Shown here: piece by piece, positions 1-64,000 of the stretch
Numbering within the stretch: the stretch's first letter is position 1
Layout of the letters: each line of letters begins with the position of its first letter
DNA from: an uncultured Sphaerobacteraceae bacterium
GTDB taxonomy: Bacteria; Chloroflexota; Chloroflexia; Thermomicrobiales; UBA6265
Length of the DNA stretch: 64,000 nt
Direction: 5' to 3'
NCBI GenBank assembly: GCA_964434995.1
Contig: CAYSXO010000001.1
Coordinates: 14,900-78,899, forward strand
The notes under the pieces: generated by a model
The model's input: only the letters and a program-made list of their open reading frames with translations
What the model was told of the DNA's origin: nothing
Databases searched by the model: none
Made by a program: the position numbers and the translations under genes

Positions 1-13
1 CGAGCTTTCCGAG

Positions 14-1996
14 TCATGCCAGAGCCACTTGAAGCTCAACGATCTCGTACAGCTCGATCTCAGGAATGTCACAATGAACCATGCCATCTCTGCGGATCCA
101 CTGCACCGGCCGGTCGCCAGGTTGGAGACGGACATTGCTGACCTCAGCCGGGCAATGCAAATATAGCTTGCGGGCGCCGGCCGGTGGAACTTTCTCCACA
201 AAGTAGTTGCTGCCTGACATATCCCGGTCGGCACCGCGATTCACCAGGTGAACCAGCCAGTCGCCATTCATCTTCTGGCGCACTGCAACTTCGATCTGCC
301 CGCATGGCTCGAGCATGGCGGCCGGAACCGGGTATATCTGCCGCAGACCGCGCATGACCACCTGGCGCAATACCGGCGCCTGAACCTGCTGATAGCCTTC
401 GAACACATCCCCGCAAAAAGTGAGTACCCGGCCTTTACCTCGCTGATACGCCACCCGTTCCGGCATCGCTGGGAGCAGGGCACCAGTCTGTGCGTCCCAC
501 AAGGTGCCATGGGGCGAAAGGCCAGCTCCGTTTAGCTGCCAGTAGGCGTAGAAAACACGCGTCGGTGATGGGCCGACATCAGTGCGCACAATGCGGATGT
601 CAGTGGCAACAGCTTGCGTCACTCCCGTTAACGCGGCCAAGTCTGGCCGCACATGCCCGCTGGCATCCATGTCCAGCGGCGCGCTGGCCAACAGGCATCC
701 ACCCGACTGGACAAATACATCCAGGGCCGCCACATCCTCAGCGGTGAGATCTGCCAAGCCGGCTACCACTATGACAGGCCATTGGGAGAAGCGATCGTGA
801 TGGGCGTCGCTGATGATGTCGTGATGCTGTCCGGCATTGACCAGCAGGTGCTGAGCCGCCAGAAGCCGCTTCAAGGCCGGCGGTTCGTGTCGCAGCAGCG
901 GCGAGGTCTCGAATGGCGCACGCGGCAGAAAGAGCGCCACTTCCCGCACTGAGGTCGTGTCCTGGCACCACCGCTGGCGCGCTCGGATGAACCGTGCCAG
1001 GTCATCCAGTAGTTCGACCGCATCTTCGTGAATCGACCCGTCGAGCATGGGCGAGGTCCAAAGAAATACCCGCGCCCCGTTTGCCATGATGACAGCAGCC
1101 TCCTGGGCTTGATGCTCGGGGGCTTTGTAGTACAGGCGCTCCCAGTTCTCATCAGCTGTGAATTGGCAAATCATGATGTCGCCGGGCAGGTCTTGCGCGC
1201 CAATGTAGCGTGCTTCGGCGCTGGCGGCAGGAGCACTGCGGCTGACTGGAACATCGCCACTCAGCCAATCCACGGTGCCAGGCGCGAGGCCAGGGCTGCG
1301 CAGCGTTTGCAGCCAATTGACCGACATCTGGCATTCAGGCAAAGTTTGCCTGAGGGTGGCTCGGATCTTTGCAACGTAGGCGCTGTAGCTGTCGCGGAGA
1401 AAGCGCAGAGCCTCCGGATAGAGTGGCGCAGTTACATCCCTTGGCAGCGCCTGCCCAGTTCGTATCCGGAACTGAGCCTCGCAGGCAGGGCAATAACACA
1501 ACCGTCCGGTAAAGGCGTCACCGTCAAACCAGAAACCATCCGGTTGATATTCACGACATATTTCGCTCAATTGCGGCAGCATGTAGTCGTCCACATAGCC
1601 GCTGTTGAAGCATAACCGGCTCCAGATCACTTCTGAGAACCAAGTGTCCAGGGTTCCATCGGACTTGACAATGCACCATTCGGGGTGACGTTCGCCGGCG
1701 AAATTGTCTACCAGGGTTGAGTAGTAGACCGAGAGCGGGAGCCCCAGCGCAGTGGTTACATCGCGATACAACCGCAGAGTGTCGCGCGCATAGTTTTCGC
1801 TGGTCGCCCCCACCCGCGTGGGATAACTGGCGAGGCCAGGATGTCCTTTGGCATCCACCTGGACCATATCGGGCTTGATTCGCTGGAGGATGCCCCGCAA
1901 GCGTTCAGCGGTCATTCCGGCACCGGTGGCCGAATGGGGACGAACGTGATAGTCCACGTGCCAGTTGAAGTAGCTCGCTTCGTACCAGCTTGCCAT
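14..1996 (-). CDS. Putative glycoside hydrolase (GHL6/GH42-like TIM barrel plus beta-galactosidase-trimerisation-like C-terminal half)
   Basis: Complete 660-aa ORF (stop TGA at 14-16). A 'DGFWFDGD' strand is followed by the Cys cluster 'RLCYCPACEAQF', a pattern I associate with GH42/GHL6-type sugar hydrolases. The family call rests on remembered motifs only. Confidence 0.45.
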   Translation of the reverse strand: MASWYEASYFNWHVDYHVRPHSATGAGMTAERLRGILQRIKPDMVQVDAKGHPGLASYPTRVGATSENYARDTLRLYRDVTTALGLPLSVYYSTLVDNFAGERHPEWCIVKSDGTLDTWFSEVIWSRLCFNSGYVDDYMLPQLSEICREYQPDGFWFDGDAFTGRLCYCPACEAQFRIRTGQALPRDVTAPLYPEALRFLRDSYSAYVAKIRATLRQTLPECQMSVNWLQTLRSPGLAPGTVDWLSGDVPVSRSAPAASAEARYIGAQDLPGDIMICQFTADENWERLYYKAPEHQAQEAAVIMANGARVFLWTSPMLDGSIHEDAVELLDDLARFIRARQRWCQDTTSVREVALFLPRAPFETSPLLRHEPPALKRLLAAQHLLVNAGQHHDIISDAHHDRFSQWPVIVVAGLADLTAEDVAALDVFVQSGGCLLASAPLDMDASGHVRPDLAALTGVTQAVATDIRIVRTDVGPSPTRVFYAYWQLNGAGLSPHGTLWDAQTGALLPAMPERVAYQRGKGRVLTFCGDVFEGYQQVQAPVLRQVVMRGLRQIYPVPAAMLEPCGQIEVAVRQKMNGDWLVHLVNRGADRDMSGSNYFVEKVPPAGARKLYLHCPAEVSNVRLQPGDRPVQWIRRDGMVHCDIPEIELYEIVELQVALA

Positions 1997-2061
1997 ATTA
2001 GGAAGGCGGTGCTATCGCAGCCAGCGAGACGCAGCCGCAGCCAAGCTGGTTCGGCCCGCAG

Positions 2062-2829
2062 TTACTCAGAACCATTCTCCGCAGAGTCCTTATTGTCGGT
2101 ACCAGCCAGGGTTCCAACGAGCGGTGCTTGGTTCTTTTGGTCGGCGGCCTGCATGTCTTGCACGAGCGATTGCTGCGCGCGCTGCATATGGGTGGTAATT
2201 GCCGCCATCAACGCAGTCCGATCACGAGCGCCCAGCGCATCCATGATTGCCCGGTGCTCGTTTCTCTCCTTATCCAGTCGGTGATACCAATTAGAGGAAG
2301 CTCGATAGTGGATGCGCGCAATCTGGATCATCGCATGGAGGCTGCGATAGATTTCAAGCAACTTGCGATTCCCAGACAGCTCCACGAATAGTTCGTGGAA
2401 GTCAAAGTTCTTGCGCAGGTGCTCTTCGACATTGTCCAGCGACTGAGTCGCCGCCTCCACGGCCAGACAGGCAGCCTCCAATTGAGCCAGGAGTTCTGGC
2501 GTCACCGTACGCACCAACCGCTCACCGGCTGCCAGTTCAAGCGCCAGGCGGACCTCGTACGTCTCAAGAACTTCTTCAATGGTAAGTTCGGCCACATACG
2601 TGCTACGGCGAGGGCTTATTCGAACCAGACCCTCCGCCGCCAGCAGGTTGAGGGCATCCTTGACGGGGGTACGGCTGACGCCCAATTGTTGTGCCAGATC
2701 GTCCACTTGGAGCCGCTCACCAGGTGCAAATGTCTGATTGATGATGTGGGCACGGAGTGTCTGATAGACATTGTCCGCTATGGTCCGTGTTGGCAAGGCA
2801 TGAATTGGTGCGAGCGAGTTGTTTGACAT
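2062..2829 (-). CDS. GntR-family transcriptional regulator (FadR/FCD subfamily)
   Basis: 255-aa ORF. The N-terminal wHTH 'VYQTLRAHIINQTFAPGERLQVDDLAQQLGVSRTPVKDALNLLAAEGLV' is typical of GntR, and the all-helical C-terminal half resembles FCD domains. It is divergent from the long plus-strand gene run. Confidence 0.85.
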   Translation of the reverse strand: MSNNSLAPIHALPTRTIADNVYQTLRAHIINQTFAPGERLQVDDLAQQLGVSRTPVKDALNLLAAEGLVRISPRRSTYVAELTIEEVLETYEVRLALELAAGERLVRTVTPELLAQLEAACLAVEAATQSLDNVEEHLRKNFDFHELFVELSGNRKLLEIYRSLHAMIQIARIHYRASSNWYHRLDKERNEHRAIMDALGARDRTALMAAITTHMQRAQQSLVQDMQAADQKNQAPLVGTLAGTDNKDSAENGSE

Positions 2830-2844
2830 TCGACTTATAGTCTG

Positions 2845-2877
2845 TATAATCTAAAATGTGAAATCCTGAAATTTCAG
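2845..2877 (+). promoter_or_regulatory. Putative -10 box (TATAAT 2845-2850) followed by a perfect 12-bp palindrome CTGAAATTTCAG (2866-2877); candidate operator in the GntR/RidA divergent region
   Basis: Read directly in the AT-rich 100-bp divergent intergenic region 2830-2929. The palindrome lies about 16 nt downstream of the -10 box, where a repressor would block initiation. No -35 element was identified. Confidence 0.35.
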
Positions 2878-2929
2878 AATATTACCAGAGACATCATACA
2901 TGTGTTGTCCCCCAATTGTCAAGTAGCGC

Positions 2930-3337
2930 ATGATCATGCCCATCCTGCAGAACATTGCTGTTCCCACGGTACCCAAATTCAACCCGGCAGCGCCCTACTC
3001 CACGGCGTTGCGCGCGGGAAATCTTCTCTATATTACTGGGCAGGTTTCCACAAATGAACATAATGTCATAGTGGGTGAAGGAGACATTAGGGCCCAAGTC
3101 CGGCAAATATTCATCAACCTGGGGCATATCCTTCGTGCGGTGGACGCCTCGTACGCAAACCTGGCGAAGCTCACGTACTACTACCAAAACATCGACGATG
3201 TGGCGAAACTCAGCGGTGTACGCGAGGAGTTCCTACTTGAACCCTACCCGGCTGTCACTGGTGTCGAAGTTGCGCGACTGGCCGACTCACGCCTACTCGT
3301 CGAAGTCGACGCGGTGGCAGTTTTATCAACCCCATGA
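2930..3337 (+). CDS. RidA/YjgF/TdcF-family reactive-intermediate (enamine/imine) deaminase
   Basis: 135-aa ORF. 'YSTALRAGNLLYITGQV' and 'PAVTGVEVARLADSRLLVEVDAVAV' match the conserved N- and C-terminal RidA blocks. Confidence 0.85.
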   Translation: MIMPILQNIAVPTVPKFNPAAPYSTALRAGNLLYITGQVSTNEHNVIVGEGDIRAQVRQIFINLGHILRAVDASYANLAKLTYYYQNIDDVAKLSGVREEFLLEPYPAVTGVEVARLADSRLLVEVDAVAVLSTP

Positions 3338-4701
3338 CACCCTCTCTGCCCTTGGATCACACCGAAGTCGCGATCATTGGCGGCGGTCTGGCCGGTCTCG
3401 CTGCGGCATGGGCCCTGAGAGACCGTGTCTCGGTGGTGCTCGAGGCTGACGACCGAGTCGGTGGCCGCCTCATTTCGTTGCCACGAGAACCCTATTGGCT
3501 AAATCTCGGTGCCGGGGTTTTCAGCGGTGAGGAGTCGCCAGTACGGGCCTTGATCCGTGAGGTAGGGCTAACCACACGAGAAATCCCAGGCAACATGATG
3601 GGTTTAGTTGTGGGCAAGACATTTGTGACCTCCGGGCGTGTGGAGATGTATCCGCTACGCCTGCCGCTCAGCCTGGCGGGGCGCATCTCCTTCCTTCAGG
3701 CAGGCGCGAAGATACGCCTCGCGGTGAGCCAATACAACCGCCTGGCTGAACAACGTCCGGGTGAGACCGCCGAAGCGGCCGAAGCCCGCCTGTTTGCATT
3801 CGAAGGCGACCGTTCCTTCAAAGAGTTTCTTGGCCGGCTCCACCCGGAGGCAGAAGCTATCTTCCGGTGCACCGCCGCAAACCGCATTGGTACGGAATTG
3901 GAGGACCTTTCCGCAACTGGCGGCATTGGAACTTACGCCTACCAATTCAGCGGCAAAGCCAGTCACCTCAGCCACAATTTGATGGGTGGTTCCGGGCGCC
4001 TGCCCGAGGCGCTGGCTGCGAAACTCGAAGGTCGCATCTTTACTGGGGCCGCAGTGGAGCGCGTCAAGCCTGGCCGAGCGAGTGTGACTGTCACTTATAG
4101 CCTGGACGGTGAACCGCGCCGGCTAGAGGCAAAGGCTGCCATCGTCGCCACACCGGCCGATATTGCACACACACTGATTCAGCCATTGCCGCCGGGGCTG
4201 ATCCACGCCTTGACAGCGGTACGCTATGGACAGGCGGTGTTGGTCGCCATGCTTACCGGCGAGGAGGGCGCCATGCCCTACGACAATGTGTACGCGCTCT
4301 CCACGCCTCAACGGCGGTTCACGATCCTAATCAACGTTGCCAGCACCCTCAGAGGCACAGGCAAACGTCAGCCCGGCGGCAGCTTGTTGGCCTACGCCGG
4401 TGGCAATCTGGCACGCGCGTACATGGATCGTTCGGATGAGGCTATCGAGCAAGAGTTTCTGGATGAGCTCTACCAGATGTACCCCGAAACCCGAGGCATT
4501 GTCCGCGAAACGCGGATCAAGCGGTGGGATCGGATCGTGCCATATTCGTTTCCAGGCCGGTACAAGCTTCAGCCTGCATTCGATCAGCCGATGGAGCGGG
4601 TGTTTCTGGCAGGCGATTACCTGGGCAACTGGGCCAATATGGAAGTGGCGGTGGCCTCAGGTCAAAGGGCCGCGAAACAGGCTCGGGCGTTGCTTCAATA
4701 A
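3334..4701 (+). CDS. FAD-dependent oxidoreductase, flavin amine oxidase / protoporphyrinogen-oxidase-like
   Basis: 455-aa ORF. It has the dinucleotide-binding motif 'VAIIGGGLAGLAAAWAL' followed by 'LEADDRVGGR', typical of amine-oxidase-type flavoproteins. ATGA overlap with the RidA stop. Confidence 0.75.
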   Translation: MTPSLPLDHTEVAIIGGGLAGLAAAWALRDRVSVVLEADDRVGGRLISLPREPYWLNLGAGVFSGEESPVRALIREVGLTTREIPGNMMGLVVGKTFVTSGRVEMYPLRLPLSLAGRISFLQAGAKIRLAVSQYNRLAEQRPGETAEAAEARLFAFEGDRSFKEFLGRLHPEAEAIFRCTAANRIGTELEDLSATGGIGTYAYQFSGKASHLSHNLMGGSGRLPEALAAKLEGRIFTGAAVERVKPGRASVTVTYSLDGEPRRLEAKAAIVATPADIAHTLIQPLPPGLIHALTAVRYGQAVLVAMLTGEEGAMPYDNVYALSTPQRRFTILINVASTLRGTGKRQPGGSLLAYAGGNLARAYMDRSDEAIEQEFLDELYQMYPETRGIVRETRIKRWDRIVPYSFPGRYKLQPAFDQPMERVFLAGDYLGNWANMEVAVASGQRAAKQARALLQ

Positions 4702-4880
4702 TGGTGGTGAGTTGACCGGATTATGCCCAAGGGGGTCGGCCGCCGGCCTCGATCGGGTGAGTATCTGACGCGATCCGGTCGGCCCGTGTTTTTCGACACA
4801 TTTACCGAGACACTCCAGCGTCTCGATCCCTAGATTGCGGGTACCCGAGTACCCCAAGACGGTTCTGGCGCGATAGAGAG

Positions 4881-5378
4881 ATGGGTCTAATACGTTACCT
4901 GCAATCCATACCGCTCTTGCTGGAAGTGGTCTTCGACCTGGCGAATGGCGCGCTACGTCCCCTTCGGCGCTGGCTAAAGCCCGGCGGCCAGGTGGAACGC
5001 TGGTTCGTGGCGCTCGAGCACGCCGGGAAGGGAGCCATCTTCGACTGCCGCATGTGCGGCCAATGTGTGTTGCACTCAACTGGCATGACTTGCCCGATGA
5101 CGTGCCCGAAGAACTTGCGCAATGGCCCCTGCGGCGGCGTACGCGCTAACGGTCATTGTGAGGTCATTCCCACCATGCGCTGCGTGTGGGTTCAGGCTTG
5201 GGAGCGGTCGCAGCACATGCCTAGGTACGGCGGCGATATACGCCATCTGGTTGCGCCTCTGAACTGGCGGCTGCAAGGCTCGTCGGCTTGGATTAACGAT
5301 TTCACCGATGCCACCCGACCGCCAGCCGGCTGGATCAAGGTCGAGTCCATCCAGGGGCCATCGCGGCAGCAAGCATAG
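4881..5378 (+). CDS. Methylenetetrahydrofolate reductase C-terminal-domain-like Cys-rich protein (stand-alone)
   Basis: 165-aa ORF with 'CRMCGQCVLHSTGMTCPMTCPKNLRNGPCGG'. I recognise this as the MTHFR_C-type Cys-rich signature (C..CG.C....CP..CPK...NGPCGG). No MetF catalytic domain is adjacent. Confidence 0.6.
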   Translation: MGLIRYLQSIPLLLEVVFDLANGALRPLRRWLKPGGQVERWFVALEHAGKGAIFDCRMCGQCVLHSTGMTCPMTCPKNLRNGPCGGVRANGHCEVIPTMRCVWVQAWERSQHMPRYGGDIRHLVAPLNWRLQGSSAWINDFTDATRPPAGWIKVESIQGPSRQQA

Positions 5379-5392
5379 ACAAGCCCCCCGTC

Positions 5393-6787
5393 TTGTTCAT
5401 GCGTGAAGAGATTGAGACCATGGAAGCGAACCCGGCCAGGAGACCAGAAGAGCAAAGCGCCCTGGACCATGTTTGGGTCCACGCGATGCAGTATGCCGAC
5501 CTAGCCCAAGACGACGGGCTGAAGGTCTTTGTGCGAGGCGAGCGAAGCACACTCTACGACGTGCGTGGGCGGGCTTTCCTCGACGGCATGGCGGGCTTGT
5601 GCATCGTCAACGCCGGTCATGGACGGACCGAGATCGCGGAGGCCATGGCGGTCCAGGCCGCGCAGTTAGCTTACGTCAGCTCGTTCAACCACGTGACGCT
5701 GCCCACCGTGCAGCTCGCGGCCAAGCTCGCCACCCTGACGCCGCCGGGCTTGGACCGCGTGTTCTTTTGTAGCGGCGGCTCGGAGGCCGTGGAGACGGCG
5801 CTCAAGATCGCGCGGCAGTACCACGTTCTGCGAGGCGAGCCGCAGCGGCAGAAGATCATCAGCCGTCAGGAGTCCTATCACGGCGCGACCTACGGTGCCA
5901 TGAGTATTTCAGGCCGGGGCAGACCCCACCTCAATCGATTCTTTGGCCCGCTCATGCCCGGCACCCACCAGGGGCCACAGCCTTATTGCTTCCGCTGCCC
6001 GCTCCATCTCACGTATCCCAGCTGCGGTGTGGCCTGCGCCGACGCGTTGGAAGACATCGTCCGCTACGAGGGCGCTGAGACCATTGCCGCCGTCGTGGCC
6101 GAGCCGGTTTCGTTCTCAGCCGGCATTGCACCGCCGCCGCTTGAGTACTGGCCTAAGCTGCGGGCCATGTGCGACCGGCACGGCATCCTGCTCATCGCTG
6201 ATGAGGTGATCACTGGTTTTGGCCGCACCGGGCGTTGGTTTGGCATTGAGCATTTCGGCGTCGTGCCCGATATGTTGACGCTGGCCAAAGGGTTTTCGAG
6301 TGGTTATGCCCCGTTAGGGGCGTGCGTGGTACGACGCGAATTGGCCGAGGCCTTTGTCGGGGACAGTGAGCGCACGATACGACACGGCTATTCCTACGGA
6401 GGCCATGCCGTTTCGGCCGCCGCCGGGCTGAAGAACATTGAGGTACTCGAACGCGAGGACCTGCCTGGCAACGCGGCCCGTCTCGGCGAACGGCTGCTTT
6501 CTGGGCTCAAGGAAATGGCTCGCCACCCCAGCGTGGGCGACGTGCGCGGCTTTGGCCTGATGTGCGCCATCGAGCTGGTGGTAGATAAGCCTAGCCGCCA
6601 GCGTATCACGATGGATCAGGCGCACGTACTCGACCGGTATCTAGTGCAGTTGGGCATCCTCACCCGCTGCTGGGACATCCTGTACTACGCGCCGCCGTTG
6701 TGCATCACCCCCGACGAGGTGGATCGAATCATCGAGGCGACCGACCTGGCGCTGGGCCGTTTTGAAGACGAGCTGGGCATCGGCTGA
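5393..6787 (+). CDS. Class-III (omega) pyridoxal-phosphate aminotransferase
   Basis: 464-aa ORF. Motifs: 'FFCSGGSEAVETALKIAR', 'LLIADEVITGFGRTGRWF', and 'LAKGFSSGYAPLG' (PLP lysine context). Confidence 0.85.
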   Translation: MFMREEIETMEANPARRPEEQSALDHVWVHAMQYADLAQDDGLKVFVRGERSTLYDVRGRAFLDGMAGLCIVNAGHGRTEIAEAMAVQAAQLAYVSSFNHVTLPTVQLAAKLATLTPPGLDRVFFCSGGSEAVETALKIARQYHVLRGEPQRQKIISRQESYHGATYGAMSISGRGRPHLNRFFGPLMPGTHQGPQPYCFRCPLHLTYPSCGVACADALEDIVRYEGAETIAAVVAEPVSFSAGIAPPPLEYWPKLRAMCDRHGILLIADEVITGFGRTGRWFGIEHFGVVPDMLTLAKGFSSGYAPLGACVVRRELAEAFVGDSERTIRHGYSYGGHAVSAAAGLKNIEVLEREDLPGNAARLGERLLSGLKEMARHPSVGDVRGFGLMCAIELVVDKPSRQRITMDQAHVLDRYLVQLGILTRCWDILYYAPPLCITPDEVDRIIEATDLALGRFEDELGIG

Positions 6788-6823
6788 CGGACGTATGAAG
6801 GCAGGGAGGCAGGAGACGCAAGC

Positions 6824-8029
6824 ATGAATGGGCGCGAGCGACTGTTGGCGGCGCTCACCGGCGAACAGCCTGACGCCATCCCGTTTGCCATCAACTTGTG
6901 GCAGTGGTTCTACGCCACCCGCAGCCGGAATGCGCTACCGGCCGAGATCGCGCACGCCCAGCACCCGCTCGACGTGCTGCGCTACCTGGGCGCGGACATT
7001 CTGGATCGCTGGGACCCGTTTTTCTGCACGCGCGAAGTCTATCCGCCGGGCATGTATTTCGAGCAGTACGTGAGCACCCTGCGCGACCCGCAACGCGCGC
7101 AGACCGTCGCCAACGGGATGATGACGTCCTACAACTATTACCCGCCCGGCACCGACACCCGCCAGCGCGAGTGGCATACCTCGGAGGGCCGCCTGACCCA
7201 GGTGTGGGAATACAGCCCGGACGCGCAGACCGACTTCGAGAATGAATACCTGTGGAAGGACTTTGACAGCGAATACGGCGCGGTGCGCTGCCTGGTGGAA
7301 GCGCGCGACTACGCCTTTGACGGGGAGCAATGGGCGGGCTGGGTGGCCCGCCTCGGCAACGACGGGCTGGCGATGCTCAAGGTCAACGAGACTCCGCTCA
7401 AGGCCCTGCATTGGCTGGCCGGGCCGCAGAACGCCACCATGTGGATCCTGGAGCACCCGGACGAGATGAAGGTCCTGGCGGAACTGCACGCCGAAAAGAC
7501 TCTGCGCCTGCTCGAAAGCGTGGTAGACCGCGACGATGCGCTGGTGTTCATGCTGCTCGACAACATGGACTCGATGTTTTACGCGCCGTACATGTTCGAT
7601 GAATTTTGCCGCGACTTCCTGGCCCAGGCCGCCGACATCATCCACAGCCGGGGAAAGTACCTGGCCGTCCATGCCTGCGGGCGCAACAAGGCGCTGCTCA
7701 GCCGGGTGGGCGAGGTGAAGATAGACATGCTGGAGGGCATCAGCCAGCCGCCGCTCGGCGATGTGTGGCTGCGCGAGGTGCGCGCCGGGATTGGCTACGA
7801 CCGCTTCACCATGAACGGCGGTATGAGCCTGCACCAGCAGGAGATCGAAGAAGACGCCGAAAACCTGATCCACGCCTACACCCGCGACCTGTTTGACGGG
7901 ATCAAAGCCAGCCCGGACGGCGGCCGACACTTCATCTACGCGTCGAGCTGCAACACCTCGCCACTCACCCCCTGGGAAAACATCCTCTACCTGCGCGATG
8001 CGGCGCGGGCCTATGGACGGTTAGCGTGA
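6824..8029 (+). CDS. Uroporphyrinogen-decarboxylase (URO-D)/MtaA-like methyltransferase family protein
   Basis: 401-aa ORF. The N-terminus 'MNGRERLLAALTGEQPDAIPF' is typical of the URO-D/MT2 family, and 'VHACGRN' gives an H-x-C-G putative Zn-ligand motif. Confidence 0.65.
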   Translation: MNGRERLLAALTGEQPDAIPFAINLWQWFYATRSRNALPAEIAHAQHPLDVLRYLGADILDRWDPFFCTREVYPPGMYFEQYVSTLRDPQRAQTVANGMMTSYNYYPPGTDTRQREWHTSEGRLTQVWEYSPDAQTDFENEYLWKDFDSEYGAVRCLVEARDYAFDGEQWAGWVARLGNDGLAMLKVNETPLKALHWLAGPQNATMWILEHPDEMKVLAELHAEKTLRLLESVVDRDDALVFMLLDNMDSMFYAPYMFDEFCRDFLAQAADIIHSRGKYLAVHACGRNKALLSRVGEVKIDMLEGISQPPLGDVWLREVRAGIGYDRFTMNGGMSLHQQEIEEDAENLIHAYTRDLFDGIKASPDGGRHFIYASSCNTSPLTPWENILYLRDAARAYGRLA

Positions 8030-9552
8030 TGACGGCGAATAACCTGCCGCACTTCCCCATGCTCCTCGGCGCCATCCAAGAAGCGGCCGGCCGGCGGCGG
8101 CTGATTAACCCCGCCACCGGCCAGGGCTTCGCGACCGCCGCCGAGGCCACCAGCGAGCACGTAGACCGGGCCGTGGCCGCGGCGCGCGCGGCCCAGCCGC
8201 GCTGGGCGCGCCTGTCGTTTGGCGAGCGCGCCCGCCTGTTATTACGGCTGGCCGATGCGCTCGAAAGTCACAGCGCCCGCCTGGCCGAGATTGAAACCGT
8301 CAACGTCGGCCACCCGATCAAATCGTCCGACTGGAACACGCACTATCCACCAGAGCTGTTTCGCTACTATGCCGGCATCGCCCGCCGGCGCGAGGGCGTG
8401 GCCGCCGGCGAATATTTAGGTGGCTACACCAGCCTGGTGCGGCGCGAGCCGGTGGGCGTGGTGGCCGCCATTGTGGGCTGGAACTATCCCCTCATCACCG
8501 CCGCCATCAAGCTCGCGCCCATCCTGGCCGCCGGCAACGCCGCCGTCATCAAGCCCGCGCCCAACACGCCCGCCTCGACCGTGATGCTGGCCCAGATCGC
8601 GCTCGAATCTGGGTTGCCGCCGGGCCTGATCAACGTGGTGACCGGCGACGCCGACATAGGCGAAGTCCTGGCCCTGCATCCCGACGTGCGCATGATCACC
8701 TTCACGGGCGGCACCGAGACCGGCCGGCGCGTGATGGCGCTGGCGGCCCGGTCAGTCAAGCCGGTGGTACTGGAGCTGGGCGGCAAAGCGCCCTTCATCG
8801 TCTTTGCCGATGCGGACGTGGAGGCCGCGGCCCAGGGGGCGGTAGTGGGGGGCTTCACCAATACCGGGCAGGACTGCTCGTGCGCCACGCGGCTGTACGT
8901 TCAGGCGGAGGTCTACGACGCCTTTCTCGACCGGCTGCTGGCGCTCACCGCGCAACTACGGGTGGGCGACCCCCTCGACCCGCACACCGATCTCGGCCCC
9001 TTGGCGAACGCCGAACAGCAGCGCCGGGTACACGCCTTTGTGGACGAAGCCGCGCAAACCGGCATCCCGGTGCTGGCCGGGGGCAAGCTGCCCGACGGCC
9101 CCAGCTGCTTTTACCCGCCCACCATCCTGGCCGGCGCGCCGCAGCACGCGCGCTGTATGCAGGCCGAGATCTTTGGCCCGGTGCTGGTCGTCAATCGGTT
9201 TGGCGACGAGGCCGAGGCCATCCGGCTGGCGAACGATGTTCCCTATGGCCTGGTCTCCAGCGTGTGGACGGGCAACGTCCAGCGCGCCATGCGGATGGCG
9301 GCGGCGCTCGAAACCGGCACAGTCTGGATCAACGATCACTGCCCCACGGCCTGCGAGCTGCCGCACGGCGGGTTCAAGCAGAGCGGCATCGGCAAAGACC
9401 TTTCGCACTACGCGCTCGACGCCTATACCGTGGTCAAGCATGTGATGCTCGACACCTCGGGCGCGCAGCGCAAGCCCTGGCACCATCTGACCTTTGGCGA
9501 GCCGGAGAGCGGCCAGGCCCACCACTTCGCCGCACAGGCGGACAACATTTGA
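8029..9552 (+). CDS. NAD(P)-dependent aldehyde dehydrogenase
   Basis: Motifs: 'VLELGGKAPFIVF' (catalytic Glu block) and 'FTNTGQDCSCATR' (catalytic Cys block). The ATG at 8029 overlaps the upstream TGA (TGATG); a GTG at 8026 is an alternative start. Confidence 0.9.
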   Translation: MTANNLPHFPMLLGAIQEAAGRRRLINPATGQGFATAAEATSEHVDRAVAAARAAQPRWARLSFGERARLLLRLADALESHSARLAEIETVNVGHPIKSSDWNTHYPPELFRYYAGIARRREGVAAGEYLGGYTSLVRREPVGVVAAIVGWNYPLITAAIKLAPILAAGNAAVIKPAPNTPASTVMLAQIALESGLPPGLINVVTGDADIGEVLALHPDVRMITFTGGTETGRRVMALAARSVKPVVLELGGKAPFIVFADADVEAAAQGAVVGGFTNTGQDCSCATRLYVQAEVYDAFLDRLLALTAQLRVGDPLDPHTDLGPLANAEQQRRVHAFVDEAAQTGIPVLAGGKLPDGPSCFYPPTILAGAPQHARCMQAEIFGPVLVVNRFGDEAEAIRLANDVPYGLVSSVWTGNVQRAMRMAAALETGTVWINDHCPTACELPHGGFKQSGIGKDLSHYALDAYTVVKHVMLDTSGAQRKPWHHLTFGEPESGQAHHFAAQADNI

Positions 9553-10733
9553 TGCCGATTGATCCGCACCGGCGCGCCGCCATTCAACAAGCGCTGGCCC
9601 AGGCCGGGCTGGATGCACTGTTCGTGCGGCTGGGTGAGAACCTGCTGCCTCTCACTGGGTATTGGCCGGGGCTGTGGCTCTCGGCGGCCCTGATTAAGCC
9701 AGACGGGGAGCCCATCCTGTTCTGCCCGGAGATGGAGGCCGAGCGGGCAGCACAGGGCTGGGCCACCGATGTGCGCACTTTCCGGTGTTGGCGGCTGGGC
9801 GACCCCGACCCCGAAGCCAGCCTAATCCAGCTGCTGCGCGATGCGGCTGGCAAGTTGGCAGGTCGGCGTGTGGGTTACGAAGGTGGCTTTGATCTGGTTG
9901 GCCCGGCTTTTGCGGCCTTGGAGCAGCCGGCGGCAGCGCGGGTGCAGATCGAGCGCGTGCTGTCGCAGGCGCTCGGTGAGGTGGAGTTGGTCGACGCGAC
10001 CGCGGCGCTGTATGCCATCCGCGCCGTCAAGACGCCGGCTGAACTGGTCCAGCTGCGCGTGGCGGCCGAGATCGCCGCGTTCGGGCTGGCGGCTTTCGTC
10101 GAGTACGCCGAGGCCGGGCGCACCGAAGTCGAAGTGGCGGCTGCGGTGGAGCGGGCGGTGATGGTCCAAGGTACCGGCTATCGGGGCACTCGCGTGGCGC
10201 GTGCCTGCGCTCAGGTGACAAGCGGATCCGATACCGATGCCTTCTGGGGATATCCCATCTCTCGGCCGCGCCCCCTCAGCGCAGGCGAGGTGGTGGTTCT
10301 GGAAATGGGGGTGGTCGCCGATGGATTCTGGGCCGATGTGGCACGGGTGCGAGTGGCGGGGTCCGGCGCGGCCGACGAGCGTGTGGCGGGCATGGCCGCG
10401 GCCGTGTGCGCGGCGCAGGATGCTGCCCTGGCCGCTATCCACCCCGGCGTGCCAGCCGCCGCCGTTGACCGGGCCAGCTACGACACGCTCCTGGCGCACA
10501 ACTTTGGTCCCTACCTGCAACACTCGCTCGGCCACGGGCTAGGCTTTCGCTACCACGAGCCGCTTCCGTTGCTCGACCCAGCTTCAACCGATGTGCTGGT
10601 TGAAGGCATGGTGCTGGCGATGGAACCAGGGGTCTACCTGCCCGGAGTGGCTGGGGTCCGCTACGAAAACAACGCCATTGTAACAGCCAACGGCGCTGAA
10701 CTGCTAACGACCTTTGGCCGCTCGCTGGCCTAA
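9552..10733 (+). CDS. M24-family metallopeptidase-fold protein (creatinase / Xaa-Pro peptidase / ectoine-hydrolase-like)
   Basis: The true start is the ATG at 9552, overlapping the ALDH stop (TGATG). The tracked ORF from 8880 is an in-frame run-on through the ALDH gene. It has a creatinase-N-like N-terminal half and C-terminal metal-ligand blocks 'HSLGHGLGFRYHEP', 'LAMEPGVY' and 'RYENNAIVT'. Confidence 0.8.
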   Translation: MPIDPHRRAAIQQALAQAGLDALFVRLGENLLPLTGYWPGLWLSAALIKPDGEPILFCPEMEAERAAQGWATDVRTFRCWRLGDPDPEASLIQLLRDAAGKLAGRRVGYEGGFDLVGPAFAALEQPAAARVQIERVLSQALGEVELVDATAALYAIRAVKTPAELVQLRVAAEIAAFGLAAFVEYAEAGRTEVEVAAAVERAVMVQGTGYRGTRVARACAQVTSGSDTDAFWGYPISRPRPLSAGEVVVLEMGVVADGFWADVARVRVAGSGAADERVAGMAAAVCAAQDAALAAIHPGVPAAAVDRASYDTLLAHNFGPYLQHSLGHGLGFRYHEPLPLLDPASTDVLVEGMVLAMEPGVYLPGVAGVRYENNAIVTANGAELLTTFGRSLA

Positions 10734-10737
10734 CGCG

Positions 10738-11835
10738 ATGACGACGATCCCGCTCGACCTGCGCCTGGAACTGGACTACAAGCCTCACTTGCCGCCCAAG
10801 ACGGACTACGGCATAGCTTTCGTGGGCGCGGGGGGCATCGTCAACTTTGCCCATATCCCAGCCTACCGCAAGGCAGGCTTTCAGATGCTCGGCTGCTACG
10901 ACATCCGTCCGGAGGCCGCCGAGAAGACCGCCCGCGAGCACGACTTGCCGCGCGTCTACCTCACCCTAGAGGCGCTGCTGGCCGACCCGGCGGTGAACAT
11001 TGTGGACATCGCAGTGCTACCCTGGCACCAGCTTGAAGTGGTGCGCCAGGCGGCGGCAGCTGGGAAACACTTGCTCTGTCAGAAGCCCCTATCCGACAAG
11101 TACGCTGACGCTGTGGAGATCGTGCGGGTGGCCGAGGCGGCTGGAGTGACGCTGGCGGTCAACCATCAACTGCGCTGGGGGTCGGGTATCCGCGCAGCCA
11201 GGGCACTGCTCGACGGGGGTTGGCTGGGCGAGTTGATCGAAGCCCAGTTCATGGTCAGCACGCTTACCCCATTCGAATATTGGCCCTGGATGGCTGATTA
11301 CCCGCGCTACGACATCCTGCTCGACAGCATTCACTATATCGACGCTTTTCGTTTCTTGTTTGGCGATCCTGATCTGGTGACCAGCCGCCACAGCCGCCTG
11401 CCCGGCCAGGCCTTCAAGGGCGAAACCAAGACGATCTCAATCTGGGACTATCCCAACGGCTTTCAAGCCCTGATCGCGCAAAATGCGCACGATTGGACCA
11501 CCGATCGCTATGCGTTCTGCCGCATTCTGGGCCGCGACGGCTGGGCACGGAGTACGCTGCGGTCGGCTCTCGAATATCCCAACATTCAGCCCGACACCAT
11601 CGAGTGGCTTTCGCGAGAGCGCTATCCCCGGCACCGGTTTCACCTAACGCTTGAAGGCACCTGGATCCCGGACGCCTTCGTCGGCCCGATGGCGTCACTA
11701 ATGGAGGCGATCCAGACGGGCGGCGTGCCGGCCACGCCCGGCGCCGACAGCTTGGGCACCTTGCGCGTCGTCGAAGCCTGTTATCGGTCGGCTGCAGAAC
11801 ATCGTTCGGTGGCGCCGAGCGAGATCACCGCCTGA
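10738..11835 (+). CDS. Gfo/Idh/MocA-family NAD(P)-dependent oxidoreductase
   Basis: 'YGIAFVGAGGIVNFAHIPAYRKAG' is a Rossmann start, and 'LCQKPL' is the family signature. The ATG at 10738 lies just after the upstream TAA (10731-10733). Confidence 0.8.
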   Translation: MTTIPLDLRLELDYKPHLPPKTDYGIAFVGAGGIVNFAHIPAYRKAGFQMLGCYDIRPEAAEKTAREHDLPRVYLTLEALLADPAVNIVDIAVLPWHQLEVVRQAAAAGKHLLCQKPLSDKYADAVEIVRVAEAAGVTLAVNHQLRWGSGIRAARALLDGGWLGELIEAQFMVSTLTPFEYWPWMADYPRYDILLDSIHYIDAFRFLFGDPDLVTSRHSRLPGQAFKGETKTISIWDYPNGFQALIAQNAHDWTTDRYAFCRILGRDGWARSTLRSALEYPNIQPDTIEWLSRERYPRHRFHLTLEGTWIPDAFVGPMASLMEAIQTGGVPATPGADSLGTLRVVEACYRSAAEHRSVAPSEITA

Positions 11836-11862
11836 GCACAGCTTGAGGGAGAAGGGAATGCT

Positions 11863-12846
11863 ATGGAGGCAATAGAAACGGTCGGCCTTACGCCGGAGCA
11901 ATTGATCAGCATCTACCGCCACATGCTGCTCATCCGCCGCTTTGAAGAGGCGTTGAAAGACCTGTACGCGCGCGGTGATATGCCCGGCCTGGCCCACGTC
12001 TACATCGGCGAGGAAGCCGTGGCGGTCGGCGTGTGCACGGCGCTGCGCGGCGACGACTACATCACCAGCACCCATCGCGGCCACGGGCACGTCATTGCCA
12101 AGGGCGGCGACATCCGCCGGATGATGGCCGAGGTTATGGGCCGGCGCGATGGCTACTGCAAGGGCAAGGGCGGCGAGATGCATATCGCCGATTTCGAAGT
12201 GGGGATGCTGGGCGCGAACGGTATCGTCGGCGGCGGGTTAAGCCTGGCGACTGGCGCGGCCCTCGCCGCCCGCGTGCGCAGCACCGACCAGGTAGCCGTG
12301 TGTTTCTTCGGCGACGGCGGGGCCAACCAGGGCGTATTTGTCGAGACCATGAACATGGCCGCCACCTGGAAGCTGCCGATGATTTACGTGTGCGAGAACA
12401 ACACAGTGATGGAGTATACCGACTCGCGCCGGGTCAACGCTAACATGGAGATCGCGGAGCGCGGCAAGCCGTTTGGACTGGCGACCCAGGCGGTTGACGG
12501 CATGGACGTTCTGGCCGTCTATGAGGCCGCGCGTGATGCCGTGGCGCGCGCGCGCGCTGGGCAGGGGCCGTCGCTGATCGAGGCCAAGACTTACCGCTTC
12601 GAGGGTCATCACCAGGGCGATGTGCGCCAGAACATCTACAAGAAGCCGGAGGAGATCACCTATTGGAAAGGACGTGACCCGCTGCCAGCCTTTGCCCAGT
12701 CACTGCGCGCGGCGAAGGTGGCCGATGGTGACCTGCTGGAAGAGCTCGACGCCGAGATTGTCGCGTCCGTCGAGGCGGCCGTGGCGTTCGGCAAAGCGTC
12801 GCCTGCGCCCAGCTTGGAGGAGTTAAGCCACGATGTCTACGCGTGA
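11863..12846 (+). CDS. Thiamine-diphosphate-dependent 2-oxoacid (pyruvate/acetoin) dehydrogenase E1 alpha subunit
   Basis: 327-aa ORF. Motifs: 'YITSTHRGHGHVIAKG' and the TPP-binding block 'FFGDGGANQGVFVETMNMAATWKLPMIYVCENN'. Confidence 0.9.
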   Translation: MEAIETVGLTPEQLISIYRHMLLIRRFEEALKDLYARGDMPGLAHVYIGEEAVAVGVCTALRGDDYITSTHRGHGHVIAKGGDIRRMMAEVMGRRDGYCKGKGGEMHIADFEVGMLGANGIVGGGLSLATGAALAARVRSTDQVAVCFFGDGGANQGVFVETMNMAATWKLPMIYVCENNTVMEYTDSRRVNANMEIAERGKPFGLATQAVDGMDVLAVYEAARDAVARARAGQGPSLIEAKTYRFEGHHQGDVRQNIYKKPEEITYWKGRDPLPAFAQSLRAAKVADGDLLEELDAEIVASVEAAVAFGKASPAPSLEELSHDVYA

Positions 12847-13813
12847 GCTGACCTTCGTTGACGCGATCCGTGAGGCTATTGCTGAGGAAATGCGCACGGA
12901 TGCGTCGGTGTTCCTGATGGGTGAGGATGTGGGCCTCGCCGATGGAGTCTTCAAGGCCAGCGCCGGCCTCTACAGCGAGTTTGGTCCGCTGCGCATCATT
13001 GACACGCCGATCTCGGAAGAAGGCTTCACCGGTTTGGGGGTGGGCGCGGCACTGGCCAACACGCGCCCCATCGTAGAGCTGCTGTTCGGCGACTTCTCGG
13101 CCTTGGCCATGGACGCGATTGTGAATCAGGCGGCCAAGATTCGCTATATGACCGGCGGCCAGGCGCGCGTTCCGTTGACCATCCGCCTGACAATGGGCGC
13201 GGGGCGCTCACTAGCAGCGCAGCACTCACAGAGCCTGCAAGCCTGGTTTGCCCACATCCCGGGCTTGAAGGTCGTCATGCCATCCACGCCTTACGACGCC
13301 AAAGGACTCCTGAAAAGCGCCATCCGCGACGACAACCCGGTGCTCTTCTTTGAAGACAAGCTCATGTATGCCTCGGTCAAAGGACCGGTGCCGCAAGAGG
13401 AGTATTTCTTGCAGTTCGGCCAGGCCGACATCAAGCGCAGCGGCGCGCACGTCAGTGTGGTGGCGACCGCCCGCATGGTGCACGTGGCGCTCGAGGCTGC
13501 CGCCGATTTGAGCCAGGAGGGGATAGAACTGGAGGTGATTGACCCGCGCACGATTTCGCCCCTCGACCGCGACACCATTGTGGCCTCGGTGCGCAAGACC
13601 AAACGTCTGGTGGTGCTCGATCAAGGTTACCGCCATTGCGGCGTGGCGGCGGAAGTGATTGCCTCGGTGGCCGAAAGCGCATTCGACTACCTGGACGCGC
13701 CTCCGGTGCGTTTGAGCGCGCCGGACGTGCCAGTGCCCTTTGCACCGACTCTGGAAGGGGCCATCACCCCAACCAAGGAGCAGTTGGTCGCGGCCGTGCG
13801 GGAGATGATGTGA
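12833..13813 (+). CDS. 2-oxoacid (pyruvate/acetoin) dehydrogenase E1 beta subunit
   Basis: 326-aa ORF. 'FLMGEDVG...GVFKASAGLYSEFGPLRIIDTPISEEGFTG' is typical of E1 beta. It overlaps the E1 alpha stop. Confidence 0.9.
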   Translation: MSTRELTFVDAIREAIAEEMRTDASVFLMGEDVGLADGVFKASAGLYSEFGPLRIIDTPISEEGFTGLGVGAALANTRPIVELLFGDFSALAMDAIVNQAAKIRYMTGGQARVPLTIRLTMGAGRSLAAQHSQSLQAWFAHIPGLKVVMPSTPYDAKGLLKSAIRDDNPVLFFEDKLMYASVKGPVPQEEYFLQFGQADIKRSGAHVSVVATARMVHVALEAAADLSQEGIELEVIDPRTISPLDRDTIVASVRKTKRLVVLDQGYRHCGVAAEVIASVAESAFDYLDAPPVRLSAPDVPVPFAPTLEGAITPTKEQLVAAVREMM

Positions 13814-14958
13814 ACGCCACCGACCTAGTGATGCCCCGCATGGGGGCGACCATGACCGAAGGGGTGATCGTGCGGTGGCTGAAGCAGCCGGGCCAGGCCG
13901 TGCTGAGAGACGAGCCGGTGCTGGAGATCGAGACCGACAAGTCCACCGTCGAGCTCACCGCGCCCGCGGCAGGAGTACTTGGCCCCTGGCTGGCCGAGGT
14001 GGGGCAGACAGTACCCATTGGCCGGGCGCTGGTCGTGATCCGCCCCGCGGATGGAGCGGAACCGGCCCAGCCAGCTGAGGTACGCGCATCGCCTGTCGCC
14101 AAGCGCGTGGCGCGGGTGCACGGTATTGACTTGGCGGCCCTGAAAGGCACCGGCCCCGGCGGGCGCATTGTCGAAGAGGATGTGATGCGCGCCGTGGCCG
14201 CCCAGGGCAGCCCGACCATAGCCGAGCCTCAGCTGTTAGCTGTCCCTTCACCGGACCCGGTTGCCGCACCTGCGGAAATCAAGCGTGACCCACTGTCGGG
14301 GCTGCGCCGCATCACCGCCGAGCGCATGGCGCAGAGCTTTTCCACCGCCCCGCACTTCTATCTGCAGGTCGAAGTTGATGCCGGCGCGCTCGCGGCCTGG
14401 CTCGACAGACTCAACCGTCCACCCGTCGAAGCGGCGATCACCACTTACACCGATTTGCTCATCAAGCTAACGGCGGCGGCGTTGCGTGACCACCCTCGCG
14501 CCAACGCTCGGTGGGATGGCGACGGCGTCAGCTTCGGGCTGACCGTCAATTTGGGCCTGGCCGTGGCAACCGCCAAAGGACTGGTCGTCCCGGTGCTGCG
14601 CCGGGTGGAACAGTGTTCGCTGCGCGAGGTGAGCCGGCTGCGAGCCGAACTCGTCAGCCGTGCGCAGGCGGGCAAATTGCTGCCCGACGATTACGCGGAC
14701 GGCACCTTTACCCTAAGCAACCTGGGCATGTATCGGGTGGACTCGTTCCAGGCCATTCTCAACCCGCCACAGAGCGCCATCCTGGCGGTAGGGCGCATCA
14801 AGCCACGCCCCTACGTCGTCGCGGGCGCGCTGGCCGTCCGCCCCACGCTGCACCTGAATCTGACGGCTGACCACCGGGTGCTCGACGGAGCTGAGGCAGC
14901 GCACTTTCTAGATCGCCTGGTTGAACTGATTGAGACGCCGTCGCTGTTGATCGAATAA
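13810..14958 (+). CDS. Dihydrolipoamide acyltransferase (E2) with lipoyl, E1/E3-binding and catalytic domains
   Basis: The GTG at 13810 overlaps the E1 beta stop (GTGA). It has a lipoyl domain 'LEIETDKSTVEL', a subunit-binding domain 'ASPVAKRVARVHGIDLAALKGTGPGGRIVEEDV', and the catalytic motif 'DHRVLDGAEAA'. The tracked start at 13636 is a run-on inside E1 beta. Confidence 0.9.
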   Translation: MNATDLVMPRMGATMTEGVIVRWLKQPGQAVLRDEPVLEIETDKSTVELTAPAAGVLGPWLAEVGQTVPIGRALVVIRPADGAEPAQPAEVRASPVAKRVARVHGIDLAALKGTGPGGRIVEEDVMRAVAAQGSPTIAEPQLLAVPSPDPVAAPAEIKRDPLSGLRRITAERMAQSFSTAPHFYLQVEVDAGALAAWLDRLNRPPVEAAITTYTDLLIKLTAAALRDHPRANARWDGDGVSFGLTVNLGLAVATAKGLVVPVLRRVEQCSLREVSRLRAELVSRAQAGKLLPDDYADGTFTLSNLGMYRVDSFQAILNPPQSAILAVGRIKPRPYVVAGALAVRPTLHLNLTADHRVLDGAEAAHFLDRLVELIETPSLLIE

Positions 14959-14978
14959 TTCAAGTTGAGGACACTGCT

Positions 14979-15746
14979 ATGAACCGCGAAGACGAGATCA
15001 AACAAGGACTGTACGACCACACCCTAGTCGGTCACCACAAAGAGGTCCGGGAGTTGACCGAGGAGGCCATTGCCCTCGGCATGAAGCCCCTTGACCTGCT
15101 GTTTGGGGCCCTCATCCCCTCGCTGCAGGAGGTGGGCCGCCGCTTCGAGGTGGGCGATTATTTTGTGCCAGAGATGCTGCTGGCGGCCAAGGCTATGCAG
15201 CAGGCCCTAAACCTGTTACGGCCGCTGCTGGCACAGACCGGGGCCAAACCCATCGGCAAGGTCGTGATGCTGACGGTGAAAGGCGACCTGCACGACATCG
15301 GCAAGAACTTGTGCGACATGATGTTGGAGGGCGCGGGGTTCGAGGTCTATGACCTGGGCGTCAACATCGCGCCGGAAAAGTTGGTGGCCGGTGTAAAGCA
15401 GCATGAGCCGCAGCTTGTCGGCTTCTCCGCCTTTCTGACGACGACCATGCCGATGTTCAAGGTCAACATGGAGGCCCTGGCGAAGGAAGGGTTGCGCGAC
15501 AAGGTACGAGTGATGGTGGGTGGCGCGCCCGTGACGCAGCTCTACGCCGACAAGGCGGGCGCCGACGGCTACGCGCCCGATGCCAGTGCCACGGTGCGGC
15601 TGGCGAAGCGTTTGATGAGTGAGATGGGCTATGACATCACCGGCGGCCGCGAAGCCTCGGCCGAAGCAACCGCCGCCGTCACCGCCATGGAGCAGTTGAT
15701 GGATCAGGTTGGGCAGGCTGAGGCGCAAGAGGGCCAGACGTCGTGA
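14979..15746 (+). CDS. Cobalamin-binding corrinoid protein of a methyltransferase system (MtaC/MtbC-like)
   Basis: 255-aa ORF. It has an N-terminal helical cap and a B12-binding Rossmann domain with the D-x-H-x-x-G motif 'GDLHDIGKN', then 'GFSAFLTTTM' and 'VMVGGAPV'. Confidence 0.85.
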   Translation: MNREDEIKQGLYDHTLVGHHKEVRELTEEAIALGMKPLDLLFGALIPSLQEVGRRFEVGDYFVPEMLLAAKAMQQALNLLRPLLAQTGAKPIGKVVMLTVKGDLHDIGKNLCDMMLEGAGFEVYDLGVNIAPEKLVAGVKQHEPQLVGFSAFLTTTMPMFKVNMEALAKEGLRDKVRVMVGGAPVTQLYADKAGADGYAPDASATVRLAKRLMSEMGYDITGGREASAEATAAVTAMEQLMDQVGQAEAQEGQTS

Positions 15747-16864
15747 ACGGTCGGGAGCGCTTCCTGACAGCGCTGCGCGGCGGTGTGCCCGATCGTGTGC
15801 CCATTTACGAGTTCCACTGGAACCCGCGCTTCATCGAGAACGTGTTGGGCCGGCCGGCCGGCAAGCACAACGTGGATGACGAGGTCGAGATGTCACGCCG
15901 CACCGGCATTGACATGGTGTGGAGCGCGGCCTACGGCTTTTCGGCGCTCTACAACTGCCAGTACGAAGGCGACATCGAGCACTACCGCGACGAGTGGGGC
16001 ACACAGTATGGCACCAACGAGCACGCCTGGCCCGCCGGCTGGCCCGAAGATTATGCCGTCAACTCGCGCGAGGACTGGGAGCGAATCCAAGTGCCCGATC
16101 CTTGGCACCCGCGCCAGGTCGAGCAGCCGCGCCGCGCGGTAGAGTTGGCGGCCAACGAGTTGGCCGTGCTCGGCGGCGTGCGTGGCCCATTCTCGGGCGT
16201 GTGGATGCTGGCTGGACTGGTCAACCTAAGCCTGTGGGTCTACGAGGACCCCGACTTCTTGCAGGAATTGTTCCGCGTGATCGGCCAATGGAACACGCAG
16301 CTTGGCTTGGCCCTAATCCAAACCGGCGTAGACGCCATCGTCATCAACGACGACTATGGCATGAACGACAAGACCTTTATCAGCCCAGCCGATTGGCGCC
16401 GCCTGGTGCTGCCGGTGGTGGCCGAACAGGTGGAGACCCTCGCAGCCACTGGAACCCCCATCATCCTGCACAGCGACGGCAACCTCAACGCCATTCTCGA
16501 CGACCTGGTTCAGTTGCGTATTGATGGCCTGCACCCGCTCCAACGCTCGGCTCGCATGGACATCGCCGCCGTCAAGCAAAAGTATGGCGATCGGCTGTGC
16601 CTGCTGGGCAACTTGAGCGTTACCACCACCCTGCCGCACGGCACGGCCGACGATGTGGCCCGTGAGACTCTGGAATGCCTGCGCGACGCGGCGCCGGGCG
16701 GCGGGTACATCCTCGCCGCCGACCACTCGTTCCATGGCGGTGTGCCGATCGAAAACGTCTGGCGCGCGCTCGAGACCTGCCGCCGGTTTGGAACATATCC
16801 GCTGGATTTGCCGGCGATTGAAACCGAATGGGCGCGCTTGAAACCCACGGAGGCGACAGCATGA
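15743..16864 (+). CDS. URO-D/MtaA-family methyltransferase-like protein
   Basis: 373-aa ORF with a GTGA overlap with the corrinoid-protein stop. The N-terminus 'MNGRERFLTALRGGVPDRVPIYE' is typical. It carries 'LHSDGN' where its paralogues have H-x-C-G. Confidence 0.7.
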   Translation: MNGRERFLTALRGGVPDRVPIYEFHWNPRFIENVLGRPAGKHNVDDEVEMSRRTGIDMVWSAAYGFSALYNCQYEGDIEHYRDEWGTQYGTNEHAWPAGWPEDYAVNSREDWERIQVPDPWHPRQVEQPRRAVELAANELAVLGGVRGPFSGVWMLAGLVNLSLWVYEDPDFLQELFRVIGQWNTQLGLALIQTGVDAIVINDDYGMNDKTFISPADWRRLVLPVVAEQVETLAATGTPIILHSDGNLNAILDDLVQLRIDGLHPLQRSARMDIAAVKQKYGDRLCLLGNLSVTTTLPHGTADDVARETLECLRDAAPGGGYILAADHSFHGGVPIENVWRALETCRRFGTYPLDLPAIETEWARLKPTEATA

Positions 16865-17985
16865 GCGCGGTCCAAGACGGTTTTGACCCGCGGCCGCATC
16901 TCGACCAACTCGAGGAGTTAGTGGATGTTGAGCAGCAGCGCCGCGCCGAGGCCCGCCAGCTGGCGGCCCTGAAATTCGAGCCCCTGGACCGTCGCCCGAC
17001 CATTGTGACCTGCCGCGCCGATTGGAGCCACGCCCAGGAGGATTGGGCGCCGGGCTGGCCGTCCATTCCCTACGGCGAAACCTTCACCAACGCCGCCAAA
17101 ATGCTCATCAGCGAACTGGCGCGGGTGTACGAGGGCGCGCTGCTTCAGGATGACCGCGTCTTTACCATCCGGGCCAACTACGGGCTGGTGCTGATCACCT
17201 CCATTGTCGGGGCCGACTACTGGCAGGACGGTGACAACATGCCCTGGCCCATGCCCGTGGAGAGCTTGGCAGCGGTGCGGGCCATCATTGACCGCGGCAT
17301 GCCCGACCTGAATGCCGGTCTGGGGCGGCAGGTCTGGGAGACGGAGGCCTACTTCCGCGAGACCCTGGCCCAATACCCCAAGCTAGCGCAGACCGTCCAC
17401 ATAGGCTGCCCCGACCCGCAAGGCCCGTTTAACTTGGCGACCAACCTGGCCGGCGCGGCCATCTACCTGGCGACGCTCGAAGAGCCGGATATCGTCCATG
17501 ACGTGCTGGATTTTTTCGTGCCGATCTATATCGCGGTGATCGAAAAGCACAAGCTGCTCGTCGGCGAGGCGCCCGAGGCCGGCTACACCTTTAGCTGCCG
17601 GCTGCGGGGCGGCGGCCGTATCGTGGATGATACGGGCGTGATGCTCTCGGCCGAGATGTACCGCGAGTTCTGCGTGCCGCGCAACGCCCGCATTGCCACG
17701 GCGCTGGGCGGCTCCTTGGGTCACTTTTGCGGCAAGGGCATCCACTTCTACGAGGACTTCGTAAGCACCCCCGGCATCACCAGCCTTAACTTCGGCCAGC
17801 CGGAACTGCACGATCTGGTTCAGCGCTACGAGGTCGCCCGGCCGCACAAGGTCTGCCTGATGTGGGATGGTCACATTCCGCTTGAGGCTGACCACCTCAC
17901 CACCGGCATCATTCATCGTCGGGTTGTGCCGACCTGGCCAGAGGCTCAGGTCGTCGCCAACCAAATCTTTCGATCCGAGTCATGA
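16861..17985 (+). CDS. Divergent URO-D-like superfamily protein (possible third methyltransferase paralogue)
   Basis: The ATG at 16861 overlaps the upstream stop (ATGA). It has 'LGHFCGKG' (H-x-C-G), and its overall length and pattern resemble its neighbours. The assignment is weak. Confidence 0.45.
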   Translation: MSAVQDGFDPRPHLDQLEELVDVEQQRRAEARQLAALKFEPLDRRPTIVTCRADWSHAQEDWAPGWPSIPYGETFTNAAKMLISELARVYEGALLQDDRVFTIRANYGLVLITSIVGADYWQDGDNMPWPMPVESLAAVRAIIDRGMPDLNAGLGRQVWETEAYFRETLAQYPKLAQTVHIGCPDPQGPFNLATNLAGAAIYLATLEEPDIVHDVLDFFVPIYIAVIEKHKLLVGEAPEAGYTFSCRLRGGGRIVDDTGVMLSAEMYREFCVPRNARIATALGGSLGHFCGKGIHFYEDFVSTPGITSLNFGQPELHDLVQRYEVARPHKVCLMWDGHIPLEADHLTTGIIHRRVVPTWPEAQVVANQIFRSES

Positions 17986-18848
17986 ACGTCGCCATCGTTT
18001 TTGGCTTTTTGGGCGCGGGCAAGACCACCCTTATCCGGCGGCTGCTGGCGACGGCTGTTGCGCCGGGGCAGGTAGCCGTGCTGGTCAATGACTTCGGCCA
18101 GGTGAACGTGGATGGCAATACCCTGAGCGGTGAACACCTGCGAGTCCTGCCTCTCGCGTCCGGCTGCATTTGCTGCAGCCTGTCGGGTGCATTCGTGCCG
18201 GCGGTCGAGGAGTTGCATGCGCAGTGGCGGCCGGAGTGGCTCGTCATCGAGCCAACCGGGGTGGCCGCGCCCTATGCGCTGGAGGCGCTGCTGCGCGGCG
18301 AGCGGCTGGCCCGCATCGCCCGACTGGCGTGCGTGCTCACTGTTGTGGATGCCAGCCGCTTCAACCGTTACCGTCCCAAGCTGGGCGAGTTTTACACCGC
18401 CCAGGTGGAGCAGGCCGACCTTATCGTGATGAACAAGACTGATCTCGCGACGGCGGCGGAACAGCAGGCGACCGAGACCGCCTTACGCGCCCTGAACCCC
18501 ACCGGCCGGCTGATCGCCACCCAGTTCAGCCAGGTCAATTGGCGCGACGTGCTCTCCATCGGGGAGAGTGCTGCTCAGACCGAGGGCCACGTCCACGCGC
18601 CCGAGTTCGACACAGTTGAGCTGGCCTTGCCACCGCAAACTCGGGCTACATTGGAAGCCGCCTTTTCAGTCATCGGTTCCGGCGCACATGGCCGCATCTA
18701 CCGCGCCAAGGGCGTCGGCTTGATTGATGGGCAGGCCATGCTTATCAACTATGTAGACGGCTTGCTCCACCTGGAAGCGTCGACGGCCGACCCAACGCCG
18801 CTCGTCGTCATCGGGCACGATCTCGATCTTTCAGGCTGGGACGGTTAA
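17982..18848 (+). CDS. COG0523/CobW-family G3E GTPase (putative metallochaperone)
   Basis: 288-aa ORF. Motifs: Walker A 'GFLGAGKTTLIRRLL', metal-binding 'GCICCS', and 'LIVMNKTDL'. ATGA overlap with the upstream gene. Confidence 0.85.
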   Translation: MNVAIVFGFLGAGKTTLIRRLLATAVAPGQVAVLVNDFGQVNVDGNTLSGEHLRVLPLASGCICCSLSGAFVPAVEELHAQWRPEWLVIEPTGVAAPYALEALLRGERLARIARLACVLTVVDASRFNRYRPKLGEFYTAQVEQADLIVMNKTDLATAAEQQATETALRALNPTGRLIATQFSQVNWRDVLSIGESAAQTEGHVHAPEFDTVELALPPQTRATLEAAFSVIGSGAHGRIYRAKGVGLIDGQAMLINYVDGLLHLEASTADPTPLVVIGHDLDLSGWDG

Positions 18849-18878
18849 GCCGCTCCACCCTTCATACAGGAGTGCTAG

Positions 18879-19661
18879 ATGAATGGTCGCGAACTCAAGG
18901 ACACCTGGAAGACTGGCAAGCCCAGCTTTGGCGCCTGGATCACCCTGGCTGACCCGGCAGTGTGCGCCATCATGTCGAACCTGGGCTTTGACTGGCTCTA
19001 CATAGACGCCGAGCACAACCCCTTCAACCCGGAAGCCCTGCGCACCATTCTCGTCACCCTGCGCGAGCGCGGCACCCCTGCCATCGTGCGGGTCCGGGCA
19101 GTAGACGAGGCCCTGGTGAAACCCCTGCTCGACTGGGGCGCCGAAGGCATCATGTTCCCTTTTATCCGGACCGCCAACGACGCGCGGCGGGCCGTGGCGG
19201 CCTGCCGCTATCCGCCGGATGGCATCCGGGGCTTCAATCCACGGGAGGCCTCCAACTATTACAAAGACCTCACGCCCTATCTCCAAACCGCCAACGACCG
19301 CATCATCGTCATCTTGCAGCTTGAACACGCCGATGCCATCGCCAACCTCGACGACATCATCGCAGTGCCGGGGGTGGATGCCCTAATGATCGGGCCGGCC
19401 GACCTGTCGTTTTCGCTGGGCGTTCCTTTGCAGCGCCAGCATCCCAAGATGCAGGCTGCCATTGACCTCGCCATCGAGAAGTGCCGCGCGGCCGGGATGC
19501 CGCTGGGGATGACGTGGGAAGACACCGACCAGGGCTACCTGGATTACTGCGCGCGCGGCATTACCTTTGTTTCGCCGTATGCCGATACCGACTTCTTGAT
19601 GATGGCCGGGATCAGGTGGCTGGATACGATGCGGTCGGGGGCCGGGGCCCGGCCCGACTAG
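18879..19661 (+). CDS. HpcH/HpaI-family 2-keto-3-deoxy-acid aldolase
   Basis: 260-aa ORF. 'GAWITLADPAVCAIMSNLGFDWLYIDAEHNP' and 'MFPFIRTANDARRAVAACRYPPDGIRG' are typical of the family. Confidence 0.8.
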   Translation: MNGRELKDTWKTGKPSFGAWITLADPAVCAIMSNLGFDWLYIDAEHNPFNPEALRTILVTLRERGTPAIVRVRAVDEALVKPLLDWGAEGIMFPFIRTANDARRAVAACRYPPDGIRGFNPREASNYYKDLTPYLQTANDRIIVILQLEHADAIANLDDIIAVPGVDALMIGPADLSFSLGVPLQRQHPKMQAAIDLAIEKCRAAGMPLGMTWEDTDQGYLDYCARGITFVSPYADTDFLMMAGIRWLDTMRSGAGARPD

Positions 19662-19668
19662 GCTTGGC

Positions 19669-20622
19669 GTGACGCTCACCCTGCTGATCGCCGATTGTTC
19701 CCTGAATGAGGCGCAGGCTGGCCGCATTGCCCAGAGCACGGCTGGCTGGGCCGACTGCACGCGCCTGCCGGGCGGTGCGCCGCATGCACAGTTCCAGGCA
19801 GCGGTGGCGGTAGCCGATATTGTCGTCGGCTGGCCAGCCCCTGCCTGGCTGCGCGATGGGCACCCCCGGCTGGTGCTGCTGCCTAGCGCCGGGTACGAGG
19901 AGTTTGAGGGCCAGGGTTTGGGCTCTCAGCCTGGCCTAACCATCTGCAACACCAGTGGCGTTTACAGCGTCGGCTGCGCTGAACATGCCGCGGCCCTGAT
20001 GCTGGCCCTCACACGGAATCTGGGCGCGCATGTGCGCGAGGCCGCTCACCGGCGCTGGAACCGCACACGGCCGTACGGCGAGATCGCGGGGGCTGGCGCT
20101 TGCATTGTTGGCCTGGGTGATGTCGGCCAGGCCGTGGCGCGGCGCTGCGCGGGCCTGGGGATGTCTGTCACGGGCGTGCGGCGTGCCGGCGGCGCGCCGC
20201 CGCCCGGCGTAACGCGAGTTTATCCGCCAGAGGCACTGCTGGCCGCGGTTGCCGAGGCCCAGCACGTCTTCTGCACCCTGCCGGGTGGCCGCGAGACCTT
20301 TCGCCTCATTGGGCGGGAAGTGTTCGCGGCCATGCCGGCAGGAAGCTACTTCTATAACCTGGGCCGGGGCAGCAGCGTGGACGAGACCGCGCTCATCGAG
20401 GCGCTTCGCGGCGGGCACCTACGCGGCGCGGGGATCGATGTGCTGGACCTAGAGCCGCCTCAGCCCGACAACCCGCTGTGGGAGATGGAGAACGTTATCC
20501 TAACCCCGCATGTGGCCGGGCTGGCCGCGCGCCATGCCGAGCGGCTGTGCGCTTTGGTCATCGAAAACCTCGCGCGCCGGCGCGAGGGGCGACCGCTGCT
20601 GAACGTACTGGCGCTGGACTGA
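19669..20622 (+). CDS. D-isomer-specific 2-hydroxyacid dehydrogenase family protein
   Basis: GTG start at 19669. It has the NAD-binding block 'ACIVGLGDVGQAVARRCAGLGMSVTG' and the C-terminal 'AGIDVLDLEP...NVILTPHVAG' with the catalytic His. Confidence 0.8.
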   Translation: MTLTLLIADCSLNEAQAGRIAQSTAGWADCTRLPGGAPHAQFQAAVAVADIVVGWPAPAWLRDGHPRLVLLPSAGYEEFEGQGLGSQPGLTICNTSGVYSVGCAEHAAALMLALTRNLGAHVREAAHRRWNRTRPYGEIAGAGACIVGLGDVGQAVARRCAGLGMSVTGVRRAGGAPPPGVTRVYPPEALLAAVAEAQHVFCTLPGGRETFRLIGREVFAAMPAGSYFYNLGRGSSVDETALIEALRGGHLRGAGIDVLDLEPPQPDNPLWEMENVILTPHVAGLAARHAERLCALVIENLARRREGRPLLNVLALD

Positions 20623-20643
20623 TCACGGGCGAAGGAGGCGCGC

Positions 20644-22077
20644 ATGCTGCGCTTGGGGCTGCTTTCATACTCCGATGGGCGCGACCGGGTCCATGCTGGC
20701 CTGGCGCCCGACATCCAGGCCCATCAAGACCGCCTTCGGGCCATCCTGCAGGCCACAGGAGAAGTGGAGGTGATGCCCGCGCCTGAAATTGTGCACTCGC
20801 CCGAAACCGCCCGGTCAGCAGCGCGCTACCTGGCCGACCAACGGCCCGACGCCGTGCTGCACAACATCTCTGTGTTCGCCTTTCCCAATTACATTGTCCT
20901 GGCAGTGCAGCAGTTCGCTCCTGGCCTGCATCTCTTGGTGGGTCCGCACGACCCCCGCTATCCCGGTCTTACCGGGCTGCTGGCGGCGGGCGGCGCTCTT
21001 ACCCAAGTCGGCATCTGGCACGAGCGGTTGTGGGTAGATCTGGATGACCCCGCCGTACCAGGTCAGGTGCTCGCGTTTGCGCGAGCCGCCGCCGCCGTCA
21101 CCCGGCTGCGCGGCCAGGTGTATGGGCTGATCGGCGGGCGCAGCATCGGCATGTACACCGGGGCGGCCCCAGCCGAGCTCTGGCAGCAGCAGTTTGGGGT
21201 GGATGTGGATCACGTAGACCAATCGGAGGTGGTGCGGCAGGCTGGGCTGGTGCCCGCCAGCGAGGTGAGCCTGGCCCAGACCTGGCTCCGGCAGCATGTG
21301 CGCGAAGTGGTTTTCGACGGCGACCTGTTCACGCCCGAGAAGTGGGACTTTCAACTGCGCTGCTACATCGCGCTGAAGGACATCATCGCGCGGCATCAAT
21401 TCGATTTTGCTGGCATCAAGTGCCACTACGACCTGAGCGAGTTTTACAGCGTGCAGTGCATCAGCGCCGCTTTCCTGAACGATCCCTACGACTGGCACGG
21501 CCCCAAACCCTCCGTGCCCCTGGCCTGCGAGGCTGATTCGGACGGCGCGCTGACAATGCAGTTGATGCGCCTCGTCGCCGACCGGCCGGCGTGCTTGTTG
21601 GACCTGCGGTTTTTCGACAAGCGGCACGGGGTCTACGTAATGCCCAACTGCGGCGCGGCGCCCACCTGGTTTGCGGCGCGCAGCGCCGACCCGGCCGAAA
21701 ACCTGGCGCGCGTCCGGCTCGTGCCGTCCATCAGCAAATATGCCGGCGGCGGCGCACACGTGCAGTTCGTCTTCGAGACCGGGCCCCTCACCCTGGCCCG
21801 GCTCACGCGCTCAGCCGCTGGCTATCAGATGGTCATTGGGCTGGGCGAGAGCATCAGCCTGCTACCCGACCAGGTGCTGGGCGCCGGCCCGCGCTGGCCG
21901 CACGCCTTTGTGCGGCTAGACCTCGCGCCCGATCGGCTCGTGCGCACGCTCCAGGCCAACCACCTGCATGCGGTGGCCGGCGACGTTCGCGCGGAGATCT
22001 TTCAGCTATGCCGGATGCTGAATGTGACCCCCGTGCCACTCGATCCTGCTACGGGCGCGCTTGCCAACAACGCTTGA
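20644..22077 (+). CDS. L-fucose/L-arabinose-isomerase-like sugar isomerase (COG2407-like)
   Basis: 477-aa ORF. 'PLACEADSDGALTMQLM' and 'MPNCGAAP' resemble the fucose-isomerase C-terminal domain family. Substrate is unknown. Confidence 0.6.
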   Translation: MLRLGLLSYSDGRDRVHAGLAPDIQAHQDRLRAILQATGEVEVMPAPEIVHSPETARSAARYLADQRPDAVLHNISVFAFPNYIVLAVQQFAPGLHLLVGPHDPRYPGLTGLLAAGGALTQVGIWHERLWVDLDDPAVPGQVLAFARAAAAVTRLRGQVYGLIGGRSIGMYTGAAPAELWQQQFGVDVDHVDQSEVVRQAGLVPASEVSLAQTWLRQHVREVVFDGDLFTPEKWDFQLRCYIALKDIIARHQFDFAGIKCHYDLSEFYSVQCISAAFLNDPYDWHGPKPSVPLACEADSDGALTMQLMRLVADRPACLLDLRFFDKRHGVYVMPNCGAAPTWFAARSADPAENLARVRLVPSISKYAGGGAHVQFVFETGPLTLARLTRSAAGYQMVIGLGESISLLPDQVLGAGPRWPHAFVRLDLAPDRLVRTLQANHLHAVAGDVRAEIFQLCRMLNVTPVPLDPATGALANNA

Positions 22078-22084
22078 GACCAGC

Positions 22085-23650
22085 GTGACGGCCTACCTCT
22101 TGGGCATCGATCTAGGCGGCACCGGCGCAAAGGCCGGTATTTTCACGCTGGATGGTGGTCTGGTAGGCTACGGCTATACGGAGTATGCCATGATCAGCCG
22201 CTTGCCGGGCCAGGCCGAGCACGATGCCGAAGGCTGGTGGCAGGCCACCACTCGGGCCGTCCGGCAGGCGCTGAGCGGCGTGCCGCCCAGCGCGATCCTG
22301 GCCGTGGGCGTGGGCTGCACGAATGGGCTGGTGGCCGTAGACCGGGTTGGGCAACCACTGCGCCCCGCTATCATGCTGTGGGATCAGCGCTCGCTGCCAG
22401 AGGTGGCCCGCATTCGCGCGGCTCTCGGAGAGGCTGAGGTGCAGACAGTCACGGGCAACCCGGTGGCGCCGGGAGCGTATTCGCTTCCCACCCTGCTCTG
22501 GCTGATGCATCACGAGCCCGACACCTACGCAGCGGCGCACAAGCTGATGGTCCCGGGCGGCTACCTGGTGGCGCGGCTCACCGGTAAATTCACCATTGAC
22601 CATTCGCGCGCCTGCACCACCTTGTTATTCGATATCCAGCGGCTGTCCTGGCATGAACCGTTCTTGAGCGCATTTGGCATCGCCGCGGAGAAGCTGCCTG
22701 AGCCCGTGCCGTCGCAGGCAGTGGCCGGTCGGGTGAGCGCCAAGGCTGCCGCCGAGACCGGCCTGCTGCCAGGCACGCCCGTTATGGCCGGCTGCATGGA
22801 TACCCTCGGCGCGGCGCTAGGTGCAGGGGTGATAGAGCCGGGCCAGGGCTTCATTATTATGGGGACAGCGGCGCGCGTGGCGACCACCCTCGCCGAGCCG
22901 AATTTTGATCACCGCCTGATGAACTGCACCCACTTCCAGGCGGGGCATTGGCTGGCCTTAGGCGCGCTGAATGGGGTGGGCTCGTCGCTTCGCTGGGTGC
23001 GCGATCAATTGGGCCAGGCCGAACAGGTGACGGCCAACGCCACCGGGCTAGACGTCTACGATCTGCTGACGGCCCAGGCCGCACTCGCGCCGCCCGGCAG
23101 TAAGGGTCTGATTTACCTACCCTATTTGGCCGGCGAGCGTACGCCAATCTGGGACCCCTACGCGCGCGGCGTGTTGTTTGGACTGACACTTGGGCATCAG
23201 CGGGCCGACGTTTTGCGCGCTGTGCTCGAAGGCGCAGCCATGGCGCTCCGGCAAGCTGTAGAACTCCTGGAAGCGACGAGCGGCCAGCGCCTGAATTGCC
23301 TTCGCGTTGGGGGCGCGGCCGCCGCCAGCCGTGTGTGGATGCAGATCATCGCCGATGTTCTGGGCAGGCCCATCGTCGGCCTGACCACCGCCCACAGCGA
23401 AGTGCTGGGCGCGGCCCTGCTCGCCGGCGTGGGGGCAGGGGCTTACAGCGACTTTGCCGAAGCCCGGCAGGCTTCGGCGCGGGGCGATACGCTCTACGAG
23501 TCTCAGCCCAGCGCACAGGCCGCCTATGACCAGCTCTATCCGATCTACACTGAGCTTTATCCAGCCGTAAAGCCATATTTTGAAAGGATCGCGCACCTCG
23601 ACCTGCCTCAGGTGTGGGTGACGCCGTCGGACAACCATGCTCAGCGATGA
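22085..23650 (+). CDS. FGGY-family carbohydrate kinase (xylulokinase-like)
   Basis: 'YLLGIDLGGTGAKAG' lies at the N-terminus, and 'YLPYLAGERTPIWDP' and 'LRVGGAAAASRVWMQIIADVLGRPI' are typical FGGY blocks. The GTG at 22085, 8 nt after the upstream stop, is preferred over the tracked TTG at 22061. Confidence 0.85.
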   Translation: MTAYLLGIDLGGTGAKAGIFTLDGGLVGYGYTEYAMISRLPGQAEHDAEGWWQATTRAVRQALSGVPPSAILAVGVGCTNGLVAVDRVGQPLRPAIMLWDQRSLPEVARIRAALGEAEVQTVTGNPVAPGAYSLPTLLWLMHHEPDTYAAAHKLMVPGGYLVARLTGKFTIDHSRACTTLLFDIQRLSWHEPFLSAFGIAAEKLPEPVPSQAVAGRVSAKAAAETGLLPGTPVMAGCMDTLGAALGAGVIEPGQGFIIMGTAARVATTLAEPNFDHRLMNCTHFQAGHWLALGALNGVGSSLRWVRDQLGQAEQVTANATGLDVYDLLTAQAALAPPGSKGLIYLPYLAGERTPIWDPYARGVLFGLTLGHQRADVLRAVLEGAAMALRQAVELLEATSGQRLNCLRVGGAAAASRVWMQIIADVLGRPIVGLTTAHSEVLGAALLAGVGAGAYSDFAEARQASARGDTLYESQPSAQAAYDQLYPIYTELYPAVKPYFERIAHLDLPQVWVTPSDNHAQR

Positions 23651-24218
23651 ACTGATCTGCCAACAAGTGGCTGACTATGCTCGCCGCGCCTATGCCCGCG
23701 CTCTGGTGGGCGGCACTGGCGGTAACTTCAGCGCCCGGCTGTCGGACGGGCACATGCTCATCACCGCCACCGGGGTTTCGCTCGGCGACACTGCTGTGGA
23801 CAATCTCATCCGCGTGGCGTTGAATGACGACAGCTGGACTCCCAAGGGCGAATACCGCCCATCAAAGGAGTATCTCTATCACGCCGACATCCTGCGCCTG
23901 CGGTCAGATGTGGGGGCAGTGCTGCACGTCCACCCACCGTACGCTACTGCCTACGCCGTCAGGCAGCGCGACATCCCCATGCTTACCGATGCCGCGTTCA
24001 AGCAGCCACCCATGCCGCGCGTGGCCTTCGCGCCCTCGGGCTCGGAGGCCCTGCGTCAGTCCGTGGCCAAGGCCGTGCACACCAATCCCGGCTGCAGAGC
24101 GCTGCTACTCGAACAGCATGGCCTGGTGGCGCTGGGCGCGTCTGTCGTCGCCGCCTACAACACTGCTGACTTGATCGAAGAGTTAGCCCGCATTGCATTT
24201 CTGGCCGACCAATTGTGA
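23637..24218 (+). CDS. Class II aldolase/adducin-family protein (fuculose-phosphate-aldolase-like)
   Basis: 193-aa ORF. 'GGTGGNFSARL', 'MLITATGVSLGD' and 'VLHVHPPYATA' (His metal ligands) are characteristic. Confidence 0.8.
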   Translation: MLSDELICQQVADYARRAYARALVGGTGGNFSARLSDGHMLITATGVSLGDTAVDNLIRVALNDDSWTPKGEYRPSKEYLYHADILRLRSDVGAVLHVHPPYATAYAVRQRDIPMLTDAAFKQPPMPRVAFAPSGSEALRQSVAKAVHTNPGCRALLLEQHGLVALGASVVAAYNTADLIEELARIAFLADQL

Positions 24219-24243
24219 GAGCGGCAACTTCGGACAAATAGCC

Positions 24244-25131
24244 ATGCCGACGCTGAACGAAATCCACACCCGCCTGCGCGGCCCGATCTGCTCAATCCCC
24301 ACAACCTTTGACCGGCACGGAAGCATTGACGAAGCCGGCCTTTGGCGCGTCATCGAAGTTGCCCTGAACGGCGGCAGCCAGGCTATCATGCTCACCTGGT
24401 TTGACAGCCTATTCCCGCTGCTTACGGACGAGGAAGTCATGCACCTCACGCGGTTGGTGATCAAGCGCGTGGCCGGGCGCGCACTGGTCATCGCCGCCGA
24501 CCGCTCCTGGTGGACCGGGCAGAGCACGAGCTTCGCGTCCTGGTGCCGCGCGGAAGGCGCAGATCTGATCATAGTCAAACCGCCTGCATTGGGTCAAACA
24601 ACACCCGACCGGCTAATTGACCACTACGTTGCCGTGTCCGAGGTGCTGCCCGTCATGCTGGTGGGCCGCGTGCCAGCCGAAATCCTGCCGGGGCTGGCCG
24701 AACGGGCACCAGGCATCGTGGCCTTCAAGGATGACATCGGCGGCAACTACGGGTTCCAGGTGGCGCGGCACTTTGCCAAGCGCTGGGCGCTGATCACATC
24801 CGGCCACTTGTGGGAACACCTGCAACTGGCGCCCTACGGAGCCGTGGGCTGGCTGTCGAACTTCATCATCTTTGCGCCGCGCGTGGATCAACAGTACTGG
24901 GCGGCGATTGAGCAAGGCGACTTAGCCGCCGCCCGCGCCATCATCCTCAAGTACGACGAGCCGTGGTGGGACCTGGCTGAAACCTTTCCGGGCGGTGCGG
25001 ATTGCATGTGGCACGCCACCCTGGAGGTGTTTGGCCTCGCCGAGCGCTGGCGTCGTTCACCCTATGGCGCGGCCAGAGATGCCGCCCTGGCGCGGCTGCG
25101 CGACTTCTATCTCAATCTAGGCTTGCTTTAG
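24244..25131 (+). CDS. Dihydrodipicolinate-synthase (DapA/NAL)-family lyase-like protein, divergent
   Basis: The ATG at 24244 is preferred. 'IPTTFDRHGSIDEAGLWRVIEVAL' resembles DHDPS N-termini, and 'IVAFKDDIGG' fits the Schiff-base Lys strand. The usual GTTGE block is replaced by 'TWFDSLFPLLTDEE'. Confidence 0.5.
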   Translation: MPTLNEIHTRLRGPICSIPTTFDRHGSIDEAGLWRVIEVALNGGSQAIMLTWFDSLFPLLTDEEVMHLTRLVIKRVAGRALVIAADRSWWTGQSTSFASWCRAEGADLIIVKPPALGQTTPDRLIDHYVAVSEVLPVMLVGRVPAEILPGLAERAPGIVAFKDDIGGNYGFQVARHFAKRWALITSGHLWEHLQLAPYGAVGWLSNFIIFAPRVDQQYWAAIEQGDLAAARAIILKYDEPWWDLAETFPGGADCMWHATLEVFGLAERWRRSPYGAARDAALARLRDFYLNLGLL

Positions 25132-25141
25132 GAAGGTCAGC

Positions 25142-26218
25142 ATGATTATCGAGCGCTTTGTCATCACTCGTTTCCAGTTCCCACGTGCGCGCGTCATGGG
25201 CGACTCGCGGGTGCGCATTGACACCCACTTCATGGGCGCGGTGGAGCTATACAGCCAAAGCGGCGAGGTCGGGCTGGGTTTCTTCGGGACCCTGCTTTAC
25301 CCGCTGCCACCCCTGACCGAACTGAACCGCGTATTCGCGCAGGAGGTAGCGCCGGGCCTGCTAGGCCGCAACGTGTTCGCCCTCGCCAACCGCCTGATGC
25401 AGCAAGCCGGCCGCGCCGGATCGGCGGGCCTGTTCGGCGACGCGGTGGAACACGCCCTGTGGGACCTGCAGGCCAAGGCTGCTGGGCTGCCGCTGTATAA
25501 ACTGCTGGGCGGAACGCGTGACCGGGTGCGGACCTACGTGAGCGGGCTGGACTATCACCTTAGCCTTGACGAGTTGCGGGCGTTCTACGCCGAGGCCGCC
25601 CAGCGCGGTTTCACAGCCTTTAAGCTCAAGTTCGGCCATCCCGATGTGCGCTGGGAGTTGGAGCGGCTCAGGGCGCTGTCAGAGATCGTCGGGCCGGAGG
25701 CCGTCATCATGGTGGACGCCAATGAAGCTTGGACGCCCAAGGAAGCCGTGCAACGGGCGCACGCTTACCATGAGGCGGGCTATTCCATTTACTGGCTGGA
25801 AGACCCATGCGCGCGGGACGACTTTGACGGGCTGGCCTACGTGGCGCGCTCGGTGCCGTTCACGCACGTCAACGTGGGTGAATACACCGACTTGCGCGGC
25901 CGCCGGCGTCTACTAGAACTGGGTGCGGCCGATATCCTCAATACCTGGGGCAGCTTCACCGAGATCATGCAGTCCGTCCGGCTGGCCAACGAGTTCAAGC
26001 GGCCCGTCGCGCTGAGCAATATGTACCTGGAACAGGGCATCCACGCCGCGGTGGCGTCAACATCGGTGGCCTGGCTCGAATACTCGGTGCAGGCCTATGA
26101 TCGCTTAGTGGAGCAACCCGTCACCTATGAGACCGGCTACGCCATCGCCCCTGAGCGTCTGGGCAATGGGCTGGCCCTCTCCGAGCAAGCCCGCACCGAA
26201 TACAGCCGGCCCGAATAG
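25142..26218 (+). CDS. Enolase-superfamily enzyme (mandelate racemase/muconate lactonizing enzyme family)
   Basis: 358-aa ORF. 'FKLKFGHPD', 'IMVDANEAWT', 'YWLEDPC' and 'VNVGEY' line up with the metal-ligand strands of the MR/MLE family. Confidence 0.8.
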   Translation: MIIERFVITRFQFPRARVMGDSRVRIDTHFMGAVELYSQSGEVGLGFFGTLLYPLPPLTELNRVFAQEVAPGLLGRNVFALANRLMQQAGRAGSAGLFGDAVEHALWDLQAKAAGLPLYKLLGGTRDRVRTYVSGLDYHLSLDELRAFYAEAAQRGFTAFKLKFGHPDVRWELERLRALSEIVGPEAVIMVDANEAWTPKEAVQRAHAYHEAGYSIYWLEDPCARDDFDGLAYVARSVPFTHVNVGEYTDLRGRRRLLELGAADILNTWGSFTEIMQSVRLANEFKRPVALSNMYLEQGIHAAVASTSVAWLEYSVQAYDRLVEQPVTYETGYAIAPERLGNGLALSEQARTEYSRPE

Positions 26219-26222
26219 CCGG

Positions 26223-27671
26223 CTACGTCGGCCTTCCAGCAGTCCGCCGCCAGAGACCCGCCTGGAGCCGCGCGCCGGCCAGCACCGCCCGGCACGCATA
26301 GTCGGCCCCAATTGACAGCCACACGCCAGCCAGGCCCAGGCCCAGCCATGTCACCGCCGCGAACGCCAGGCCTAACCGCACAAGCACACTCGCCGCCAGC
26401 GTAATTCCCAGAATTGCGCCCGTATCGCCGCTGCCATACAGCGCCCCCGAATAGGCGAAGGACGCGGCCATCAGCGGCAGCATGAGCACCGCCAACCGCA
26501 GCGCGATGCCGCCTTGGGCCAGCACCTGCGCGTCGGCCGTAAAGATGCGCAGTATCGGCTGTTCCCACACCCATAGGCCCAGGCCGATCAGACCCATCGT
26601 GCCTAGCCCTAACCAGCCTGCCAGTCGGGTGTACTGCCGTGCCCGGTCGTGTTGCCGCTGCCCCAGGGCCTGCCCCACCAGAGTGGTCAAGGCGACGCTA
26701 AATCCCCAACCCGGCAGTGAAGCCAGAAACGAAATCCGTAGGGTGATCTGGTGCGCGGCAATGGCTTCGGTACCGATCTGGGCGATGAGGCCAAGCTGCG
26801 CCGCGAGACACGCCTGGAAGACGATCTGCTCCACGCCAGCCGGCAGCCCGACGGCCAAGATGCGTTTGAGTTGGGCCAAGTCGGGCCGCAGCCAAGCCCA
26901 GGCTAAGCGCAGCCGCGCGCCTGGCTGGGCATACCAGGCTAAAACCGCCAAACCGCCCAGCGCTTGCTCCACCGCAACGCCCAGGGCGCTGCCCGCGATG
27001 CCGAGGCGAGGCAGACCCCACGCGCCCTGCGTGAGCACCCAGGCGAGGCCGATGTTCAGAAGGCTGACCGTGGAATGGATAAGCACAGGCGTGCGCATGT
27101 CGCCCGCGCCCCGCAAGGTGGCATTCCCGGCGGACATGACACTGCGCAATGCAAAACCCGGCGCCGCGATGCGCAGCCAGAGTGTACCCTCGGCCACAAC
27201 ATCCGGCGCGGCCCCCGTTAGGCGCAGGATGGGCTCGGCCCACACCGCCAGTCCTAGCGCAGACAAACCGCCCAGGACACTGGCGAGCAGCATGGCCTGG
27301 GCCGCCAATCGCGAAGCACCCTCCCAATGGCCTGCGCCGGTCTGCCGCGCCACCAGCGCAGTCGCTCCAATCCCCACGGCGCTGATCGTTGCCGTCGGCA
27401 CCAGCAGCATTTGACCAGCCAGCCCCACGGCCGCCAACGCTGTGGATCCAATGTGGCTAACGAGATAGACATCCGCCAGGATCACGAAAGTGAACAAGGC
27501 CTGTTCGAGCACAACGGGCCAGGCCAAGCCCAGCAATACCCATGCAAGTTTGCGTGTTTCGGTTGTCGCGTTGATCGCTACGGTACTGGCATCCACGATT
27601 TCATCCACACGTACTAATGCGGCCGCAGAGCGAACCAGGGAGTAGCAGCCATGCAACTGAATCCCCTGCAA
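26223..27671 (-). CDS. MATE-family multidrug/toxin efflux transporter
   Basis: 482-aa polytopic ORF. 'LAWPVVLEQALFTFVILADVYLVSHIGSTALAAVGLA' is the typical MATE N-terminal block. It is convergent with the enolase-family gene, with only 4 nt between the stops. The exact start is uncertain. Confidence 0.85.
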   Translation of the reverse strand: MQGIQLHGCYSLVRSAAALVRVDEIVDASTVAINATTETRKLAWVLLGLAWPVVLEQALFTFVILADVYLVSHIGSTALAAVGLAGQMLLVPTATISAVGIGATALVARQTGAGHWEGASRLAAQAMLLASVLGGLSALGLAVWAEPILRLTGAAPDVVAEGTLWLRIAAPGFALRSVMSAGNATLRGAGDMRTPVLIHSTVSLLNIGLAWVLTQGAWGLPRLGIAGSALGVAVEQALGGLAVLAWYAQPGARLRLAWAWLRPDLAQLKRILAVGLPAGVEQIVFQACLAAQLGLIAQIGTEAIAAHQITLRISFLASLPGWGFSVALTTLVGQALGQRQHDRARQYTRLAGWLGLGTMGLIGLGLWVWEQPILRIFTADAQVLAQGGIALRLAVLMLPLMAASFAYSGALYGSGDTGAILGITLAASVLVRLGLAFAAVTWLGLGLAGVWLSIGADYACRAVLAGARLQAGLWRRTAGRPT

Positions 27672-27768
27672 AGAGCCTGCTGCAGTACAAGAAAGGTGTC
27701 TTGTAGTTCATCACGTTGAATAAGATGGAGCGGAACTTGCAACTCGGCTGGGCAAGGAGACCCTGCCC

Positions 27769-28286
27769 ATGCCGAAGAAACGATACATCGTCGAATAGAC
27801 GCCCAACGAACGGACGGAATTGCTGGCGTTGACGAGTAAAGGCGAGGTCCGTGCCCGGAAAATGAAGCGGGCGCAGATCCTGCTGAAGGCCGACCAGGGA
27901 GCTACGGATGCGGAGATCATGGCCGCGCTGGGGGTAAGCCGGCCGTGCGTCGAGCGGCTGCGCAAGCGGTTCGTGGAAGGCGGGCTGGAACACGCCTTAA
28001 ACGAAGACCCGCGGCCGGGTAAAACGTCCAAGCTGAATAGCAAGGCGCAGGCGCGGCTGATTGCCGAAGCCTGCAGCGCCTCGCCGGAAGGCCACAAGCG
28101 CTGGACGCTGCAATTGCTGGCCGTCCGCGTGGTGGCGCTGGAGTTGGCGGAGACGTTCTCATACGAGGCCATCCGGCGGGTGCTAAAAAAACCACCACCA
28201 AGCCCTGGCTGAAACGCGAATGGTGTATTCCGACCGTCGGGTCTGAAAATGTAGCCGCCACGGAAGACGTGCTGGACTTGTACTAG
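27769..28286 (+). mobile_element. IS630-family transposase remnant (pseudogene: in-frame stop, then truncated before the DDE domain)
   Basis: From the ATG at 27769 the sequence reads 'MPKKRYIVE*TPNERTELLALTSKGEVRARKMKRAQILLKADQG...', with an in-frame TAG at 27796-27798. An A7 slippery run lies at 28185-28191. The -1 frame continues 'KPWLKREWCIP...EDVLDLY' and stops at 28284-28286, with no catalytic domain following. Confidence 0.75.
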
Positions 28287-28416
28287 GTGAATTTCGCGCG
28301 CACGGCTTGTTGCATCTCTTGAATGCATGGACAGGCATCACCTGTTGACCGTGGACCTGGCCGATGCCTGACGTCTGCACATGGCGGCACGCCACGTAGA
28401 AAGGGCTTATTGCGAA

Positions 28417-29658
28417 TCAGACATACCGCAACAGCACAACGCCACTAGCAATGGCAATGCCCCATATCGAAAGTCCCAAGCCCAGACTGCCGACGTCGCC
28501 TGCCATGCCGATCAGGCTTGGCATGACACCCGTGCCCACCACGACGGCCAGGGGTATTGTCATCGATACGGTTAGGTTTCGTGTGGTCGGCGAGGCAAGC
28601 CGCGAGAGCAGCGCAAAGGCCGCCGGGAAGAAAGCCACGGAGAACACCGGCTGAATGAACAGCAGCAGTACCAGCCAGTGGCCTTGAGCGAAGCCAAGTA
28701 GGCAAGTCACCACGCCGGTCAGCACCAGGGCGCTGCCCATGAGCCGCTTCAGCCCAAAGCGATCGGCCGCCCAGCCTGCAAATATGACGCAGATAGGTGT
28801 GGACAACCGTGAGAGCATTAGCAGCGTGCCTGCCCACTCCTGCGGATATCCCCGTTCGGCCACCAAAAACAGGGATAGCATCGAGAATACGCCCAGATTA
28901 CTGCCGATGCCCAAACTAAAGAGCCCAATCATCAACCATATGGCGCGGCTGGACAGGATGCTGCGATATACAGACAACTCGGGCGGACGGCCTCGAATCT
29001 GTGGACCACGGTCGCAAACCGCAAATAGCACAGCTGTGGCTGTACAGACGAAACCCAATCCTACAACAATTCCGCGCCAGCCGATCACCGCATACAACAC
29101 GCCCGCGAGCAGCGGCGCTGCCAAAGATGACAGGTTTGGCGCCAACTCATGAATGGCCATCGCGCGCCCCCACCGTTCACTGGGCAGCAAAGTCGTGATC
29201 TTGGCCAATCCCGAGGGTAAATACAATCCGGCGCTTAAGCCCAATAGCAGCAAACTAAGTTGGACAGTCGCTAGACTCCGGCTGAAGAGCAGTCCGATGA
29301 GCGCTAGGCCGAGCGCCGACAACGAGGCCACAATCGTCCAGTGGTGGGTGAGGCGGGCCGCCACGAAGCCGGAAGCCAACAGCATAGAGCTGTAGCCGAG
29401 CGAAATGAACAAGAACAACGAGCCAGCCTCGGCGTGGCTAACCCCGAGCTCCAGCTCAATGGCCGGCAACAGGGGTGCCAAGACCACGCGCGACAATGAG
29501 TTGAGGAAGAAGATCAACGTTAGCAGATAGAGGAGGCCGGGCAGCGCCAATTGCCTGGGCGGCTTAATACCTCCTGGGCTTCGTTCGAGGTCAGGTGCGG
29601 CCGGTTTGCGGGGAAATTCAGGGGACATACGAGCTTGCAGCTGATCGTGGGTCGGCAT
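28417..29658 (-). CDS. MFS transporter
   Basis: 413-aa polytopic ORF with about 12 hydrophobic segments and an MFS-like loop 'AADRFGLKR'. Substrate is unknown. Confidence 0.8.
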   Translation of the reverse strand: MPTHDQLQARMSPEFPRKPAAPDLERSPGGIKPPRQLALPGLLYLLTLIFFLNSLSRVVLAPLLPAIELELGVSHAEAGSLFLFISLGYSSMLLASGFVAARLTHHWTIVASLSALGLALIGLLFSRSLATVQLSLLLLGLSAGLYLPSGLAKITTLLPSERWGRAMAIHELAPNLSSLAAPLLAGVLYAVIGWRGIVVGLGFVCTATAVLFAVCDRGPQIRGRPPELSVYRSILSSRAIWLMIGLFSLGIGSNLGVFSMLSLFLVAERGYPQEWAGTLLMLSRLSTPICVIFAGWAADRFGLKRLMGSALVLTGVVTCLLGFAQGHWLVLLLFIQPVFSVAFFPAAFALLSRLASPTTRNLTVSMTIPLAVVVGTGVMPSLIGMAGDVGSLGLGLSIWGIAIASGVVLLRYV

Positions 29659-30799
29659 GCGTGAAACGTCGGCTAAAGATTACCAGGAGAGCTGCCAAGA
29701 TCTGCCAGAGCGCAGCAATCCACCAGGCCTTCGAGAATGAAACATGCTCGGCGAGAACGCCAAACACAAATGGGCCTAGCGCAGCGCCAGCGAAGATACC
29801 CGCCTGTGTGAATCCTGTGGCCGACGCCGGCGCGTCTTCGTTCGCCAGAACAACGGCCAGGTGGAATACGCCCGACCAACTCCAGCCTGCCCCGAAGGCG
29901 AGCAGAGTGCCCGGCAGCAAGGTGTTGCCCTGATTGAGGGCCAACAGCGCGAAACCGGCGGCCCCAAAACACAAGAGCACGACCAGCATGTCCAGGCTGC
30001 GGCGATATTGTCGGTTCGCAACCCAGCCCACCAGCAGGCGCATAGCCAGGCCCACCAGGCTTCCATGGATGAGCAGCCTTGCAGCCGCCTCCTCCGACAA
30101 CCCGGTAGCAACACCCGCCAAAACCAAAAACCCGCCGAGGGCGTTGCCCGCAGCTGCCCCAAGTCCGCCGGCGACCCCCAAGCAAATGATGGACCACGCG
30201 CCGCGGAGTGGCTGGCGCGCCGTCTTCGGGAGAGGGTCCAGGCGCGTCGCTTGTATCGGCACCAGCCAGGTCGCCAGCAAGGCCACGGCCGCAGCTACAA
30301 GAAATGCCGCCCGCCAGCCCACCGTCACCGCCAGGGCAGGCACGGCCAGGCCGCCAAGAAGCACTGCCAACGGGATGGCCGCCTGCTTGGCACCAAAGCT
30401 AATGCCTTGTTGTCTGCGAGGAATGCCACGCACCAGCGCAAGATTTGAGGCGGGTTGGGCAAGCGCACCACTCAGGCCGCCTACAAACAGGCAGGCTTGC
30501 AGGCCCCACCAGGAGGCCACGCCAAGCCCGATGGCCGCCAGCGTAATGGTACTCAGCAGCGCCGCACTGCGGAGCCCCACAGTCCAGCCCAATCGCTCTG
30601 CCACGCCGCCGAGCGCGAATGAACCTATCGTGGCGGTGATGAAGTAGGTGGCCAGCGAGGTGCCCAACTGGCTCTCCGACATGTTCAGCTCAGAACGAAT
30701 TTGCACCGCAAGCGCGCCTGTGAGATATACTGGCATCGCTGCGGCCACGGTTACAATGAAGGTCGCACCTACAAGTCGGATTCTTGACCGAACGAGCAC
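29618..30799 (-). CDS. MFS transporter
   Basis: 393-aa polytopic ORF with a GTG start at 30799. Its 3' end overlaps the downstream MFS gene by 41 nt. Confidence 0.8.
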   Translation of the reverse strand: MLVRSRIRLVGATFIVTVAAAMPVYLTGALAVQIRSELNMSESQLGTSLATYFITATIGSFALGGVAERLGWTVGLRSAALLSTITLAAIGLGVASWWGLQACLFVGGLSGALAQPASNLALVRGIPRRQQGISFGAKQAAIPLAVLLGGLAVPALAVTVGWRAAFLVAAAVALLATWLVPIQATRLDPLPKTARQPLRGAWSIICLGVAGGLGAAAGNALGGFLVLAGVATGLSEEAAARLLIHGSLVGLAMRLLVGWVANRQYRRSLDMLVVLLCFGAAGFALLALNQGNTLLPGTLLAFGAGWSWSGVFHLAVVLANEDAPASATGFTQAGIFAGAALGPFVFGVLAEHVSFSKAWWIAALWQILAALLVIFSRRFTHADPRSAASSYVP

Positions 30800-30898
30800 T
30801 CTTACCTACGAGACCTGAATTTTCCACGTATCTGAAGTTGGCGGCAGGCGTGTTGATTTCGCCACTCGGCGCATTCTAGCACAATAGCAGGAAAGTCG

Positions 30899-30907
30899 TG
30901 TTATAAT
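30899..30907 (+). promoter_or_regulatory. Extended -10 promoter element TGTTATAAT upstream of the IclR gene
   Basis: This is an exact TGnTATAAT match, 51 nt upstream of the ATG at 30958, in the divergent MFS/IclR intergenic region. No convincing -35 element was found. Confidence 0.35.
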
Positions 30908-30957
30908 GAGACAAATGTCCCTGATAACAGACCAGTTTACAAAATGCTGGGGGTGAA

Positions 30958-31791
30958 ATGGCAAAAAGCAGACGAAATCCTCTCGGACGGGCATTTCAGA
31001 TGATTGTGCACATGGTCGACTCGCCTGATCAGGCGTGGGGTGTCCGAGAAATCGCTCGCGGACTGCACATGTCGCACAGCACAGCACATCGCATTCTTGG
31101 CCTGCTAGAAGAAGAGGGATTCGTCACGCAGGAACCGGCTTCCGGCCACTACCGCCTGGGCCTGGAGCTCTACCGTGTGGCTTGGCGTGCTACTGGAGTC
31201 CATCCCATCAGGAACGTGGCGTTGCCGATCTTGCAGGACCTTGTGCAAGAGGTCAACGAGACGGCCCTGCTAGGCCTGTACGATCCGGCGCGGTGCGAGA
31301 TGATCTTTGCCGCCAGCGTGGAGTCGCGCCACCCACTCCGCTACGTTGTGGAAACAAATCGCTGGGTGCCTATCCATGCCGGCGCCACTGGGCTGGCAAT
31401 TTTGGCGTTCTTACCAGCTGAAGAGCAAGCCAAAGTGATTGACCGCGCGGTGAACGCGGCTCCGTTGACCGCGCGCACGCTGACAAACGCAAGAGACCTG
31501 CAAGCCGAGGCGGAGGCCATTCGGCACAAGGGTTACGCCTGTACCGGTGGCCAACGAATTGAGGGCGCTGTGGGGATTGCCGCCCCCATTTGGGGAGCAA
31601 ATGGGCGAGTGGTTGGTGATGTCGCCATCACCCTGCCCGACCAGCGTTTCAGTCCAGCGCAGGAAACCGAGCTGGCCGCTGCGGTCATTCGCGCTGCTGA
31701 TCGGATCACTCACCAACTTGGCGGTACCTCGCCAGCAGCGGGTTTCGACATCAAGGCAGTGGAATCCAACGTCAGCGACCAGATAACATAA
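30958..31791 (+). CDS. IclR-family transcriptional regulator
   Basis: 277-aa ORF. It has the N-terminal wHTH 'WGVREIARGLHMSHSTAHRILGLLEEEGFV' and a C-terminal IclR effector domain ('GYACTGGQRIEGAVGIAAPIW'). Confidence 0.9.
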   Translation: MAKSRRNPLGRAFQMIVHMVDSPDQAWGVREIARGLHMSHSTAHRILGLLEEEGFVTQEPASGHYRLGLELYRVAWRATGVHPIRNVALPILQDLVQEVNETALLGLYDPARCEMIFAASVESRHPLRYVVETNRWVPIHAGATGLAILAFLPAEEQAKVIDRAVNAAPLTARTLTNARDLQAEAEAIRHKGYACTGGQRIEGAVGIAAPIWGANGRVVGDVAITLPDQRFSPAQETELAAAVIRAADRITHQLGGTSPAAGFDIKAVESNVSDQIT

Positions 31792-31858
31792 TGATACTGC
31801 TCGCCCGACTGTTTGGATCTTTCAGAGAACACGCTAGTCAGGAGAGGCGCATGGCGTT

Positions 31859-32278
31859 ATGACAACTCTTATTCCAACTCCAAGCCAACCGAAACACTTT
31901 GACCCTGAAGCTGCCGCCGGCCCTCAGCTCATAGGCAGTCGCTGCGCAGATTGCAGCATGCTGGTCTTTCCGCCTCAGGATTACTGCCCGGCCTGCGCCA
32001 GTCCCAATGTGACGCCAACACGGCTTAGTCGGGACGGTAAGCTGTATACGTACTCTGTCGTACACATTGCGCCCAAGGGTTGGCAGGCTCCATATGTCAT
32101 CGGCTACGTGGATTTGCCCGAAGGCGTGCGCGTGTTCAGCCACATTAGCGTCGGCGACACCCGCCAACTCCAGCACGACATGCCGGTTCGGCTAGCGCTG
32201 GGAATCCTGCGGACTGACGAACTAGGACAGCCAGTCCCCAGTTTTCTCTTTGTGCCCGCGCCTAACCAATCCACCTAG
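31859..32278 (+). CDS. DUF35-type Zn-ribbon/OB-fold protein (partner of SCP-x-like thiolases)
   Basis: 139-aa ORF. It has the rubredoxin-like motif 'CADCSMLVFPPQDYCPACAS' followed by an OB-fold segment 'GKLYTYSVVH'. It lies immediately upstream of a thiolase-like gene, as is usual for this family. Confidence 0.75.
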   Translation: MTTLIPTPSQPKHFDPEAAAGPQLIGSRCADCSMLVFPPQDYCPACASPNVTPTRLSRDGKLYTYSVVHIAPKGWQAPYVIGYVDLPEGVRVFSHISVGDTRQLQHDMPVRLALGILRTDELGQPVPSFLFVPAPNQST

Positions 32279-32294
32279 CCACGAGGTTCATATC

Positions 32295-33434
32295 ATGCGC
32301 GACGTTTCCGTCGTCGGAGCGGCGATGATCCGCTTTGGAAAGTATCCACAGGCCACGCTTGCCGATCTGGCCCGCCCCGCCGTGATGGCGGCGTTAGCCG
32401 ATGCTGGCGTGGAGCGCCAAGCGGTCCAGGCCGCCTATTGCGGTACAGCGCTGGGCGGCATGTTGGCTGGACAGCGCATCCTGAAAACAGTCGGCCGGAC
32501 CGGCATGCCGGTGGTCAACGTGGAGAACGCCTGCTCCAGCAGCGCTTCTGCCTTCCGTGAGGCCTGGTTGGCGATTGGCAGCGGGTTGTACGATGTTGCC
32601 CTGGTTATTGGTGTTGAGAAGCTGACCAAGTTCGGCGGCGGCACCCTGCCCCTCGAGGAAGAAGACTGGGAAGTCTCGCAGGGCATGACCATGCCCGCGC
32701 TCTATGCTATGCGGGCGAGCCGCTACATGCACGACTATGACCTGTCTGTTCAGCAGTTGGCAGCTGTAGCGGTCAAAGCCAAAACGCATGCCGCGCTGAA
32801 TCCATACGCCCAGTTCCGCAAGACCGTCACGCTGGAGGAGGTGCTAAGTTCGAAACCGGTGGCTGAACCACTCACTTTGTATCAGTGCTGTCCTACAGGC
32901 GATGGCGCCGCCGCGCTGGTCCTGTGCGCCAGTAGCGTGGCCTCGCGGTATGCTGGTCAACCGATCCGCGTAGTGGCCTCGGAACTCGCTTCAGGCAGAT
33001 ACGCCAGTGGATTTCGCGATATGACAACGCCCGAGATCACTGTACGCGGCGCCGCCGAAGCTTACGAGCAGGCGGGGCTTGGACCCGAGGACATCGACGT
33101 GGCCGAAGTCCACGATGCCTTCACTATTGCCGAGCTCATGTACTACGAAGCCCTCGGGTTTTGTGGCCGAGGCGAGGCCGTGCGCCTGTTGGCCGACGGA
33201 AGCACTTCGCTTGGCGGGCGGATTCCGGTTAATCCCAGCGGCGGCCTCCTCTCCAAAGGCCACCCTATCGGCGCGACGGGCGCCGCCCAGATGGTCGAGA
33301 TCGTCTGGCAATTGCGCGGCACGTGCGGCCACCGGCAGGTGGCGGGCGCTCGAGTCGGCCTCAGCCACGCCACTGGTGGCGGCATTTCGGGCCTGGATCA
33401 CGGCGCATGCGCCATCCACATTTTCGCCCGGTGA
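32295..33434 (+). CDS. Thiolase-like (SCP-x/non-specific lipid-transfer-type) acetyl-CoA C-acyltransferase family protein
   Basis: The ATG at 32295 is preferred. Motifs: 'VNVENACSSSASAFREA' (nucleophile Cys), 'NPSGGLLSKGHPIGATGAAQ' and 'GLSHATGGG'. Confidence 0.85.
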   Translation: MRDVSVVGAAMIRFGKYPQATLADLARPAVMAALADAGVERQAVQAAYCGTALGGMLAGQRILKTVGRTGMPVVNVENACSSSASAFREAWLAIGSGLYDVALVIGVEKLTKFGGGTLPLEEEDWEVSQGMTMPALYAMRASRYMHDYDLSVQQLAAVAVKAKTHAALNPYAQFRKTVTLEEVLSSKPVAEPLTLYQCCPTGDGAAALVLCASSVASRYAGQPIRVVASELASGRYASGFRDMTTPEITVRGAAEAYEQAGLGPEDIDVAEVHDAFTIAELMYYEALGFCGRGEAVRLLADGSTSLGGRIPVNPSGGLLSKGHPIGATGAAQMVEIVWQLRGTCGHRQVAGARVGLSHATGGGISGLDHGACAIHIFAR

Positions 33435-33504
33435 GCGACTCCCGCCCCATGCGTCGCTCGCTTTGCAAATGTATTCCCGCCCAGCGTGGGGGCCGATAGT
33501 TCGT

Positions 33505-34743
33505 ATGCCATCTTCCGAAGCCGCAGGCACCCTGAAACACATTCGGATTCTCGATCTGACTACCTTTTTATCGGGGCCCTATTGCACCCAGGTCTTGGGT
33601 GATCTGGGCGCTGAGGTCATCAAAGTCGAGCATCCAGACGGCGACTTGACTCGCACTCTTCCGCCGCACTTCGTTGGCGAGGACAGCGCTTACTACCTCA
33701 GCACGAACCGTAATAAGAAGAGTATCGTCGTCAATCTCAAGCAACCCGCCGGCCAACAACTTGTGGCAGATATTGCGGTGCAATGTGACGTCCTGATCGA
33801 GAATTATCGGCCGGGCGTGGCGGCCCGCCTGGGAATTGACTACACAGCTCTGGCGGCTCGCCATCCCGGCCTGGTCTGGTGTTCGCTCAGCGGATTCGGG
33901 CAAGACGGCCCATACCGGGATCTACCAGCATACGATATGGTCATTCAGGCTCTATCCGGGATTATGAGCCTGACGGGGGAGAGCGGTCGGCCGGGTGTGC
34001 GCACTGGCATCCCCCTCAGTGACCTCGTCGGCGGGCTGTATGCTGCAATTGCCATTCTGGCCGCCTTGCAGGAAAGGACACAGTCTGGCGCTGGCCAGAA
34101 AATCGACATTTCCCTGCTCGATTGTGTGACGTCCATGCTTTCGTATCAGGGTGTCTATCATCTCGTGTCCGGCATCATCCCAGGACGGCAGGGTCGCGGG
34201 CACGACTCGATCCCAACTTACAGGACCTTTACCGCGGCCGATGGAAACGACGTGACCGTAACAGCGAATACGGAAAGAATGTGGCGCGCACTGTGCCAGG
34301 CGGTGGACAGGCCCGATCTTGTCGAGGATCCGCGCTTTGTTACCCTCGATGTACGCCACGTAAATCGGGAAGCTCTCTGGACGATCCTCGAGGCGCAGTT
34401 CCGCACCCGATCGGCCAACGACTGGGTTGAACGCCTCCGAGCGGCCGACATTCCAGCGGCCACAGTCAACACGGTGGATCGGACCCTGAACGACCCCCAT
34501 GTGCTCCATAGGGAAATGGTACTAACGCTGGAGGGCCCCGACCAACAACCGGTTCGCCTTCTGGGCAATCCGATCAAGTATACGCGCTCGAATAGGCAGC
34601 AGCACCGCTACCCCCCGACGTTGGGCCAAGACACCGAGGCGGTCTTGCGCGACATGCTTGGACTAGCGCCTTCTGTTGTCGAGAGTCTTGCAGCTGCAGG
34701 CGTAATTGCCGGACCAAACCTGGCGCAGGGTCGCGCTGCCTGA
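33505..34743 (+). CDS. Family III CoA-transferase (CaiB/BaiF/Frc-like)
   Basis: The ATG at 33505 gives 'LKHIRILDLTTFLSGPYCTQVLGDLGAEVIKVE', the canonical N-terminus. 'IPLSDLVGG' fits the catalytic Asp context. The tracked start at 33079 is a run-on inside the thiolase gene. Confidence 0.85.
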   Translation: MPSSEAAGTLKHIRILDLTTFLSGPYCTQVLGDLGAEVIKVEHPDGDLTRTLPPHFVGEDSAYYLSTNRNKKSIVVNLKQPAGQQLVADIAVQCDVLIENYRPGVAARLGIDYTALAARHPGLVWCSLSGFGQDGPYRDLPAYDMVIQALSGIMSLTGESGRPGVRTGIPLSDLVGGLYAAIAILAALQERTQSGAGQKIDISLLDCVTSMLSYQGVYHLVSGIIPGRQGRGHDSIPTYRTFTAADGNDVTVTANTERMWRALCQAVDRPDLVEDPRFVTLDVRHVNREALWTILEAQFRTRSANDWVERLRAADIPAATVNTVDRTLNDPHVLHREMVLTLEGPDQQPVRLLGNPIKYTRSNRQQHRYPPTLGQDTEAVLRDMLGLAPSVVESLAAAGVIAGPNLAQGRAA

Positions 34744-34789
34744 ACCGGGTTGCACATAGCGTATCGCTGCGCGATAGGAGCAAGTAACC

Positions 34790-35710
34790 ATGTGGTTCTA
34801 CATCAACGGCGAATTCGTTGAGGACGACGAGGCCAAGGTTCCGGTCACCGATCGCGCCTTTCTCTATGGTGACGGCTGTTTCGAGGGTCTAGGCATCTTT
34901 CGGGGCCGCATTCCCCACTTAGAAGATCACATTGCCCGGCTTTATCGAAGCGCGCGCATGCTGCGGATCAATATCCCGCTTGGTCGTGATGAGATGCGTG
35001 CTGTAATACTGGAAACCGCTGCGCGCAACGGCATGGCGGACGTCGAAAGTGCCTACATGCGGCCGCTCATCACACGTGGCTGCGGTCCGCTCGGCGTCAA
35101 GAACTCGCGTAAGGTAGGTCCGCCAACAATCGTCGTCATTCCGCAACTGACGGGGCGCCGGGCGGCGTTTGGCGACGATATCGAGATATGCAGCGCTGTA
35201 CTTACGCGCTTCATCCGGGCCGGCGCCGCCACGCTCGATCCCGGCGTGAAGAGCAACAACTATATCCCTTCGATCTTAGCTTTCCTCGAAGCTCAGGATC
35301 GTGATGCAGACGCTGATGTGGCGGTGCTGCACGATGCCCAGGGCTTTCTGGCCGAAGGCCACGCCATGAATCTGTTCTGCGTGGTGGATGGCGTTCTATA
35401 CAGCCCCATGGCCAGCGCCGCCTTGCGGGGGATAACCCGGATGCACGTGCTGCGGGTAGCCCGTCAGTTGGGCATCGAGACTCACGAAACCAATTTGACA
35501 GACTATGATCTGATTTGCGCTGACGAAGCCTTCGTAACCTCAGCCATGGAAAGCGTGGCCGCGATTGGTTCCGTCAACGGTGAAGCCATGCTGGGAGAAG
35601 TGCCCGGACCAGTGACAATGAAGATCCGCGCCGCCTATCTCGAACACGCCTGGATCACAGCCACTGAAGTGCCAGCCGCGTGGGGGTCGGATGCCAGGCC
35701 AATCAACTGA
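34790..35710 (+). CDS. Class-IV (branched-chain / D-amino-acid) PLP aminotransferase
   Basis: 306-aa ORF. 'DRAFLYGDGCFEGL' and 'GITRMHVLRVARQLGIE' are characteristic. Confidence 0.85.
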   Translation: MWFYINGEFVEDDEAKVPVTDRAFLYGDGCFEGLGIFRGRIPHLEDHIARLYRSARMLRINIPLGRDEMRAVILETAARNGMADVESAYMRPLITRGCGPLGVKNSRKVGPPTIVVIPQLTGRRAAFGDDIEICSAVLTRFIRAGAATLDPGVKSNNYIPSILAFLEAQDRDADADVAVLHDAQGFLAEGHAMNLFCVVDGVLYSPMASAALRGITRMHVLRVARQLGIETHETNLTDYDLICADEAFVTSAMESVAAIGSVNGEAMLGEVPGPVTMKIRAAYLEHAWITATEVPAAWGSDARPIN

Positions 35711-35760
35711 GCGCCGGTCGGAGCTCTATTCCAACGAGCCGTGGCCAGCATTCACGCGCT

Positions 35761-36747
35761 TCAGAGGATGGCCAGCGGTGTGCGGTCGTCGTCCCACGCG
35801 CTCGCTTGGTCTAGGTTTTGCTGCGCCTCAGCGGTGAGGCGAATGCCGGCGGCTGCTAGGTTCTCGGCCAGCTGAGAGGGACGGCGCGCCCCGACCACAG
35901 CGGCCGTGACAGCGGACTGCCCGAGCACCCAAGCCAGGGCGCCCTGAGCGGGGGTCAGGCCAGTACTAGCCGCCATTTGCTGTACTTGCCGCAACAGGGC
36001 GAATTTGCGGCTCGAAAAGTGGTTGGCCACCTCGGCCCTTTGCGCCGCCCGCGTGTCGGCTAGGGGTTGTTGTCCCTCTTCATATTTGCCGGTTAAGAAT
36101 CCCTCGCCCAATGGGCTATACGCGAGCACCCCTACCCGCTGGTCCACGCACAGTGGCTGCAATTCCCGTTCGTATTCAGCTCGATGCACCAGGCTGTATT
36201 GCACCTGCGTTGCCTCTAATCGATTCCACCCCCGCATCTCGCTGATCCACAGTGCCCGACACAACAGCCAGGCAGGGAAATTGGAGCAACCAAGGTAGCG
36301 CGCCTTGCCTTGCGTCACAATGGTCTCCAAGGCTCGCAGGGTCTCCTCCAAGGGCACACCTGGATCAGGCCAGTGGATTTGATAGAGATCGATGTAGTCC
36401 GTCTTCAGCCGCCGCAGGCTGGCCTCGATGGCTCGCAGCAGGTAGTGCCGGGAGAGACCCTCATCATTCGGCCCCAGACCCATGCGACCCCGCACCTTCG
36501 TGGCCAGGACGATTTGCTCGCGGCGTTGGCTGGCTAGCCAGTCACCAAGCCATTCCTCGGCTGTGCCAGCCGGCGATTTCGGCCGTCCATAGCGGTCCGC
36601 CGTATCTATGAAGTTGCACCCGGCTTCCCGCGCCAGATTCAGGAGCGCCACTGCATCAGCACGATCTACGCTCCAGCCGAAGGTCCAGGTACCCAGCGCG
36701 ACAGTGGAAACCTGCAGCCCCGTAGCGCCCAAGTACCGATATTCCAT
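35761..36747 (-). CDS. Aldo/keto reductase
   Basis: 328-aa ORF. 'MEYRYLGATGLQVSTVALGTWTFG', 'IDTADRYG' and 'IDLYQIHWPD' are AKR signatures. Confidence 0.9.
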   Translation of the reverse strand: MEYRYLGATGLQVSTVALGTWTFGWSVDRADAVALLNLAREAGCNFIDTADRYGRPKSPAGTAEEWLGDWLASQRREQIVLATKVRGRMGLGPNDEGLSRHYLLRAIEASLRRLKTDYIDLYQIHWPDPGVPLEETLRALETIVTQGKARYLGCSNFPAWLLCRALWISEMRGWNRLEATQVQYSLVHRAEYERELQPLCVDQRVGVLAYSPLGEGFLTGKYEEGQQPLADTRAAQRAEVANHFSSRKFALLRQVQQMAASTGLTPAQGALAWVLGQSAVTAAVVGARRPSQLAENLAAAGIRLTAEAQQNLDQASAWDDDRTPLAIL

Positions 36748-36786
36748 GACCGCTCGACTGAGGACTCGATCCGGATAAACTATGGC

Positions 36787-37860
36787 CTATAGTGCAGGCG
36801 GAGGAAGATGATCATTCCCTGCGCTGGCGGCGCCGCGACCTGGCCGGCGCGCGCGATGGAGTGCCTGGGCCGAAACCTCCTGGCTAGCAAAGTGACACGC
36901 GACCGGATGGGCGAGGCCACGCTGCTCAAGCCGTGGCTCATCGGTCGCGCACACCGCTTCGGCCTTCCAACAGCGAGTCCGAAAGCGGCATCCGGACGGC
37001 GGGTTCGCTGGAGAAGGTATGTCGCCATGCAGGAGTATGCGGCCCTTATTCGGCCGCGACCACGAGTTAATGTCAGGATGAGCCGAAATCAGGGCCTGCG
37101 TATAGGGGTGGCAGGGGTGCCGAAAGACCTCATCACAGGCGCCAATCTCGACGATCTTGCCTAGGTACATGACCGCCACCCGGTAGGCCAGATGACGCAC
37201 AGCGGCCAGATCGTGGCCAATGAATAGATAGGCGATGCCAAACTCCGCCTGCAGATCCTGAAGCAGATTGAGGATTTGCGCTTGGATAGAGGCATCGAGG
37301 GCCGAGATGGGCTCATCGCAAATGATGAGCTTTGGTCGAACGGCCAATGCTCGGGCTATGGCCACACGCTGGCGCTGCCCACCCGACAATTGGTGCGGAA
37401 AGCGGTCGCCATACCGCGCGCCCAACCCAACGCGCTCAAGCAATTCATCCACTTGCACCGCCCGCTGGGCCGGCTCCACCAAGTCGGGATATATCCTCCA
37501 GGCCTCGCCGATCAACTCACGCACACTTTGGCGCGGGTTGAGGGAGGCATAGGGATCTTGGAAAATCATCTGGATGTCGCGCCGACAGCGGCGAAAGGCC
37601 GAGCGCGACAGGCGAAAAATGTCTTGGCCTTCAAAATAGGCCCTCCCAGAGGTCGGCTCGGTCAATCGGACTAGTGTCCGGGCGACAGTCGACTTCCCGC
37701 AACCCGTTTCGCCGACCAGAGCTAACGTCTCGCCGCGCCGAAGCTCAAAACTCAAGCCATCAACGGCACGAATAGGCGGCGCACCCCGGCGGAGCCAGTC
37801 ACGCCGGTTGGGCTGAAAGTGCTTGACCAACCCGTCCACCTTCAACAGGGGCTGTTCCAT
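36787..37860 (-). CDS. Peptide/nickel-type ABC transporter ATP-binding protein (OppF/DppF-like)
   Basis: The ATG at 37860 (TGATG overlap with the upstream ATPase stop) gives '[15 protein letters not shown]'. Motifs: Walker A 'GETGCGKST', signature 'LSGGQRQR', Walker B 'LIICDEP', and a C-terminal oligopeptide-ATPase extension. Confidence 0.9.
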
Positions 37861-38906
37861 CAGCCCGCCACCTCGGAGCCGGCCAACAAGACCTGCTCGG
37901 CCAAGTGGCACGCCACCTGGCGCCCAGCCAAGGTCCTCAAAGGCGGCAGAGCCTGATCGCACAAGCCGGGCTTGGACCAAGCGCAGCGCGGGTGAAACGG
38001 GCAACCCGGTGGGATCCGGCTCAGATCGGGTGGTGTGCCAGGAATGGAGACCAGGCGTTCCTGGCGAGCATCCAGATCGGGCAGCGAATCACGCAGGCCC
38101 TTCGTGTACGGATGCGCGGGCTGGCGCAGTACCGTGTCGGTGGAACCGGTTTCCGCAATGCGGCCGGCATACATGACGACGACCCGGTCAGTGATTTCGG
38201 CCACCACACCAATATCGTGCGTTATCAGAATCAATCCCATACCAAAGTCCGCCTGAAGTTCGACCAGCAATTCGAGTATCTGCGCTTGCGTCGTCACATC
38301 CAGGGCTGTGGTGGGTTCGTCGGCAATCAGTAGTTCCGGACTCAGGGCCAGCGCCATCGCAATCAGCGCGCGCTGGCGCATTCCGCCCGAAAACTGGAAC
38401 GGGTAGTCATCGAAACGCGCCTCCGCGGCTGAGATTTGCACCCGTTTCATCAAGTGGATCACGGCCTCGCGAGCTTGCCGGGTCGATATGCCTTGATGAA
38501 CACGAAAGACCTCAGCGATCTGCCAGCCAATCGGAAACAACGGGTTGAATGCCGAAAGTGGGTCCTGCGGTACCAGAGCGATACGCTGACCACACAGGCG
38601 GCGCACTTCCACCTCGGGAAGTTCGAGCAAATTCCGACCCTTGAACAAAATGCGGCCGCGGGTAATTCGGCCCGGCGGCCGCGGGATAAGCTGCATGATG
38701 GAGCGCGCTCCGACGCTCTTGCCTGAACCTGACTCTCCGAGAATCGCGACGATCTCACCCGCATGCACTTCGTAAGAGAGCGCGTTGACGGCGTTGACCT
38801 CACCGCCCTCTGTTTCAAACACGACGTGCAGGTCATCGACCTGAAGCAGAGGTGCGGATGCTGTGCCTGTGTCTGTCCGCAGTCCTATTCCTGACATATC
38901 ATGCAT
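37860..38906 (-). CDS. Peptide/nickel-type ABC transporter ATP-binding protein (OppD/DppD-like)
   Basis: Motifs: Walker A 'GESGSGKS', signature 'FSGGMRQR', Walker B '[12 protein letters not shown]'. The start is the ATG at 38906 or 38897; the tracked start at 39032 is a run-on into the upstream gene. Confidence 0.9.
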
Positions 38907-40314
38907 TTCCAGCGCCCAGTTGGCGCGGGCCGATTTCGTTCCGTAGTTCGAGGGCAGTTGAGCGTCCAGCAATTCGCCCCAGGCCCAAAGCGCCCAAGAG
39001 GCCATTCCCAGACGAGTAACCACGGCCGCCACGCTGCCCGCTCACTCCCGCCGCGGCACCGCCCCCCGCAAACAGGTTGGCAACCGGCGTACCGTTGGAA
39101 CTCAGCACCCGCCCCCGCTCATCGACACACAGACCGCCTTGCGTCGCGTTTAGACCAGCGACTACTTCACACGCCACCCATGGGCCCGCCAGCGGCGCCA
39201 GGCCAAAGTCGTCTCGTCCCCAGGCATCAATAGTCCGATCAGACGCGCAAGCATTATACGTGTCAATGGTTTCTGCCAGACCAGCTGCGTCGATCGCGCA
39301 GGCTTCGCCTAGCGATTCCAGCGTGGCAAATGTCCGCACCGCACCCATCTTAACCAGCTCGGAGAACTTGGGCTCGTGTGTAGCCACTGTATCTCGAATA
39401 CGGGCGTCAAAGATAATATGGACACCGCCGCCTTGTGCCAGAACCTCGGCGGCAAACCCCGAGTAGCCGACAAGTTCGTTGCCGAACCGGCCCCCAGACC
39501 GGTTCACGGCCAGCCCGCCCTTTTCCACCACCGTCCAGGATAGAGGCAGTCTGCTCGGCACACAGTACACCGCATAGCCGTTATAGGCACCGATGTTACC
39601 AAGCCTGGCTCCGAGTTGCTGCCCCCACACCACCGCCTCACCCGTGGCACCCGGCGCACCAAAGTAGGAGGCGCTGGCCATCTCCGGCGCAAACTGGGCC
39701 ACCAGGTCGCTGTTCCCAGCATAGCCGCCGCTCGCCAAGACGACCTTCTGGGCGCGGCAGTGTTGTTGCAACCCATCGGGCCGATCAAAGACGACTCCCA
39801 ACACCGCCTCATGCGGACCTGTGATCAATTCGCGGGCTGACCAGCCCGTGTGGACGCGAATATCGCGATCGTGTACAGCCTGGAGCAGGACGTCCATGAC
39901 CTCAGCCCCAGTGCGCGACGCAGGGGCATGCAGGCGATTAACCGAATGCCCTACATGGCGAAAGTCCGTAATCAGCCGCAGTTCGAGGCCAACGGTGTCT
40001 ACCAGCCACTCGACGAGTGCGGCCGACTCCTCTGTCAGAACTCGAGCCAGCCCTTCCATATCATGCGGGCCGCTTTGTCGCAACAGGTCGCGATAGTATC
40101 GCTCAGGAGAATCGTCGATGCCGGCGGCGCGCTGGAAACGCGTACCGGCCCCCGGGATCGAGCCAGCACTGAGGCGGGTCGTGCCACCGACAGTAGGCAG
40201 CTTTTCGAAAATGTGGACCCGGGCGCCTAGGTCGTGGGCCACCACTGCCGCGACGAGCCCGCAGCCTCCAGCACCTACCACCAGCACATCGATAGCTTCA
40301 TCCCAGATAGCCAT
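38899..40314 (-). CDS. FAD-dependent oxidoreductase (fumarate-reductase/KstD-type FAD_binding_2 flavoprotein)
   Basis: 471-aa ORF. 'IDVLVVGAGGCGLVAAVVAHDLGARVHIFEKLPTVGGTT' is followed by a C-terminal 'LFAGGGAAAG' block. Confidence 0.75.
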   Translation of the reverse strand: MAIWDEAIDVLVVGAGGCGLVAAVVAHDLGARVHIFEKLPTVGGTTRLSAGSIPGAGTRFQRAAGIDDSPERYYRDLLRQSGPHDMEGLARVLTEESAALVEWLVDTVGLELRLITDFRHVGHSVNRLHAPASRTGAEVMDVLLQAVHDRDIRVHTGWSARELITGPHEAVLGVVFDRPDGLQQHCRAQKVVLASGGYAGNSDLVAQFAPEMASASYFGAPGATGEAVVWGQQLGARLGNIGAYNGYAVYCVPSRLPLSWTVVEKGGLAVNRSGGRFGNELVGYSGFAAEVLAQGGGVHIIFDARIRDTVATHEPKFSELVKMGAVRTFATLESLGEACAIDAAGLAETIDTYNACASDRTIDAWGRDDFGLAPLAGPWVACEVVAGLNATQGGLCVDERGRVLSSNGTPVANLFAGGGAAAGVSGQRGGRGYSSGNGLLGALGLGRIAGRSTALELRNEIGPRQLGAGNA

Positions 40315-40329
40315 TGCAAGTGCGCTTGA

Positions 40330-41754
40330 TCAAAGCCCGGACCCGGTCGCAGAGGCATGACGTGGTTGATAGCGGCCCCAGCCGGGCTGCCCAACAATCT
40401 CGCCGTCCTGCATCTGCACCTGGCCCCGTACCATGGTCAGCACTGGCCAGCCATGCAACGCTGCACCCTCGTAAACGCTGAAATCGGCGCTTGAGCGCAG
40501 GTATGCGGGTGTCGCAGGGCATACCCGGTCGAGCTCCACGATGGCCAAATCAGCATCGCACCCAACCATGAGGGTGCCCTTGCGTGGCAGTAGATTGAAG
40601 CATCGGGCTGGTCCGTATGCCGTTGCCATCGCCACGTCGAGCAATGACCACCGCCCATGATGCACAGCGTCAAGCATAATCGGCAGCAGGGTGGCCGTTC
40701 CGGCGAAGCCCGGGGCGCCCTGCCAGATGGTCGGTCCTTTTAGGGCACGTGTGACTCCGGCGTGGTCGCTGCCCACGGCATCGACCGTCCCGTCTCGGAG
40801 ACCGTCCCACAGGGCGGCGTTATCAGCCGCTTCACGCAGGGGCGGGTTCACTTTGCCGAGTAACCCCAGGTCGCTGTGCTTAGTCAATGTCAGATGGTGA
40901 GGGCAGACTTCAATAAAAACCTTGTTGGTCCCACGTTGTCGGTGCTCACGACAGACTGCAAGCCCCTTCGCACAGCTAAGGTGCGGAATGTAGACTGGGC
41001 AGTTCGCTTGCTCACCTAAGTAGAGTGCCCGCCGGATATTCTCCGCTTCGGCGAAGTCCGGCCGCGACTCGCTCCAAGCCGCGAGATCCTGTCGCCCTGT
41101 TGCTTCGACCGTTGGTCGCACACGGTCGATAACATCGATGTTTTCTGGGTGTACCATCACCATGCCGCCAGGGATGCCAGCGACGTTGAGCATTGCCTGG
41201 TAGAGCAGGCCATCATCATAACGGTTGCTGGCATTACCCGAAGCGGCGGCGTCAACCCCACGATACGACATGTAGAACTTGAAGGACGTGATGCCGTAAA
41301 GCCGATAGTAGTCAGGAATTTGCTGGACTTGTTGGTCGTTGAGGATGCCCAGACTGTAGGCAAAGTCGACGCGGGAGTTCTCCTCGCCAGCCCGGCGCAT
41401 CTCGTCAAAGATGTCGGTGTAAGGCTGCTCATTGCGATAGGTGTTGATCAGTGTGGTCACACCGCCGATGAGCGCTGAGGCAGACTCGCTAGCATACTGG
41501 CTTGGCAGCGCGTCTAGCGGCATGCCGCGGTGACCAGCATAGCCGATGTGGGTGTGAGGGTCGATGACGCCCGGCAGCACAACCCGGCCTCGTGCATCAA
41601 TTGCCTGTTTTGCTTGCGCCTGCCCCGGCTGAACGATCCCAGTGATCCGGCCCTCCGTGATGAGCAGATCCACGTCAAAGATACCTAAGGGCGGAATCAC
41701 TACCCGGCCACCGATCACGGCCATGTCCGGCTGCGTTATCGTCGCTGTGCTCAC
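40330..41754 (-). CDS. Cyclic amidohydrolase: D-hydantoinase/dihydropyrimidinase
   Basis: GTG start at 41754. Metal-ligand pattern: 'GVIDPHTHIGY' (HxH), 'ITSFKFYMSY' (carboxylated Lys), 'VMVHPEN', 'YIPHLS' and 'VGSDHAG'. Confidence 0.85.
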   Translation of the reverse strand: MSTATITQPDMAVIGGRVVIPPLGIFDVDLLITEGRITGIVQPGQAQAKQAIDARGRVVLPGVIDPHTHIGYAGHRGMPLDALPSQYASESASALIGGVTTLINTYRNEQPYTDIFDEMRRAGEENSRVDFAYSLGILNDQQVQQIPDYYRLYGITSFKFYMSYRGVDAAASGNASNRYDDGLLYQAMLNVAGIPGGMVMVHPENIDVIDRVRPTVEATGRQDLAAWSESRPDFAEAENIRRALYLGEQANCPVYIPHLSCAKGLAVCREHRQRGTNKVFIEVCPHHLTLTKHSDLGLLGKVNPPLREAADNAALWDGLRDGTVDAVGSDHAGVTRALKGPTIWQGAPGFAGTATLLPIMLDAVHHGRWSLLDVAMATAYGPARCFNLLPRKGTLMVGCDADLAIVELDRVCPATPAYLRSSADFSVYEGAALHGWPVLTMVRGQVQMQDGEIVGQPGWGRYQPRHASATGSGL

Positions 41755-41793
41755 GAGCGCCTCATTCCTGTCTCTGGTCCTGGCCCCAAATCA

Positions 41794-42660
41794 CTATTCG
41801 GTGAGCGGCCCATAGAGGTCGGGCCGGCGATCGCGAAACACCGGCCACAGGCGGCGCTGGGTTTCGAGCAGTTCCCGGTCAATCTCGGCCACCACCACCT
41901 CGTCGCCCTCCGTGCCGGCCTGAACAACAACTTCACCGCGCGGATTGACAATCAGGCTGCAGCCGAAGTACCTGTTGGCGGGGGAGCCGCCATCTTCCAG
42001 GCCGACCTTATTGACCCCGCACACATAGTAGGCGTTGGCAAAGGCATGGGCGCGCAGTTCGAGTTCCCACGCCCAGCGCATGGGTTCCCGCCAGGTAGCA
42101 GTCGGAACGAACAAGATGTCTGCGCCACGCAACGCCAACACCCGCGCTGCCTCAGGGTAGTGCCGATCGTAGCAGATGAGAATACCAAGCTTCACGCCGT
42201 ACTCAGTCTCGAACACCGGAAAGCCCAAATTGCCAGGGCGGAAATACATCTTCTCGTTGGCATTCACGCCGTTGTTCCCAACTGATAAGGGGATGCTGTT
42301 CTTGCGATACAGTCCAGCCATCTCGCCACGCGAATTCACGATAAAAGCGCTGTTGAAGTAGTTGGGACCTTCAGCCTTCTCGTAGACACTACACACGATG
42401 GTCAGCTGCATTTCGCGCGCGATATCGCCTACGGCCAGAGTTGTCGGTCCCGGGATCGGCTCAGCCAACCCGAAGTTATTGGGGTTCGACTCCCAGCAGA
42501 AGTAAGTTGTGTTGCAGAGCTCGGGAAAACACACGATCGAGGCGCCAAGGTCACGTGCGCGGGCAGCCATCTCGCGGAATATACCGAGGTTCTTGCTTTT
42601 GTCATTGCTCGAACCAAACTGCGCTACAGCGACGCGCAGGGGCGGGGTGTTAGTTGCCAT
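41794..42660 (-). CDS. Carbon-nitrogen hydrolase (N-carbamoyl-D-amino-acid hydrolase / beta-ureidopropionase-like)
   Basis: 288-aa ORF with the nitrilase-superfamily E-K-C triad contexts 'IVCFPELC', 'LYRKNSIP' and 'GILICYDRHYPE'. Confidence 0.8.
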   Translation of the reverse strand: MATNTPPLRVAVAQFGSSNDKSKNLGIFREMAARARDLGASIVCFPELCNTTYFCWESNPNNFGLAEPIPGPTTLAVGDIAREMQLTIVCSVYEKAEGPNYFNSAFIVNSRGEMAGLYRKNSIPLSVGNNGVNANEKMYFRPGNLGFPVFETEYGVKLGILICYDRHYPEAARVLALRGADILFVPTATWREPMRWAWELELRAHAFANAYYVCGVNKVGLEDGGSPANRYFGCSLIVNPRGEVVVQAGTEGDEVVVAEIDRELLETQRRLWPVFRDRRPDLYGPLTE

Positions 42661-42712
42661 GTATCATCTCTCCCAAATACTGGTTTCGTCTCGCAATGGT
42701 TTCTGGCCATCG

Positions 42713-43741
42713 CTACCAGGTTTCTGGCGCGAACATCCGGATGATTTCTTCAACATCCTCCTGCTCAGTAATCAGAATGGGGTAGGATGCGCCTGCATCT
42801 ACGTATTCCTGGATTCGCTGGCGCACATCGTCTTCCGACCCGAAGGCGATTAGCGACCGGGCGAGATCATCCGGCACCATCTCAGTGGCAGCTTCCAGGC
42901 CTCCTTGTTTCGGCGGCCATCCGCCCATCACATCCCAGATCTCCGCAAGTTGTGCCTCGCTAAGGCCGCTCGCCTTGCGTACATGCGGCTGTGCCCCCAA
43001 ATAGCGTGCCACCTTCCGCTTGACCGCCAGCCATGACTCCGGGCCACGATCCAGGGCCACGTAGACAAGTTTAGGCATTTCGACGGTGGCCGGGTCGCGC
43101 CCTGCGCGTAGCGCACCGGCCCGAATCCGCTCTGCAGCATGGCGCATGTAGTCGGTCGAAAAGACCGCGTTGACCACGGCACCGTCGGCGATTTCGCCTG
43201 TGAGTTCAAGCATCTTGTCACCGCTTGGCCCTAGGTAGATCGGAATGACGGACGGATCAGTGTAGTGGTCCTTGCCATAGTGCATTTGGGCAGCGTTCGC
43301 CGCGTCCAGGCACAGATTTCTCACTTTGACGACCTCGCCCTCGAAGGTGACGGTCTCAAGGCGAAACAAGCGCCGTAGCACTTCAACATACTCGCGCATG
43401 GCGGTGAGCGGCTTAACCATGGTGATGCCCTGGTTAGAGGCCAGCGGATCCCAGTATGCGCCCAAACCCACCGCCACCCGCCCTGGTGCCAACTCGTTCA
43501 GAGTGGCCCATGTTACTGCGGTCAGGCCTGGTCCACGCGTCCAGTTATTGGTCACACCCGGACCAAGCAGCATGCGTTTGGTCGAATTGGCCAGCAGGGC
43601 CAGCCCGGTCACCGCGTCGCGGGCCATCCTCGGCTCACTGACCCACAATGAAAAGTACCCCAGCTCTTCCGCCAGTTGCCCAAGACGCACATACTCACGG
43701 ATGTGGGGTTTGTCTGAAAACAAGAAGCCGATGCGATCCAT
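42713..43741 (-). CDS. Luciferase-like (LLM-class) flavin/F420-dependent oxidoreductase
   Basis: The ATG at 43741 gives 'MDRIGFLFSD...LAEELGYFSLWVSE', a typical LLM start, and 'GRVAVGLGA' follows. The tracked start at 43834 overlaps the permease gene. Confidence 0.8.
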   Translation of the reverse strand: MDRIGFLFSDKPHIREYVRLGQLAEELGYFSLWVSEPRMARDAVTGLALLANSTKRMLLGPGVTNNWTRGPGLTAVTWATLNELAPGRVAVGLGAYWDPLASNQGITMVKPLTAMREYVEVLRRLFRLETVTFEGEVVKVRNLCLDAANAAQMHYGKDHYTDPSVIPIYLGPSGDKMLELTGEIADGAVVNAVFSTDYMRHAAERIRAGALRAGRDPATVEMPKLVYVALDRGPESWLAVKRKVARYLGAQPHVRKASGLSEAQLAEIWDVMGGWPPKQGGLEAATEMVPDDLARSLIAFGSEDDVRQRIQEYVDAGASYPILITEQEDVEEIIRMFAPETW

Positions 43742-43781
43742 ATGACAATTGTCCTTCCTTGGATAGTAACGAGTGCCAAGC

Positions 43782-44699
43782 TCAGGCGCTCCGTTCGCGT
43801 TGGGCTGGATCGAGAGCGACGCGTAAGCCGTCACTAAGTAAGCTCAAGCCAATGTTGTTGACCGTCAGAAGCACGCCGGGCGCCCAGAGCAGCATCGGGA
43901 GCAAGTGCATGAATCGGCGCCCCTCCGCCACTAACAGACCAAGTTCGGCGGTAGGAGGCTGGACGCCAAGCCCAAAGAAGCTAAGCGAGGCGGCTATTAG
44001 TAGACCGCCGCCGATCATGACTGGTAGCAAGGTAAAAGCGGGCGCCAGAACATTTGGCAGAAGATAAGAAACCATAATGCGCGCAGGACTTGCGCCCAGG
44101 ACGATGCCGCCCTCTACAAATTCCTGGTTGACAAGACCCTTGGTGGTTGCATGGGCGACGCGAACGAAGGCTGGAAAGCCCCGCAGGATAAGGGTTACGG
44201 TCACCGCCAGGGATCCCGGACCAATTAGGGCCGCGATCACAAGCGCCAAAACCAGGTTGGGTACTGCCAACACGATATCCATCAGTCGCAGCAGCGCAGT
44301 TTCCCATATTCCCCCTGCATAGCCAGCCAGTAGACCACAGGCAACTCCAAGCGCCATCGCAAATAACGTACTTGACAGAGACACGGCCCAACTCGTACGG
44401 AGACCAAGGGTTAGGCGCGCCGCGTAATCCCGTCCAGCTTGATCAGTTCCCAACCAGTGGTCGGTCGAAGGCGCGAGCATCGCCTTGCCCAAGTTTTGGT
44501 CCAGGTCGGCGCGCTCAATGAACGACGGCCCCAATCCAGCAATGAGCAGTAACCCGCCCACAATGAGCAGACCAAGTCGCCCCCGTGGATGGCGCCACAC
44601 ACGTCTTAGGGGTGCCAGGCTCTTGATCGGCCGCAGCTTACCAGCCGGCACCTGGTGCGCTGAGCGAGATTGCATGGCTCCCATTATCTTGTCGGTCAT
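43782..44699 (-). CDS. ABC transporter permease (OppC/DppC-like)
   Basis: 305-aa polytopic ORF with ATGA overlap with the upstream permease. It has the EAA-type loop 'FVEGGIVLGASPARIMVSYLLPN'. Confidence 0.9.
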   Translation of the reverse strand: MTDKIMGAMQSRSAHQVPAGKLRPIKSLAPLRRVWRHPRGRLGLLIVGGLLLIAGLGPSFIERADLDQNLGKAMLAPSTDHWLGTDQAGRDYAARLTLGLRTSWAVSLSSTLFAMALGVACGLLAGYAGGIWETALLRLMDIVLAVPNLVLALVIAALIGPGSLAVTVTLILRGFPAFVRVAHATTKGLVNQEFVEGGIVLGASPARIMVSYLLPNVLAPAFTLLPVMIGGGLLIAASLSFFGLGVQPPTAELGLLVAEGRRFMHLLPMLLWAPGVLLTVNNIGLSLLSDGLRVALDPAQRERSA

Positions 44700-45625
44700 G
44701 CGCCTAGGCGAATGCGCGGATCGACTAGGCCATAGGTAAATTCCAGGCTGAGGTTGATGAGCACAAAGCCAACCCCAATGGTCAATAGCAGCCCTTGCAG
44801 CAAAGGATAGTCCCGCGACAAGGCAGCTGTCACAGTCAGTTGACCAAGCCCATTCCAGGCAAAAATCGTCTCAGTAATAGCAGCGCCACCAAATAGCAGC
44901 CCGGCCTGGGTGCCCATATAGGCCAACGTGGGCAGCAACGCGTTCCGCAGTGCGTGTACAGCCAGAATGCGCCATTCACCCACCCCTTTGGCACGCGCCA
45001 TCCAAATGTAGTCTTTGCTTAGGATCTCAGCCAAGGAGCTGCGTGTGATTTGTGCGATGGGCCCCATCAAAAAAAACGACAAGACCAACGCTGGCAAAAT
45101 TAAGTGGCGAGCTGTATCCTGACCGCCGGTGGGCAGCACGCGCCAGCGCACTGCAAACAAGTCAATGGACACGAGTGCCACCCAGAATACCGGTGTTCCA
45201 TACGCCAAGATGGCGGTGACGTTGATTGCCGAGTCGGCCAGTGAACCGGGGCGCCGGGCGGCCACCACTGCAAGCGCCAAACCAAGAGAGAGTGATAACA
45301 ACAGGGCGGCACCACTCAGTACCAGGGTGCGGCCGATGCGCTGCTGAATTTCGACCCACACGGGCTGATACGTCCGTAGAGACTTTCCCAAGTCGCCCAC
45401 AGCCAGCCGTTGCAGATAACGCACGACCTGGACATGCAAGGGCTGATCCAAGCCCATTTCCTGGCGCACGCGCTCGACATCTTCAACCGTGGCCAGTTCA
45501 CCAGCCACCGCCCGGGCGGGGTCGCCCGGCAATAGGCGGATCAGCACAAAGACCGCCAGCACCAGCACCAATACCGTCAACAAGCCTTGACCAGTGTGAG
45601 TCACCACGCGCGTCAGGTGAGACAC
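44696..45625 (-). CDS. ABC transporter permease (OppB/DppB-like)
   Basis: A GTG at 45625 is preceded by GGAGGA (45635-45630). 'FVLIRLLPGDP' is the typical N-terminal block, and the EAA loop reads 'YIWMARAKGVGEWRILAVHALRN'. Confidence 0.9.
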   Translation of the reverse strand: MSHLTRVVTHTGQGLLTVLVLVLAVFVLIRLLPGDPARAVAGELATVEDVERVRQEMGLDQPLHVQVVRYLQRLAVGDLGKSLRTYQPVWVEIQQRIGRTLVLSGAALLLSLSLGLALAVVAARRPGSLADSAINVTAILAYGTPVFWVALVSIDLFAVRWRVLPTGGQDTARHLILPALVLSFFLMGPIAQITRSSLAEILSKDYIWMARAKGVGEWRILAVHALRNALLPTLAYMGTQAGLLFGGAAITETIFAWNGLGQLTVTAALSRDYPLLQGLLLTIGVGFVLINLSLEFTYGLVDPRIRLGA

Positions 45626-45650
45626 GTATTCCTCCGTGTCGCAGGCGGCC

Positions 45651-45699
45651 CTAGCCGGATGTCCGGTAGCCCATGCTGGACTGTCGGACATCCGGCTAG
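45651..45699 (-). promoter_or_regulatory. Intercistronic stem-loop: perfect 15-bp inverted repeat (CTAGCCGGATGTCCG / CGGACATCCGGCTAG) with a 19-nt loop, between the SBP and permease genes
   Basis: Read directly: the arms are 45651-45665 and 45685-45699. It lies between the SBP stop (45728) and the permease RBS/GTG (45635/45625). No U-run follows it on the transcript, so it is more likely an mRNA stabiliser or processing site than a full terminator. Confidence 0.6.
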
Positions 45700-45727
45700 A
45701 GATCTCACACCGGCGGAGGCTGGACCG

Positions 45728-47416
45728 TTATGGGTTCGCGAAGTAGGCGAAAGCGATCGGGTGAAGATCATTCGGATAGAGCGTGACGTTGAGGTTCGCA
45801 ACCTTGCTGGCTACGAGTTGAAGCTGCGGGCCGGGTACAACGGGCACATCATTCCACATCATGCGCTGGGCCTCCTCAATTAGGGCCGCCCGCGACGCGG
45901 GATCAGCTTCGCCCAGTGCTTCCTCAATTTTGGCCCAACTATCGGCATTACTGTAGAAGCTAAAGTTGCAGCAGGCCGGCGGGGTAGCACGTTCAGTAAA
46001 CGACAGATCCAGGAACGCGGCACCATCCTGAAAGTCAATCTGGAACGGCACAGCGATCACTTCGTTGTTGTTGGGTGAGTTCTCATCCACCAGTACCCCA
46101 TAGAACGTGCCGCGGTCCATCGGCTGCTCTTCCACTTCAATGCCAATCGCTCGCCAAAAGCCGGCGACTGCTGACGCGATGTCCTGGTCGCCGTTATAAA
46201 CGCCACCAGTGGTGTGCGCGAGTTTGACGTGCAATGCGTCACCCTCGCTATTGCGCAGCACCCCGCTACCGTCTTGGGTCCAACCCGCGGCTTCCAGCAA
46301 TTCTAGCGCCGTGGCCGTATTGTACTCGTAGACCGGATCAACTTCGACGGAGCCCAGGTGTTTCTCGGGCACCAGCGAGTACCGAGTGATGGCATATCCC
46401 TGGAACGCCACCCGCACGAGTGCCTCCTGGTCCACGGCATGGTTCAGGGCTTGGCGCACCCGGACATCCGACAAGTGCGGCTGATTGGCGTTGATGTAGA
46501 AGTGCCATTGTCGCAACGACGGGGCCGTGACGACCTCAAGGTCAACATCCGCCTCGATTTGGCTCACGTCGAGCACTGATTGGTACAGATTCAGGTCGGC
46601 CTCGCCTGCCAAAAGGCGCGACGTGCGAGCGCTGTCATCAGCCACGGTATCAATCACGATACGATCCAGAACAACTTCATCCGCCCTTGGGCCCGCATAC
46701 TCGGGCCATCGCTCCATCACGATTCGTTCCCGCGGGACGAATTCGGTGAGCCGAAACGGGCCGGTCCCAGCCGGCAGATTGAGGCCCAGTTCGAGGTAAT
46801 GCTCCTCAATATCCTTCTGACTAAGCATGTAGTGGAAACCTTCGCCCATGGTGTTCGGCAAAGGCGGATAAGGCCGGCTGAGCCTAAATTCAACGGTAGT
46901 CTCGTCCAATGCCACCACATCTTCAATGGCCTGAAGGCGTGAACGGGTGACATGGGTGAATTCCGGATCAAGCCAGCGGTCAACATTTGCAACGACCGTT
47001 TCGGCATTGAAAGGAGTGCCATCGTGGAATACGACTCCCTCCTTGAGATTGAAGACCCAGGTCAACCCATCCTCCGACACATCCCAACTTGTGGCCAAGA
47101 GCGGTTCGATAGCCCCCGTGTCGGGATTGATCTGGGTAAGACCCTGCAGTACTGGGCTCATCAAACCACGCGCCAGTCCTCGGCCAGAGGTAGCCGGGTC
47201 AAACAACGACACGTCGACACCCCAGACGATTCGAAGCGTGCCACCAGCCTGCGGTCCGCTGGTATCGACCGTCGGTTCAGGGGCAGATGTGGCCTGGCTT
47301 GTCGGGGGGGCAGCTGTTGGAGTCGCGCCGCTACAGGCGGCCAGCAACGCCAAGAGAACAACCCCCAGCAGGACGCGATACCCTAGCCTACGAAGTGGTA
47401 CGGTAGCGTGGCGCAT
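45728..47416 (-). CDS. ABC transporter substrate-binding lipoprotein (family 5, peptide/nickel type)
   Basis: An ATG at 47416 is preceded by GGAGGAG. The signal peptide has the lipobox 'LLALLAACSG'. This is a family-5 SBP-sized mature protein (about 540 aa). Confidence 0.9.
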   Translation of the reverse strand: MRHATVPLRRLGYRVLLGVVLLALLAACSGATPTAAPPTSQATSAPEPTVDTSGPQAGGTLRIVWGVDVSLFDPATSGRGLARGLMSPVLQGLTQINPDTGAIEPLLATSWDVSEDGLTWVFNLKEGVVFHDGTPFNAETVVANVDRWLDPEFTHVTRSRLQAIEDVVALDETTVEFRLSRPYPPLPNTMGEGFHYMLSQKDIEEHYLELGLNLPAGTGPFRLTEFVPRERIVMERWPEYAGPRADEVVLDRIVIDTVADDSARTSRLLAGEADLNLYQSVLDVSQIEADVDLEVVTAPSLRQWHFYINANQPHLSDVRVRQALNHAVDQEALVRVAFQGYAITRYSLVPEKHLGSVEVDPVYEYNTATALELLEAAGWTQDGSGVLRNSEGDALHVKLAHTTGGVYNGDQDIASAVAGFWRAIGIEVEEQPMDRGTFYGVLVDENSPNNNEVIAVPFQIDFQDGAAFLDLSFTERATPPACCNFSFYSNADSWAKIEEALGEADPASRAALIEEAQRMMWNDVPVVPGPQLQLVASKVANLNVTLYPNDLHPIAFAYFANP

Positions 47417-47535
47417 GTCTCTCCTCCAGTTTTTGGGTTGTGAACTGACGGCCCTATCAGGTGTTCGCCCCGACCAGATGAACGTAATGTTCACCATTTG
47501 GATGGGTTTCGCCTACAGGAACCAAGGGCTTTCTG

Positions 47536-47599
47536 ACTGTCCCATTTAGTGGGACAGTTGTATCGTAAATAGAATAGCACAGTATTCGTTGTAGGGCAA
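47536..47599 (-). promoter_or_regulatory. Putative sigma70-like promoter (TTGCCC-N17-TATTCT on the minus strand) with a 9-bp inverted repeat just downstream (ACTGTCCCA-5 nt-TGGGACAGT, 47536-47558)
   Basis: The -35 is the complement of 47594-47599 and the -10 is the complement of 47571-47576, with a 17-nt spacer. The palindrome lies about 13 nt downstream of the -10, about 120 nt upstream of the SBP ATG. This makes it a candidate operator for the hydantoin/ABC operon. Confidence 0.4.
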
Positions 47600-47937
47600 T
47601 GTTTTCGTGGCAATTGGGTGCCCCGCCGAATTCGTGCTGGCGGGCATTTGCCTGACGCGGGTGACCATGTGGCGATAGGCGAAGGCACGGTAGGCCGGCT
47701 AAGCCACGACGCCAAGGGTTCACCTGGCGTTCGAGTTTGCCCAGCGGATTACCGCCGACCCGGCGCTGGTCCGCGCCGTTGTTCGTTACTTCCGCCAAAA
47801 CGCCGACGCCGACCGGGACGTGGCGCTGAAGCCGGAACGGGCACCACAATTGTGGGGCATGAGGCGATGGGGGAGAGGCCCGGCAGACAGCCACCTATGT
47901 AACGGTTCCGGCAGCGCGAATTCTAGCCGGATCTACG

Positions 47938-48341
47938 TCATCTCATCAGGATAAGGTGTCTTCTTAGAAAATCAATAATTCGTGAGGCAACGCCCAAAAC
48001 ATTCGCGGGCTGGGCGATATCATGGGCCTCACCAGGATACAGGACGAACTCGACATTCCTCCTAAGTCGCGCAGCATCTTCACAGTACGATGGGCATCTA
48101 TCGCGGGCGTTCCCAGGTCCAGGTCGCCCTGGGTCAAGAGAATTGGCCCGCGAATGTCCTTGTAGTAGGTCGAACGGGATTGGGCAACGTTCTTCTCGCG
48201 CCGATAGTAGGGCAAGCCCATGGGCCGCACCGTCCGGTTCGGCACGAAGGTTAGTTCAAAAAACTCTGTCAGGTCGTACAGCCCAGCATGGCAAACCCCA
48301 GCCCGAAAAGCTTCGGGATGTGCGCGCTTGCGTGCATCATA
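47938..48341 (-). pseudogene. C-terminal remnant of an S9/prolyl-oligopeptidase-type alpha/beta hydrolase (frameshifted, 5'-truncated)
   Basis: The minus strand reads '...HPEAFRAGVCHAGLYDLTEFFE...GPILLTQGDLDLGTPAIDAHRTVKMLRDLG'. After a 1-nt frame change near 48060 it reads 'NVEFVLYPGEAHDIAQPANVLGVASRIIDFL', the classic Asp/His end of S9 peptidases. The nucleophile region and N-terminal domain are absent. The 5' boundary is ambiguous. Confidence 0.55.
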
Positions 48342-48990
48342 GCGCCGTACAGGTTGCGCACGTCGGGTTCGCCGACAGGGCTATCCTACGGCCTGCATTG
48401 TACGACTTCAATACCGCCCGCTGGATTAACCATGTGGACATCAATTCCGCGGCCCCCGCTGCGGCCGACGCTCCGCGCCTGATAGCCAAGTCGGATGAAT
48501 ACCTCCATCGCCAGATGTTCGAGGTCGGACCACGCTAGTACAGAAATCCACTGCTGTGGCGGTCCAGTGTAAGCCGAGCCATACTCGGCCCCAAAGCGTT
48601 TCATTAATTGCTGCCAATGCCAGACTTTCACGCGGCGCGCATGTTCATTCTTGCGTTTCAGCCAAAGCCCGAGGAATATGAAGGCTGGCAGGCCAGTCAA
48701 GATTAACAGCACTGCAACCATAACAGCAGCGCCAGCTCAGGGTTTTGCGTAAGCGCCGACAGAATGCCGCTAATGGCGCCGAGCGCTACATAGACAACCA
48801 GGCCAATAAACAGGACTGGCCCCACACACGGCATGCTTGCCACGGTCGAGCTCCGGCGGCCTCGGCGGCGCGAAGGAATATCACCGAATGCCCAGTCCGA
48901 AGCGGCTCATCGCCTTCGGCGCTTGGGCGCCGTAAGGTCGTAGCCAAGTTCGCACCAAAGGTCCGAGTCACGTTTGCGGCGGCGTGGCAT
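48319..48990 (-). pseudogene. Decayed membrane-anchored Mrr-like (Mrr_cat) restriction-endonuclease-domain gene
   Basis: ORF 48386-48721 has a TM helix followed by 'WSDLEHLAMEVFIRLGYQARSVGRSGGRGIDVHMVNPAGGIEVVQCRP', which is Mrr_cat-like. An in-frame TAG (48386-48388) follows, then 'SPVGEPDVRNLYGAMM'. Upstream, in another frame, is a second TM segment (ATG 48834), itself in frame with an ATG at 48990 apart from one TGA (48907-48909). That makes at least three lesions. The N-terminal extension is speculative. Confidence 0.4.
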
Positions 48991-49072
48991 GGTTCTACCT
49001 CGTGTGCCCGGAGAACATCAAATGGGTCTTCGATTATCGTTTTCGTTCATGTGGCAGTCGCCTCCGCAGGAG

Positions 49073-51976
49073 TCAGAATTCATCGGCGGCATCCTCCAGG
49101 GCATCGTCCAGATCGTCCGTAGCCTGATCTGGCAAGAGATACATGGAACATACCTTGCGCACCCCCTGGAGCTCTATCTTGTGCGCCTTCGCCCACACCC
49201 GGACGGCTTGATTAGCTAGCCGTTCGACCTTCGCGGCCGGTACAGGAGCGCGCGCCTCATCCTCCGGGCATGCCAGCAAGTCCAAGACCTCAAGGTCGTC
49301 CTTGTCTTCAAGCTGGCGCAGTGAAGCGTTATACACAATAGGGAATAGCTGGTCGTCCACGCGAACGAGCACATAAACCAGACGGTGATCGTTCGGAGAG
49401 CGCCGAGCGCTTTGAAGATTGTCCTGGAGAGCGAGTGCGCGTTCGCGATGCTGCTCCAACACGGCGGTATGGGTAATCGAGGGCGTTACCGGAATGCCGC
49501 CCAGGTCATTGAGGATGTCGGTATCGCGTATGAGCACGTCCACATCGCGCTCATCATCGAGGGAGACTACCTGCTCGGGAGAATCGGTCAGGATGGGTGA
49601 GCCGAGGATTTGTTTGGAACGCTCATGGCGCCGGGTGGCTCGGCGAAAGACGTCCTGGATAATTCGGTTAATGGCACCAGGTTCCGGATGGTCAATTACG
49701 GAAGGAACCATGGTATAGAGGTGAATGACCCGAAACGGATCGGCCGTCATGCGCAGGATACGTCCGGCGCGCTGGAAGAGACGGTCAGCACCTTCGGGTG
49801 GGTCATAATTGACGATGGTGTCAGCGTCTTGCAGGTTGACCCCAATGCCGTCGGCATCCGAGCAAATGAGGACATCGAATTCCTGCTCCCACATGATCAG
49901 GTCGTGGGACCGCGGGGAAAAGCTCTTGAGGATCTGCTGGCGCTCGTGACTGGGCTTAAGCTTGGGGGCATCGCCCGGCTCAACGGTACAGCCGATGCGT
50001 AGGGCGGGCAGGCTGTGACCAATCGCCTGGATCAAGTAGGTGGCAGTGTTGTACAGACCGACAAAGATGATGACTTTGCCCCCATCCCGGCAGTGCTGAC
50101 GCAAGATCGCCAACAGCTTTGCTAGTTTGTCGTCCTGCTTGTAGCCCATATCTGCCAGGCGCTGGGCCAAGGGTTGTAGCACCGGCAAGCGCTCGGCGGC
50201 GGTGAGCTTCAGAGGAGTCTCGAAGCGATGGCTGGTGCCTGTCCGACGGCGCTCTGATTGGCTGCGCCTGGCGCGCGGCACCTCACGAGGGGCGTTGCCC
50301 CAAAAGTCCTGGGCCATGCCCACTTCGGCGGGTTGGTCGGGATCGGGGGTCGAGAGGTTTTTCAACACACTCGCGCGAAAGGCGGGTGGTGAGCTAAGCC
50401 AGCTTGAAATAGCAGAATTGAACACGGTGTCAATCAGGCCTGGGCGGATTTCTCGGCTAGCGTCGTCGAAGTACTCCTGACGGAACTTGTTCTGCTGGTC
50501 AAAATAGCCATCCTGCAAGACGCCCTGCACCGCCTCCGCCTCGGGCAGGTCATAGCGCACAGCGGATAGGCGCAGCTTGTGAGGGAGGTAGCGCCGCTCC
50601 CCACCGAACTGGATGAAAGTTCGTCCGTTCTCGTCAACGTCGCCTCGCTGGCGGGCAATGTTCAAGACGTGGGGCAAGCCCAGGACGGTCACAACGTGCA
50701 AGCGCGCAAAGGCGTCAGCGTCTGGCGCCGTCCACGGACCATTGCGGGTGCCCAGGAGATTAATCACCGGCATTCGGTGCGGCAACAGATGCAACAAGCT
50801 ATCGAGATTCTGCAGGTTGGTACCATAGGCTGTGGCCGTGAGCAGGACCACCTTGGAGCCGCGCTCATTGGCGGCGGTGTTGATGCGGTCGAAGACCAGA
50901 CTGTGCTTGCGCTTGCGGCGGGCCATCAACTCGTTGCGGTACCAGTGCGCTTCGTCAATGATGATCGTGGTGTCCGAATCGGCCAGCGCCAATTGTCGAT
51001 CCAGGGCAGAGGCCTGGTGATGATCTTGCATGGCTTTTTTGAACAAGATGCTGTTGTTAAAGTGTTTGTAGTTCAGGTCGCGGCCGTCGCACTCGCCCTC
51101 CCAGTTGGTTTGAACTCCCTTGGGAGTAATCAGGATGAAGCGCCTGGCCTTGCCGGCGGCAACTAACCGGCTGGCGATTTCCGCGCCGATGACGGTCTTG
51201 CCCAGGCCGGTGGCGGCAACCACACAAGCCCCACCCCACTCACTAATCTGGCGAAGGGCTCGGGCGATGACGCCCTTCTGATAGTAGAGTGGCGGGTGCG
51301 CGCCCAAGCCGGTGCGAACATCGCGGTCGGGCAGGTCGTTGAGGGCCAACAGGGTCTTGAGATAGATGTCGAAGGGCTCGGCGAGCCGGAGCCAGCCTTC
51401 CAGGATCTGGATCAGTTTCTCGACCAGATCGGTGGCCTGGGTGAAGTAGTCCTCATACTGCTGGGTGAAGTAGGTGATTTGGTCTGGATCGCGAATGAGG
51501 GCGACTTGCTCAATGGAGACCATCAACCCCTGGCGCGAGAAGTTCGAGGACCCATGCCACATGGCTTTGTCATCAATGATGTAGAACTTGCAGTGGAAGG
51601 GCACCTCCATGGCCCGTGCATCCACAATCTTGAACTGGCCGGCGCGCAGCTTGCGCACCAGTTCGTCCACGGTTTGCCACAAGTCGGTGTCGCAGCGCTG
51701 CAGGTCTTCCCAGATCTCATCCAGAATCGCCTGGCGAACGTTGCGCCCGTCTTCCTTACCGACCAGGATGCGGAACTGCACCTCTTCCGCGATGTGTTTG
51801 CGGCCCAGCTTGTAGCCGCTGAGCGTGAAGTAGGCGCTGGCAATGCGAACGATTAGTTCAGCTTCGGGAAAGTACACCTTGACGAACTGATAGGGCGCTC
51901 GCGGGCCGACCCCCGACAGAGGCCGCCCGTCAGGGCCGAGGGGTAGGTCTAGTTTTGGATTGGGCGTTGCCATCAT
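49073..51976 (-). CDS. PLD-family (single HKD) nuclease domain fused to an SF2 (SNF2/ResIII-type DEAH) helicase with a ~230-aa C-terminal extension
   Basis: HKD motif: 'HCKFYIIDDKAMWHGSSNFS'. Helicase motifs: motif I 'AATGLGKT', motif II 'IIIDEAHWYRN', motif III 'LLTATAY', and motifs V/VI 'SDADGIGVNLQDADTIVNYDPPEGADRLFQRAGRILR'. The start is probably the ATGATG at 51976/51973, with AAGGGGG 8 nt upstream; the tracked ORF runs to 52021. Confidence 0.85.
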   Translation of the reverse strand: MMATPNPKLDLPLGPDGRPLSGVGPRAPYQFVKVYFPEAELIVRIASAYFTLSGYKLGRKHIAEEVQFRILVGKEDGRNVRQAILDEIWEDLQRCDTDLWQTVDELVRKLRAGQFKIVDARAMEVPFHCKFYIIDDKAMWHGSSNFSRQGLMVSIEQVALIRDPDQITYFTQQYEDYFTQATDLVEKLIQILEGWLRLAEPFDIYLKTLLALNDLPDRDVRTGLGAHPPLYYQKGVIARALRQISEWGGACVVAATGLGKTVIGAEIASRLVAAGKARRFILITPKGVQTNWEGECDGRDLNYKHFNNSILFKKAMQDHHQASALDRQLALADSDTTIIIDEAHWYRNELMARRKRKHSLVFDRINTAANERGSKVVLLTATAYGTNLQNLDSLLHLLPHRMPVINLLGTRNGPWTAPDADAFARLHVVTVLGLPHVLNIARQRGDVDENGRTFIQFGGERRYLPHKLRLSAVRYDLPEAEAVQGVLQDGYFDQQNKFRQEYFDDASREIRPGLIDTVFNSAISSWLSSPPAFRASVLKNLSTPDPDQPAEVGMAQDFWGNAPREVPRARRSQSERRRTGTSHRFETPLKLTAAERLPVLQPLAQRLADMGYKQDDKLAKLLAILRQHCRDGGKVIIFVGLYNTATYLIQAIGHSLPALRIGCTVEPGDAPKLKPSHERQQILKSFSPRSHDLIMWEQEFDVLICSDADGIGVNLQDADTIVNYDPPEGADRLFQRAGRILRMTADPFRVIHLYTMVPSVIDHPEPGAINRIIQDVFRRATRRHERSKQILGSPILTDSPEQVVSLDDERDVDVLIRDTDILNDLGGIPVTPSITHTAVLEQHRERALALQDNLQSARRSPNDHRLVYVLVRVDDQLFPIVYNASLRQLEDKDDLEVLDLLACPEDEARAPVPAAKVERLANQAVRVWAKAHKIELQGVRKVCSMYLLPDQATDDLDDALEDAADEF

Positions 51977-52252
51977 ACGCAGCCCCCTTGTGGAAACGGC
52001 ACCCCGCAGGGCGAAGTCCATATTCTAGCCCGACGCAGGATGGAGTGAAAGCGCGGAAGGATTACATAAGCGCTGCCGCCGATGGCGACGACAGCGGGCC
52101 TGGCTGGCGTGAGCGGGTATATAATCGGTTCCAAGACGCTCATCATCCAGACAAGCGCGGTCTGCGCCAGGGGCAACCTAGCCACGAGCCTTTCACCCGG
52201 GCCGTTCGCGCAACGATACGCGGGCGGCCCGGTTTGTTTGCGATTGGAGCAC

Positions 52253-53887
52253 ATGGCAAAGCGAGCACCGTATAAGACGGGGGCATCCCCCACCAAGGGC
52301 AAGCGTGGGGCGAAAGCCAAAGGCAACGGCGCCAACCTGGGCTTCGAGGAGAAGCTGTGGCAGGCGGCGGATAAGCTGCGCGGCCACCTGGACCCGGCCG
52401 AGTATAAGCACGTGGTGCTGGGTTTGGTCTTCCTCAAATACATCTCCGACGCCTTCGAGGAGCGCCGTACGTGGCTCCTTCGCGAAGCCGCCGACCCCGC
52501 CAGCGCCTACTACATCAAGGACGAGGCCGGGCGCTACGAAGCCGCCGAAGAGCGCGACGAGTACACCGCCGAGAATATCTTCTGGGTGCCGGTGAAGGCG
52601 CGCTGGCCGTACATTCAAGACCGCGCCAAACAGCCCGACATCGGCAAGGTCATTGACGACGCCATGCTCGCCATCGAGAAGGACAATCCCAGCCTCAAGG
52701 GCGTGCTCACCAAGGACTATGCCCGCCCCGCCCTCGACAAGCAGCGGCTGGGCGAGCTAATTGACCTGGTGGGCACCATCGGCCTGGGCGACAAGGAGAG
52801 CCGCGCCAAGGACGTGCTGGGCCGCGTGTATGAATACTTCCTGGGCCGCTTTGCCAGCGCCGAGGGCAAGGGCGGTGGCGAGTTCTACACGCCGCAGTCG
52901 GTTGTGCGCCTGCTGGTGGAGATGCTGGAACCTTACAAGGGCCGCGTCTACGACCCCTGCTGCGGCTCCGGCGGCATGTTCGTCCAGTCCGAGAAGTTCG
53001 TCCTTGCCCACGGCGGCCGCATCGGCGACCTCGCCATCTACGGGCAGGAGAGCAACCCCACCACCTGGCGGCTGGCGAAGATGAACCTCGCCATCCGCGC
53101 CATTGACGGCAACTTGGGCCGCGAGAACGCCGACAGCTTCCACCGCGACCTGCACCCCGACCTGCGCGCCGACTTCATCCTCGCCAACCCGCCCTTCAAC
53201 GTCAGCGACTGGGGCGGCGACCGCGTGCGCGACGATGTGCGCTGGCAGTTTGGCGCGCCGCCGGCCGGCAACGCCAACTTCGCTTGGGTGCAGCACATGG
53301 TCCACCACCTCGCCCCCGGCGGCGTGGCCGGCTTCGTCCTCGCCAACGGCTCCATGTCCTCCAACACCAGCGGCGAGGGCGACATCCGCCAGCGCCTGGT
53401 TGAAGCGGATTTAGTGGACTGCATGGTGGCCCTGCCCGGCCAGCTTTTCTACACCACCCAGATCCCCGTCTGCCTGTGGTTCTTGGCCCGCAACAAGTCA
53501 AACGGTAAGTTCCGCGACCGGCGCAGGGAGACCCTGTTCGTTGACGCCCGCAAGCTCGGCCACCTGGTGGACCGCACCCACCGCGAGCTATCCGACGCCG
53601 ACCTCGCCCGCATCACCGCCGCCTACCACGCCTGGCGCGGGGAGAAGGAAGCCGGTGACTACGCTGATGTGCCCGGCTTCTGCAAGAGCACCGCTACCAA
53701 CGAGATCGCCGCCCACGGCTACGTTCTCACTCCTGGGCGCTATGTGGGCGCCGAAGAAGCCGAAGACGACGGCGAGCCATTCGAAGCGAAGTTATCCAGG
53801 TTGACCGCGAAGCTAGAAGAACAATTCGCCGAATCATCGAGGCTGCAGGAACTGATTAGAGCTTCACTCGCACAATTGAAGAAATGA
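52253..53887 (+). CDS. hsdM: Type I restriction-modification system, N6-adenine DNA methyltransferase subunit
   Basis: The ATG at 52253 (GGAG upstream) gives '[36 protein letters not shown]', the HsdM N-terminal domain. Motifs: '[10 protein letters not shown]', motif I '[12 protein letters not shown]', motif IV 'ILANPPFN'. Confidence 0.95.
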
Positions 53888-53888
53888 T

Positions 53889-55280
53889 ATGCAATCGGAC
53901 CAGGATAGTGTGACCTTACAATCGAACTGGGAAGTTCGCACAGCAGGTGAAGTGTGCGACTTCATAGTTGACTGTATACACGACACCCCAGACCTCTCAA
54001 CTGAGGACACCGGGTACTACATGATCCGCACCTCAGATGTTGGCAATGGGCATATTGAATTAGACACTGCCCGCTGGGTAACTAGGGAAACTTACGACTT
54101 TCGAATACGGCGAGGCGTGCCCAGGTGGGGCGACATCATATTGTCGCGGGAGGCTCCACTTGGAAATGTAGGACAAATCTTGGATGACAAGCCTATTTGC
54201 CTTGGGCAACGCCTAATACACTTTCGACCCGATGAAAGAATTGTTGATGCCCGATTCTTGCTCTATGCCTTTTTGAGCCCGCAAGTTCAACATGAACTCC
54301 ACTCTCATGGTGGAACTGGCTCAGTTGTCGACAACTTGAGAATGCAACATGCACGCGAGTTAAAGCTGCCAATCCCGCCGCTTGATGTACAGAAACGCAT
54401 CGCTGACATTCTTGGCTCTCTCGACGACAAAATCGCCCTCAACCGCCGCCTCAACGCCACCCTCGAAGCCCTCGCCCGCGCCCTGTTCAAATCCTGGTTC
54501 GTGGACTTTGACCCCGTGCGCGCCAAGGCCGCTGGCCGCCAGCCGGCAGGGATGGACGCGGCGACGGCGGCGCTGTTCCCGGATGGCTTTGAAGAAACAG
54601 AGATAGGCGAGGTGCCGCGAGGATGGTCTGCATTGGTCACAAATGACATTGCAGAGTTCGTTTTGGGCGGTGATTGGGGCGTTGATTCCAATGAGGACGG
54701 ATTGCTGGTTCCGACCTTGTGCATTCGTGGAGCAGATATTCCAGACCTGCAATCAGGCGGTACTGGAAAGATGCCTACTCGCTACTTAAGCGAATCGAGT
54801 CTAAACAGACGCCGCCTGCAGCCCGGTGATTTGGTGATTGAAATATCAGGCGGTAGCCCGACACAATCAACAGGACGGCCAGTTTTCATATCGGCCAACC
54901 TCTTGCAGCGAGTATCATTGCCGATCGTGTGCTCTAACTTTTGTCGCATGTTTCGACCAAAACACGCGCGATATTCCCAATTTCTGTACTTATGGTTGCG
55001 CTGGCTTTACACGAGTGGAGATTTCTTCCAGTACGAAAACGGCACGACTGGCATAAAGAATCTTGCATTCTCAACGTTTTGCCAGATTCATCCAGTGGTC
55101 ATGCCCGCAGATTCAGTACTCGATGCCTTCAACAAGACTGTTTCACCGCTGCTCAATATGATTCAAACGAATGGTGCTCAATCGAGAACCCTCGCAAATA
55201 CGAGGGATGTTCTGCTGCCGAGGCTGATGAGCGGAGCAGTATACATTCGACCAGCTCGCCTGGCAGATGGAGGATCGTAA
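53889..55280 (+). CDS. hsdS: Type I restriction-modification system, specificity subunit (two target-recognition domains)
   Basis: The start lies 1 nt after the hsdM stop. The central conserved helix is 'QKRIADILGSLDDKIALNRRLNATLEALARALFKSWFVDFDPV' and the C-terminal conserved region is 'LANTRDVLLPRLMSGAV'. Two variable TRDs of lower GC flank the high-GC conserved core. Confidence 0.9.
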   Translation: MQSDQDSVTLQSNWEVRTAGEVCDFIVDCIHDTPDLSTEDTGYYMIRTSDVGNGHIELDTARWVTRETYDFRIRRGVPRWGDIILSREAPLGNVGQILDDKPICLGQRLIHFRPDERIVDARFLLYAFLSPQVQHELHSHGGTGSVVDNLRMQHARELKLPIPPLDVQKRIADILGSLDDKIALNRRLNATLEALARALFKSWFVDFDPVRAKAAGRQPAGMDAATAALFPDGFEETEIGEVPRGWSALVTNDIAEFVLGGDWGVDSNEDGLLVPTLCIRGADIPDLQSGGTGKMPTRYLSESSLNRRRLQPGDLVIEISGGSPTQSTGRPVFISANLLQRVSLPIVCSNFCRMFRPKHARYSQFLYLWLRWLYTSGDFFQYENGTTGIKNLAFSTFCQIHPVVMPADSVLDAFNKTVSPLLNMIQTNGAQSRTLANTRDVLLPRLMSGAVYIRPARLADGGS

Positions 55281-55283
55281 GAG

Positions 55284-56114
55284 GTGCTTGCTAATAATCC
55301 GGCCCTTGTCTGGCTGAGCGACCCAGCAAATGTACAGGGACTACTGCCGAGCAAAATTCGACTGGACAAACTCTTGGCGCACGGTGGCCAGGGTGTCGTT
55401 CATCAAGGCTGGGTCAGCCAAGAAAATGCTGCGATCAAAATCTACCTTCCAGGACAGTTACATACGCGAATCGAACGCGAGGTGGATGCACTACGGAAGA
55501 TTATCTCGCCCAGTGTGGTCAAGTTGCTATGGTATGGGTCGATTCCATATGGGACGTATCAACTACCCGTTGTTGCCACTTCGCTCGTTCCCGGAGAGCC
55601 GCTTACAGCGATGATTGCACGCGGAGCAATCTCACACTCGACGATGGATCATATCGCGTTTGATATTGCCGATGCGATTGATTCGATCTGGCAACACCGT
55701 ATCGTTCACCGGGATATTAAGCCAAGTAACATTCTTGTTCAACCTAACGGCCAAGCCTGTGTTATCGATCTTGGTATTGCCCGCCACCTAGACAAGTCAA
55801 CTTTGACGGCGCTCGGGTTTACGGGAGGCACCGTAGGTTATCTGTCGCCTGAGCAGTGTAAAGCTGCGCGGAGTTTGACGTGCAAATCTGATGTTTACGC
55901 ATTGGGAGTCATTCTCCTTGAGTGCGCCATGGGGCGCCACCCTACCAATCTCGATCAGCAACAGCTAGTCAACAGCAAGTTTCATCTTTCATTGCCTTTG
56001 GAAGCTCGTCAATGGAACCATGCCCGGTTGCTTCGGGACATGCTGCATGAAAACCCAGCGAACCGACCAAAGCCTCGCCGGATCAAACAAGTCTTGAGTC
56101 AGAACTCGCCTTAG
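55284..56114 (+). CDS. Stand-alone Hanks-type (eukaryotic-like) Ser/Thr protein kinase, catalytic domain only
   Basis: The GTG start lies 3 nt after the hsdS TAA. Subdomains can be read off directly: Gly-rich 'HGGQGVV', 'AAIKIY' (Lys), 'EREVDALRKI' (alphaC Glu), 'HRDIKPSNIL', 'DLG' (a DFG variant), 'GTVGYLSPE', 'SDVYALGVILLE' and 'NPANRP'. There is no extra domain (276 aa). Confidence 0.85.
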   Translation: MLANNPALVWLSDPANVQGLLPSKIRLDKLLAHGGQGVVHQGWVSQENAAIKIYLPGQLHTRIEREVDALRKIISPSVVKLLWYGSIPYGTYQLPVVATSLVPGEPLTAMIARGAISHSTMDHIAFDIADAIDSIWQHRIVHRDIKPSNILVQPNGQACVIDLGIARHLDKSTLTALGFTGGTVGYLSPEQCKAARSLTCKSDVYALGVILLECAMGRHPTNLDQQQLVNSKFHLSLPLEARQWNHARLLRDMLHENPANRPKPRRIKQVLSQNSP

Positions 56115-56131
56115 TCTTGTCAGGAGGGGAA

Positions 56132-57448
56132 ATGACCTTCATAGCGAACTTGGGTTACACCTTTGGACTTCCTCAGAGCGTCAACCTCGATACTAGCATC
56201 CTTGCTAGTAGCACGATGCCGTCCTTTCAACTTCAACGACGAAAACTGGGCAAATATCCGTACCTTAAACATCGTATGTTCGATCCGCAGTTGTACTTGG
56301 CTGGGCTAGATGCTGCGGAAAGCCCCAAGCACTGCACATACCTCGCAAGTTATCCCTGGTTCGGCGTCAGGAACTTGCCTGAGTATGACAGCGAGATTCA
56401 GAAGCAGAAGGACTGGAACGACGAAATAAAGTCAAAGATTGCGGCTGTTTGGCCCAGGCACTCCCCAAACACTCCTGGTGAGATAGACGTCTTTAGCCGC
56501 GATTGTGTTACTTTTCAAGATCGGCTTGGATGTGACCAAATCATTCTTCCTAGCCCGCTGAGTACTGATGTGAACTCTGACTATAGTGAGGAATTGGCGT
56601 GGTTGGATGCTGGACTGGACTATGTGGAGTATCTGAGGACAGCGCATGGCCTCAGTGCCCCCGTTCTCTCGACCTTAGCGTTGGCTGACGTGTGTCTGCG
56701 CTATCTGGCCCCTAGCTCTAACAGTTTTCTCGATCTCATAGTGGACAATATCAGTGCCCGAGATGTGGACGGGGTGTATATCGTTGTCGAGCAGGGTTCG
56801 GAGACTGCAATGGAGCGCCAGTGCGGCAATACTTGGGTGCTTCAATCCATCCTTCACTTAGTACACGAGTTCGCGGTTAACGCCAAGATTAAGGTTGTTG
56901 TGAACTATTTGGGAATGTTTGGGTTGGTCTGCGAAGCGGCGGGGGCAAGTGCGTGGGCGAGTAATTGGTACAAGAGCCTATATCGGCTTCGACTTGCTGA
57001 CAAATTGGCCGGCGGGCGCGTATACCCGTCTTTTTGGAGTCACAGTTCGGCGGCCGACATTCACATGGATACTGAGTTCGACCGTATTGTAAGCGGCGGA
57101 GGACTGAACTTAATAGCAGATCGGACAATTGCTTCTTCCGGTCTCCTAGAAGCGGCCAGGCAGAACCGCAAAGCCGCTGAGATTCCTGCTTGGCAGTATC
57201 GCCAAGGCAATGGCGAAGCCGCCCGGGAGCACTTCTTATTGTCTGCGATAAATGCAGAACGAGAACATTCAGGATTCGATGGTCAGCAACGGAGGGATTA
57301 CGTTCATCAGTGGTTAACACAAGCAGTGAAGAACTCAGCAGCAGTCGCGCGCATCCTGGGCACTGAACCTCCCCCCAGGACACAGGTTCAACACGTTCAG
57401 GCGTGGCTTACAGCATTTGAGGGATACCGTCGGGACCATAATTGCTGA
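56132..57448 (+). CDS. 438-aa protein of unknown function (no motif recognised), co-operonic with the kinase
   Basis: The ATG at 56132 lies behind a strong RBS AGGAGGGG (56122-56129), 17 nt after the kinase stop. The ORF is long and uninterrupted in a low-GC segment where random ORFs are unlikely. Alternating hydrophobic strand-like segments ('RMFDPQLYL', 'DQIILPSPL', 'GVYIVVEQ', 'IKVVVNYLG') suggest an alpha/beta fold. Confidence 0.7.
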   Translation: MTFIANLGYTFGLPQSVNLDTSILASSTMPSFQLQRRKLGKYPYLKHRMFDPQLYLAGLDAAESPKHCTYLASYPWFGVRNLPEYDSEIQKQKDWNDEIKSKIAAVWPRHSPNTPGEIDVFSRDCVTFQDRLGCDQIILPSPLSTDVNSDYSEELAWLDAGLDYVEYLRTAHGLSAPVLSTLALADVCLRYLAPSSNSFLDLIVDNISARDVDGVYIVVEQGSETAMERQCGNTWVLQSILHLVHEFAVNAKIKVVVNYLGMFGLVCEAAGASAWASNWYKSLYRLRLADKLAGGRVYPSFWSHSSAADIHMDTEFDRIVSGGGLNLIADRTIASSGLLEAARQNRKAAEIPAWQYRQGNGEAAREHFLLSAINAEREHSGFDGQQRRDYVHQWLTQAVKNSAAVARILGTEPPPRTQVQHVQAWLTAFEGYRRDHNC

Positions 57449-58158
57449 CGGCCAACCGTAATTGATGAAGCGATCAGATACTCACGATCAGGGCTAGAGA
57501 CATCAAATTGACGTTTAGGTTCAACAAGCCACTCGACTCTGTCTCTTTGAGTCGCACATAACCCAACTCCGCTGTCTTCAAACTGGCGGAGCATCATTGT
57601 GCTAACTCGTATTCGAGTTGCATCCATAGCAACAAACGCACTGTCCGAAAAGCGCAGATATGAAATCGCTTGATGCAATGCGGCGCGCCATTTGCTTAAC
57701 TTGGCTTCTACTGCTACTACATCTGCCCCAACGGCAGCCATCCCAGCGCTCAACCTGAGCCTATTCGAGTCGCAGAGCTCAATAGCTCCGCACTTCTGAA
57801 GATCAAACAGTATGGGTTCGACACGTTCTATTGGTTCATGGAAGCGAGCAGCAAGGGCCACACTATCAAGGGGATTCTGACGCAATAGCCATATTACAAA
57901 TGCGTGTCGGTAAGTTAGGCGGGCAGGCCACAGGCTTGGGTCAGGCTCATTATCAAAACACACATATATGAAGTCTGGAATGTGGGATCCTACCGGTACT
58001 TCCCTCTTATAGATTACATTTCTGTGTTTGGTTGGTAGGATCAGGTCTAGTCGGGCCAGAGTAGACTGAAGTTCCCTTTCGTTGACGAATGCGGTGGCTA
58101 CCATCGATGAGGACGAATCCATCCGGCCTGCGCATTTTCGTTGACGACTCGGAATCAT
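57397..58158 (-). CDS. Hypothetical protein with a wHTH-like middle segment and a PD-(D/E)xK-nuclease-like motif
   Basis: 253-aa ORF in low-GC DNA, convergent with the orphan gene. 'IPDFIYV' and 'GADVVAVEAKLSKWRAALHQA' resemble D...(D/E)xK nuclease cores. 'LDSVALAARFHEPIERVEPILFDLQKCGAIEL' looks like a winged helix. The functional call is tentative and the start could be 58158, 58122 or 58104. Confidence 0.45.
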   Translation of the reverse strand: MIPSRQRKCAGRMDSSSSMVATAFVNERELQSTLARLDLILPTKHRNVIYKREVPVGSHIPDFIYVCFDNEPDPSLWPARLTYRHAFVIWLLRQNPLDSVALAARFHEPIERVEPILFDLQKCGAIELCDSNRLRLSAGMAAVGADVVAVEAKLSKWRAALHQAISYLRFSDSAFVAMDATRIRVSTMMLRQFEDSGVGLCATQRDRVEWLVEPKRQFDVSSPDREYLIASSITVGRQQLWSRRYPSNAVSHA

Positions 58159-58237
58159 ACTATCCGCCCGATCTTGGCCACTACAAAACGACGATTACAA
58201 GAAACTCAGGGGGATTTGGACTGCCGACTTCGCAACA

Positions 58238-58285
58238 AGATAATAGAACATATTATCTACTTTGTCAACTCAAATCTACTTGAGT
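58238..58285. promoter_or_regulatory. Two short inverted repeats in the AT-rich divergent region upstream of hsdR: AGATAAT-N7-ATTATCT (58238-58258) and ACTCAA-N6-TTGAGT (58268-58285)
   Basis: Read directly. They lie between the start of the minus-strand wHTH/nuclease-like gene (58158) and the putative hsdR promoter, so they are candidate operator sites. Confidence 0.3.
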
Positions 58286-58321
58286 CATTCGGCACAATCA
58301 AAGTAACTCAGATTTCGCTAC

Positions 58322-58350
58322 TTGGCAACAATTCATGTCCAGATTATAAC
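58322..58350 (+). promoter_or_regulatory. Putative hsdR promoter TTGGCA-N17-TATAAC
   Basis: The -35 element TTGGCA is at 58322-58327 and the -10 element TATAAC is at 58345-58350, with an exact 17-nt spacer. The -10 ends 24 nt upstream of the hsdR ATG (58374). Confidence 0.45.
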
Positions 58351-58373
58351 CATTCTCTAATGTCTAGCTTGAG

Positions 58374-61300
58374 ATGACCACCTCTTTCACTGAGTCTCTC
58401 GTTGAACAGGCCGGCCTCGATTGGCTCGCCGAGTTAGGCTACCAGGTCGCCCACGGCCCCGCCCTCGCCCACGGCGAGCCCGCCGCCGAGCGCGCCAGCT
58501 TCGGTGACGTCGTCCTCGTTGACCGCCTCCACGCCGCCCTCGCGCGTCTCAACTCCGCCCTCCCCGCCGAAGCCCGCGACGACGCCCTCCGCCAGGCCCT
58601 CGCCGCCCCCTGCCCCAGCCTGCTCGAAAACAACCGCCGCTTCCACCGCCTGCTCGTGGAGGGCGTGGACGTCGAAGTCCGCCGCGCCGATGGCGCCCCC
58701 GCCCACGACAAGGCCTGGCTGGTGGATTTCGCTCACCCCGCCCGCAACGAATGGCTGGCCGTCAACCAGTTCGTCGTCAAGGAAGGGCGCCGTGAGCGCC
58801 GGCCCGACGTCGTCCTGTTCGTCAACGGCCTCCCCTTGGTCGTCATCGAGCTCAAGAACGCCGCCGATGAGGACGCCACCGTGCGCGGCGCGTTCAAACA
58901 GCTTCAGACCTACAAGGCCGAGATTCCGGCCCTGCTCCACTACAACGCCGTCCTCATCGCCTCCGATGGCGTCGAGGCGCGGGCCGGGTCGCTCACCGCC
59001 GACTGGGAGCGCTTCATGCCCTGGCGGACCGTGGATGGCGAGACCGTCGCCCCGCGTGGCAGCCTTCAGCTCGAAACCCTGCTGCGCGGCCTGTGCGCCC
59101 CCGCCCGCCTGCTCGATCTGGTCCAGCACTTCATCACCTTCGACGCCACCGGCCCCACCCTCGCCAAGAAGCTGGCCGGTTACCACCAGTACCACGCCGT
59201 CAACAAGGCGCTGGAAACCACCCTGCGCGCCGCCGCGGTGGAGGGCGACCGCCGCGCCGGCGTCATCTGGCACACGCAGGGCAGCGGCAAGAGCCTCACC
59301 ATGGCTTTCTACGCCGGCAAGCTCATCCGCGCCCTCGATAACCCCACCCTGGTCGTCCTCACCGACCGCAACGACCTCGACCAGCAGCTTTTCGATACCT
59401 TCGCCGCCAATCAGGACCTCCTCCGCCAGTCCCCCGTCCAGGCCGAGGACCGCGGCCAGTTGCGCGAGCTGCTCCAGCGCGCCTCGGGCGGCGTCGTCTT
59501 CACCACGGTGCAGAAGTTCCTGCCCGCCCCCGGCGAGGCCTATCCGCTGCTGTCTGAGCGCCGCAACATCGTCGTCATCGCCGACGAGGCCCACCGCAGC
59601 CAATACGGCTTTGCCGCCCGCGTCGTCGTGCCCAAGGGCCAGCCCCACGAGGCCGAAGGCGCCTACCTCGCCTACGGCTTCGCCAAGCACCTGCGCGATG
59701 CGCTGCCCAACGCCAGCTTCATCGGCTTCACCGGCACCCCGGTCGAGCTGAACGACCGCAGCACGCGGCAGGTATTTGGGGACGAGATTGACGTTTACGA
59801 CCTCCAGCGCGCGGTCGAAGACGGCGCGACGGTGCGCATCTACTATGAGGGGCGGCTGGCGCGGCTGGCGCTGGACGAGGCCGAGCGCCCGCACCTCGAC
59901 CCCGAGTTTGAAGAGGTGACCGAAGGCGAAGAGACTACAGCCAAGGAAGAGCTCAAAACCCGCTGGGCGCGGCTGGAAGCCCTCGTCGGCGCGGAGAAGC
60001 GCGTCAATCTGCTGGCCGCCGACCTGGTAGCGCATTTCGAGAAGCGGCGCGAGGCGCTCTCCGGCAAGGGCATGCTCGTCGCCATGAGCCGCCGCATCTG
60101 CGTGGACCTCTACAACGCCATCGTCAAGCTGCGGCCCGACTGGCACGACGATGACGACAAAAAGGGCTTCCTCAAGGTCGTCATGACCGGCTCCGCCGCC
60201 GACGGCCCCGACTGGCAGCCCCACATCCGCAGCAAGTCCCGCCGCCGCGCCCTGGCCGACCGCTTCAAGGACCCCGCCGATCCCCTCACCCTCGTCATCG
60301 TCCGCGACATGTGGCTCACCGGCTTCGACGCCCCCAGCCTGCACACCATGTACGTGGACAAGCCCATGCGCGGCCACGGCCTCATGCAGGCCATCGCCCG
60401 CGTCAACCGCGTCTTCCGCGACAAGCCCGGCGGCCTCATCGTGGACTATCTCGGCCTCGCCCACGAGCTCAGAGCCGCCCTGGCCGTCTACACCCAGGCC
60501 GACCGCGACCAGGCCGGGGTGCCGCAGACCCAGGCTGTCGAGCTGCTGCTCGAAAAGTTCGAGATCGTCGCCGCCCTCTTCCACGGCCTCGACTACTCGC
60601 GCTTCACCACCGGCACCCCCGCCGAGCGCCTGGCCCTCATCCCCGCCGGCATGGAGCACATCCTCGCCCAGCCCGAGGGCAAGACCCGCCTCCTGCAGGC
60701 TGCGTCCGATCTCGCCAAGGCCTTTGCCCTGGCCGTCCCGCACGAAACCGCCCTCGCCCTGCGCGACGAGATCGGCTACTTCCAGGCCGTCCGCGCCGCA
60801 CTCGCCAAAGCCACCGCGCCCGATGGCCGTACCACCGAGGACTTCGACACCGCCCTGCGCCAGCTTGTCTCGCGCGCCGTCGTCTCGAACCAAATTGTGG
60901 ATATCTTCGCCGCTGCCGGCCTCAAAACGCCCGACATCTCCATCCTCTCCGACGAGTTCCTGGCCGAGGTCAAGGCCCTTCCGCAGCGCAACCTCGCCCT
61001 TGAGCTCCTCCGAAAGCTGCTCGACGACGCCATCCGCGCCCGCGCCCGTACCAACGTTGTCCAGGCCCGCTCCTTCGCCGCCCTGCTGGAGCAGACCATC
61101 CACGCCTATCAGAACCGTTCTCTCGAAGCCGCCCAGGTCATCGCCGAGCTGATCGAGCTGGCGCGGCAGTTCAACCTCGCCGCCCATCGCGGCGAAGACC
61201 TCGGACTCACCGAAGCTGAGCTGGCCTTCTACGACGCCCTCGGCGTCAACGACAGCGCCGTCCAGGTCCTCGGCAACGAGACCCTGCGCGCCATCGCCCA

Positions 61301-61490
61301 GGAGCTGGTGCAGACGGTGCGCAGCAACGTGACGATTGATTGGAGCGTGAAGGAGAGCGTGCGCGCCAACCTGCGGCGTCTCGTGCGGCGCGTCCTCCGC
61401 AAACACGGCTACCCGCCCGACAAGCAGGAGCAAGCCACCATCACCGTACTGGAGCAGGCCGAACTTATTGCGAAGGATTGGGCGGAGTAG
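58374..61490 (+). CDS. hsdR: Type I restriction enzyme, restriction (R) subunit
   Basis: 1038-aa ORF. It has an N-terminal PD-(D/E)xK nuclease ('[20 protein letters not shown]'), helicase motif I '[11 protein letters not shown]', motif II '[12 protein letters not shown]', 'GFTGTP', and motif VI '[32 protein letters not shown]'. The helical C-terminal domain is typical of HsdR. Confidence 0.95.
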
Positions 61491-61499
61491 CGCTTGCCA

Positions 61500-62759
61500 T
61501 CACAGCCCGCCTGCAATACCCCCGACTATTGATGCCGCTGAGCCTACCCCATCTTCCTTCTTAAGACGTGCGGCCAACTCTACCACCTTCTGCCCTACGC
61601 CCGAGTCGGAAACGAGATAATCTAGGGCAATGGTAATCGAGCTGGCAGAGATCCGACGACCAGGCAGGGGTGTGCCAGTAGCCTGAATATGTGCAATCCG
61701 CTCTCCCCACGCAAACTGATCCAGCACAACAGGAATTACCAGCGACGGCACGCCGGTCGCCAGCGCCGCCCCCGTGGTCCCGGCACCGCCATGATGAACC
61801 AAAGCGGCCATCCGGGAGAAGAGCCAGCGATGTGGAGCATCACCGATAGTCATCATGCCATCCGGCAACCCGATCATGTCAGCCCCATCCGACTGAATGA
61901 CGCCGCGCAGTCCGAGGCGCTGGAGCGCCGTTATCGCCAGCCTCAGGCGTTGGCCGCCGTCATATGAGCTCATGCTTCCAAAGCCCACATAGACTGGTGG
62001 CGGGCCGGCTTCGAGGAAGCGGACGAGATCGTCAGGGGGTGACCAGCTTGGCGGCTCACCTAGAAACCAGTATCCAGTAACGTGGTGCCAGGGTTTCCAG
62101 TCAACGGGCTTGGGGACGACCAATGGGCTGTAGCCGAAGAGCATGGGCGTGCAGAGTGCGGCCATTCTGCCGTATGGCCCAAGCCAGAAAGGCAGCGCCG
62201 GCAGACCCAACTCCTGGCGCCGCCAGTCGTTTTCCCAATCGCGCACCGCCAGCCAGAGCACCTGTTGGAAAGCCAGATGGGACAGCCAGTTGTAAGCGCC
62301 GCCCAGGCGTGGGCCTGGCGGCAGAAAGAAAGATGGGAACTCTCGCGTAGCCGGGAACGGCTGCAGGGCCGCCAGGAAGAACGGCACCCCCAGCTTCTCG
62401 GCGCAGCTGAATGCCCCGAACGATGTGCCAGAAGCGATAATGGCATCGGAGTCCTGGCAGGCGGCCCAATAATCGGCGAACAAGGTGGGGTAGCGGGGAC
62501 CAAGCGTCCGCTGCACGACAGACAGCATGCGCAGAAAGTTGCGGCCCTGGGCCTCGCGCTGCACTGCCGGATCAGCCAGCAGCGCGTCCGCGTCGAGGTT
62601 CAGCGGCCGGTAGTTCAGGTCGTAGCGCCGGACCAGGCTCTCAAAGCGGTGCGGCGCTACCAAGGTAACAGCATGGCCGGCGTCCCGCAGACCGGTGCCT
62701 AGCGCCACGTAGGGCTGGACGTCGCCGCGCGTGCCCGAGGTCAGGATGGTGAGGCGCAT
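61500..62759 (-). CDS. GT1-family glycosyltransferase (MGT/sterol- or carotenoid-glucosyltransferase-like; CrtX-like by context)
   Basis: 419-aa ORF. The N-terminus 'MRLTILTSGTRGDVQPYVALGTGLRDAGHAVT' is GT28-N-like, and 'HHGGAGTTGAALATGVPSLVIPVVLDQ' is the UDP-sugar-binding block. It is adjacent to a phytoene-synthase gene. Confidence 0.8.
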   Translation of the reverse strand: MRLTILTSGTRGDVQPYVALGTGLRDAGHAVTLVAPHRFESLVRRYDLNYRPLNLDADALLADPAVQREAQGRNFLRMLSVVQRTLGPRYPTLFADYWAACQDSDAIIASGTSFGAFSCAEKLGVPFFLAALQPFPATREFPSFFLPPGPRLGGAYNWLSHLAFQQVLWLAVRDWENDWRRQELGLPALPFWLGPYGRMAALCTPMLFGYSPLVVPKPVDWKPWHHVTGYWFLGEPPSWSPPDDLVRFLEAGPPPVYVGFGSMSSYDGGQRLRLAITALQRLGLRGVIQSDGADMIGLPDGMMTIGDAPHRWLFSRMAALVHHGGAGTTGAALATGVPSLVIPVVLDQFAWGERIAHIQATGTPLPGRRISASSITIALDYLVSDSGVGQKVVELAARLKKEDGVGSAASIVGGIAGGL

Positions 62760-62894
62760 GGGATGGCGGGCAGTTTACACAATGACCAGATTGTCTGAAT
62801 CGGCAGCGCTTTGGTTGGCTCAGGGCCGGACAGCAGGTAGAATAGTGATTGAGCGCCGCTCCAGCCATGCCCCCCTCATGGTTTGGAGCTGCGC

Positions 62895-63800
62895 TCATTC
62901 TGTTTGTGCCGCTGGATCGGGAGTCCGCACCCGACCTGGCCATGCCACGTCGGGCCAGCTCGTGGCAAGTAGCCATAGCTTACCGACAAGGCTCACGCGG
63001 GGTGTGGGGCCGTAGGCAGAGCAGGGCGCGCGTTCCATCCGATCCAGGATGGCGCGATAGGTCAGCGCGCCCAGGCCGACGGTCCACCGGCCCGTGCGGG
63101 ATAGCAGCGCCAGCCCCGGCCAGCCCTGCGCGAAGTGCCGCCGGGTCAGAGCAATCATGCGCCGGACGAGCCGATGAAAGCGTTCATCGCAGACCCGGCT
63201 CTCGATATCGGCGAGGGTCAGGCCGCACGCGACCAACTCGGATTGCGGCACATAGATGCGGCCCTCGGACAAGTCTTCGCCAAGATCACGAAGGATGTTG
63301 GTCATCTGCAGAGCGCGGCTCAAGGCGGCGGCGTAGGGCGCGGCCTGTTCAAATGTGATGCCCGGCGCCAGCCCCATGATGGGCGTTGCCATCAGACCGA
63401 CGGTCTCGGCGACCTGGCGGCAATAGGCATACAGGTCGTCGAGAGCCCCAAACCGCCGCGGCGCCAGGTCGGCCTCGATGCCGTCGAGCAAGTCACGCAC
63501 GTAGCGATCGTCAACGGCATAGCGCTCACGTACGGCTGCCCACGCCCTCAAGATCGGGTCCTGTTGGTTGGCAGCCAGCTCGAGCGCCTGCCGTCGCCAC
63601 TGGTGGAAGGCATCGGGCGAAACCTTCGCCCGATCAACCATGTCGTCCATCTGGCGGAAGAAGGCGTAGGCCGCCCACATGGCCTGCCGGCGTTCCGCCG
63701 GCAGCAGCAGCGTGGCGTATTGAAATGTTCGGCTGCGCTGGCGAACATACCGCGCCACGGCCGCATGGGCGGACTGCAATTCCAGCAATTCGGCAGTCAT
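62895..63800 (-). CDS. crtB: Phytoene/squalene synthase family protein (phytoene synthase by context)
   Basis: 301-aa ORF with Asp-rich motifs 'YAFFRQMDDMVD' and 'LRDLGEDLSEGRIYVP'. ATGA overlap with the upstream gene. Confidence 0.8.
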   Translation of the reverse strand: MTAELLELQSAHAAVARYVRQRSRTFQYATLLLPAERRQAMWAAYAFFRQMDDMVDRAKVSPDAFHQWRRQALELAANQQDPILRAWAAVRERYAVDDRYVRDLLDGIEADLAPRRFGALDDLYAYCRQVAETVGLMATPIMGLAPGITFEQAAPYAAALSRALQMTNILRDLGEDLSEGRIYVPQSELVACGLTLADIESRVCDERFHRLVRRMIALTRRHFAQGWPGLALLSRTGRWTVGLGALTYRAILDRMERAPCSAYGPTPRVSLVGKLWLLATSWPDVAWPGRVRTPDPAAQTE

Positions 63801-64000
63801 ATCTGCGCGGCGAGGCGCGCAAGCCCGTTCAGCACGCTGGTGTAACCCTGGTCGCTGCGGCCAATCGCATCGAGGGCTTTGGCAATGCGCCTGGCCTGTG
63901 GGTTGGGGCTCGCGTGCAGGGCCTTGCGGCGGTCCAGGATCGCGATAACGGTGGTATAGAGGGCGAACTCCGGTGAGCGCGCCAGGTCACCAACCGGCAG
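63797..64000 (-). CDS. 3' end of an upstream gene of the carotenoid operon (partial, runs off the window), function not assignable
   Basis: The minus frame is open from the window edge to the TGA at 63797-63799 ('...RRIAKALDAIGRSDQGYTSVLNGLARLAAQI*'). The stop overlaps the crtB ATG. It is not in the ORF track because it is truncated. Confidence 0.4.
   Translation of the reverse strand: MPVGDLARSPEFALYTTVIAILDRRKALHASPNPQARRIAKALDAIGRSDQGYTSVLNGLARLAAQI

Follow-up and report, generated by a model that had tools for sequence, protein, structure and literature searches.

A gene block on the forward strand of a 64,000-nt stretch of Chloroflexota DNA (the window) encodes a corrinoid protein, two URO-D-fold proteins, and a COG0523 GTPase (14979–18848), and raises the question of which methyl group it handles and where that group goes. 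We give a probability of about 0.5 to the reading that these four genes work together as a corrinoid-dependent module for methyl transfer that serves the surrounding sugar operon, with demethylation of a methylated carbohydrate as its predicted function.

Gene order and domain content

The first gene (14979..15746, +) encodes a corrinoid (cobamide-binding) protein, predicted to be of the base-off/His-on type from its DLHDIG, SAFL, and GG motifs. It matched Pfam B12-binding_2 (9.4e-18) and B12-binding (1e-27) and contains KGDLHDIGKN; MtgC, MtbC, and TIGR02370 were the nearest NCBIfam models, every one below its cut-off. The following genes encode the MtaA/CmuA-like URO-D-fold methyltransferase A (15743..16864, +; Pfam URO-D 3e-37), the divergent URO-D-fold protein B (16861..17985, +), and a CobW-type G3E GTPase of COG0523, a putative metallochaperone (17982..18848, +). 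The latter carries the P-loop GFLGAGKT and a GCICC (CxCC) motif (Pfam cobW 3.3e-43, CobW_C 1.5e-5), and its ZigA and CobW equivalog scores were below cut-off. A third URO-D-fold paralogue, C, is encoded further upstream (6824..8029, +; Pfam URO-D 4.4e-14). A first-pass annotation had listed these five genes, and both the reading frames and the domains were recovered as described there. The true start of B is the ATG at 16861 and not position 16828, since the 374-aa protein P0001 matches the translation from that ATG at 100% identity.

All module junctions are 4-nt start/stop overlaps (GTGA, ATGA, and ATGA): the corrinoid-protein stop is overlapped by the GTG start of A, the A stop by the ATG of B, and the B stop by the ATG of the CobW gene. 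All module ORFs are intact and conserved. The order A-B-CobW was found again in three other contigs (L007, L092, and L118), with the CobW gene immediately 3' of B and B 84–86% identical, which argues against a chance arrangement; L118 begins within B, so that B-CobW alone is visible there. A corrinoid-protein gene lies upstream of A-B-CobW wherever one of these contigs extends far enough, and sugar-catabolic genes surround the module in all of these contigs. Corrinoid proteins adjoining B orthologues in L006, L007, L093, and L094 are 76–80% identical to that of the window. No cobalamin riboswitch was present at this locus, which counts against corrinoid-dependent demethylation. A sigma-70-like promoter match just 5' of the corrinoid-protein gene (14930..14959, +; 10/12 hexamer positions) is a weak lead, the number of such sites in the region not being above shuffled expectation.

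The three paralogues differ at the metal site. The annotation had noted LHSDGN in place of H-x-C-G in one of them, and A indeed carries ILHSDGN, part of a metal triad (His243-x-Asp245...His328) that replaces His-x-Cys...Cys and whose residues align exactly with the zinc ligands of MtaA. In profile comparisons, the A family matched MtaA (4ay7, 7.8e-26) better than HemE (7e-15) and CdmB (1.4e-7). For the other two, H-x-C-G had been read as part of a His-x-Cys-x(n)-Cys zinc site. This applies in full to C (VHACGRN), in which His283, Cys285, and Cys376 form the complete MtaA-type set and are invariant in 30 homologues; C also aligned with family A (hhalign, 3e-17) with the motifs in register, and it adjoins B in L088 and L101. 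It applies by half to B (GHFCGKG), where Cys290 is invariant and His288 nearly so, and where the third ligand is not conserved as Cys across the family. B, whose family is found mostly in Chloroflexota, reached Pfam URO-D only at the cut-off (23.9 bits) and had no match in a sequence search of the PDB, and neither B nor C showed a detectable sequence match to MtaA or CdmB. An AF2 model of B (pLDDT 94.6) adopts the URO-D fold, with MtaA as the best Foldseek match (4ay8, 7.7e-11), HemE structures next, and weak MetE matches as well.

HemE structures are thus strong structural matches for B, and many family members are named 'uroporphyrinogen decarboxylase' in public sources. The reading that the paralogues are true HemE or inactive relics, with the corrinoid protein belonging to something else, is nevertheless effectively refuted: A scored 32.6 bits against the HemE model TIGR01464 (cut-off 303), B and C gave no hit, the conserved metal-ligand residues are not present in HemE, haem-pathway neighbours are absent, corrinoid domains occur fused or adjacent, and the ORFs are intact and conserved. 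The annotation's treatment of the paralogues as distinct from HemE therefore stands.

Sugar-catabolic surroundings

Upstream, a glycosidase (GHL6/alpha-L-fucosidase-like; 14–1996, −; Pfam GHL6 1e-14, Alpha_L_fucos 1.3e-7) and a GntR/FCD regulator (2062–2829, −; GntR 3.5e-20, FCD 6.4e-22) are placed divergently (14..2829, −) to a gene array (2930..14958, +) with intergenic gaps or overlaps of mostly <40 nt. By Pfam and NCBIfam, this array encodes RidA, an FAD amine oxidase, a DUF5981 protein, a class III aminotransferase, C, an aldehyde dehydrogenase, an M24/creatinase-like protein, a GFO/IDH/MocA oxidoreductase, and 2-oxoacid dehydrogenase E1a, E1b, and E2, with E1b (12833–13813, +) assigned from its translation alone. 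The aminotransferase, amine oxidase, RidA, and M24 protein point to amine chemistry outside the sugar-demethylation model. The stand-alone DUF5981 protein (4881..5378, +; PF12225, 2.2e-27), a Cys-rich domain like the C-terminus of methylene-THF reductase, may connect the array with the handling of THF-bound C1 units; MetF is not encoded in the window, and the DUF5981 protein is not conserved in related loci. A luciferase-like monooxygenase gene is also found in the window.

The downstream genes (18879..26218, +; Pfam) encode an HpcH/HpaI aldolase, a D-2-hydroxyacid dehydrogenase, an L-fucose-isomerase-family protein, an FGGY kinase, a class II aldolase (assigned via a 73% identical L007 gene with PF00596), a DHDPS-family aldolase, and an MR/MLE dehydratase. 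In L007, L092, and L118, CobW is likewise followed by the HpcH gene and those for the fucose-isomerase-like protein, FGGY kinase, and class II aldolase. At other loci, the context includes Opp transporters, sulfatases, NagA/B, and UxaC/E. In L076, a CUT1 sugar ABC transporter is followed by five URO-D paralogues and a corrinoid protein, and in L100 and L102, B lies directly adjacent to a corrinoid-protein gene, with a URO-D paralogue, within Opp-transporter/AGE/sulfatase clusters (L100 also with GFO and NagB). Neighbours of the A family across phyla comprise sugar transporters, LacI/DeoR/GntR regulators, SDR, AKR, and GH38. Furthermore, one ORF joins a GH67-like to a B-like domain (L172), on a single metagenomic contig in which a frameshift also occurs.

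This sugar-catabolic operon context is the main clue to the substrate of the module, and was overlooked in the first-pass annotation. It suggests that methyl groups are probably stripped from a methylated sugar, the choice of substrate being a guess drawn purely from genomic context; candidates are an O-methyl 6-deoxyhexose, an O-methyl uronate, or similar, and an S-methyl compound is possible. The URO-D-type MT1s known so far act on aryl methyl ethers, methyl thioethers, and halomethanes, and we know of no corrinoid methyltransferase that cleaves aliphatic (sugar) methyl ethers, which counts against the sugar-demethylation reading. The same context makes an anabolic role improbable. The corrinoid protein and a zinc thiol methyltransferase could form a split methionine-synthase-like or methylating system, as Zn-thiolate-type motifs occur in B and C and, in aerobes, a split cobalamin methionine synthase and a demethylase can use one and the same corrinoid protein (PMC12478193). 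However, the module lies among genes of catabolism, for transporters, LacI/GntR regulators, kinases, aldolases, and glycosidases, and is conserved together with them, and Pfam scans of the window gave neither a homocysteine-binding (PF02574) nor a pterin-binding module.

Partners of the corrinoid protein and fate of the methyl group

Two proteins, P0092 and P0100, are natural fusions of A with B12-binding_2 and B12-binding domains (about 56–58% identical to A; identity to the window proteins is 58% for the A part and 56% for the corrinoid part). On this sequence evidence, A is the best-supported candidate for the direct partner of the corrinoid protein. The annotation had found no recognisable MT1, which was overstated, as the MT1 of O-demethylases, CmuA, and CdmB normally belongs to the URO-D superfamily (PMC13222342). 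In the demethylation model, the methylated carbohydrate-derived substrate would be bound by a URO-D-fold methyltransferase, namely A, which has a His/Asp/His metal site, and probably B and C as well, which have His-x-Cys zinc sites, and the methyl group would pass to Co(I) of the corrinoid protein. A, B, and C would then be parallel MT1-type enzymes on one corrinoid protein, comparable to acetogen O-demethylase systems with multiple MT1s. The GTPase, translationally coupled to B, would load a metal, most likely Zn, into B.

Corrinoid dependence may not be general in the A and B families, since only ~5/80 A-family genome loci have a corrinoid-protein gene within 10 kb, as do none of the 20 informative loci of distant B-like genes (<45% identity). 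A alone might use the corrinoid protein, with B and C as zinc enzymes that catalyze a corrinoid-independent sugar step (such as a decarboxylation, an isomerisation, or a MetE-like direct methyl transfer) and are neighbours through a common pathway. B is indeed solitary in three sugar clusters (L001, L002, and L005), paired with a paralogue but no corrinoid-protein gene in L003 and L095–L098, and in L088 an Opp transporter is followed by four URO-D paralogues on a contig without such a gene; in addition, the URO-D clan includes cofactor-free decarboxylases and corrinoid-independent MetE, which appeared among the Foldseek matches. We nevertheless consider this alternative unlikely. Among the 14 informative orthologous loci (B identity ≥45%), 8 have a corrinoid-protein gene ≤5 kb from B, directly adjacent in L100 and L102, and 11 have another URO-D paralogue ≤2.5 kb away. 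In the window, translational coupling ties B to both A and CobW, and the MAG of L002 has, at another locus (L022), an A homologue and a fusion with a corrinoid domain, so that B could be used in trans.

The acceptor side has no obvious local gene. Pterin_bind, MttB, MtaB, and RACE/RamA-type proteins were absent from the scanned ORFs of the 64-kb window (Pfam; ORFs ≥200 aa not overlapping better-supported genes, plus shorter annotated ORFs), in agreement with the annotation's claim that MttB/MtaB-type methyltransferases and a RamA-like activase are missing, and tblastn of the window with pterin-binding MT2 gave nothing. The methyl cycle can thus not be closed by local genes. In aerobic cobalamin methyltransferase systems, MT2 and RamA/activase genes are normally scattered (PMC12478193). 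The sister locus L006 (B-UROD2-corrinoid protein-Pterin_bind), the one among the 8 B loci with a nearby corrinoid-protein gene that has a pterin-binding methyltransferase, favours tetrahydrofolate over a thiol as acceptor. Methyl-Co(III) protein would most likely be unloaded to tetrahydrofolate by a pterin-binding MT2 encoded elsewhere, reductive reactivation would fall to an unlinked activase, and the demethylated sugar would enter the isomerase/kinase/aldolase and dehydratase/aldolase routes encoded downstream.

A self-contained system is a tentative alternative: A would be the MT1, and B or C a zinc MT2 transferring the methyl group of the methyl-corrinoid protein to homocysteine or another low-molecular-weight thiol, with Zn supplied by CobW and no THF enzyme. 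All related loci except L006 lack a pterin-binding MT2, the corrinoid-fused enzymes are A-type, like the MT1 in CmuA, and His-x-Cys...Cys, complete in C and partial in B, defines methylcobamide:thiol methyltransferases. Moreover, B is kept (52–86% identity) while its URO-D partner varies by locus (A, 'HND' type, or UROD2), a pattern that would suit an acceptor-side enzyme that stays the same while the donor-side enzymes change. Against this, Zn His-x-Cys sites are also present in CmuA and MtsA, which are of the MT1 type, Cys is not conserved as the third ligand in B, L006 would have two MT2s, and a solitary B in sugar clusters is odd for an acceptor-side enzyme. The MT1/MT2 roles of the paralogues, like the substrate, are inferred.

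Comparison with known systems

URO-D-type MT1s and the link between COG0523 and corrinoid proteins are already known. Like the three-component O-demethylases (OdmABCD/Vdm of Acetobacterium dehalogenans, MtvABC of Moorella, MtoABCD of Methermicoccus, and CdmBCA), the module combines a URO-D-superfamily substrate-side methyltransferase with a small B12-binding_2 + B12-binding corrinoid protein, which in O-demethylases can be common to several MT1 paralogues, and L006 has the expected pterin-binding MT2. The window differs in lacking this MT2 and a RACE activase, in having a COG0523 gene within the module, in its carbohydrate-catabolic rather than aromatic or halomethane context, and in its Chloroflexota-type host with amine oxidase and luciferase-like monooxygenase genes, which is not a strict-anaerobe acetogen or methanogen. 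A is nearer MtaA than CdmB, and B and C match neither by sequence.

MtaA/MtbA/MtsA (TIGR01463; 4ay7/4ay8) are the best match for A by sequence and for B by structure, with the same barrel and metal ligands at the same positions, which C keeps exactly as His-x-Cys...Cys; however, all scores are far under the family cut-offs, and A has His-x-Asp...His instead. To our knowledge, coenzyme M is not expected in Chloroflexota, so that the acceptor or donor must differ from these systems. CmuA/CmuB of aerobic methylotrophs (chloromethane) share the aerobic host and, in P0092 and P0100, the fusion of URO-D methyltransferase and corrinoid domain, but in the window A is encoded separately from the corrinoid protein, no CmuB-like pterin methyltransferase adjoins them, and the context is sugar catabolism and not C1 metabolism.

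Type 1 mlp clusters (Kountz & Balskus, PMC10418091) likewise combine several MtaA-like URO-D paralogues with an adjacent corrinoid protein and lack a THF methyltransferase, and their substrates are not known either. They have a Ram/RACE activase, occur in obligate anaerobes only (73% Firmicutes), are related to methyl-sulfur or methyl-selenide metabolism, and, unlike the module, are not described with COG0523 or sugar operons. By gene context, the GTPase resembles COG0523 subfamily 13, described in 2009 as co-localised with corrinoid-dependent, Zn-containing methyltransferases (Haas et al. 2009, PMC2770081). Those cases adjoin mtaABC/ramM in Methanosarcina, Methanococcus, and clostridia, whereas in the window, from Chloroflexota, the GTPase gene is coupled in translation to that of a divergent URO-D-fold protein.

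A functional parallel is the cytochrome P450 demethylase of 6-O-methyl-D-galactose in porphyran utilisation, which removes a sugar O-methyl group and so lets standard sugar catabolism proceed (PMC10033563); the module would do the same. The P450 reaction is oxidative and O2-dependent and releases formaldehyde, whereas the module would move the methyl group to the corrinoid non-oxidatively.

Gene content of the module and affiliation of its paralogues

The module comprises four genes on the plus strand, encoding a corrinoid protein of 255 aa (14979–15746), the URO-D-fold paralogues A (373 aa, 15743–16864) and B (374 aa, 16861–17985), and a COG0523 GTPase, here called CobW (17982–18848). The third paralogue, C, is encoded apart from it on the same strand (6824–8029). 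The first-pass annotation had described these five genes, and ORF translation and Pfam analysis bore them out in every detail. An in-frame ATG lies further upstream of B at 16828; the public protein P0001 begins at 16861. Successive genes of the module share GTGA, ATGA, and ATGA start/stop overlaps, from which we conclude that all four are translationally coupled. Antisense ORFs of the module are the usual high-GC artefacts. An Rfam scan of the window revealed neither a cobalamin riboswitch nor any other Rfam family, repeats within 14.5–19.2 kb were short chance matches only, and terminator and promoter counts were not above chance, the lone promoter-like site ahead of the corrinoid-protein gene being a weak lead.

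The corrinoid protein combines a B12-binding_2 cap (9.4e-18) with a Rossmann-type B12-binding domain (1e-27), in which the DxHxxG motif occurs as DLHDIG, part of the base-off/His-on signature KGDLHDIGKN; it scored 179.5 bits against TIGR02370 and thus stayed under the cut-off of 215.3. CobW has a complete set of features, i.e., a cobW domain (PF02492, 3.3e-43) with P-loop (GAGKT) and CxCC motif (GCICC), and CobW_C (PF07683, 1.5e-5), and it is likewise under the equivalog cut-offs for ZigA (115.5 vs. 600) and CobW (108.3 vs. 332.1).

The URO-D (beta/alpha)8-barrel fold was assigned by Pfam for A (3e-37; motif ILHSDGN) and C (4.4e-14; motif VHACGRN), and by predicted structure for B (motif GHFCGKG), which matches the Pfam URO-D model no better than at its cut-off (23.9 bits). 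HemE-type decarboxylases, which the first-pass annotation had named as an alternative to its proposal, are ruled out for all three paralogues by the HemE equivalog TIGR01464 (cut-off 302.95 bits): A scored 32.6 bits, and B and C gave no match at E ≤ 0.01. None of them reached the cut-offs of the MtaA/CmuA models TIGR01463 and PRK06252 either (235.4 and 244 bits), with scores of 80.1 and 87.0 for A, 20.9 and 21.9 for B, and 15.5 and 27.2 for C.

Family A comprises more than 1,600 relatives from Chloroflexota, Planctomycetota, Spirochaetota, Bacteroidota, Verrucomicrobiota, and Firmicutes, which share the motif HS[DC]GN. Its profile matched MtaA best (4ay7, 7.8e-26), followed by HemE (7e-15) and, weaker than both, CdmB (9rui, 1.4e-7), the sole O-demethylase-type MT1 (substrate-side methyltransferase) compared; B and C gave no match to CdmB. 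In the family A profile alignment, H243, D245, and H328 of A align exactly with the zinc ligands of MtaA (HICGN, PGCGI), so A appears to keep the metal site, as a His/Asp/His variant. The B family is small, with 49 clusters at 90% identity in a word-indexed search, and the few members that carry a name belong to Chloroflexi or Caldilineales MAGs. Searches of the PDB with the sequences and family profiles of B and C returned no significant match, and B was therefore placed only via its predicted structure. An AlphaFold (AF2) model built from 29 sequences (pLDDT 94.6, pTM 0.92) matched MtaA best in Foldseek (4ay8, 7.7e-11), then HemE structures, and MetE far more weakly.

The first-pass annotation had further read the H-x-C-G motifs of B and C as a His-x-Cys...Cys zinc site. 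At the level of sequence motifs, this holds fully for C, in which H283, C285, and C376 are invariant and form the complete MtaA-type set, and hhalign placed the metal-motif residues of C and A in register. For B, it holds only for C290, which is invariant, and H288, which is near-invariant; the downstream Cys of KVCLMWDG is not invariant, and His352 is a candidate third ligand by position. Among the URO-D-fold paralogues of the arrays described below, four motif classes can be told apart: HSDG..DHS, HxCG..C, YHNDTPC ('HND' type), and HHCG..CCINM (UROD2).

Association of the paralogues with the corrinoid protein

In two metagenomic proteins of 608–609 aa (P0092 and P0100), an A-type domain precedes B12-binding_2 and B12-binding. 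The A-type domain shares 58% identity with A and retains its HSDGN and DHS motifs, and the corrinoid portion shares 56% identity with the corrinoid protein of the window. By the classical fusion argument, these proteins, which have the architecture of CmuA, point to a direct partnership between A and the corrinoid protein.

For B, loci were collected from assemblies, genomes, and metagenomes and scored by tblastn, of which 14 were orthologous (at least 45% identity) and had usable flanks. A corrinoid-protein gene was located within 5 kb of B in eight of these 14 loci, and a further URO-D paralogue within 2.5 kb in 11 of 14. The gene order varies: corrinoid protein–A–B–CobW in L007; B–x–UROD2–corrinoid protein in L006, L093, and L094; B–corrinoid protein–URO-D in L100; URO-D–corrinoid protein–B in L102; and C–B–URO-D–corrinoid protein–UROD2 in L101. 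The corrinoid proteins at these loci are 62–80% identical to that of the window and hence seem to travel with B. B occurs without a partner in L001, L002, and L005, pairs of B and an 'HND'-type paralogue (L003 and L095–L098) come without a corrinoid-protein gene, and the 20 informative loci of distant B-like genes (<45% identity) all lacked such a gene beside them. One MAG holds both L002, with B alone, and L022, with an A homologue and a corrinoid-domain fusion, which makes the use of a corrinoid protein in trans plausible. That B and C work independently of corrinoid proteins altogether ranks third among the readings weighed and seems improbable to us. Fusions, neighbourhood, and translational coupling together are genetic evidence that A and B probably cooperate with their cognate corrinoid protein.

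Three other genes were dismissed as conserved partners: a pterin-binding MT2 (acceptor-side methyltransferase) occurs in L006 only, CobW in the 84–86% clade only, and the DUF5981 gene in the window only. In L006, a hydrophobic ORF of ~140–190 aa with no Pfam match (2965–3531, plus strand) keeps its position between B and UROD2, as it does in L094. A second type of fusion is encoded in L020 (13656–15485, minus strand) and L022 (15385–17214, minus strand). This 609-aa protein joins a 390-aa N-domain, which has no Pfam match, is weakly URO-D-like, and contains the motif FYHLDGKG, to B12-binding_2 and B12-binding. Its N-domain also has stand-alone homologues (L042 and L045). The protein probably represents another undescribed family of corrinoid methyltransferases in Chloroflexota. 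Furthermore, arrays of three to nine URO-D-fold paralogues were observed in Chloroflexota and related MAGs (L035, L045, L076, L088, and L133), often behind sugar ABC transporters and only in some cases with a corrinoid-protein gene.

Carbohydrate-catabolic setting

The module is enclosed by a same-strand array of ~23 genes (~2930–26218, plus strand) with gaps or overlaps of mostly <40 nt. Before the module, the array encodes RidA, an FAD amine oxidase, DUF5981, a class III aminotransferase, C, an aldehyde dehydrogenase, an M24/creatinase-like protein, a GFO/IDH/MocA oxidoreductase, and 2-oxoacid dehydrogenase E1a, E1b, and E2. After the module follow an HpcH aldolase, a D-2-hydroxyacid dehydrogenase, a protein with all three L-fucose-isomerase domains, an FGGY kinase, a class II aldolase, a DHDPS-family aldolase, and an MR/MLE dehydratase. 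Phosphorylative fucose/rhamnose routes employ enzymes of the isomerase, FGGY kinase, and class II aldolase types, and non-phosphorylative routes those of the MR/MLE dehydratase, HpcH or DHDPS aldolase, and aldehyde dehydrogenase types. Upstream on the opposite strand lie a GntR/FCD regulator and a GHL6/alpha-L-fucosidase-like glycosidase.

The genes downstream of CobW recur in three further contigs, with the order A–B–CobW–HpcH–FucI-like–FGGY–AldII in L092 and B–CobW–FGGY–AldII–DHDPS in L007 and L118, of which L007 runs on into BNR sialidase-like genes. More distant B orthologues are located in clusters of LacI, Opp-type ABC, GFO, AGE-epimerase, sulfatase, NagA, NagB, UxaC, UxaE, and LarA-like genes, and in L100 and L102 the corrinoid-protein gene sits directly beside B within such a sugar-type cluster. 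Neighbours of family A across phyla comprise sugar ABC and MFS transporters, LacI/DeoR/GntR regulators, SDR, AKR, Zn-ADH, transaldolase, xylose-isomerase-like barrels, and GH38, and L076 contains, in a row, a CUT1 sugar transporter, five URO-D paralogues, and one corrinoid protein.

Polysaccharides of plants, algae, and cyanobacteria commonly contain methylated sugars, such as 4-O-methyl-glucuronate (xylan), 2-O-methyl-fucose and 2-O-methyl-xylose (rhamnogalacturonan II), 6-O-methyl-galactose (porphyran), and O-methyl deoxyhexoses (cyanobacterial slime). To our knowledge, no enzyme removing these methyl groups is known save one oxygen-dependent P450, and we know of no case in which corrinoid methyltransferases were shown to cleave an aliphatic methyl ether non-oxidatively. 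GH67 enzymes free 4-O-methyl-glucuronate from xylan. A profile search of 1.84 billion representatives yielded 1,950 B-like proteins, one of which (P0355; L172, 2050–5303) joins a GH67-like domain (alpha-glucuronidase family) and a B-like domain in one 1003-aa ORF, with a xylose-isomerase-like barrel downstream; a frameshift just before the His-x-Cys motif cuts off the remainder of the B-like domain. This ORF reflects either a genuine fusion or a misassembly. It was downgraded from strong Rosetta-stone evidence to adjacency, as it is confined to a single contig with a frameshift.

The best-supported reading is that the module performs corrinoid-dependent demethylation, by which a methylated carbohydrate enters the catabolic pathway encoded around it. 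Its direct basis is formed by domain content, translational coupling, the A–corrinoid fusions, the B–corrinoid neighbourhood, and the conserved sugar context. From the catabolic context we infer demethylation as the direction of transfer, and we further infer substrate class, metal identity, and acceptor. O-methyl fucose or rhamnose, 4-O-methyl-glucuronate, and methyl-cyclitols are among the candidates for the substrate. As a contextual hypothesis, demethylation of methylated sugars by these enzymes has a probability of roughly one in three in our estimate (about 0.35). Equally tentatively, Chloroflexota and, by extension, many saccharolytic phyla with A-family genes in sugar loci may demethylate methylated carbohydrates by means of corrinoid and URO-D-fold proteins, with a dedicated COG0523 chaperone metallating the zinc enzyme.

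Several features of the array stand beside this reading. Genes of amine chemistry (RidA, FAD amine oxidase, class III aminotransferase, and M24/creatinase-like) and a 2-oxoacid dehydrogenase set without E3 are found amid fucose/rhamnose-like sugar genes. A class III aminotransferase gene repeatedly lies immediately next to URO-D-fold genes, which belong to three different subfamilies: A (Ardenticatenia and Anaerolineae), distant B-like genes (metagenomes), and C (window, 5393–8029). This applies to L009–L013, L024, L114, L115, L121, L123, and L131 besides the window, often with a GFO/IDH/MocA oxidoreductase or a xylose-isomerase-like barrel close by, and suggests keto-sugar, amino-sugar, or cyclitol chemistry tied to URO-D-fold enzymes. 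DUF5981 (4881–5378, plus strand) is a stand-alone Cys-rich protein (CxxCxxC...PCGG) resembling the C-terminal part of methylene-THF reductase. No MetF gene is present anywhere in the window, and DUF5981 is not conserved among the related loci; it might link the operon with C1 units bound to THF or serve as an electron carrier.

Division of labor, known systems, and further features of the window

In the proposed mechanism, one or more of the URO-D-fold enzymes would move a methyl group onto the corrinoid protein's Co(I), the resulting methyl-corrinoid would then be unloaded to an acceptor, and CobW would metallate the His-x-Cys enzyme with which it is translationally coupled. A Pfam scan of the 64 kb, covering ORFs of at least 200 aa minus those overlapping better-supported genes plus shorter annotated ORFs, detected no PF00809 pterin-binding MT2, no MttB/MtaB/MtgB-type MT1, and no RACE/RamA reductive activase. 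The first-pass annotation, which had recognised no such MT1 or activase, was thus right within the window. Likewise, tblastn of the window with the pterin-binding MT2 of a related locus returned nothing, and called or annotated genes of the related loci examined included no RACE/RamA activase. L006 alone has a Pterin_bind/CdhD-type gene, after the corrinoid-protein gene. It is the only direct clue to THF as the acceptor; the stand-alone DUF5981 gene of the window array is a second, weak hint. In aerobic Ruegeria, the genes for MtgB, MtgC, MtgD, MtgE, and RamA are scattered and the corrinoid protein is common to the pathways (PMC12478193), so a non-local MT2 and activase would not be unusual.

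We rank first, at even odds, that A, B, and C all work in parallel on the substrate side and that the MT2 is encoded elsewhere. This is favored by L006, which carries B plus a pterin MT2, and by lone B genes embedded in sugar clusters, both of which count against B as MT2. The second-ranked reading, a self-contained system with A as MT1 and B or C as thiol-MT2, is doubtful on these same two observations; yet B remains constant while its partner varies between A (HSDG..DHS), the 'HND' type (YHNDTPC), and UROD2 (HHCG..CCINM), corrinoid-domain fusions involve A-type enzymes, like the MT1 in CmuA, and B has a thiolate-type motif. Since the evidence points both ways, with the variable partners on one side and L006 on the other, we make no MT1-versus-MT2 assignment from metal motifs or partner variation. 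The first-pass observation is borne out, and the first-pass interpretation, with the HSDG paralogue as possible MT1 and the H-x-C-G paralogues as MT2-like, has support in part. MtoA was discarded as a precedent for a URO-D-type pterin MT2, as it is MtrH-like.

A corrinoid protein plus URO-D-type methyltransferases is a known kind of system, and functionally the module is like the multi-MT1 O-demethylase systems (Odm/Vdm/Mtv/Mto/Cdm; PMC13222342, PMC8630106) and CmuAB. It differs from the three-component O-demethylase in that its cluster lacks a pterin-binding MT2 and a RACE/RamA activase. By sequence, MtaA is nearest to A, and no module protein reaches a curated family cut-off. Type 1 mlp clusters of obligate anaerobes comprise Mlp2 and Mlp3 orthologues, a corrinoid protein, and an activase of the Ram/RACE type (PMC10418091); as described by Kountz and Balskus, they always contain RACE, unlike the module, and are tied to methyl-sulfur or methyl-selenide metabolism (PMC10418091). 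The association of COG0523 with corrinoid methyltransferases was noted before by Haas et al., who placed COG0523 subfamily 13 beside mtaABC/ramM (PMC2770081). Distinctive features are the divergent, mostly Chloroflexota B family, the putative His/Asp/His version of MtaA's metal site in A, the translationally coupled COG0523 gene, and the consistent setting in carbohydrate-catabolic operons. Our literature search found nothing on corrinoid-dependent sugar demethylation or URO-D genes in carbohydrate loci; the sole methoxy-sugar demethylase in the searched literature was a P450 acting on 6-O-methyl-galactose (PMC10033563).

If true, the proposed function would mean non-oxidative cleavage of aliphatic methyl ethers by corrinoid methyltransferases, an oxygen-independent alternative to the P450, and the addition of carbohydrates to the aryl ethers, thioethers, amines, and halomethanes on which corrinoid methyltransferases act. 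The corrinoid protein, the three URO-D-fold families, and the chaperone form a clonable candidate set that could make the question of sugar demethylation testable, and B and CobW are a tractable pair for the role of COG0523 proteins beside corrinoid methyltransferases. Should the proposed substrate class prove mistaken, the module is one more uncharacterised MtaA-like cluster of an already catalogued kind.

Outside the array, an Opp-type ABC transporter (SBP_bac_5, two permeases, and two ATPases) is encoded at 36787–47497 on the minus strand together with a luciferase-like monooxygenase, a CN hydrolase, an amidohydrolase, and an FAD_binding_2 oxidoreductase. This transporter type accompanies B orthologues elsewhere; here, it lies 18 kb off on the opposite strand. 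AT skew reaches 0.21–0.26 at 26001–30000, well above the rest of the window, in a region with minus-strand MatE and MFS transporter genes. Finally, 49073–61490 is a probable defence or mobile island, comprising a PLD-domain plus helicase protein (49073–52021, minus strand), the type I restriction-modification genes hsdM, hsdS, and hsdR, a Ser/Thr kinase-like gene, and two ORFs without Pfam match, with a GC content of 51–52% at 54–58 kb vs. ~62–65% elsewhere in the window.

Follow-up and report, generated by a model that had tools for sequence, protein, structure and literature searches.

A kinase, TIM-barrel and predicted nuclease gene triad between hsdS and hsdR of a Type I restriction-modification locus: a candidate autonomous defence cassette

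The window, that is, the whole stretch of 64,000 nucleotides that was analysed, comes from an uncultured Sphaerobacteraceae bacterium and contains a Type I restriction-modification (R-M) locus. Its hsdR is separated from hsdM and hsdS by a triad of genes for a protein kinase, a TIM-barrel protein and a predicted nuclease. The features of the locus are as follows.

52082 to 53887, forward strand: hsdM (Pfam N6_Mtase 3e-105 and HsdM_N; PADLOC MTase_I 1e-233)
53850 to 58400, no strand: low-GC block covering hsdS, the triad and the region 5' of hsdR (composition profiles)
53889 to 55280, forward strand: hsdS, 463 aa, intact (Pfam Methylase_S; PADLOC Specificity_I 7e-87, residues 37-454)
55284 to 56114, forward strand: triad gene 1, Hanks-type Ser/Thr protein kinase (Pfam Pkinase, invariant catalytic residues, family HMM)
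56132 to 57448, forward strand: triad gene 2, 438-aa TIM-barrel protein (AF2 fold, own conserved family)
57397 to 58158, reverse strand: triad gene 3, predicted PD-(D/E)xK nuclease of RecB/Cas4 type (invariant motifs, AF2 fold)
58238 to 58268, reverse strand: candidate promoter of the nuclease gene (TTGACA-17-TATTAT, 11/12 consensus matches in a consensus scan)
58374 to 61490, forward strand: hsdR, 1038 aa, intact (PADLOC REase_I over its full length, E = 0; Pfam HSDR_N, SWI2_SNF2 and T1RH-like_C)

The hsdM ORF encodes 601 aa, with the true start probably near 52253, and hsdS is the gene directly 5' of the kinase. The GC content of the low-GC block was 47-55%, against 65-74% in hsdM and hsdR, and its edges were sharp; for the DNA that holds the triad the figures were about 50% against 65-70%; hsdS itself was a mosaic, with about 50% in the target-recognition domains and 65% in the central conserved region. 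Judged from this composition, the block is putative foreign DNA. No repeats were found at the cassette ends or flanking the low-GC block, and no Rfam RNA was found in the island. The R-M locus belongs to a small defence island with a PLD-SNF2 helicase gene adjoining, and the kinase is in a defence context.

The kinase ORF (276 aa) starts with GTG at 55284, 3 nt after the hsdS stop codon TAA (55278-55280), as the earlier note had described, and GGAGG at 55269-55273 lies 10 nt 5' of this start. The GTG start is plausible because the homologues are 270-285 aa long, with alignments that cover 97-100% of the query. Every Hanks motif that had been quoted for the kinase was present in the translation: HGGQGVV (residues 33-39), AAIK (49-52), HRDIKPSN (142-149), DLG (162-164), GTVGYLSPE (182-190), SDVYALG (202-208) and NPANRP (257-262). 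Pfam Pkinase matched residues 29-269 of 276 (E = 8.2e-31, 107.8 bits, cut-off 31.7), leaving no room for a second domain, so that the reported lack of sensor, transmembrane and repeat domains was borne out. The motifs were conserved in 148 homologues, among which G34, K52, E66, H142-R143-D144, N149, D162, G164, T183 and S188-P189-E190 were invariant or nearly so; DLG and SPE were family variants of the Hanks-type signature. The substitution of DLG for the Mg-binding DFG, also confirmed, is a family trait and not a lesion, since Leu occurred in 144 of the 148 members. T175 in the activation loop was kept across the family, and T175 and T183 are invariant candidate phosphorylation sites. Thus the protein is a stand-alone, RD-type kinase with a DLG variant; from its sequence, this small kinase is real and looks active. 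The earlier note had also considered clustering with ordinary signalling eSTKs. This was not seen: the window kinase scored 404 bits on its own family HMM and the members scored at least 212 bits, whereas the PknB kinase domain reached 116 bits. On these profile scores the kinase is assigned to a dedicated family and not to the ordinary signalling eSTKs.

The TIM-barrel gene starts with ATG at 56132, preceded by AGGAGG at 56122-56127, and TTG at 56117 is an alternative start. Its product had no family match in Pfam, NCBIfam, PADLOC or PHROG, and yet its AF2 model was an alpha/beta barrel with a pLDDT of 97.5. The family comprised 658 cluster representatives at E <= 1e-3, with D51, Q53, Y55, P142, L143, Y216, E220, G261, R285, P299, W354 and W425 invariant. 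The barrel is therefore rich in invariant aromatic and carboxylate residues, and C68 was the sole near-invariant Cys. Foldseek against the PDB gave nothing at E < 1e-3, and a PDB profile search gave no match. The best consistent structural match of the modelled barrel was tRNA-guanine transglycosylase (TGT; TM 0.47/0.55, probability 1.0, E ~5e-3, rmsd ~8 Å). TGT-type barrels can act on DNA in defence islands, as DpdA does. The TIM protein is like TGT/DpdA in overall topology, but a TGT/DpdA identity is not supported by the sequence, the likeness being at the fold level only: hhalign against E. coli Tgt gave a probability of 0.2%, there was no Pfam TGT match even at E <= 10, and the family has no Zn-site Cys cluster (CxCxxC...H). 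The adenosine-deaminase matches from Foldseek reached a TM of only 0.25-0.3 and were set aside. Amidohydrolases have a His-rich metal site, and no such site was evident among the conserved TIM residues. A Foldseek search of viral structures gave no match below E = 1e-2. One 1193-aa fusion protein (P0270) carried autotransporter PATR repeats; it is probably an artefact and was uninformative.

The nuclease ORF encodes 253 aa, although the true start is likely ATG 58104 or 58122, and its 3' end is convergent with the TIM gene, with an overlap of 52 nt. E27, P61-D62, E151-x-K153 and Q163-x-x-x-Y167 were invariant in 11 homologues. In the AF2 model (pLDDT 85), which has a core of alpha-beta-beta-[wHTH]-beta-alpha-beta, D62 mapped to strand 2, E151-x-K153 to strand 3 and Q163-x-x-x-Y167 to the next helix, and the winged helix was an insert of about 80 residues separating the D strand from the ExK strand. 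Foldseek with this model found 3dnx (E = 8e-4) and also MarR/DtxR winged helices; a PDB profile search gave weak MarR matches. Because no family model in Pfam, NCBIfam or PADLOC matched the protein, its assignment to the RecB/Cas4 type is based on motifs and fold, and by these it is a predicted PD-(D/E)xK nuclease. Like RecB, Cas4 and lambda exonuclease, it has E ... PD ... ExK ... QxxxY on an alpha-beta-beta-beta-alpha-beta core; unlike them, it has the winged-helix insert and lacks both an Fe-S cysteine cluster and a helicase partner. The -10 element and spacer of its candidate promoter overlap a palindrome, AGATAATA-gaaca-TATTATCT, at 58238-58258, and 5 of 200 shuffles gave an equally good one. 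A related palindrome, TATTAGAAC-TTAT-GTTCTAATA, was found in L005, one of the other triad loci. The winged helix of the nuclease might use the palindrome as an operator, but the idea is weak because palindromes 5' of the nuclease gene were significant in some loci only.

The triad was found in about 80 distinct loci (97 loci collapsing to 78) by a genome scan with a 30-sequence alignment. All three genes were present in 43 of the 45 distinct loci with room for them. The earlier note had linked the kinase to HsdM and HsdS, whereas its constant partners were the TIM-barrel and nuclease genes. Two gene orders occurred, K>T>N< and N>K>T>, and all three genes were co-directional in 13 distinct loci. 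The gap between the kinase and TIM genes was 3-36 nt in the eight loci checked, and the 3' ends of the TIM and nuclease genes overlapped by 16-58 nt in most loci of the main clade. Moreover, the three proteins co-diverge: their pairwise distance matrices were correlated with r = 0.92-0.95, and none of 999 permutations reached so high a value. The spread was patchy, with named genome bins covering 9 phyla. Pyxidicoccus caerfyrddinensis, a cultured species, carries an intact triad (GCA_010894405.1, JAAIYA010000001.1, ~249.6-252.6 kb), and L005, L035 and L098 held decaying copies. In a plain listing of neighbours, many were defence or mobile genes, among them Type I and III R-M, PrrC, PLD-helicase, BREX, toxin-antitoxin (TA) pairs, integrases and transposases, as well as a Type IIG-kinase fusion with an OLD-like ATPase. 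Many triads lay among housekeeping genes. Plasmids and phages gave no tblastn match to the TIM protein, and a scan of viral contigs found no triad. The triad contained no phosphatase and no obvious sensor domain. No description of a kinase, TIM-barrel and nuclease system was found in the literature, and the triad is a so far unannotated, self-contained cassette.

The relationship between the triad and R-M systems was facultative. R-M homologues lay near 11 of the 47 well-flanked distinct loci, a lower bound since Type I was queried with two sets and Type III with one, and were absent nearby in 36. These neighbours belonged to two unrelated types, I or III, and their placement took at least six forms, including positions upstream and downstream, the opposite strand, and triads beside a truncated hsdM or beside hsdR only. 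The arrangement hsdS-[triad]-hsdR was unique to the window among triad loci. In most loci the kinase had its own upstream region of 120-900 nt, and the only other tight junctions were those of L039 and L041, at 10-17 nt from Type III res genes. The coupling to hsdS proposed in the earlier note thus holds in part: the kinase is probably co-transcribed with hsdMS here, while the 3-nt junction is a local feature of this genome. Its further suggestion, that the kinase watches over the M2S complex or is held in check by it, was left unsupported by the 36 loci without R-M homologues. There is nevertheless room for a functional tie, because R-M genes were the only ones tightly fused to the kinase start (window, L039 and L041). 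What remains is a recurrent but facultative link of the triad to ATP-dependent R-M systems.

Several known systems combine some of these elements. Stk2 of Staphylococcus epidermidis and PD-T4-6 of E. coli are single-gene Hanks-kinase defences. They resemble the triad in having a Hanks-type Ser/Thr kinase without a membrane sensor at the core, but the triad kinase comes with the TIM-barrel and nuclease genes. PD-T4-6 is treated in PMC9519451. Membership in PD-T4-6 was rejected: on the same PADLOC models the window kinase gave 2.3e-41 and a housekeeping PknB kinase domain 7.1e-171. Likewise, PADLOC mad6 scored M. tuberculosis PknB at 7e-85 versus 6e-42 for the window kinase. Both matches are therefore generic. 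Membership in MAD6 was further contradicted by NCBIfam NF047741 (110.7 bits against a cut-off of 460, kinase domain only), and as to MADS, the other mad genes were absent beside the kinase and HsdM and HsdS were ordinary Type I proteins (MTase_I 1e-233 versus mad2 1e-48), both with a much stronger fit to the Type I models than to mad2 or mad5. For BREX type 2/Pgl, the PglW model NF033442 gave 41 bits against a cut-off of 990, no PglX, PglY or PglZ candidates were found among the seven island proteins scanned, and other pgl genes were absent. In Pgl, the genes for a Hanks kinase and a DNA methyltransferase share a defence locus (PMC4365076). The window shares with MADS and Pgl this placement of a Hanks kinase alongside a DNA methyltransferase, but MAD6 and PglW are multi-domain proteins, since their models are ~610-1390 positions long (MAD6 ~610-660), whereas the window kinase is a bare kinase domain. 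In CapK-CapS, the kinase phosphorylates a DNA-binding protein encoded next to it and so switches an adjacent immune function; CapK is a GHKL kinase of the anti-sigma-factor type, and CapS is a repressor with a STAS domain (PMC13373217). The triad differs in that its kinase is of the Hanks type and its DNA-binding part is a wHTH built into a nuclease fold.

We consider it slightly more likely than not that the triad is an autonomous and mobile defence cassette, with a nuclease gated by the kinase, that has been added to the R-M operon. It is probably a separate anti-phage or anti-mobile-element module and not an R-M accessory. Its autonomy is indicated by the co-occurrence and co-divergence of the genes, their short gaps, the kinase's own upstream region in most loci, the GC anomaly and the patchy spread over 9 phyla. 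The cassette would have entered an intact Type I R-M locus where hsdS meets hsdR, and low-GC DNA would have come in with it. Co-made from tightly coupled genes, the kinase and the TIM-barrel protein would be the sensing and switching part, and the nuclease, made from its own and probably self-repressed promoter, the DNA-cutting effector. Ser/Thr phosphorylation by the kinase may gate the nuclease or the TIM-barrel enzyme. Here the kinase and TIM genes would additionally be read through from hsdMS, giving a layered defence and not surveillance of M2S. Some observations were counted against this reading, namely the many triads amid housekeeping genes, the lack of copies on known plasmids, phages or viral contigs, the missing phosphatase and obvious sensor domain, and the tight junctions with R-M genes only; the role given to the TIM protein is a guess. 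As a long shot, the triad could be a phosphorylation-gated immune system of a new kind. Its TIM-barrel protein would then be a hitherto unknown enzyme acting on glycosyl bonds of nucleic acids, either as a glycosylase or as a base exchanger, and the system would dock preferentially onto ATP-dependent Type I and III R-M operons, as a back-up that fires when phage anti-restriction proteins block the translocating restriction complexes.

Other explanations have to be weighed against the cassette. The gene prrC lies between hsdS and hsdR in the EcoprrI (Type Ic) locus, and PrrC is a single ABC-ATPase/anticodon-nuclease protein, almost always hsd-linked and held by the R-M complex. The triad would similarly place extra defence genes between hsdS and hsdR, co-expressed with R-M as a second defence layer. 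The kinase and its partners might then be an R-M guard, held inactive by M2S or R2M2S and firing when a phage anti-restriction protein disables the complex. This position, the 3-nt hsdS junction, the restriction of tight junctions (3-17 nt) to R-M genes and the R-M homologues flanking at least 11 of the 47 loci agree with a guard, and in L014 a true PrrC (PADLOC 7e-142) shares a Type I locus with the triad. However, the triad consists of three unrelated proteins, and the obligate linkage of a PrrC-like guard was not found, given the 36 loci without R-M nearby and the diverse types and geometries of the partners. The triad genes also co-diverge with each other and mostly have their own upstream region, and a guard seems to us very improbable.

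It could also be supposed that the triad is a modification-restriction pair, in which the TIM protein, a DpdA/TGT-like base-exchange or other DNA-modifying enzyme, marks self DNA and the winged-helix nuclease cuts unmarked DNA, with the kinase as regulator or energy source. Convergent gene pairs that overlap at their 3' ends are found in many Type II R-M layouts, and the TIM gene with its DNA-binding nuclease neighbour recalls them; the TGT match and the invariant aromatic and carboxylate residues of the barrel point the same way. Yet that match was poor in E-value, rmsd and hhalign probability, the Zn-site cluster is lacking, the cassette has no 7-deazaguanine synthesis genes and 13 distinct loci are fully co-directional, which makes such a pair quite unlikely. 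A selfish, toxin-antitoxin-like addiction module, or a stress unit whose winged-helix protein is mainly a kinase-controlled transcription factor, would account for the palindrome over the candidate nuclease promoter, the nearby integrases and transposases, the decaying copies and the housekeeping neighbours. Kinase antitoxins have a precedent in type VII TA systems. The kinase-controlled repressor of CapK/CapS (PMC13373217) is another. Invariant catalytic residues in the nuclease are nevertheless unexpected for a pure regulator, and the defence-gene neighbours are numerous, although TA-like and defence roles are not exclusive; we consider this explanation unlikely. The defence cassette is the favoured reading.

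Should the triad prove to be a defence system, it would be a conserved three-enzyme architecture missing from current catalogues, in which two of the three proteins have no Pfam, NCBIfam or PADLOC family, one of these two being a very confidently folded TIM barrel. For annotation, PADLOC matches to PD-T4-6 or mad6 on bare kinase domains should not be counted as system membership. If the reading is true, the triad would offer a clean case for the switching of a sensor-less, minimal Hanks kinase during infection, and it could reveal why R-M operons of Types I and III acquire modules of this kind time and again.

The kinase gene downstream of hsdS is followed by two further genes, and the three together are called the triad.

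Triad features in the window (coordinates, strand, feature)
55284-56114, plus strand, kinase ORF of 276 codons with a GTG start (from translation)
56132-57448, plus strand, TIM-barrel ORF of 438 aa, 17 nt past the kinase stop, with AGGAGG before its start
57397-58158, minus strand, convergent ORF of a predicted nuclease of 253 aa, its 3' end overlapping the TIM gene by 52 nt
58268-58240, minus strand, near-consensus candidate promoter of the nuclease gene, TTGACA-17-TATTAT

The kinase proved to be real and unusual, as an earlier note on this DNA had said. Its frame, its GTG start and the 3-nt gap to the hsdS stop (TAA, 55278-55280) were confirmed, every kinase motif quoted there is present in the translation, and the GTG is preceded, at a distance of 10 nt, by a GGAGG (55269-55273). 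The Pfam Pkinase match (E = 8.2e-31, well over the cut-off) fills residues 29-269, leaving too little of the protein for a sensor, transmembrane or repeat domain, in agreement with the same note. Among 148 aligned family members, the glycine loop, K52, E66, H142-R143-D144, N149, D162, G164, the activation-loop T175, T183 and S188-P189-E190 were invariant or nearly so, and the Leu of "DLG" occurred in 144. Considering this conservation, the enzyme is under purifying selection and DLG is characteristic of its family, not a lesion. The homologues found by homology search form a tight stand-alone family, mostly 270-285 aa long and 40-55% identical to the window kinase; those collected at triad loci scored 212 bits or more against the family HMM, and the M. 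tuberculosis PknB kinase domain reached 116 bits. PADLOC matches to mad6 (6e-42) and PD-T4-6 (2e-41) were rejected as evidence of membership, because the housekeeping PknB kinase domain obtains 7e-85 and 7e-171 with the same models. The NCBIfam matches to MAD6, PknB and PglW were all far under their cut-offs.

Neither the 438-aa nor the 253-aa protein had a match in Pfam, NCBIfam or PADLOC, or an informative PHROG family. The AlphaFold2 model of the 438-aa protein (106-sequence alignment; pLDDT 97.5, pTM 0.95) shows an alpha/beta barrel followed by a helical bundle at the C-terminus. No PDB entry matched this model at E < 1e-3 in Foldseek. tRNA-guanine transglycosylases came up most consistently (probability 1.0, rmsd ~8 A, TM 0.47 by query and 0.55 by target); adenosine deaminases had slightly better E-values, with a TM of just 0.25-0.3. 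Relatives of the protein are 430-445 aa long, with 658 cluster representatives at E <= 1e-3 among 1.84 billion. Invariant in the family are D51-P-Q53-L-Y55, P142-L143, Y216 and E220, at or just past predicted strands, accompanied by R285, W354, W425 and numerous Trp, Tyr, Asp and Glu positions that hardly vary, a pattern that would be typical of enzymes acting on glycosyl bonds.

The nuclease family was more divergent in homology searches than the kinase and TIM families, and its invariant residues are E27, P61-D62, E151-x-K153 and Q163-x-x-x-Y167. The AlphaFold2 model (pLDDT 85) has a restriction-endonuclease-like core, on which these residues map to helix 1, strands 2 and 3 and the helix after strand 3; a winged helix (residues ~83-136, three helices and a hairpin) is inserted between the two strands. 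Foldseek matched the model to 3dnx, a structural-genomics protein (E = 8e-4), and to many MarR/DtxR winged helices, and a PDB profile search gave weak MarR matches in the winged-helix segment. Based on these motifs, fold and matches, the 253-aa protein is predicted to be a RecB/Cas4-type PD-(D/E)xK nuclease that contains a DNA-binding domain of its own. The -10 box of its predicted promoter, from which it would be transcribed separately, is overlapped by the palindrome AGATAATA-N5-TATTATCT. A related palindrome was found in one other locus (L005), and most loci were without a significant one.

Triad loci were gathered via the TIM protein, 30 from species-representative genomes and 56 from metagenomes, and the set also included contigs with kinase homologues; the 97 loci reduced to 78 distinct ones at 97% identity. 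All three genes were present in 43 of the 45 distinct loci with room for them, the exceptions being a pseudogenised copy (L035) and a locus without the kinase (L043). The main order is kinase>TIM>nuclease<, with a TIM/nuclease 3' overlap of 16-58 nt in most such loci, and the second, in 13 distinct loci, is nuclease>kinase>TIM>. Coupling of the kinase and TIM genes is tight, with gaps of 3-36 nt in the eight loci checked. Pairwise distance matrices of the three proteins from 28 loci were strongly correlated (r = 0.92-0.95; 0 of 999 permutations as high). The three genes are co-inherited, and two of them have intact catalytic signatures. Triads occur in named genome bins of nine phyla: Lentisphaerae, Calditrichota, Gemmatimonadota, Chloroflexota, Bacteroidota (Rhodothermales), Desulfobacterota, Planctomycetota, Acidobacteriota and Myxococcota. 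An intact copy (275, 432 and 236 aa) is carried by the cultured Pyxidicoccus caerfyrddinensis (GCA_010894405.1; L099 8001-10901), between genes for an acyl-CoA dehydrogenase and a DNA polymerase III alpha-subunit (PHP domain).

Some triads are decaying. In Candidatus Leptofilum (L005/L017) the TIM gene is split and a DDE transposase separates it from the kinase gene; L035 lacks the kinase, and its TIM gene is broken into four pieces; in Polyangium mundeleinium (L098) the TIM gene is frameshifted, ~2 kb from a BrxC/PglX BREX cluster. The sole triad without a kinase (L043, 3545-4849) has a tandem-repeat region upstream, one frame of which reads the repeated peptide FGNETAGSRRSQRDRGRW.

Restriction-modification (R-M) genes were sought with three sets of query proteins, two of Type I and one of Type III, counting distinct loci with at least 6 kb of flank (n = 47). 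Homologues were found in 11 of them.

R-M genes at triad loci (locus, type, arrangement)
Window, Type I, M-S-[triad]-R
L013, Type I, truncated hsdM-[triad]
L014, Type I, R-S-PrrC-M-[triad]-integrase
L048, Type I, [triad]-M-S-R
L081, Type I, R-[triad]
L011, L039 and L041, Type III, mod-res-[triad]
L070, L071 and L084, mod-like MTase, methyltransferase on opposite strand

The hsdS-triad-hsdR geometry was seen only in the window. A separate upstream region of 120-900 nt precedes the kinase in most loci; the only loci where it lies <20 nt from the preceding gene are the window, behind hsdS, and L039 and L041, behind Type III res. Considering the low frequency of R-M genes, their varied arrangement and this upstream region, the triad is a free-standing unit, often but not necessarily beside ATP-dependent R-M operons. 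The idea in the earlier note that HsdM/HsdS are the partners of the kinase was therefore not borne out, since it is the TIM and nuclease genes that co-occur with it. Two neighbourhoods deserve mention. In L014 (1920-13225) a bona fide PrrC (PADLOC 7e-142) lies between hsdS and hsdM of an EcoR124-type locus, directly followed by the triad and a tyrosine integrase. In L004 (2446-9513) a 1640-aa Hanks-kinase/Type IIG methyltransferase-restriction fusion, then an OLD/AriA-like ATPase, lies just upstream of the triad; this is a second, unrelated kinase-based defence.

The other defence genes of the window are as follows.

52082-53887, hsdM, full length by Pfam and PADLOC
53889-55280, hsdS, full length by Pfam and PADLOC
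58374-61490, hsdR, full length by Pfam and PADLOC
49073-52021, minus strand, PLD+SNF2 helicase gene (982 aa), divergent from hsdM

The GC content of ~53,850-58,400 is 47-55%, against 65-74% in hsdM and hsdR, with sharp edges on both sides. Within hsdS, host-like GC (65%) is confined to the central conserved region (54,400-54,650), and the target-recognition domains and C-terminal part are at ~47-55%. Thus, the triad and the hsdS target-recognition domains look like imported DNA. Since GC is uniformly low from the second recognition domain through the start of hsdR, a single recombination event may have brought in the triad together with the distal half of hsdS. Beyond the defence island lie ordinary genes (ABC peptide transporter, glycosyltransferase, phytoene synthase). 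The 982-aa PLD (HKD)+SNF2 protein matched PADLOC "HKD+Snf2" C3a139 weakly (4e-16), as well as DpdE and DrmD, and NCBIfam phospholipD_antiphage far under its cut-off (3e-20); it is probably a separate single-gene defence. In L009 the triad is followed by a related 1205-aa PLD_Helicase/PbeA-like gene. In hsdM, ~57 N-terminal residues are without homology and HsdM_N begins at residue 89; this non-homologous 5' stretch (52082-52260) contains a GC-rich hairpin with a T-run (52197-52232), and translation probably begins at the ATG near 52253 (MAKRAPYK).

What, then, does the triad do? It lies in mobile surroundings with many defence genes, and it is independent of R-M; on balance we lean towards an autonomous defence module. 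A PrrC-like guard of R-M, for which the close hsdS junction might speak, is quite improbable with R-M genes at so few loci. A DpdA-like modification-restriction pair, to which the transglycosylase-like barrel could point, is also improbable. An identity as a tRNA-guanine transglycosylase is not supported by sequence: the profile probability with E. coli Tgt is 0.2%, and the zinc-site cysteines are absent from the family. Triad neighbours include the PLD-helicase gene of L009, MazE/PIN and PemK toxin-antitoxin pairs, HipA, integrases and many housekeeping genes. A non-immune module serving addiction or regulation is unlikely. Among described systems, CapK/CapS resembles the triad in its logic, that of a kinase which acts on a neighbouring DNA-binding protein, but its folds differ (PMC13373217). 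Pgl is the classical defence combining a Hanks kinase and a methyltransferase, but its proteins are large and multi-domain (PMC4365076). No description of a system of kinase, TIM barrel and nuclease was found in the literature, the coverage of which was incomplete.

Within the autonomous module that we favour, the kinase and the TIM-barrel enzyme might gate the DNA-cutting effector through Ser/Thr phosphorylation, although this wiring is doubtful at best. In this genome, read-through from hsdMS would add triad expression to that of the methylase, giving two stacked defences. Kinase-containing defence modules stacked on R-M operons are a known kind, of which the triad is a candidate new member, and the copy of the cultured myxobacterium P. 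caerfyrddinensis offers a tractable experimental source. The object of interest is the triad and not the kinase alone: a candidate new defence cassette with a TIM-barrel enzyme at its centre.
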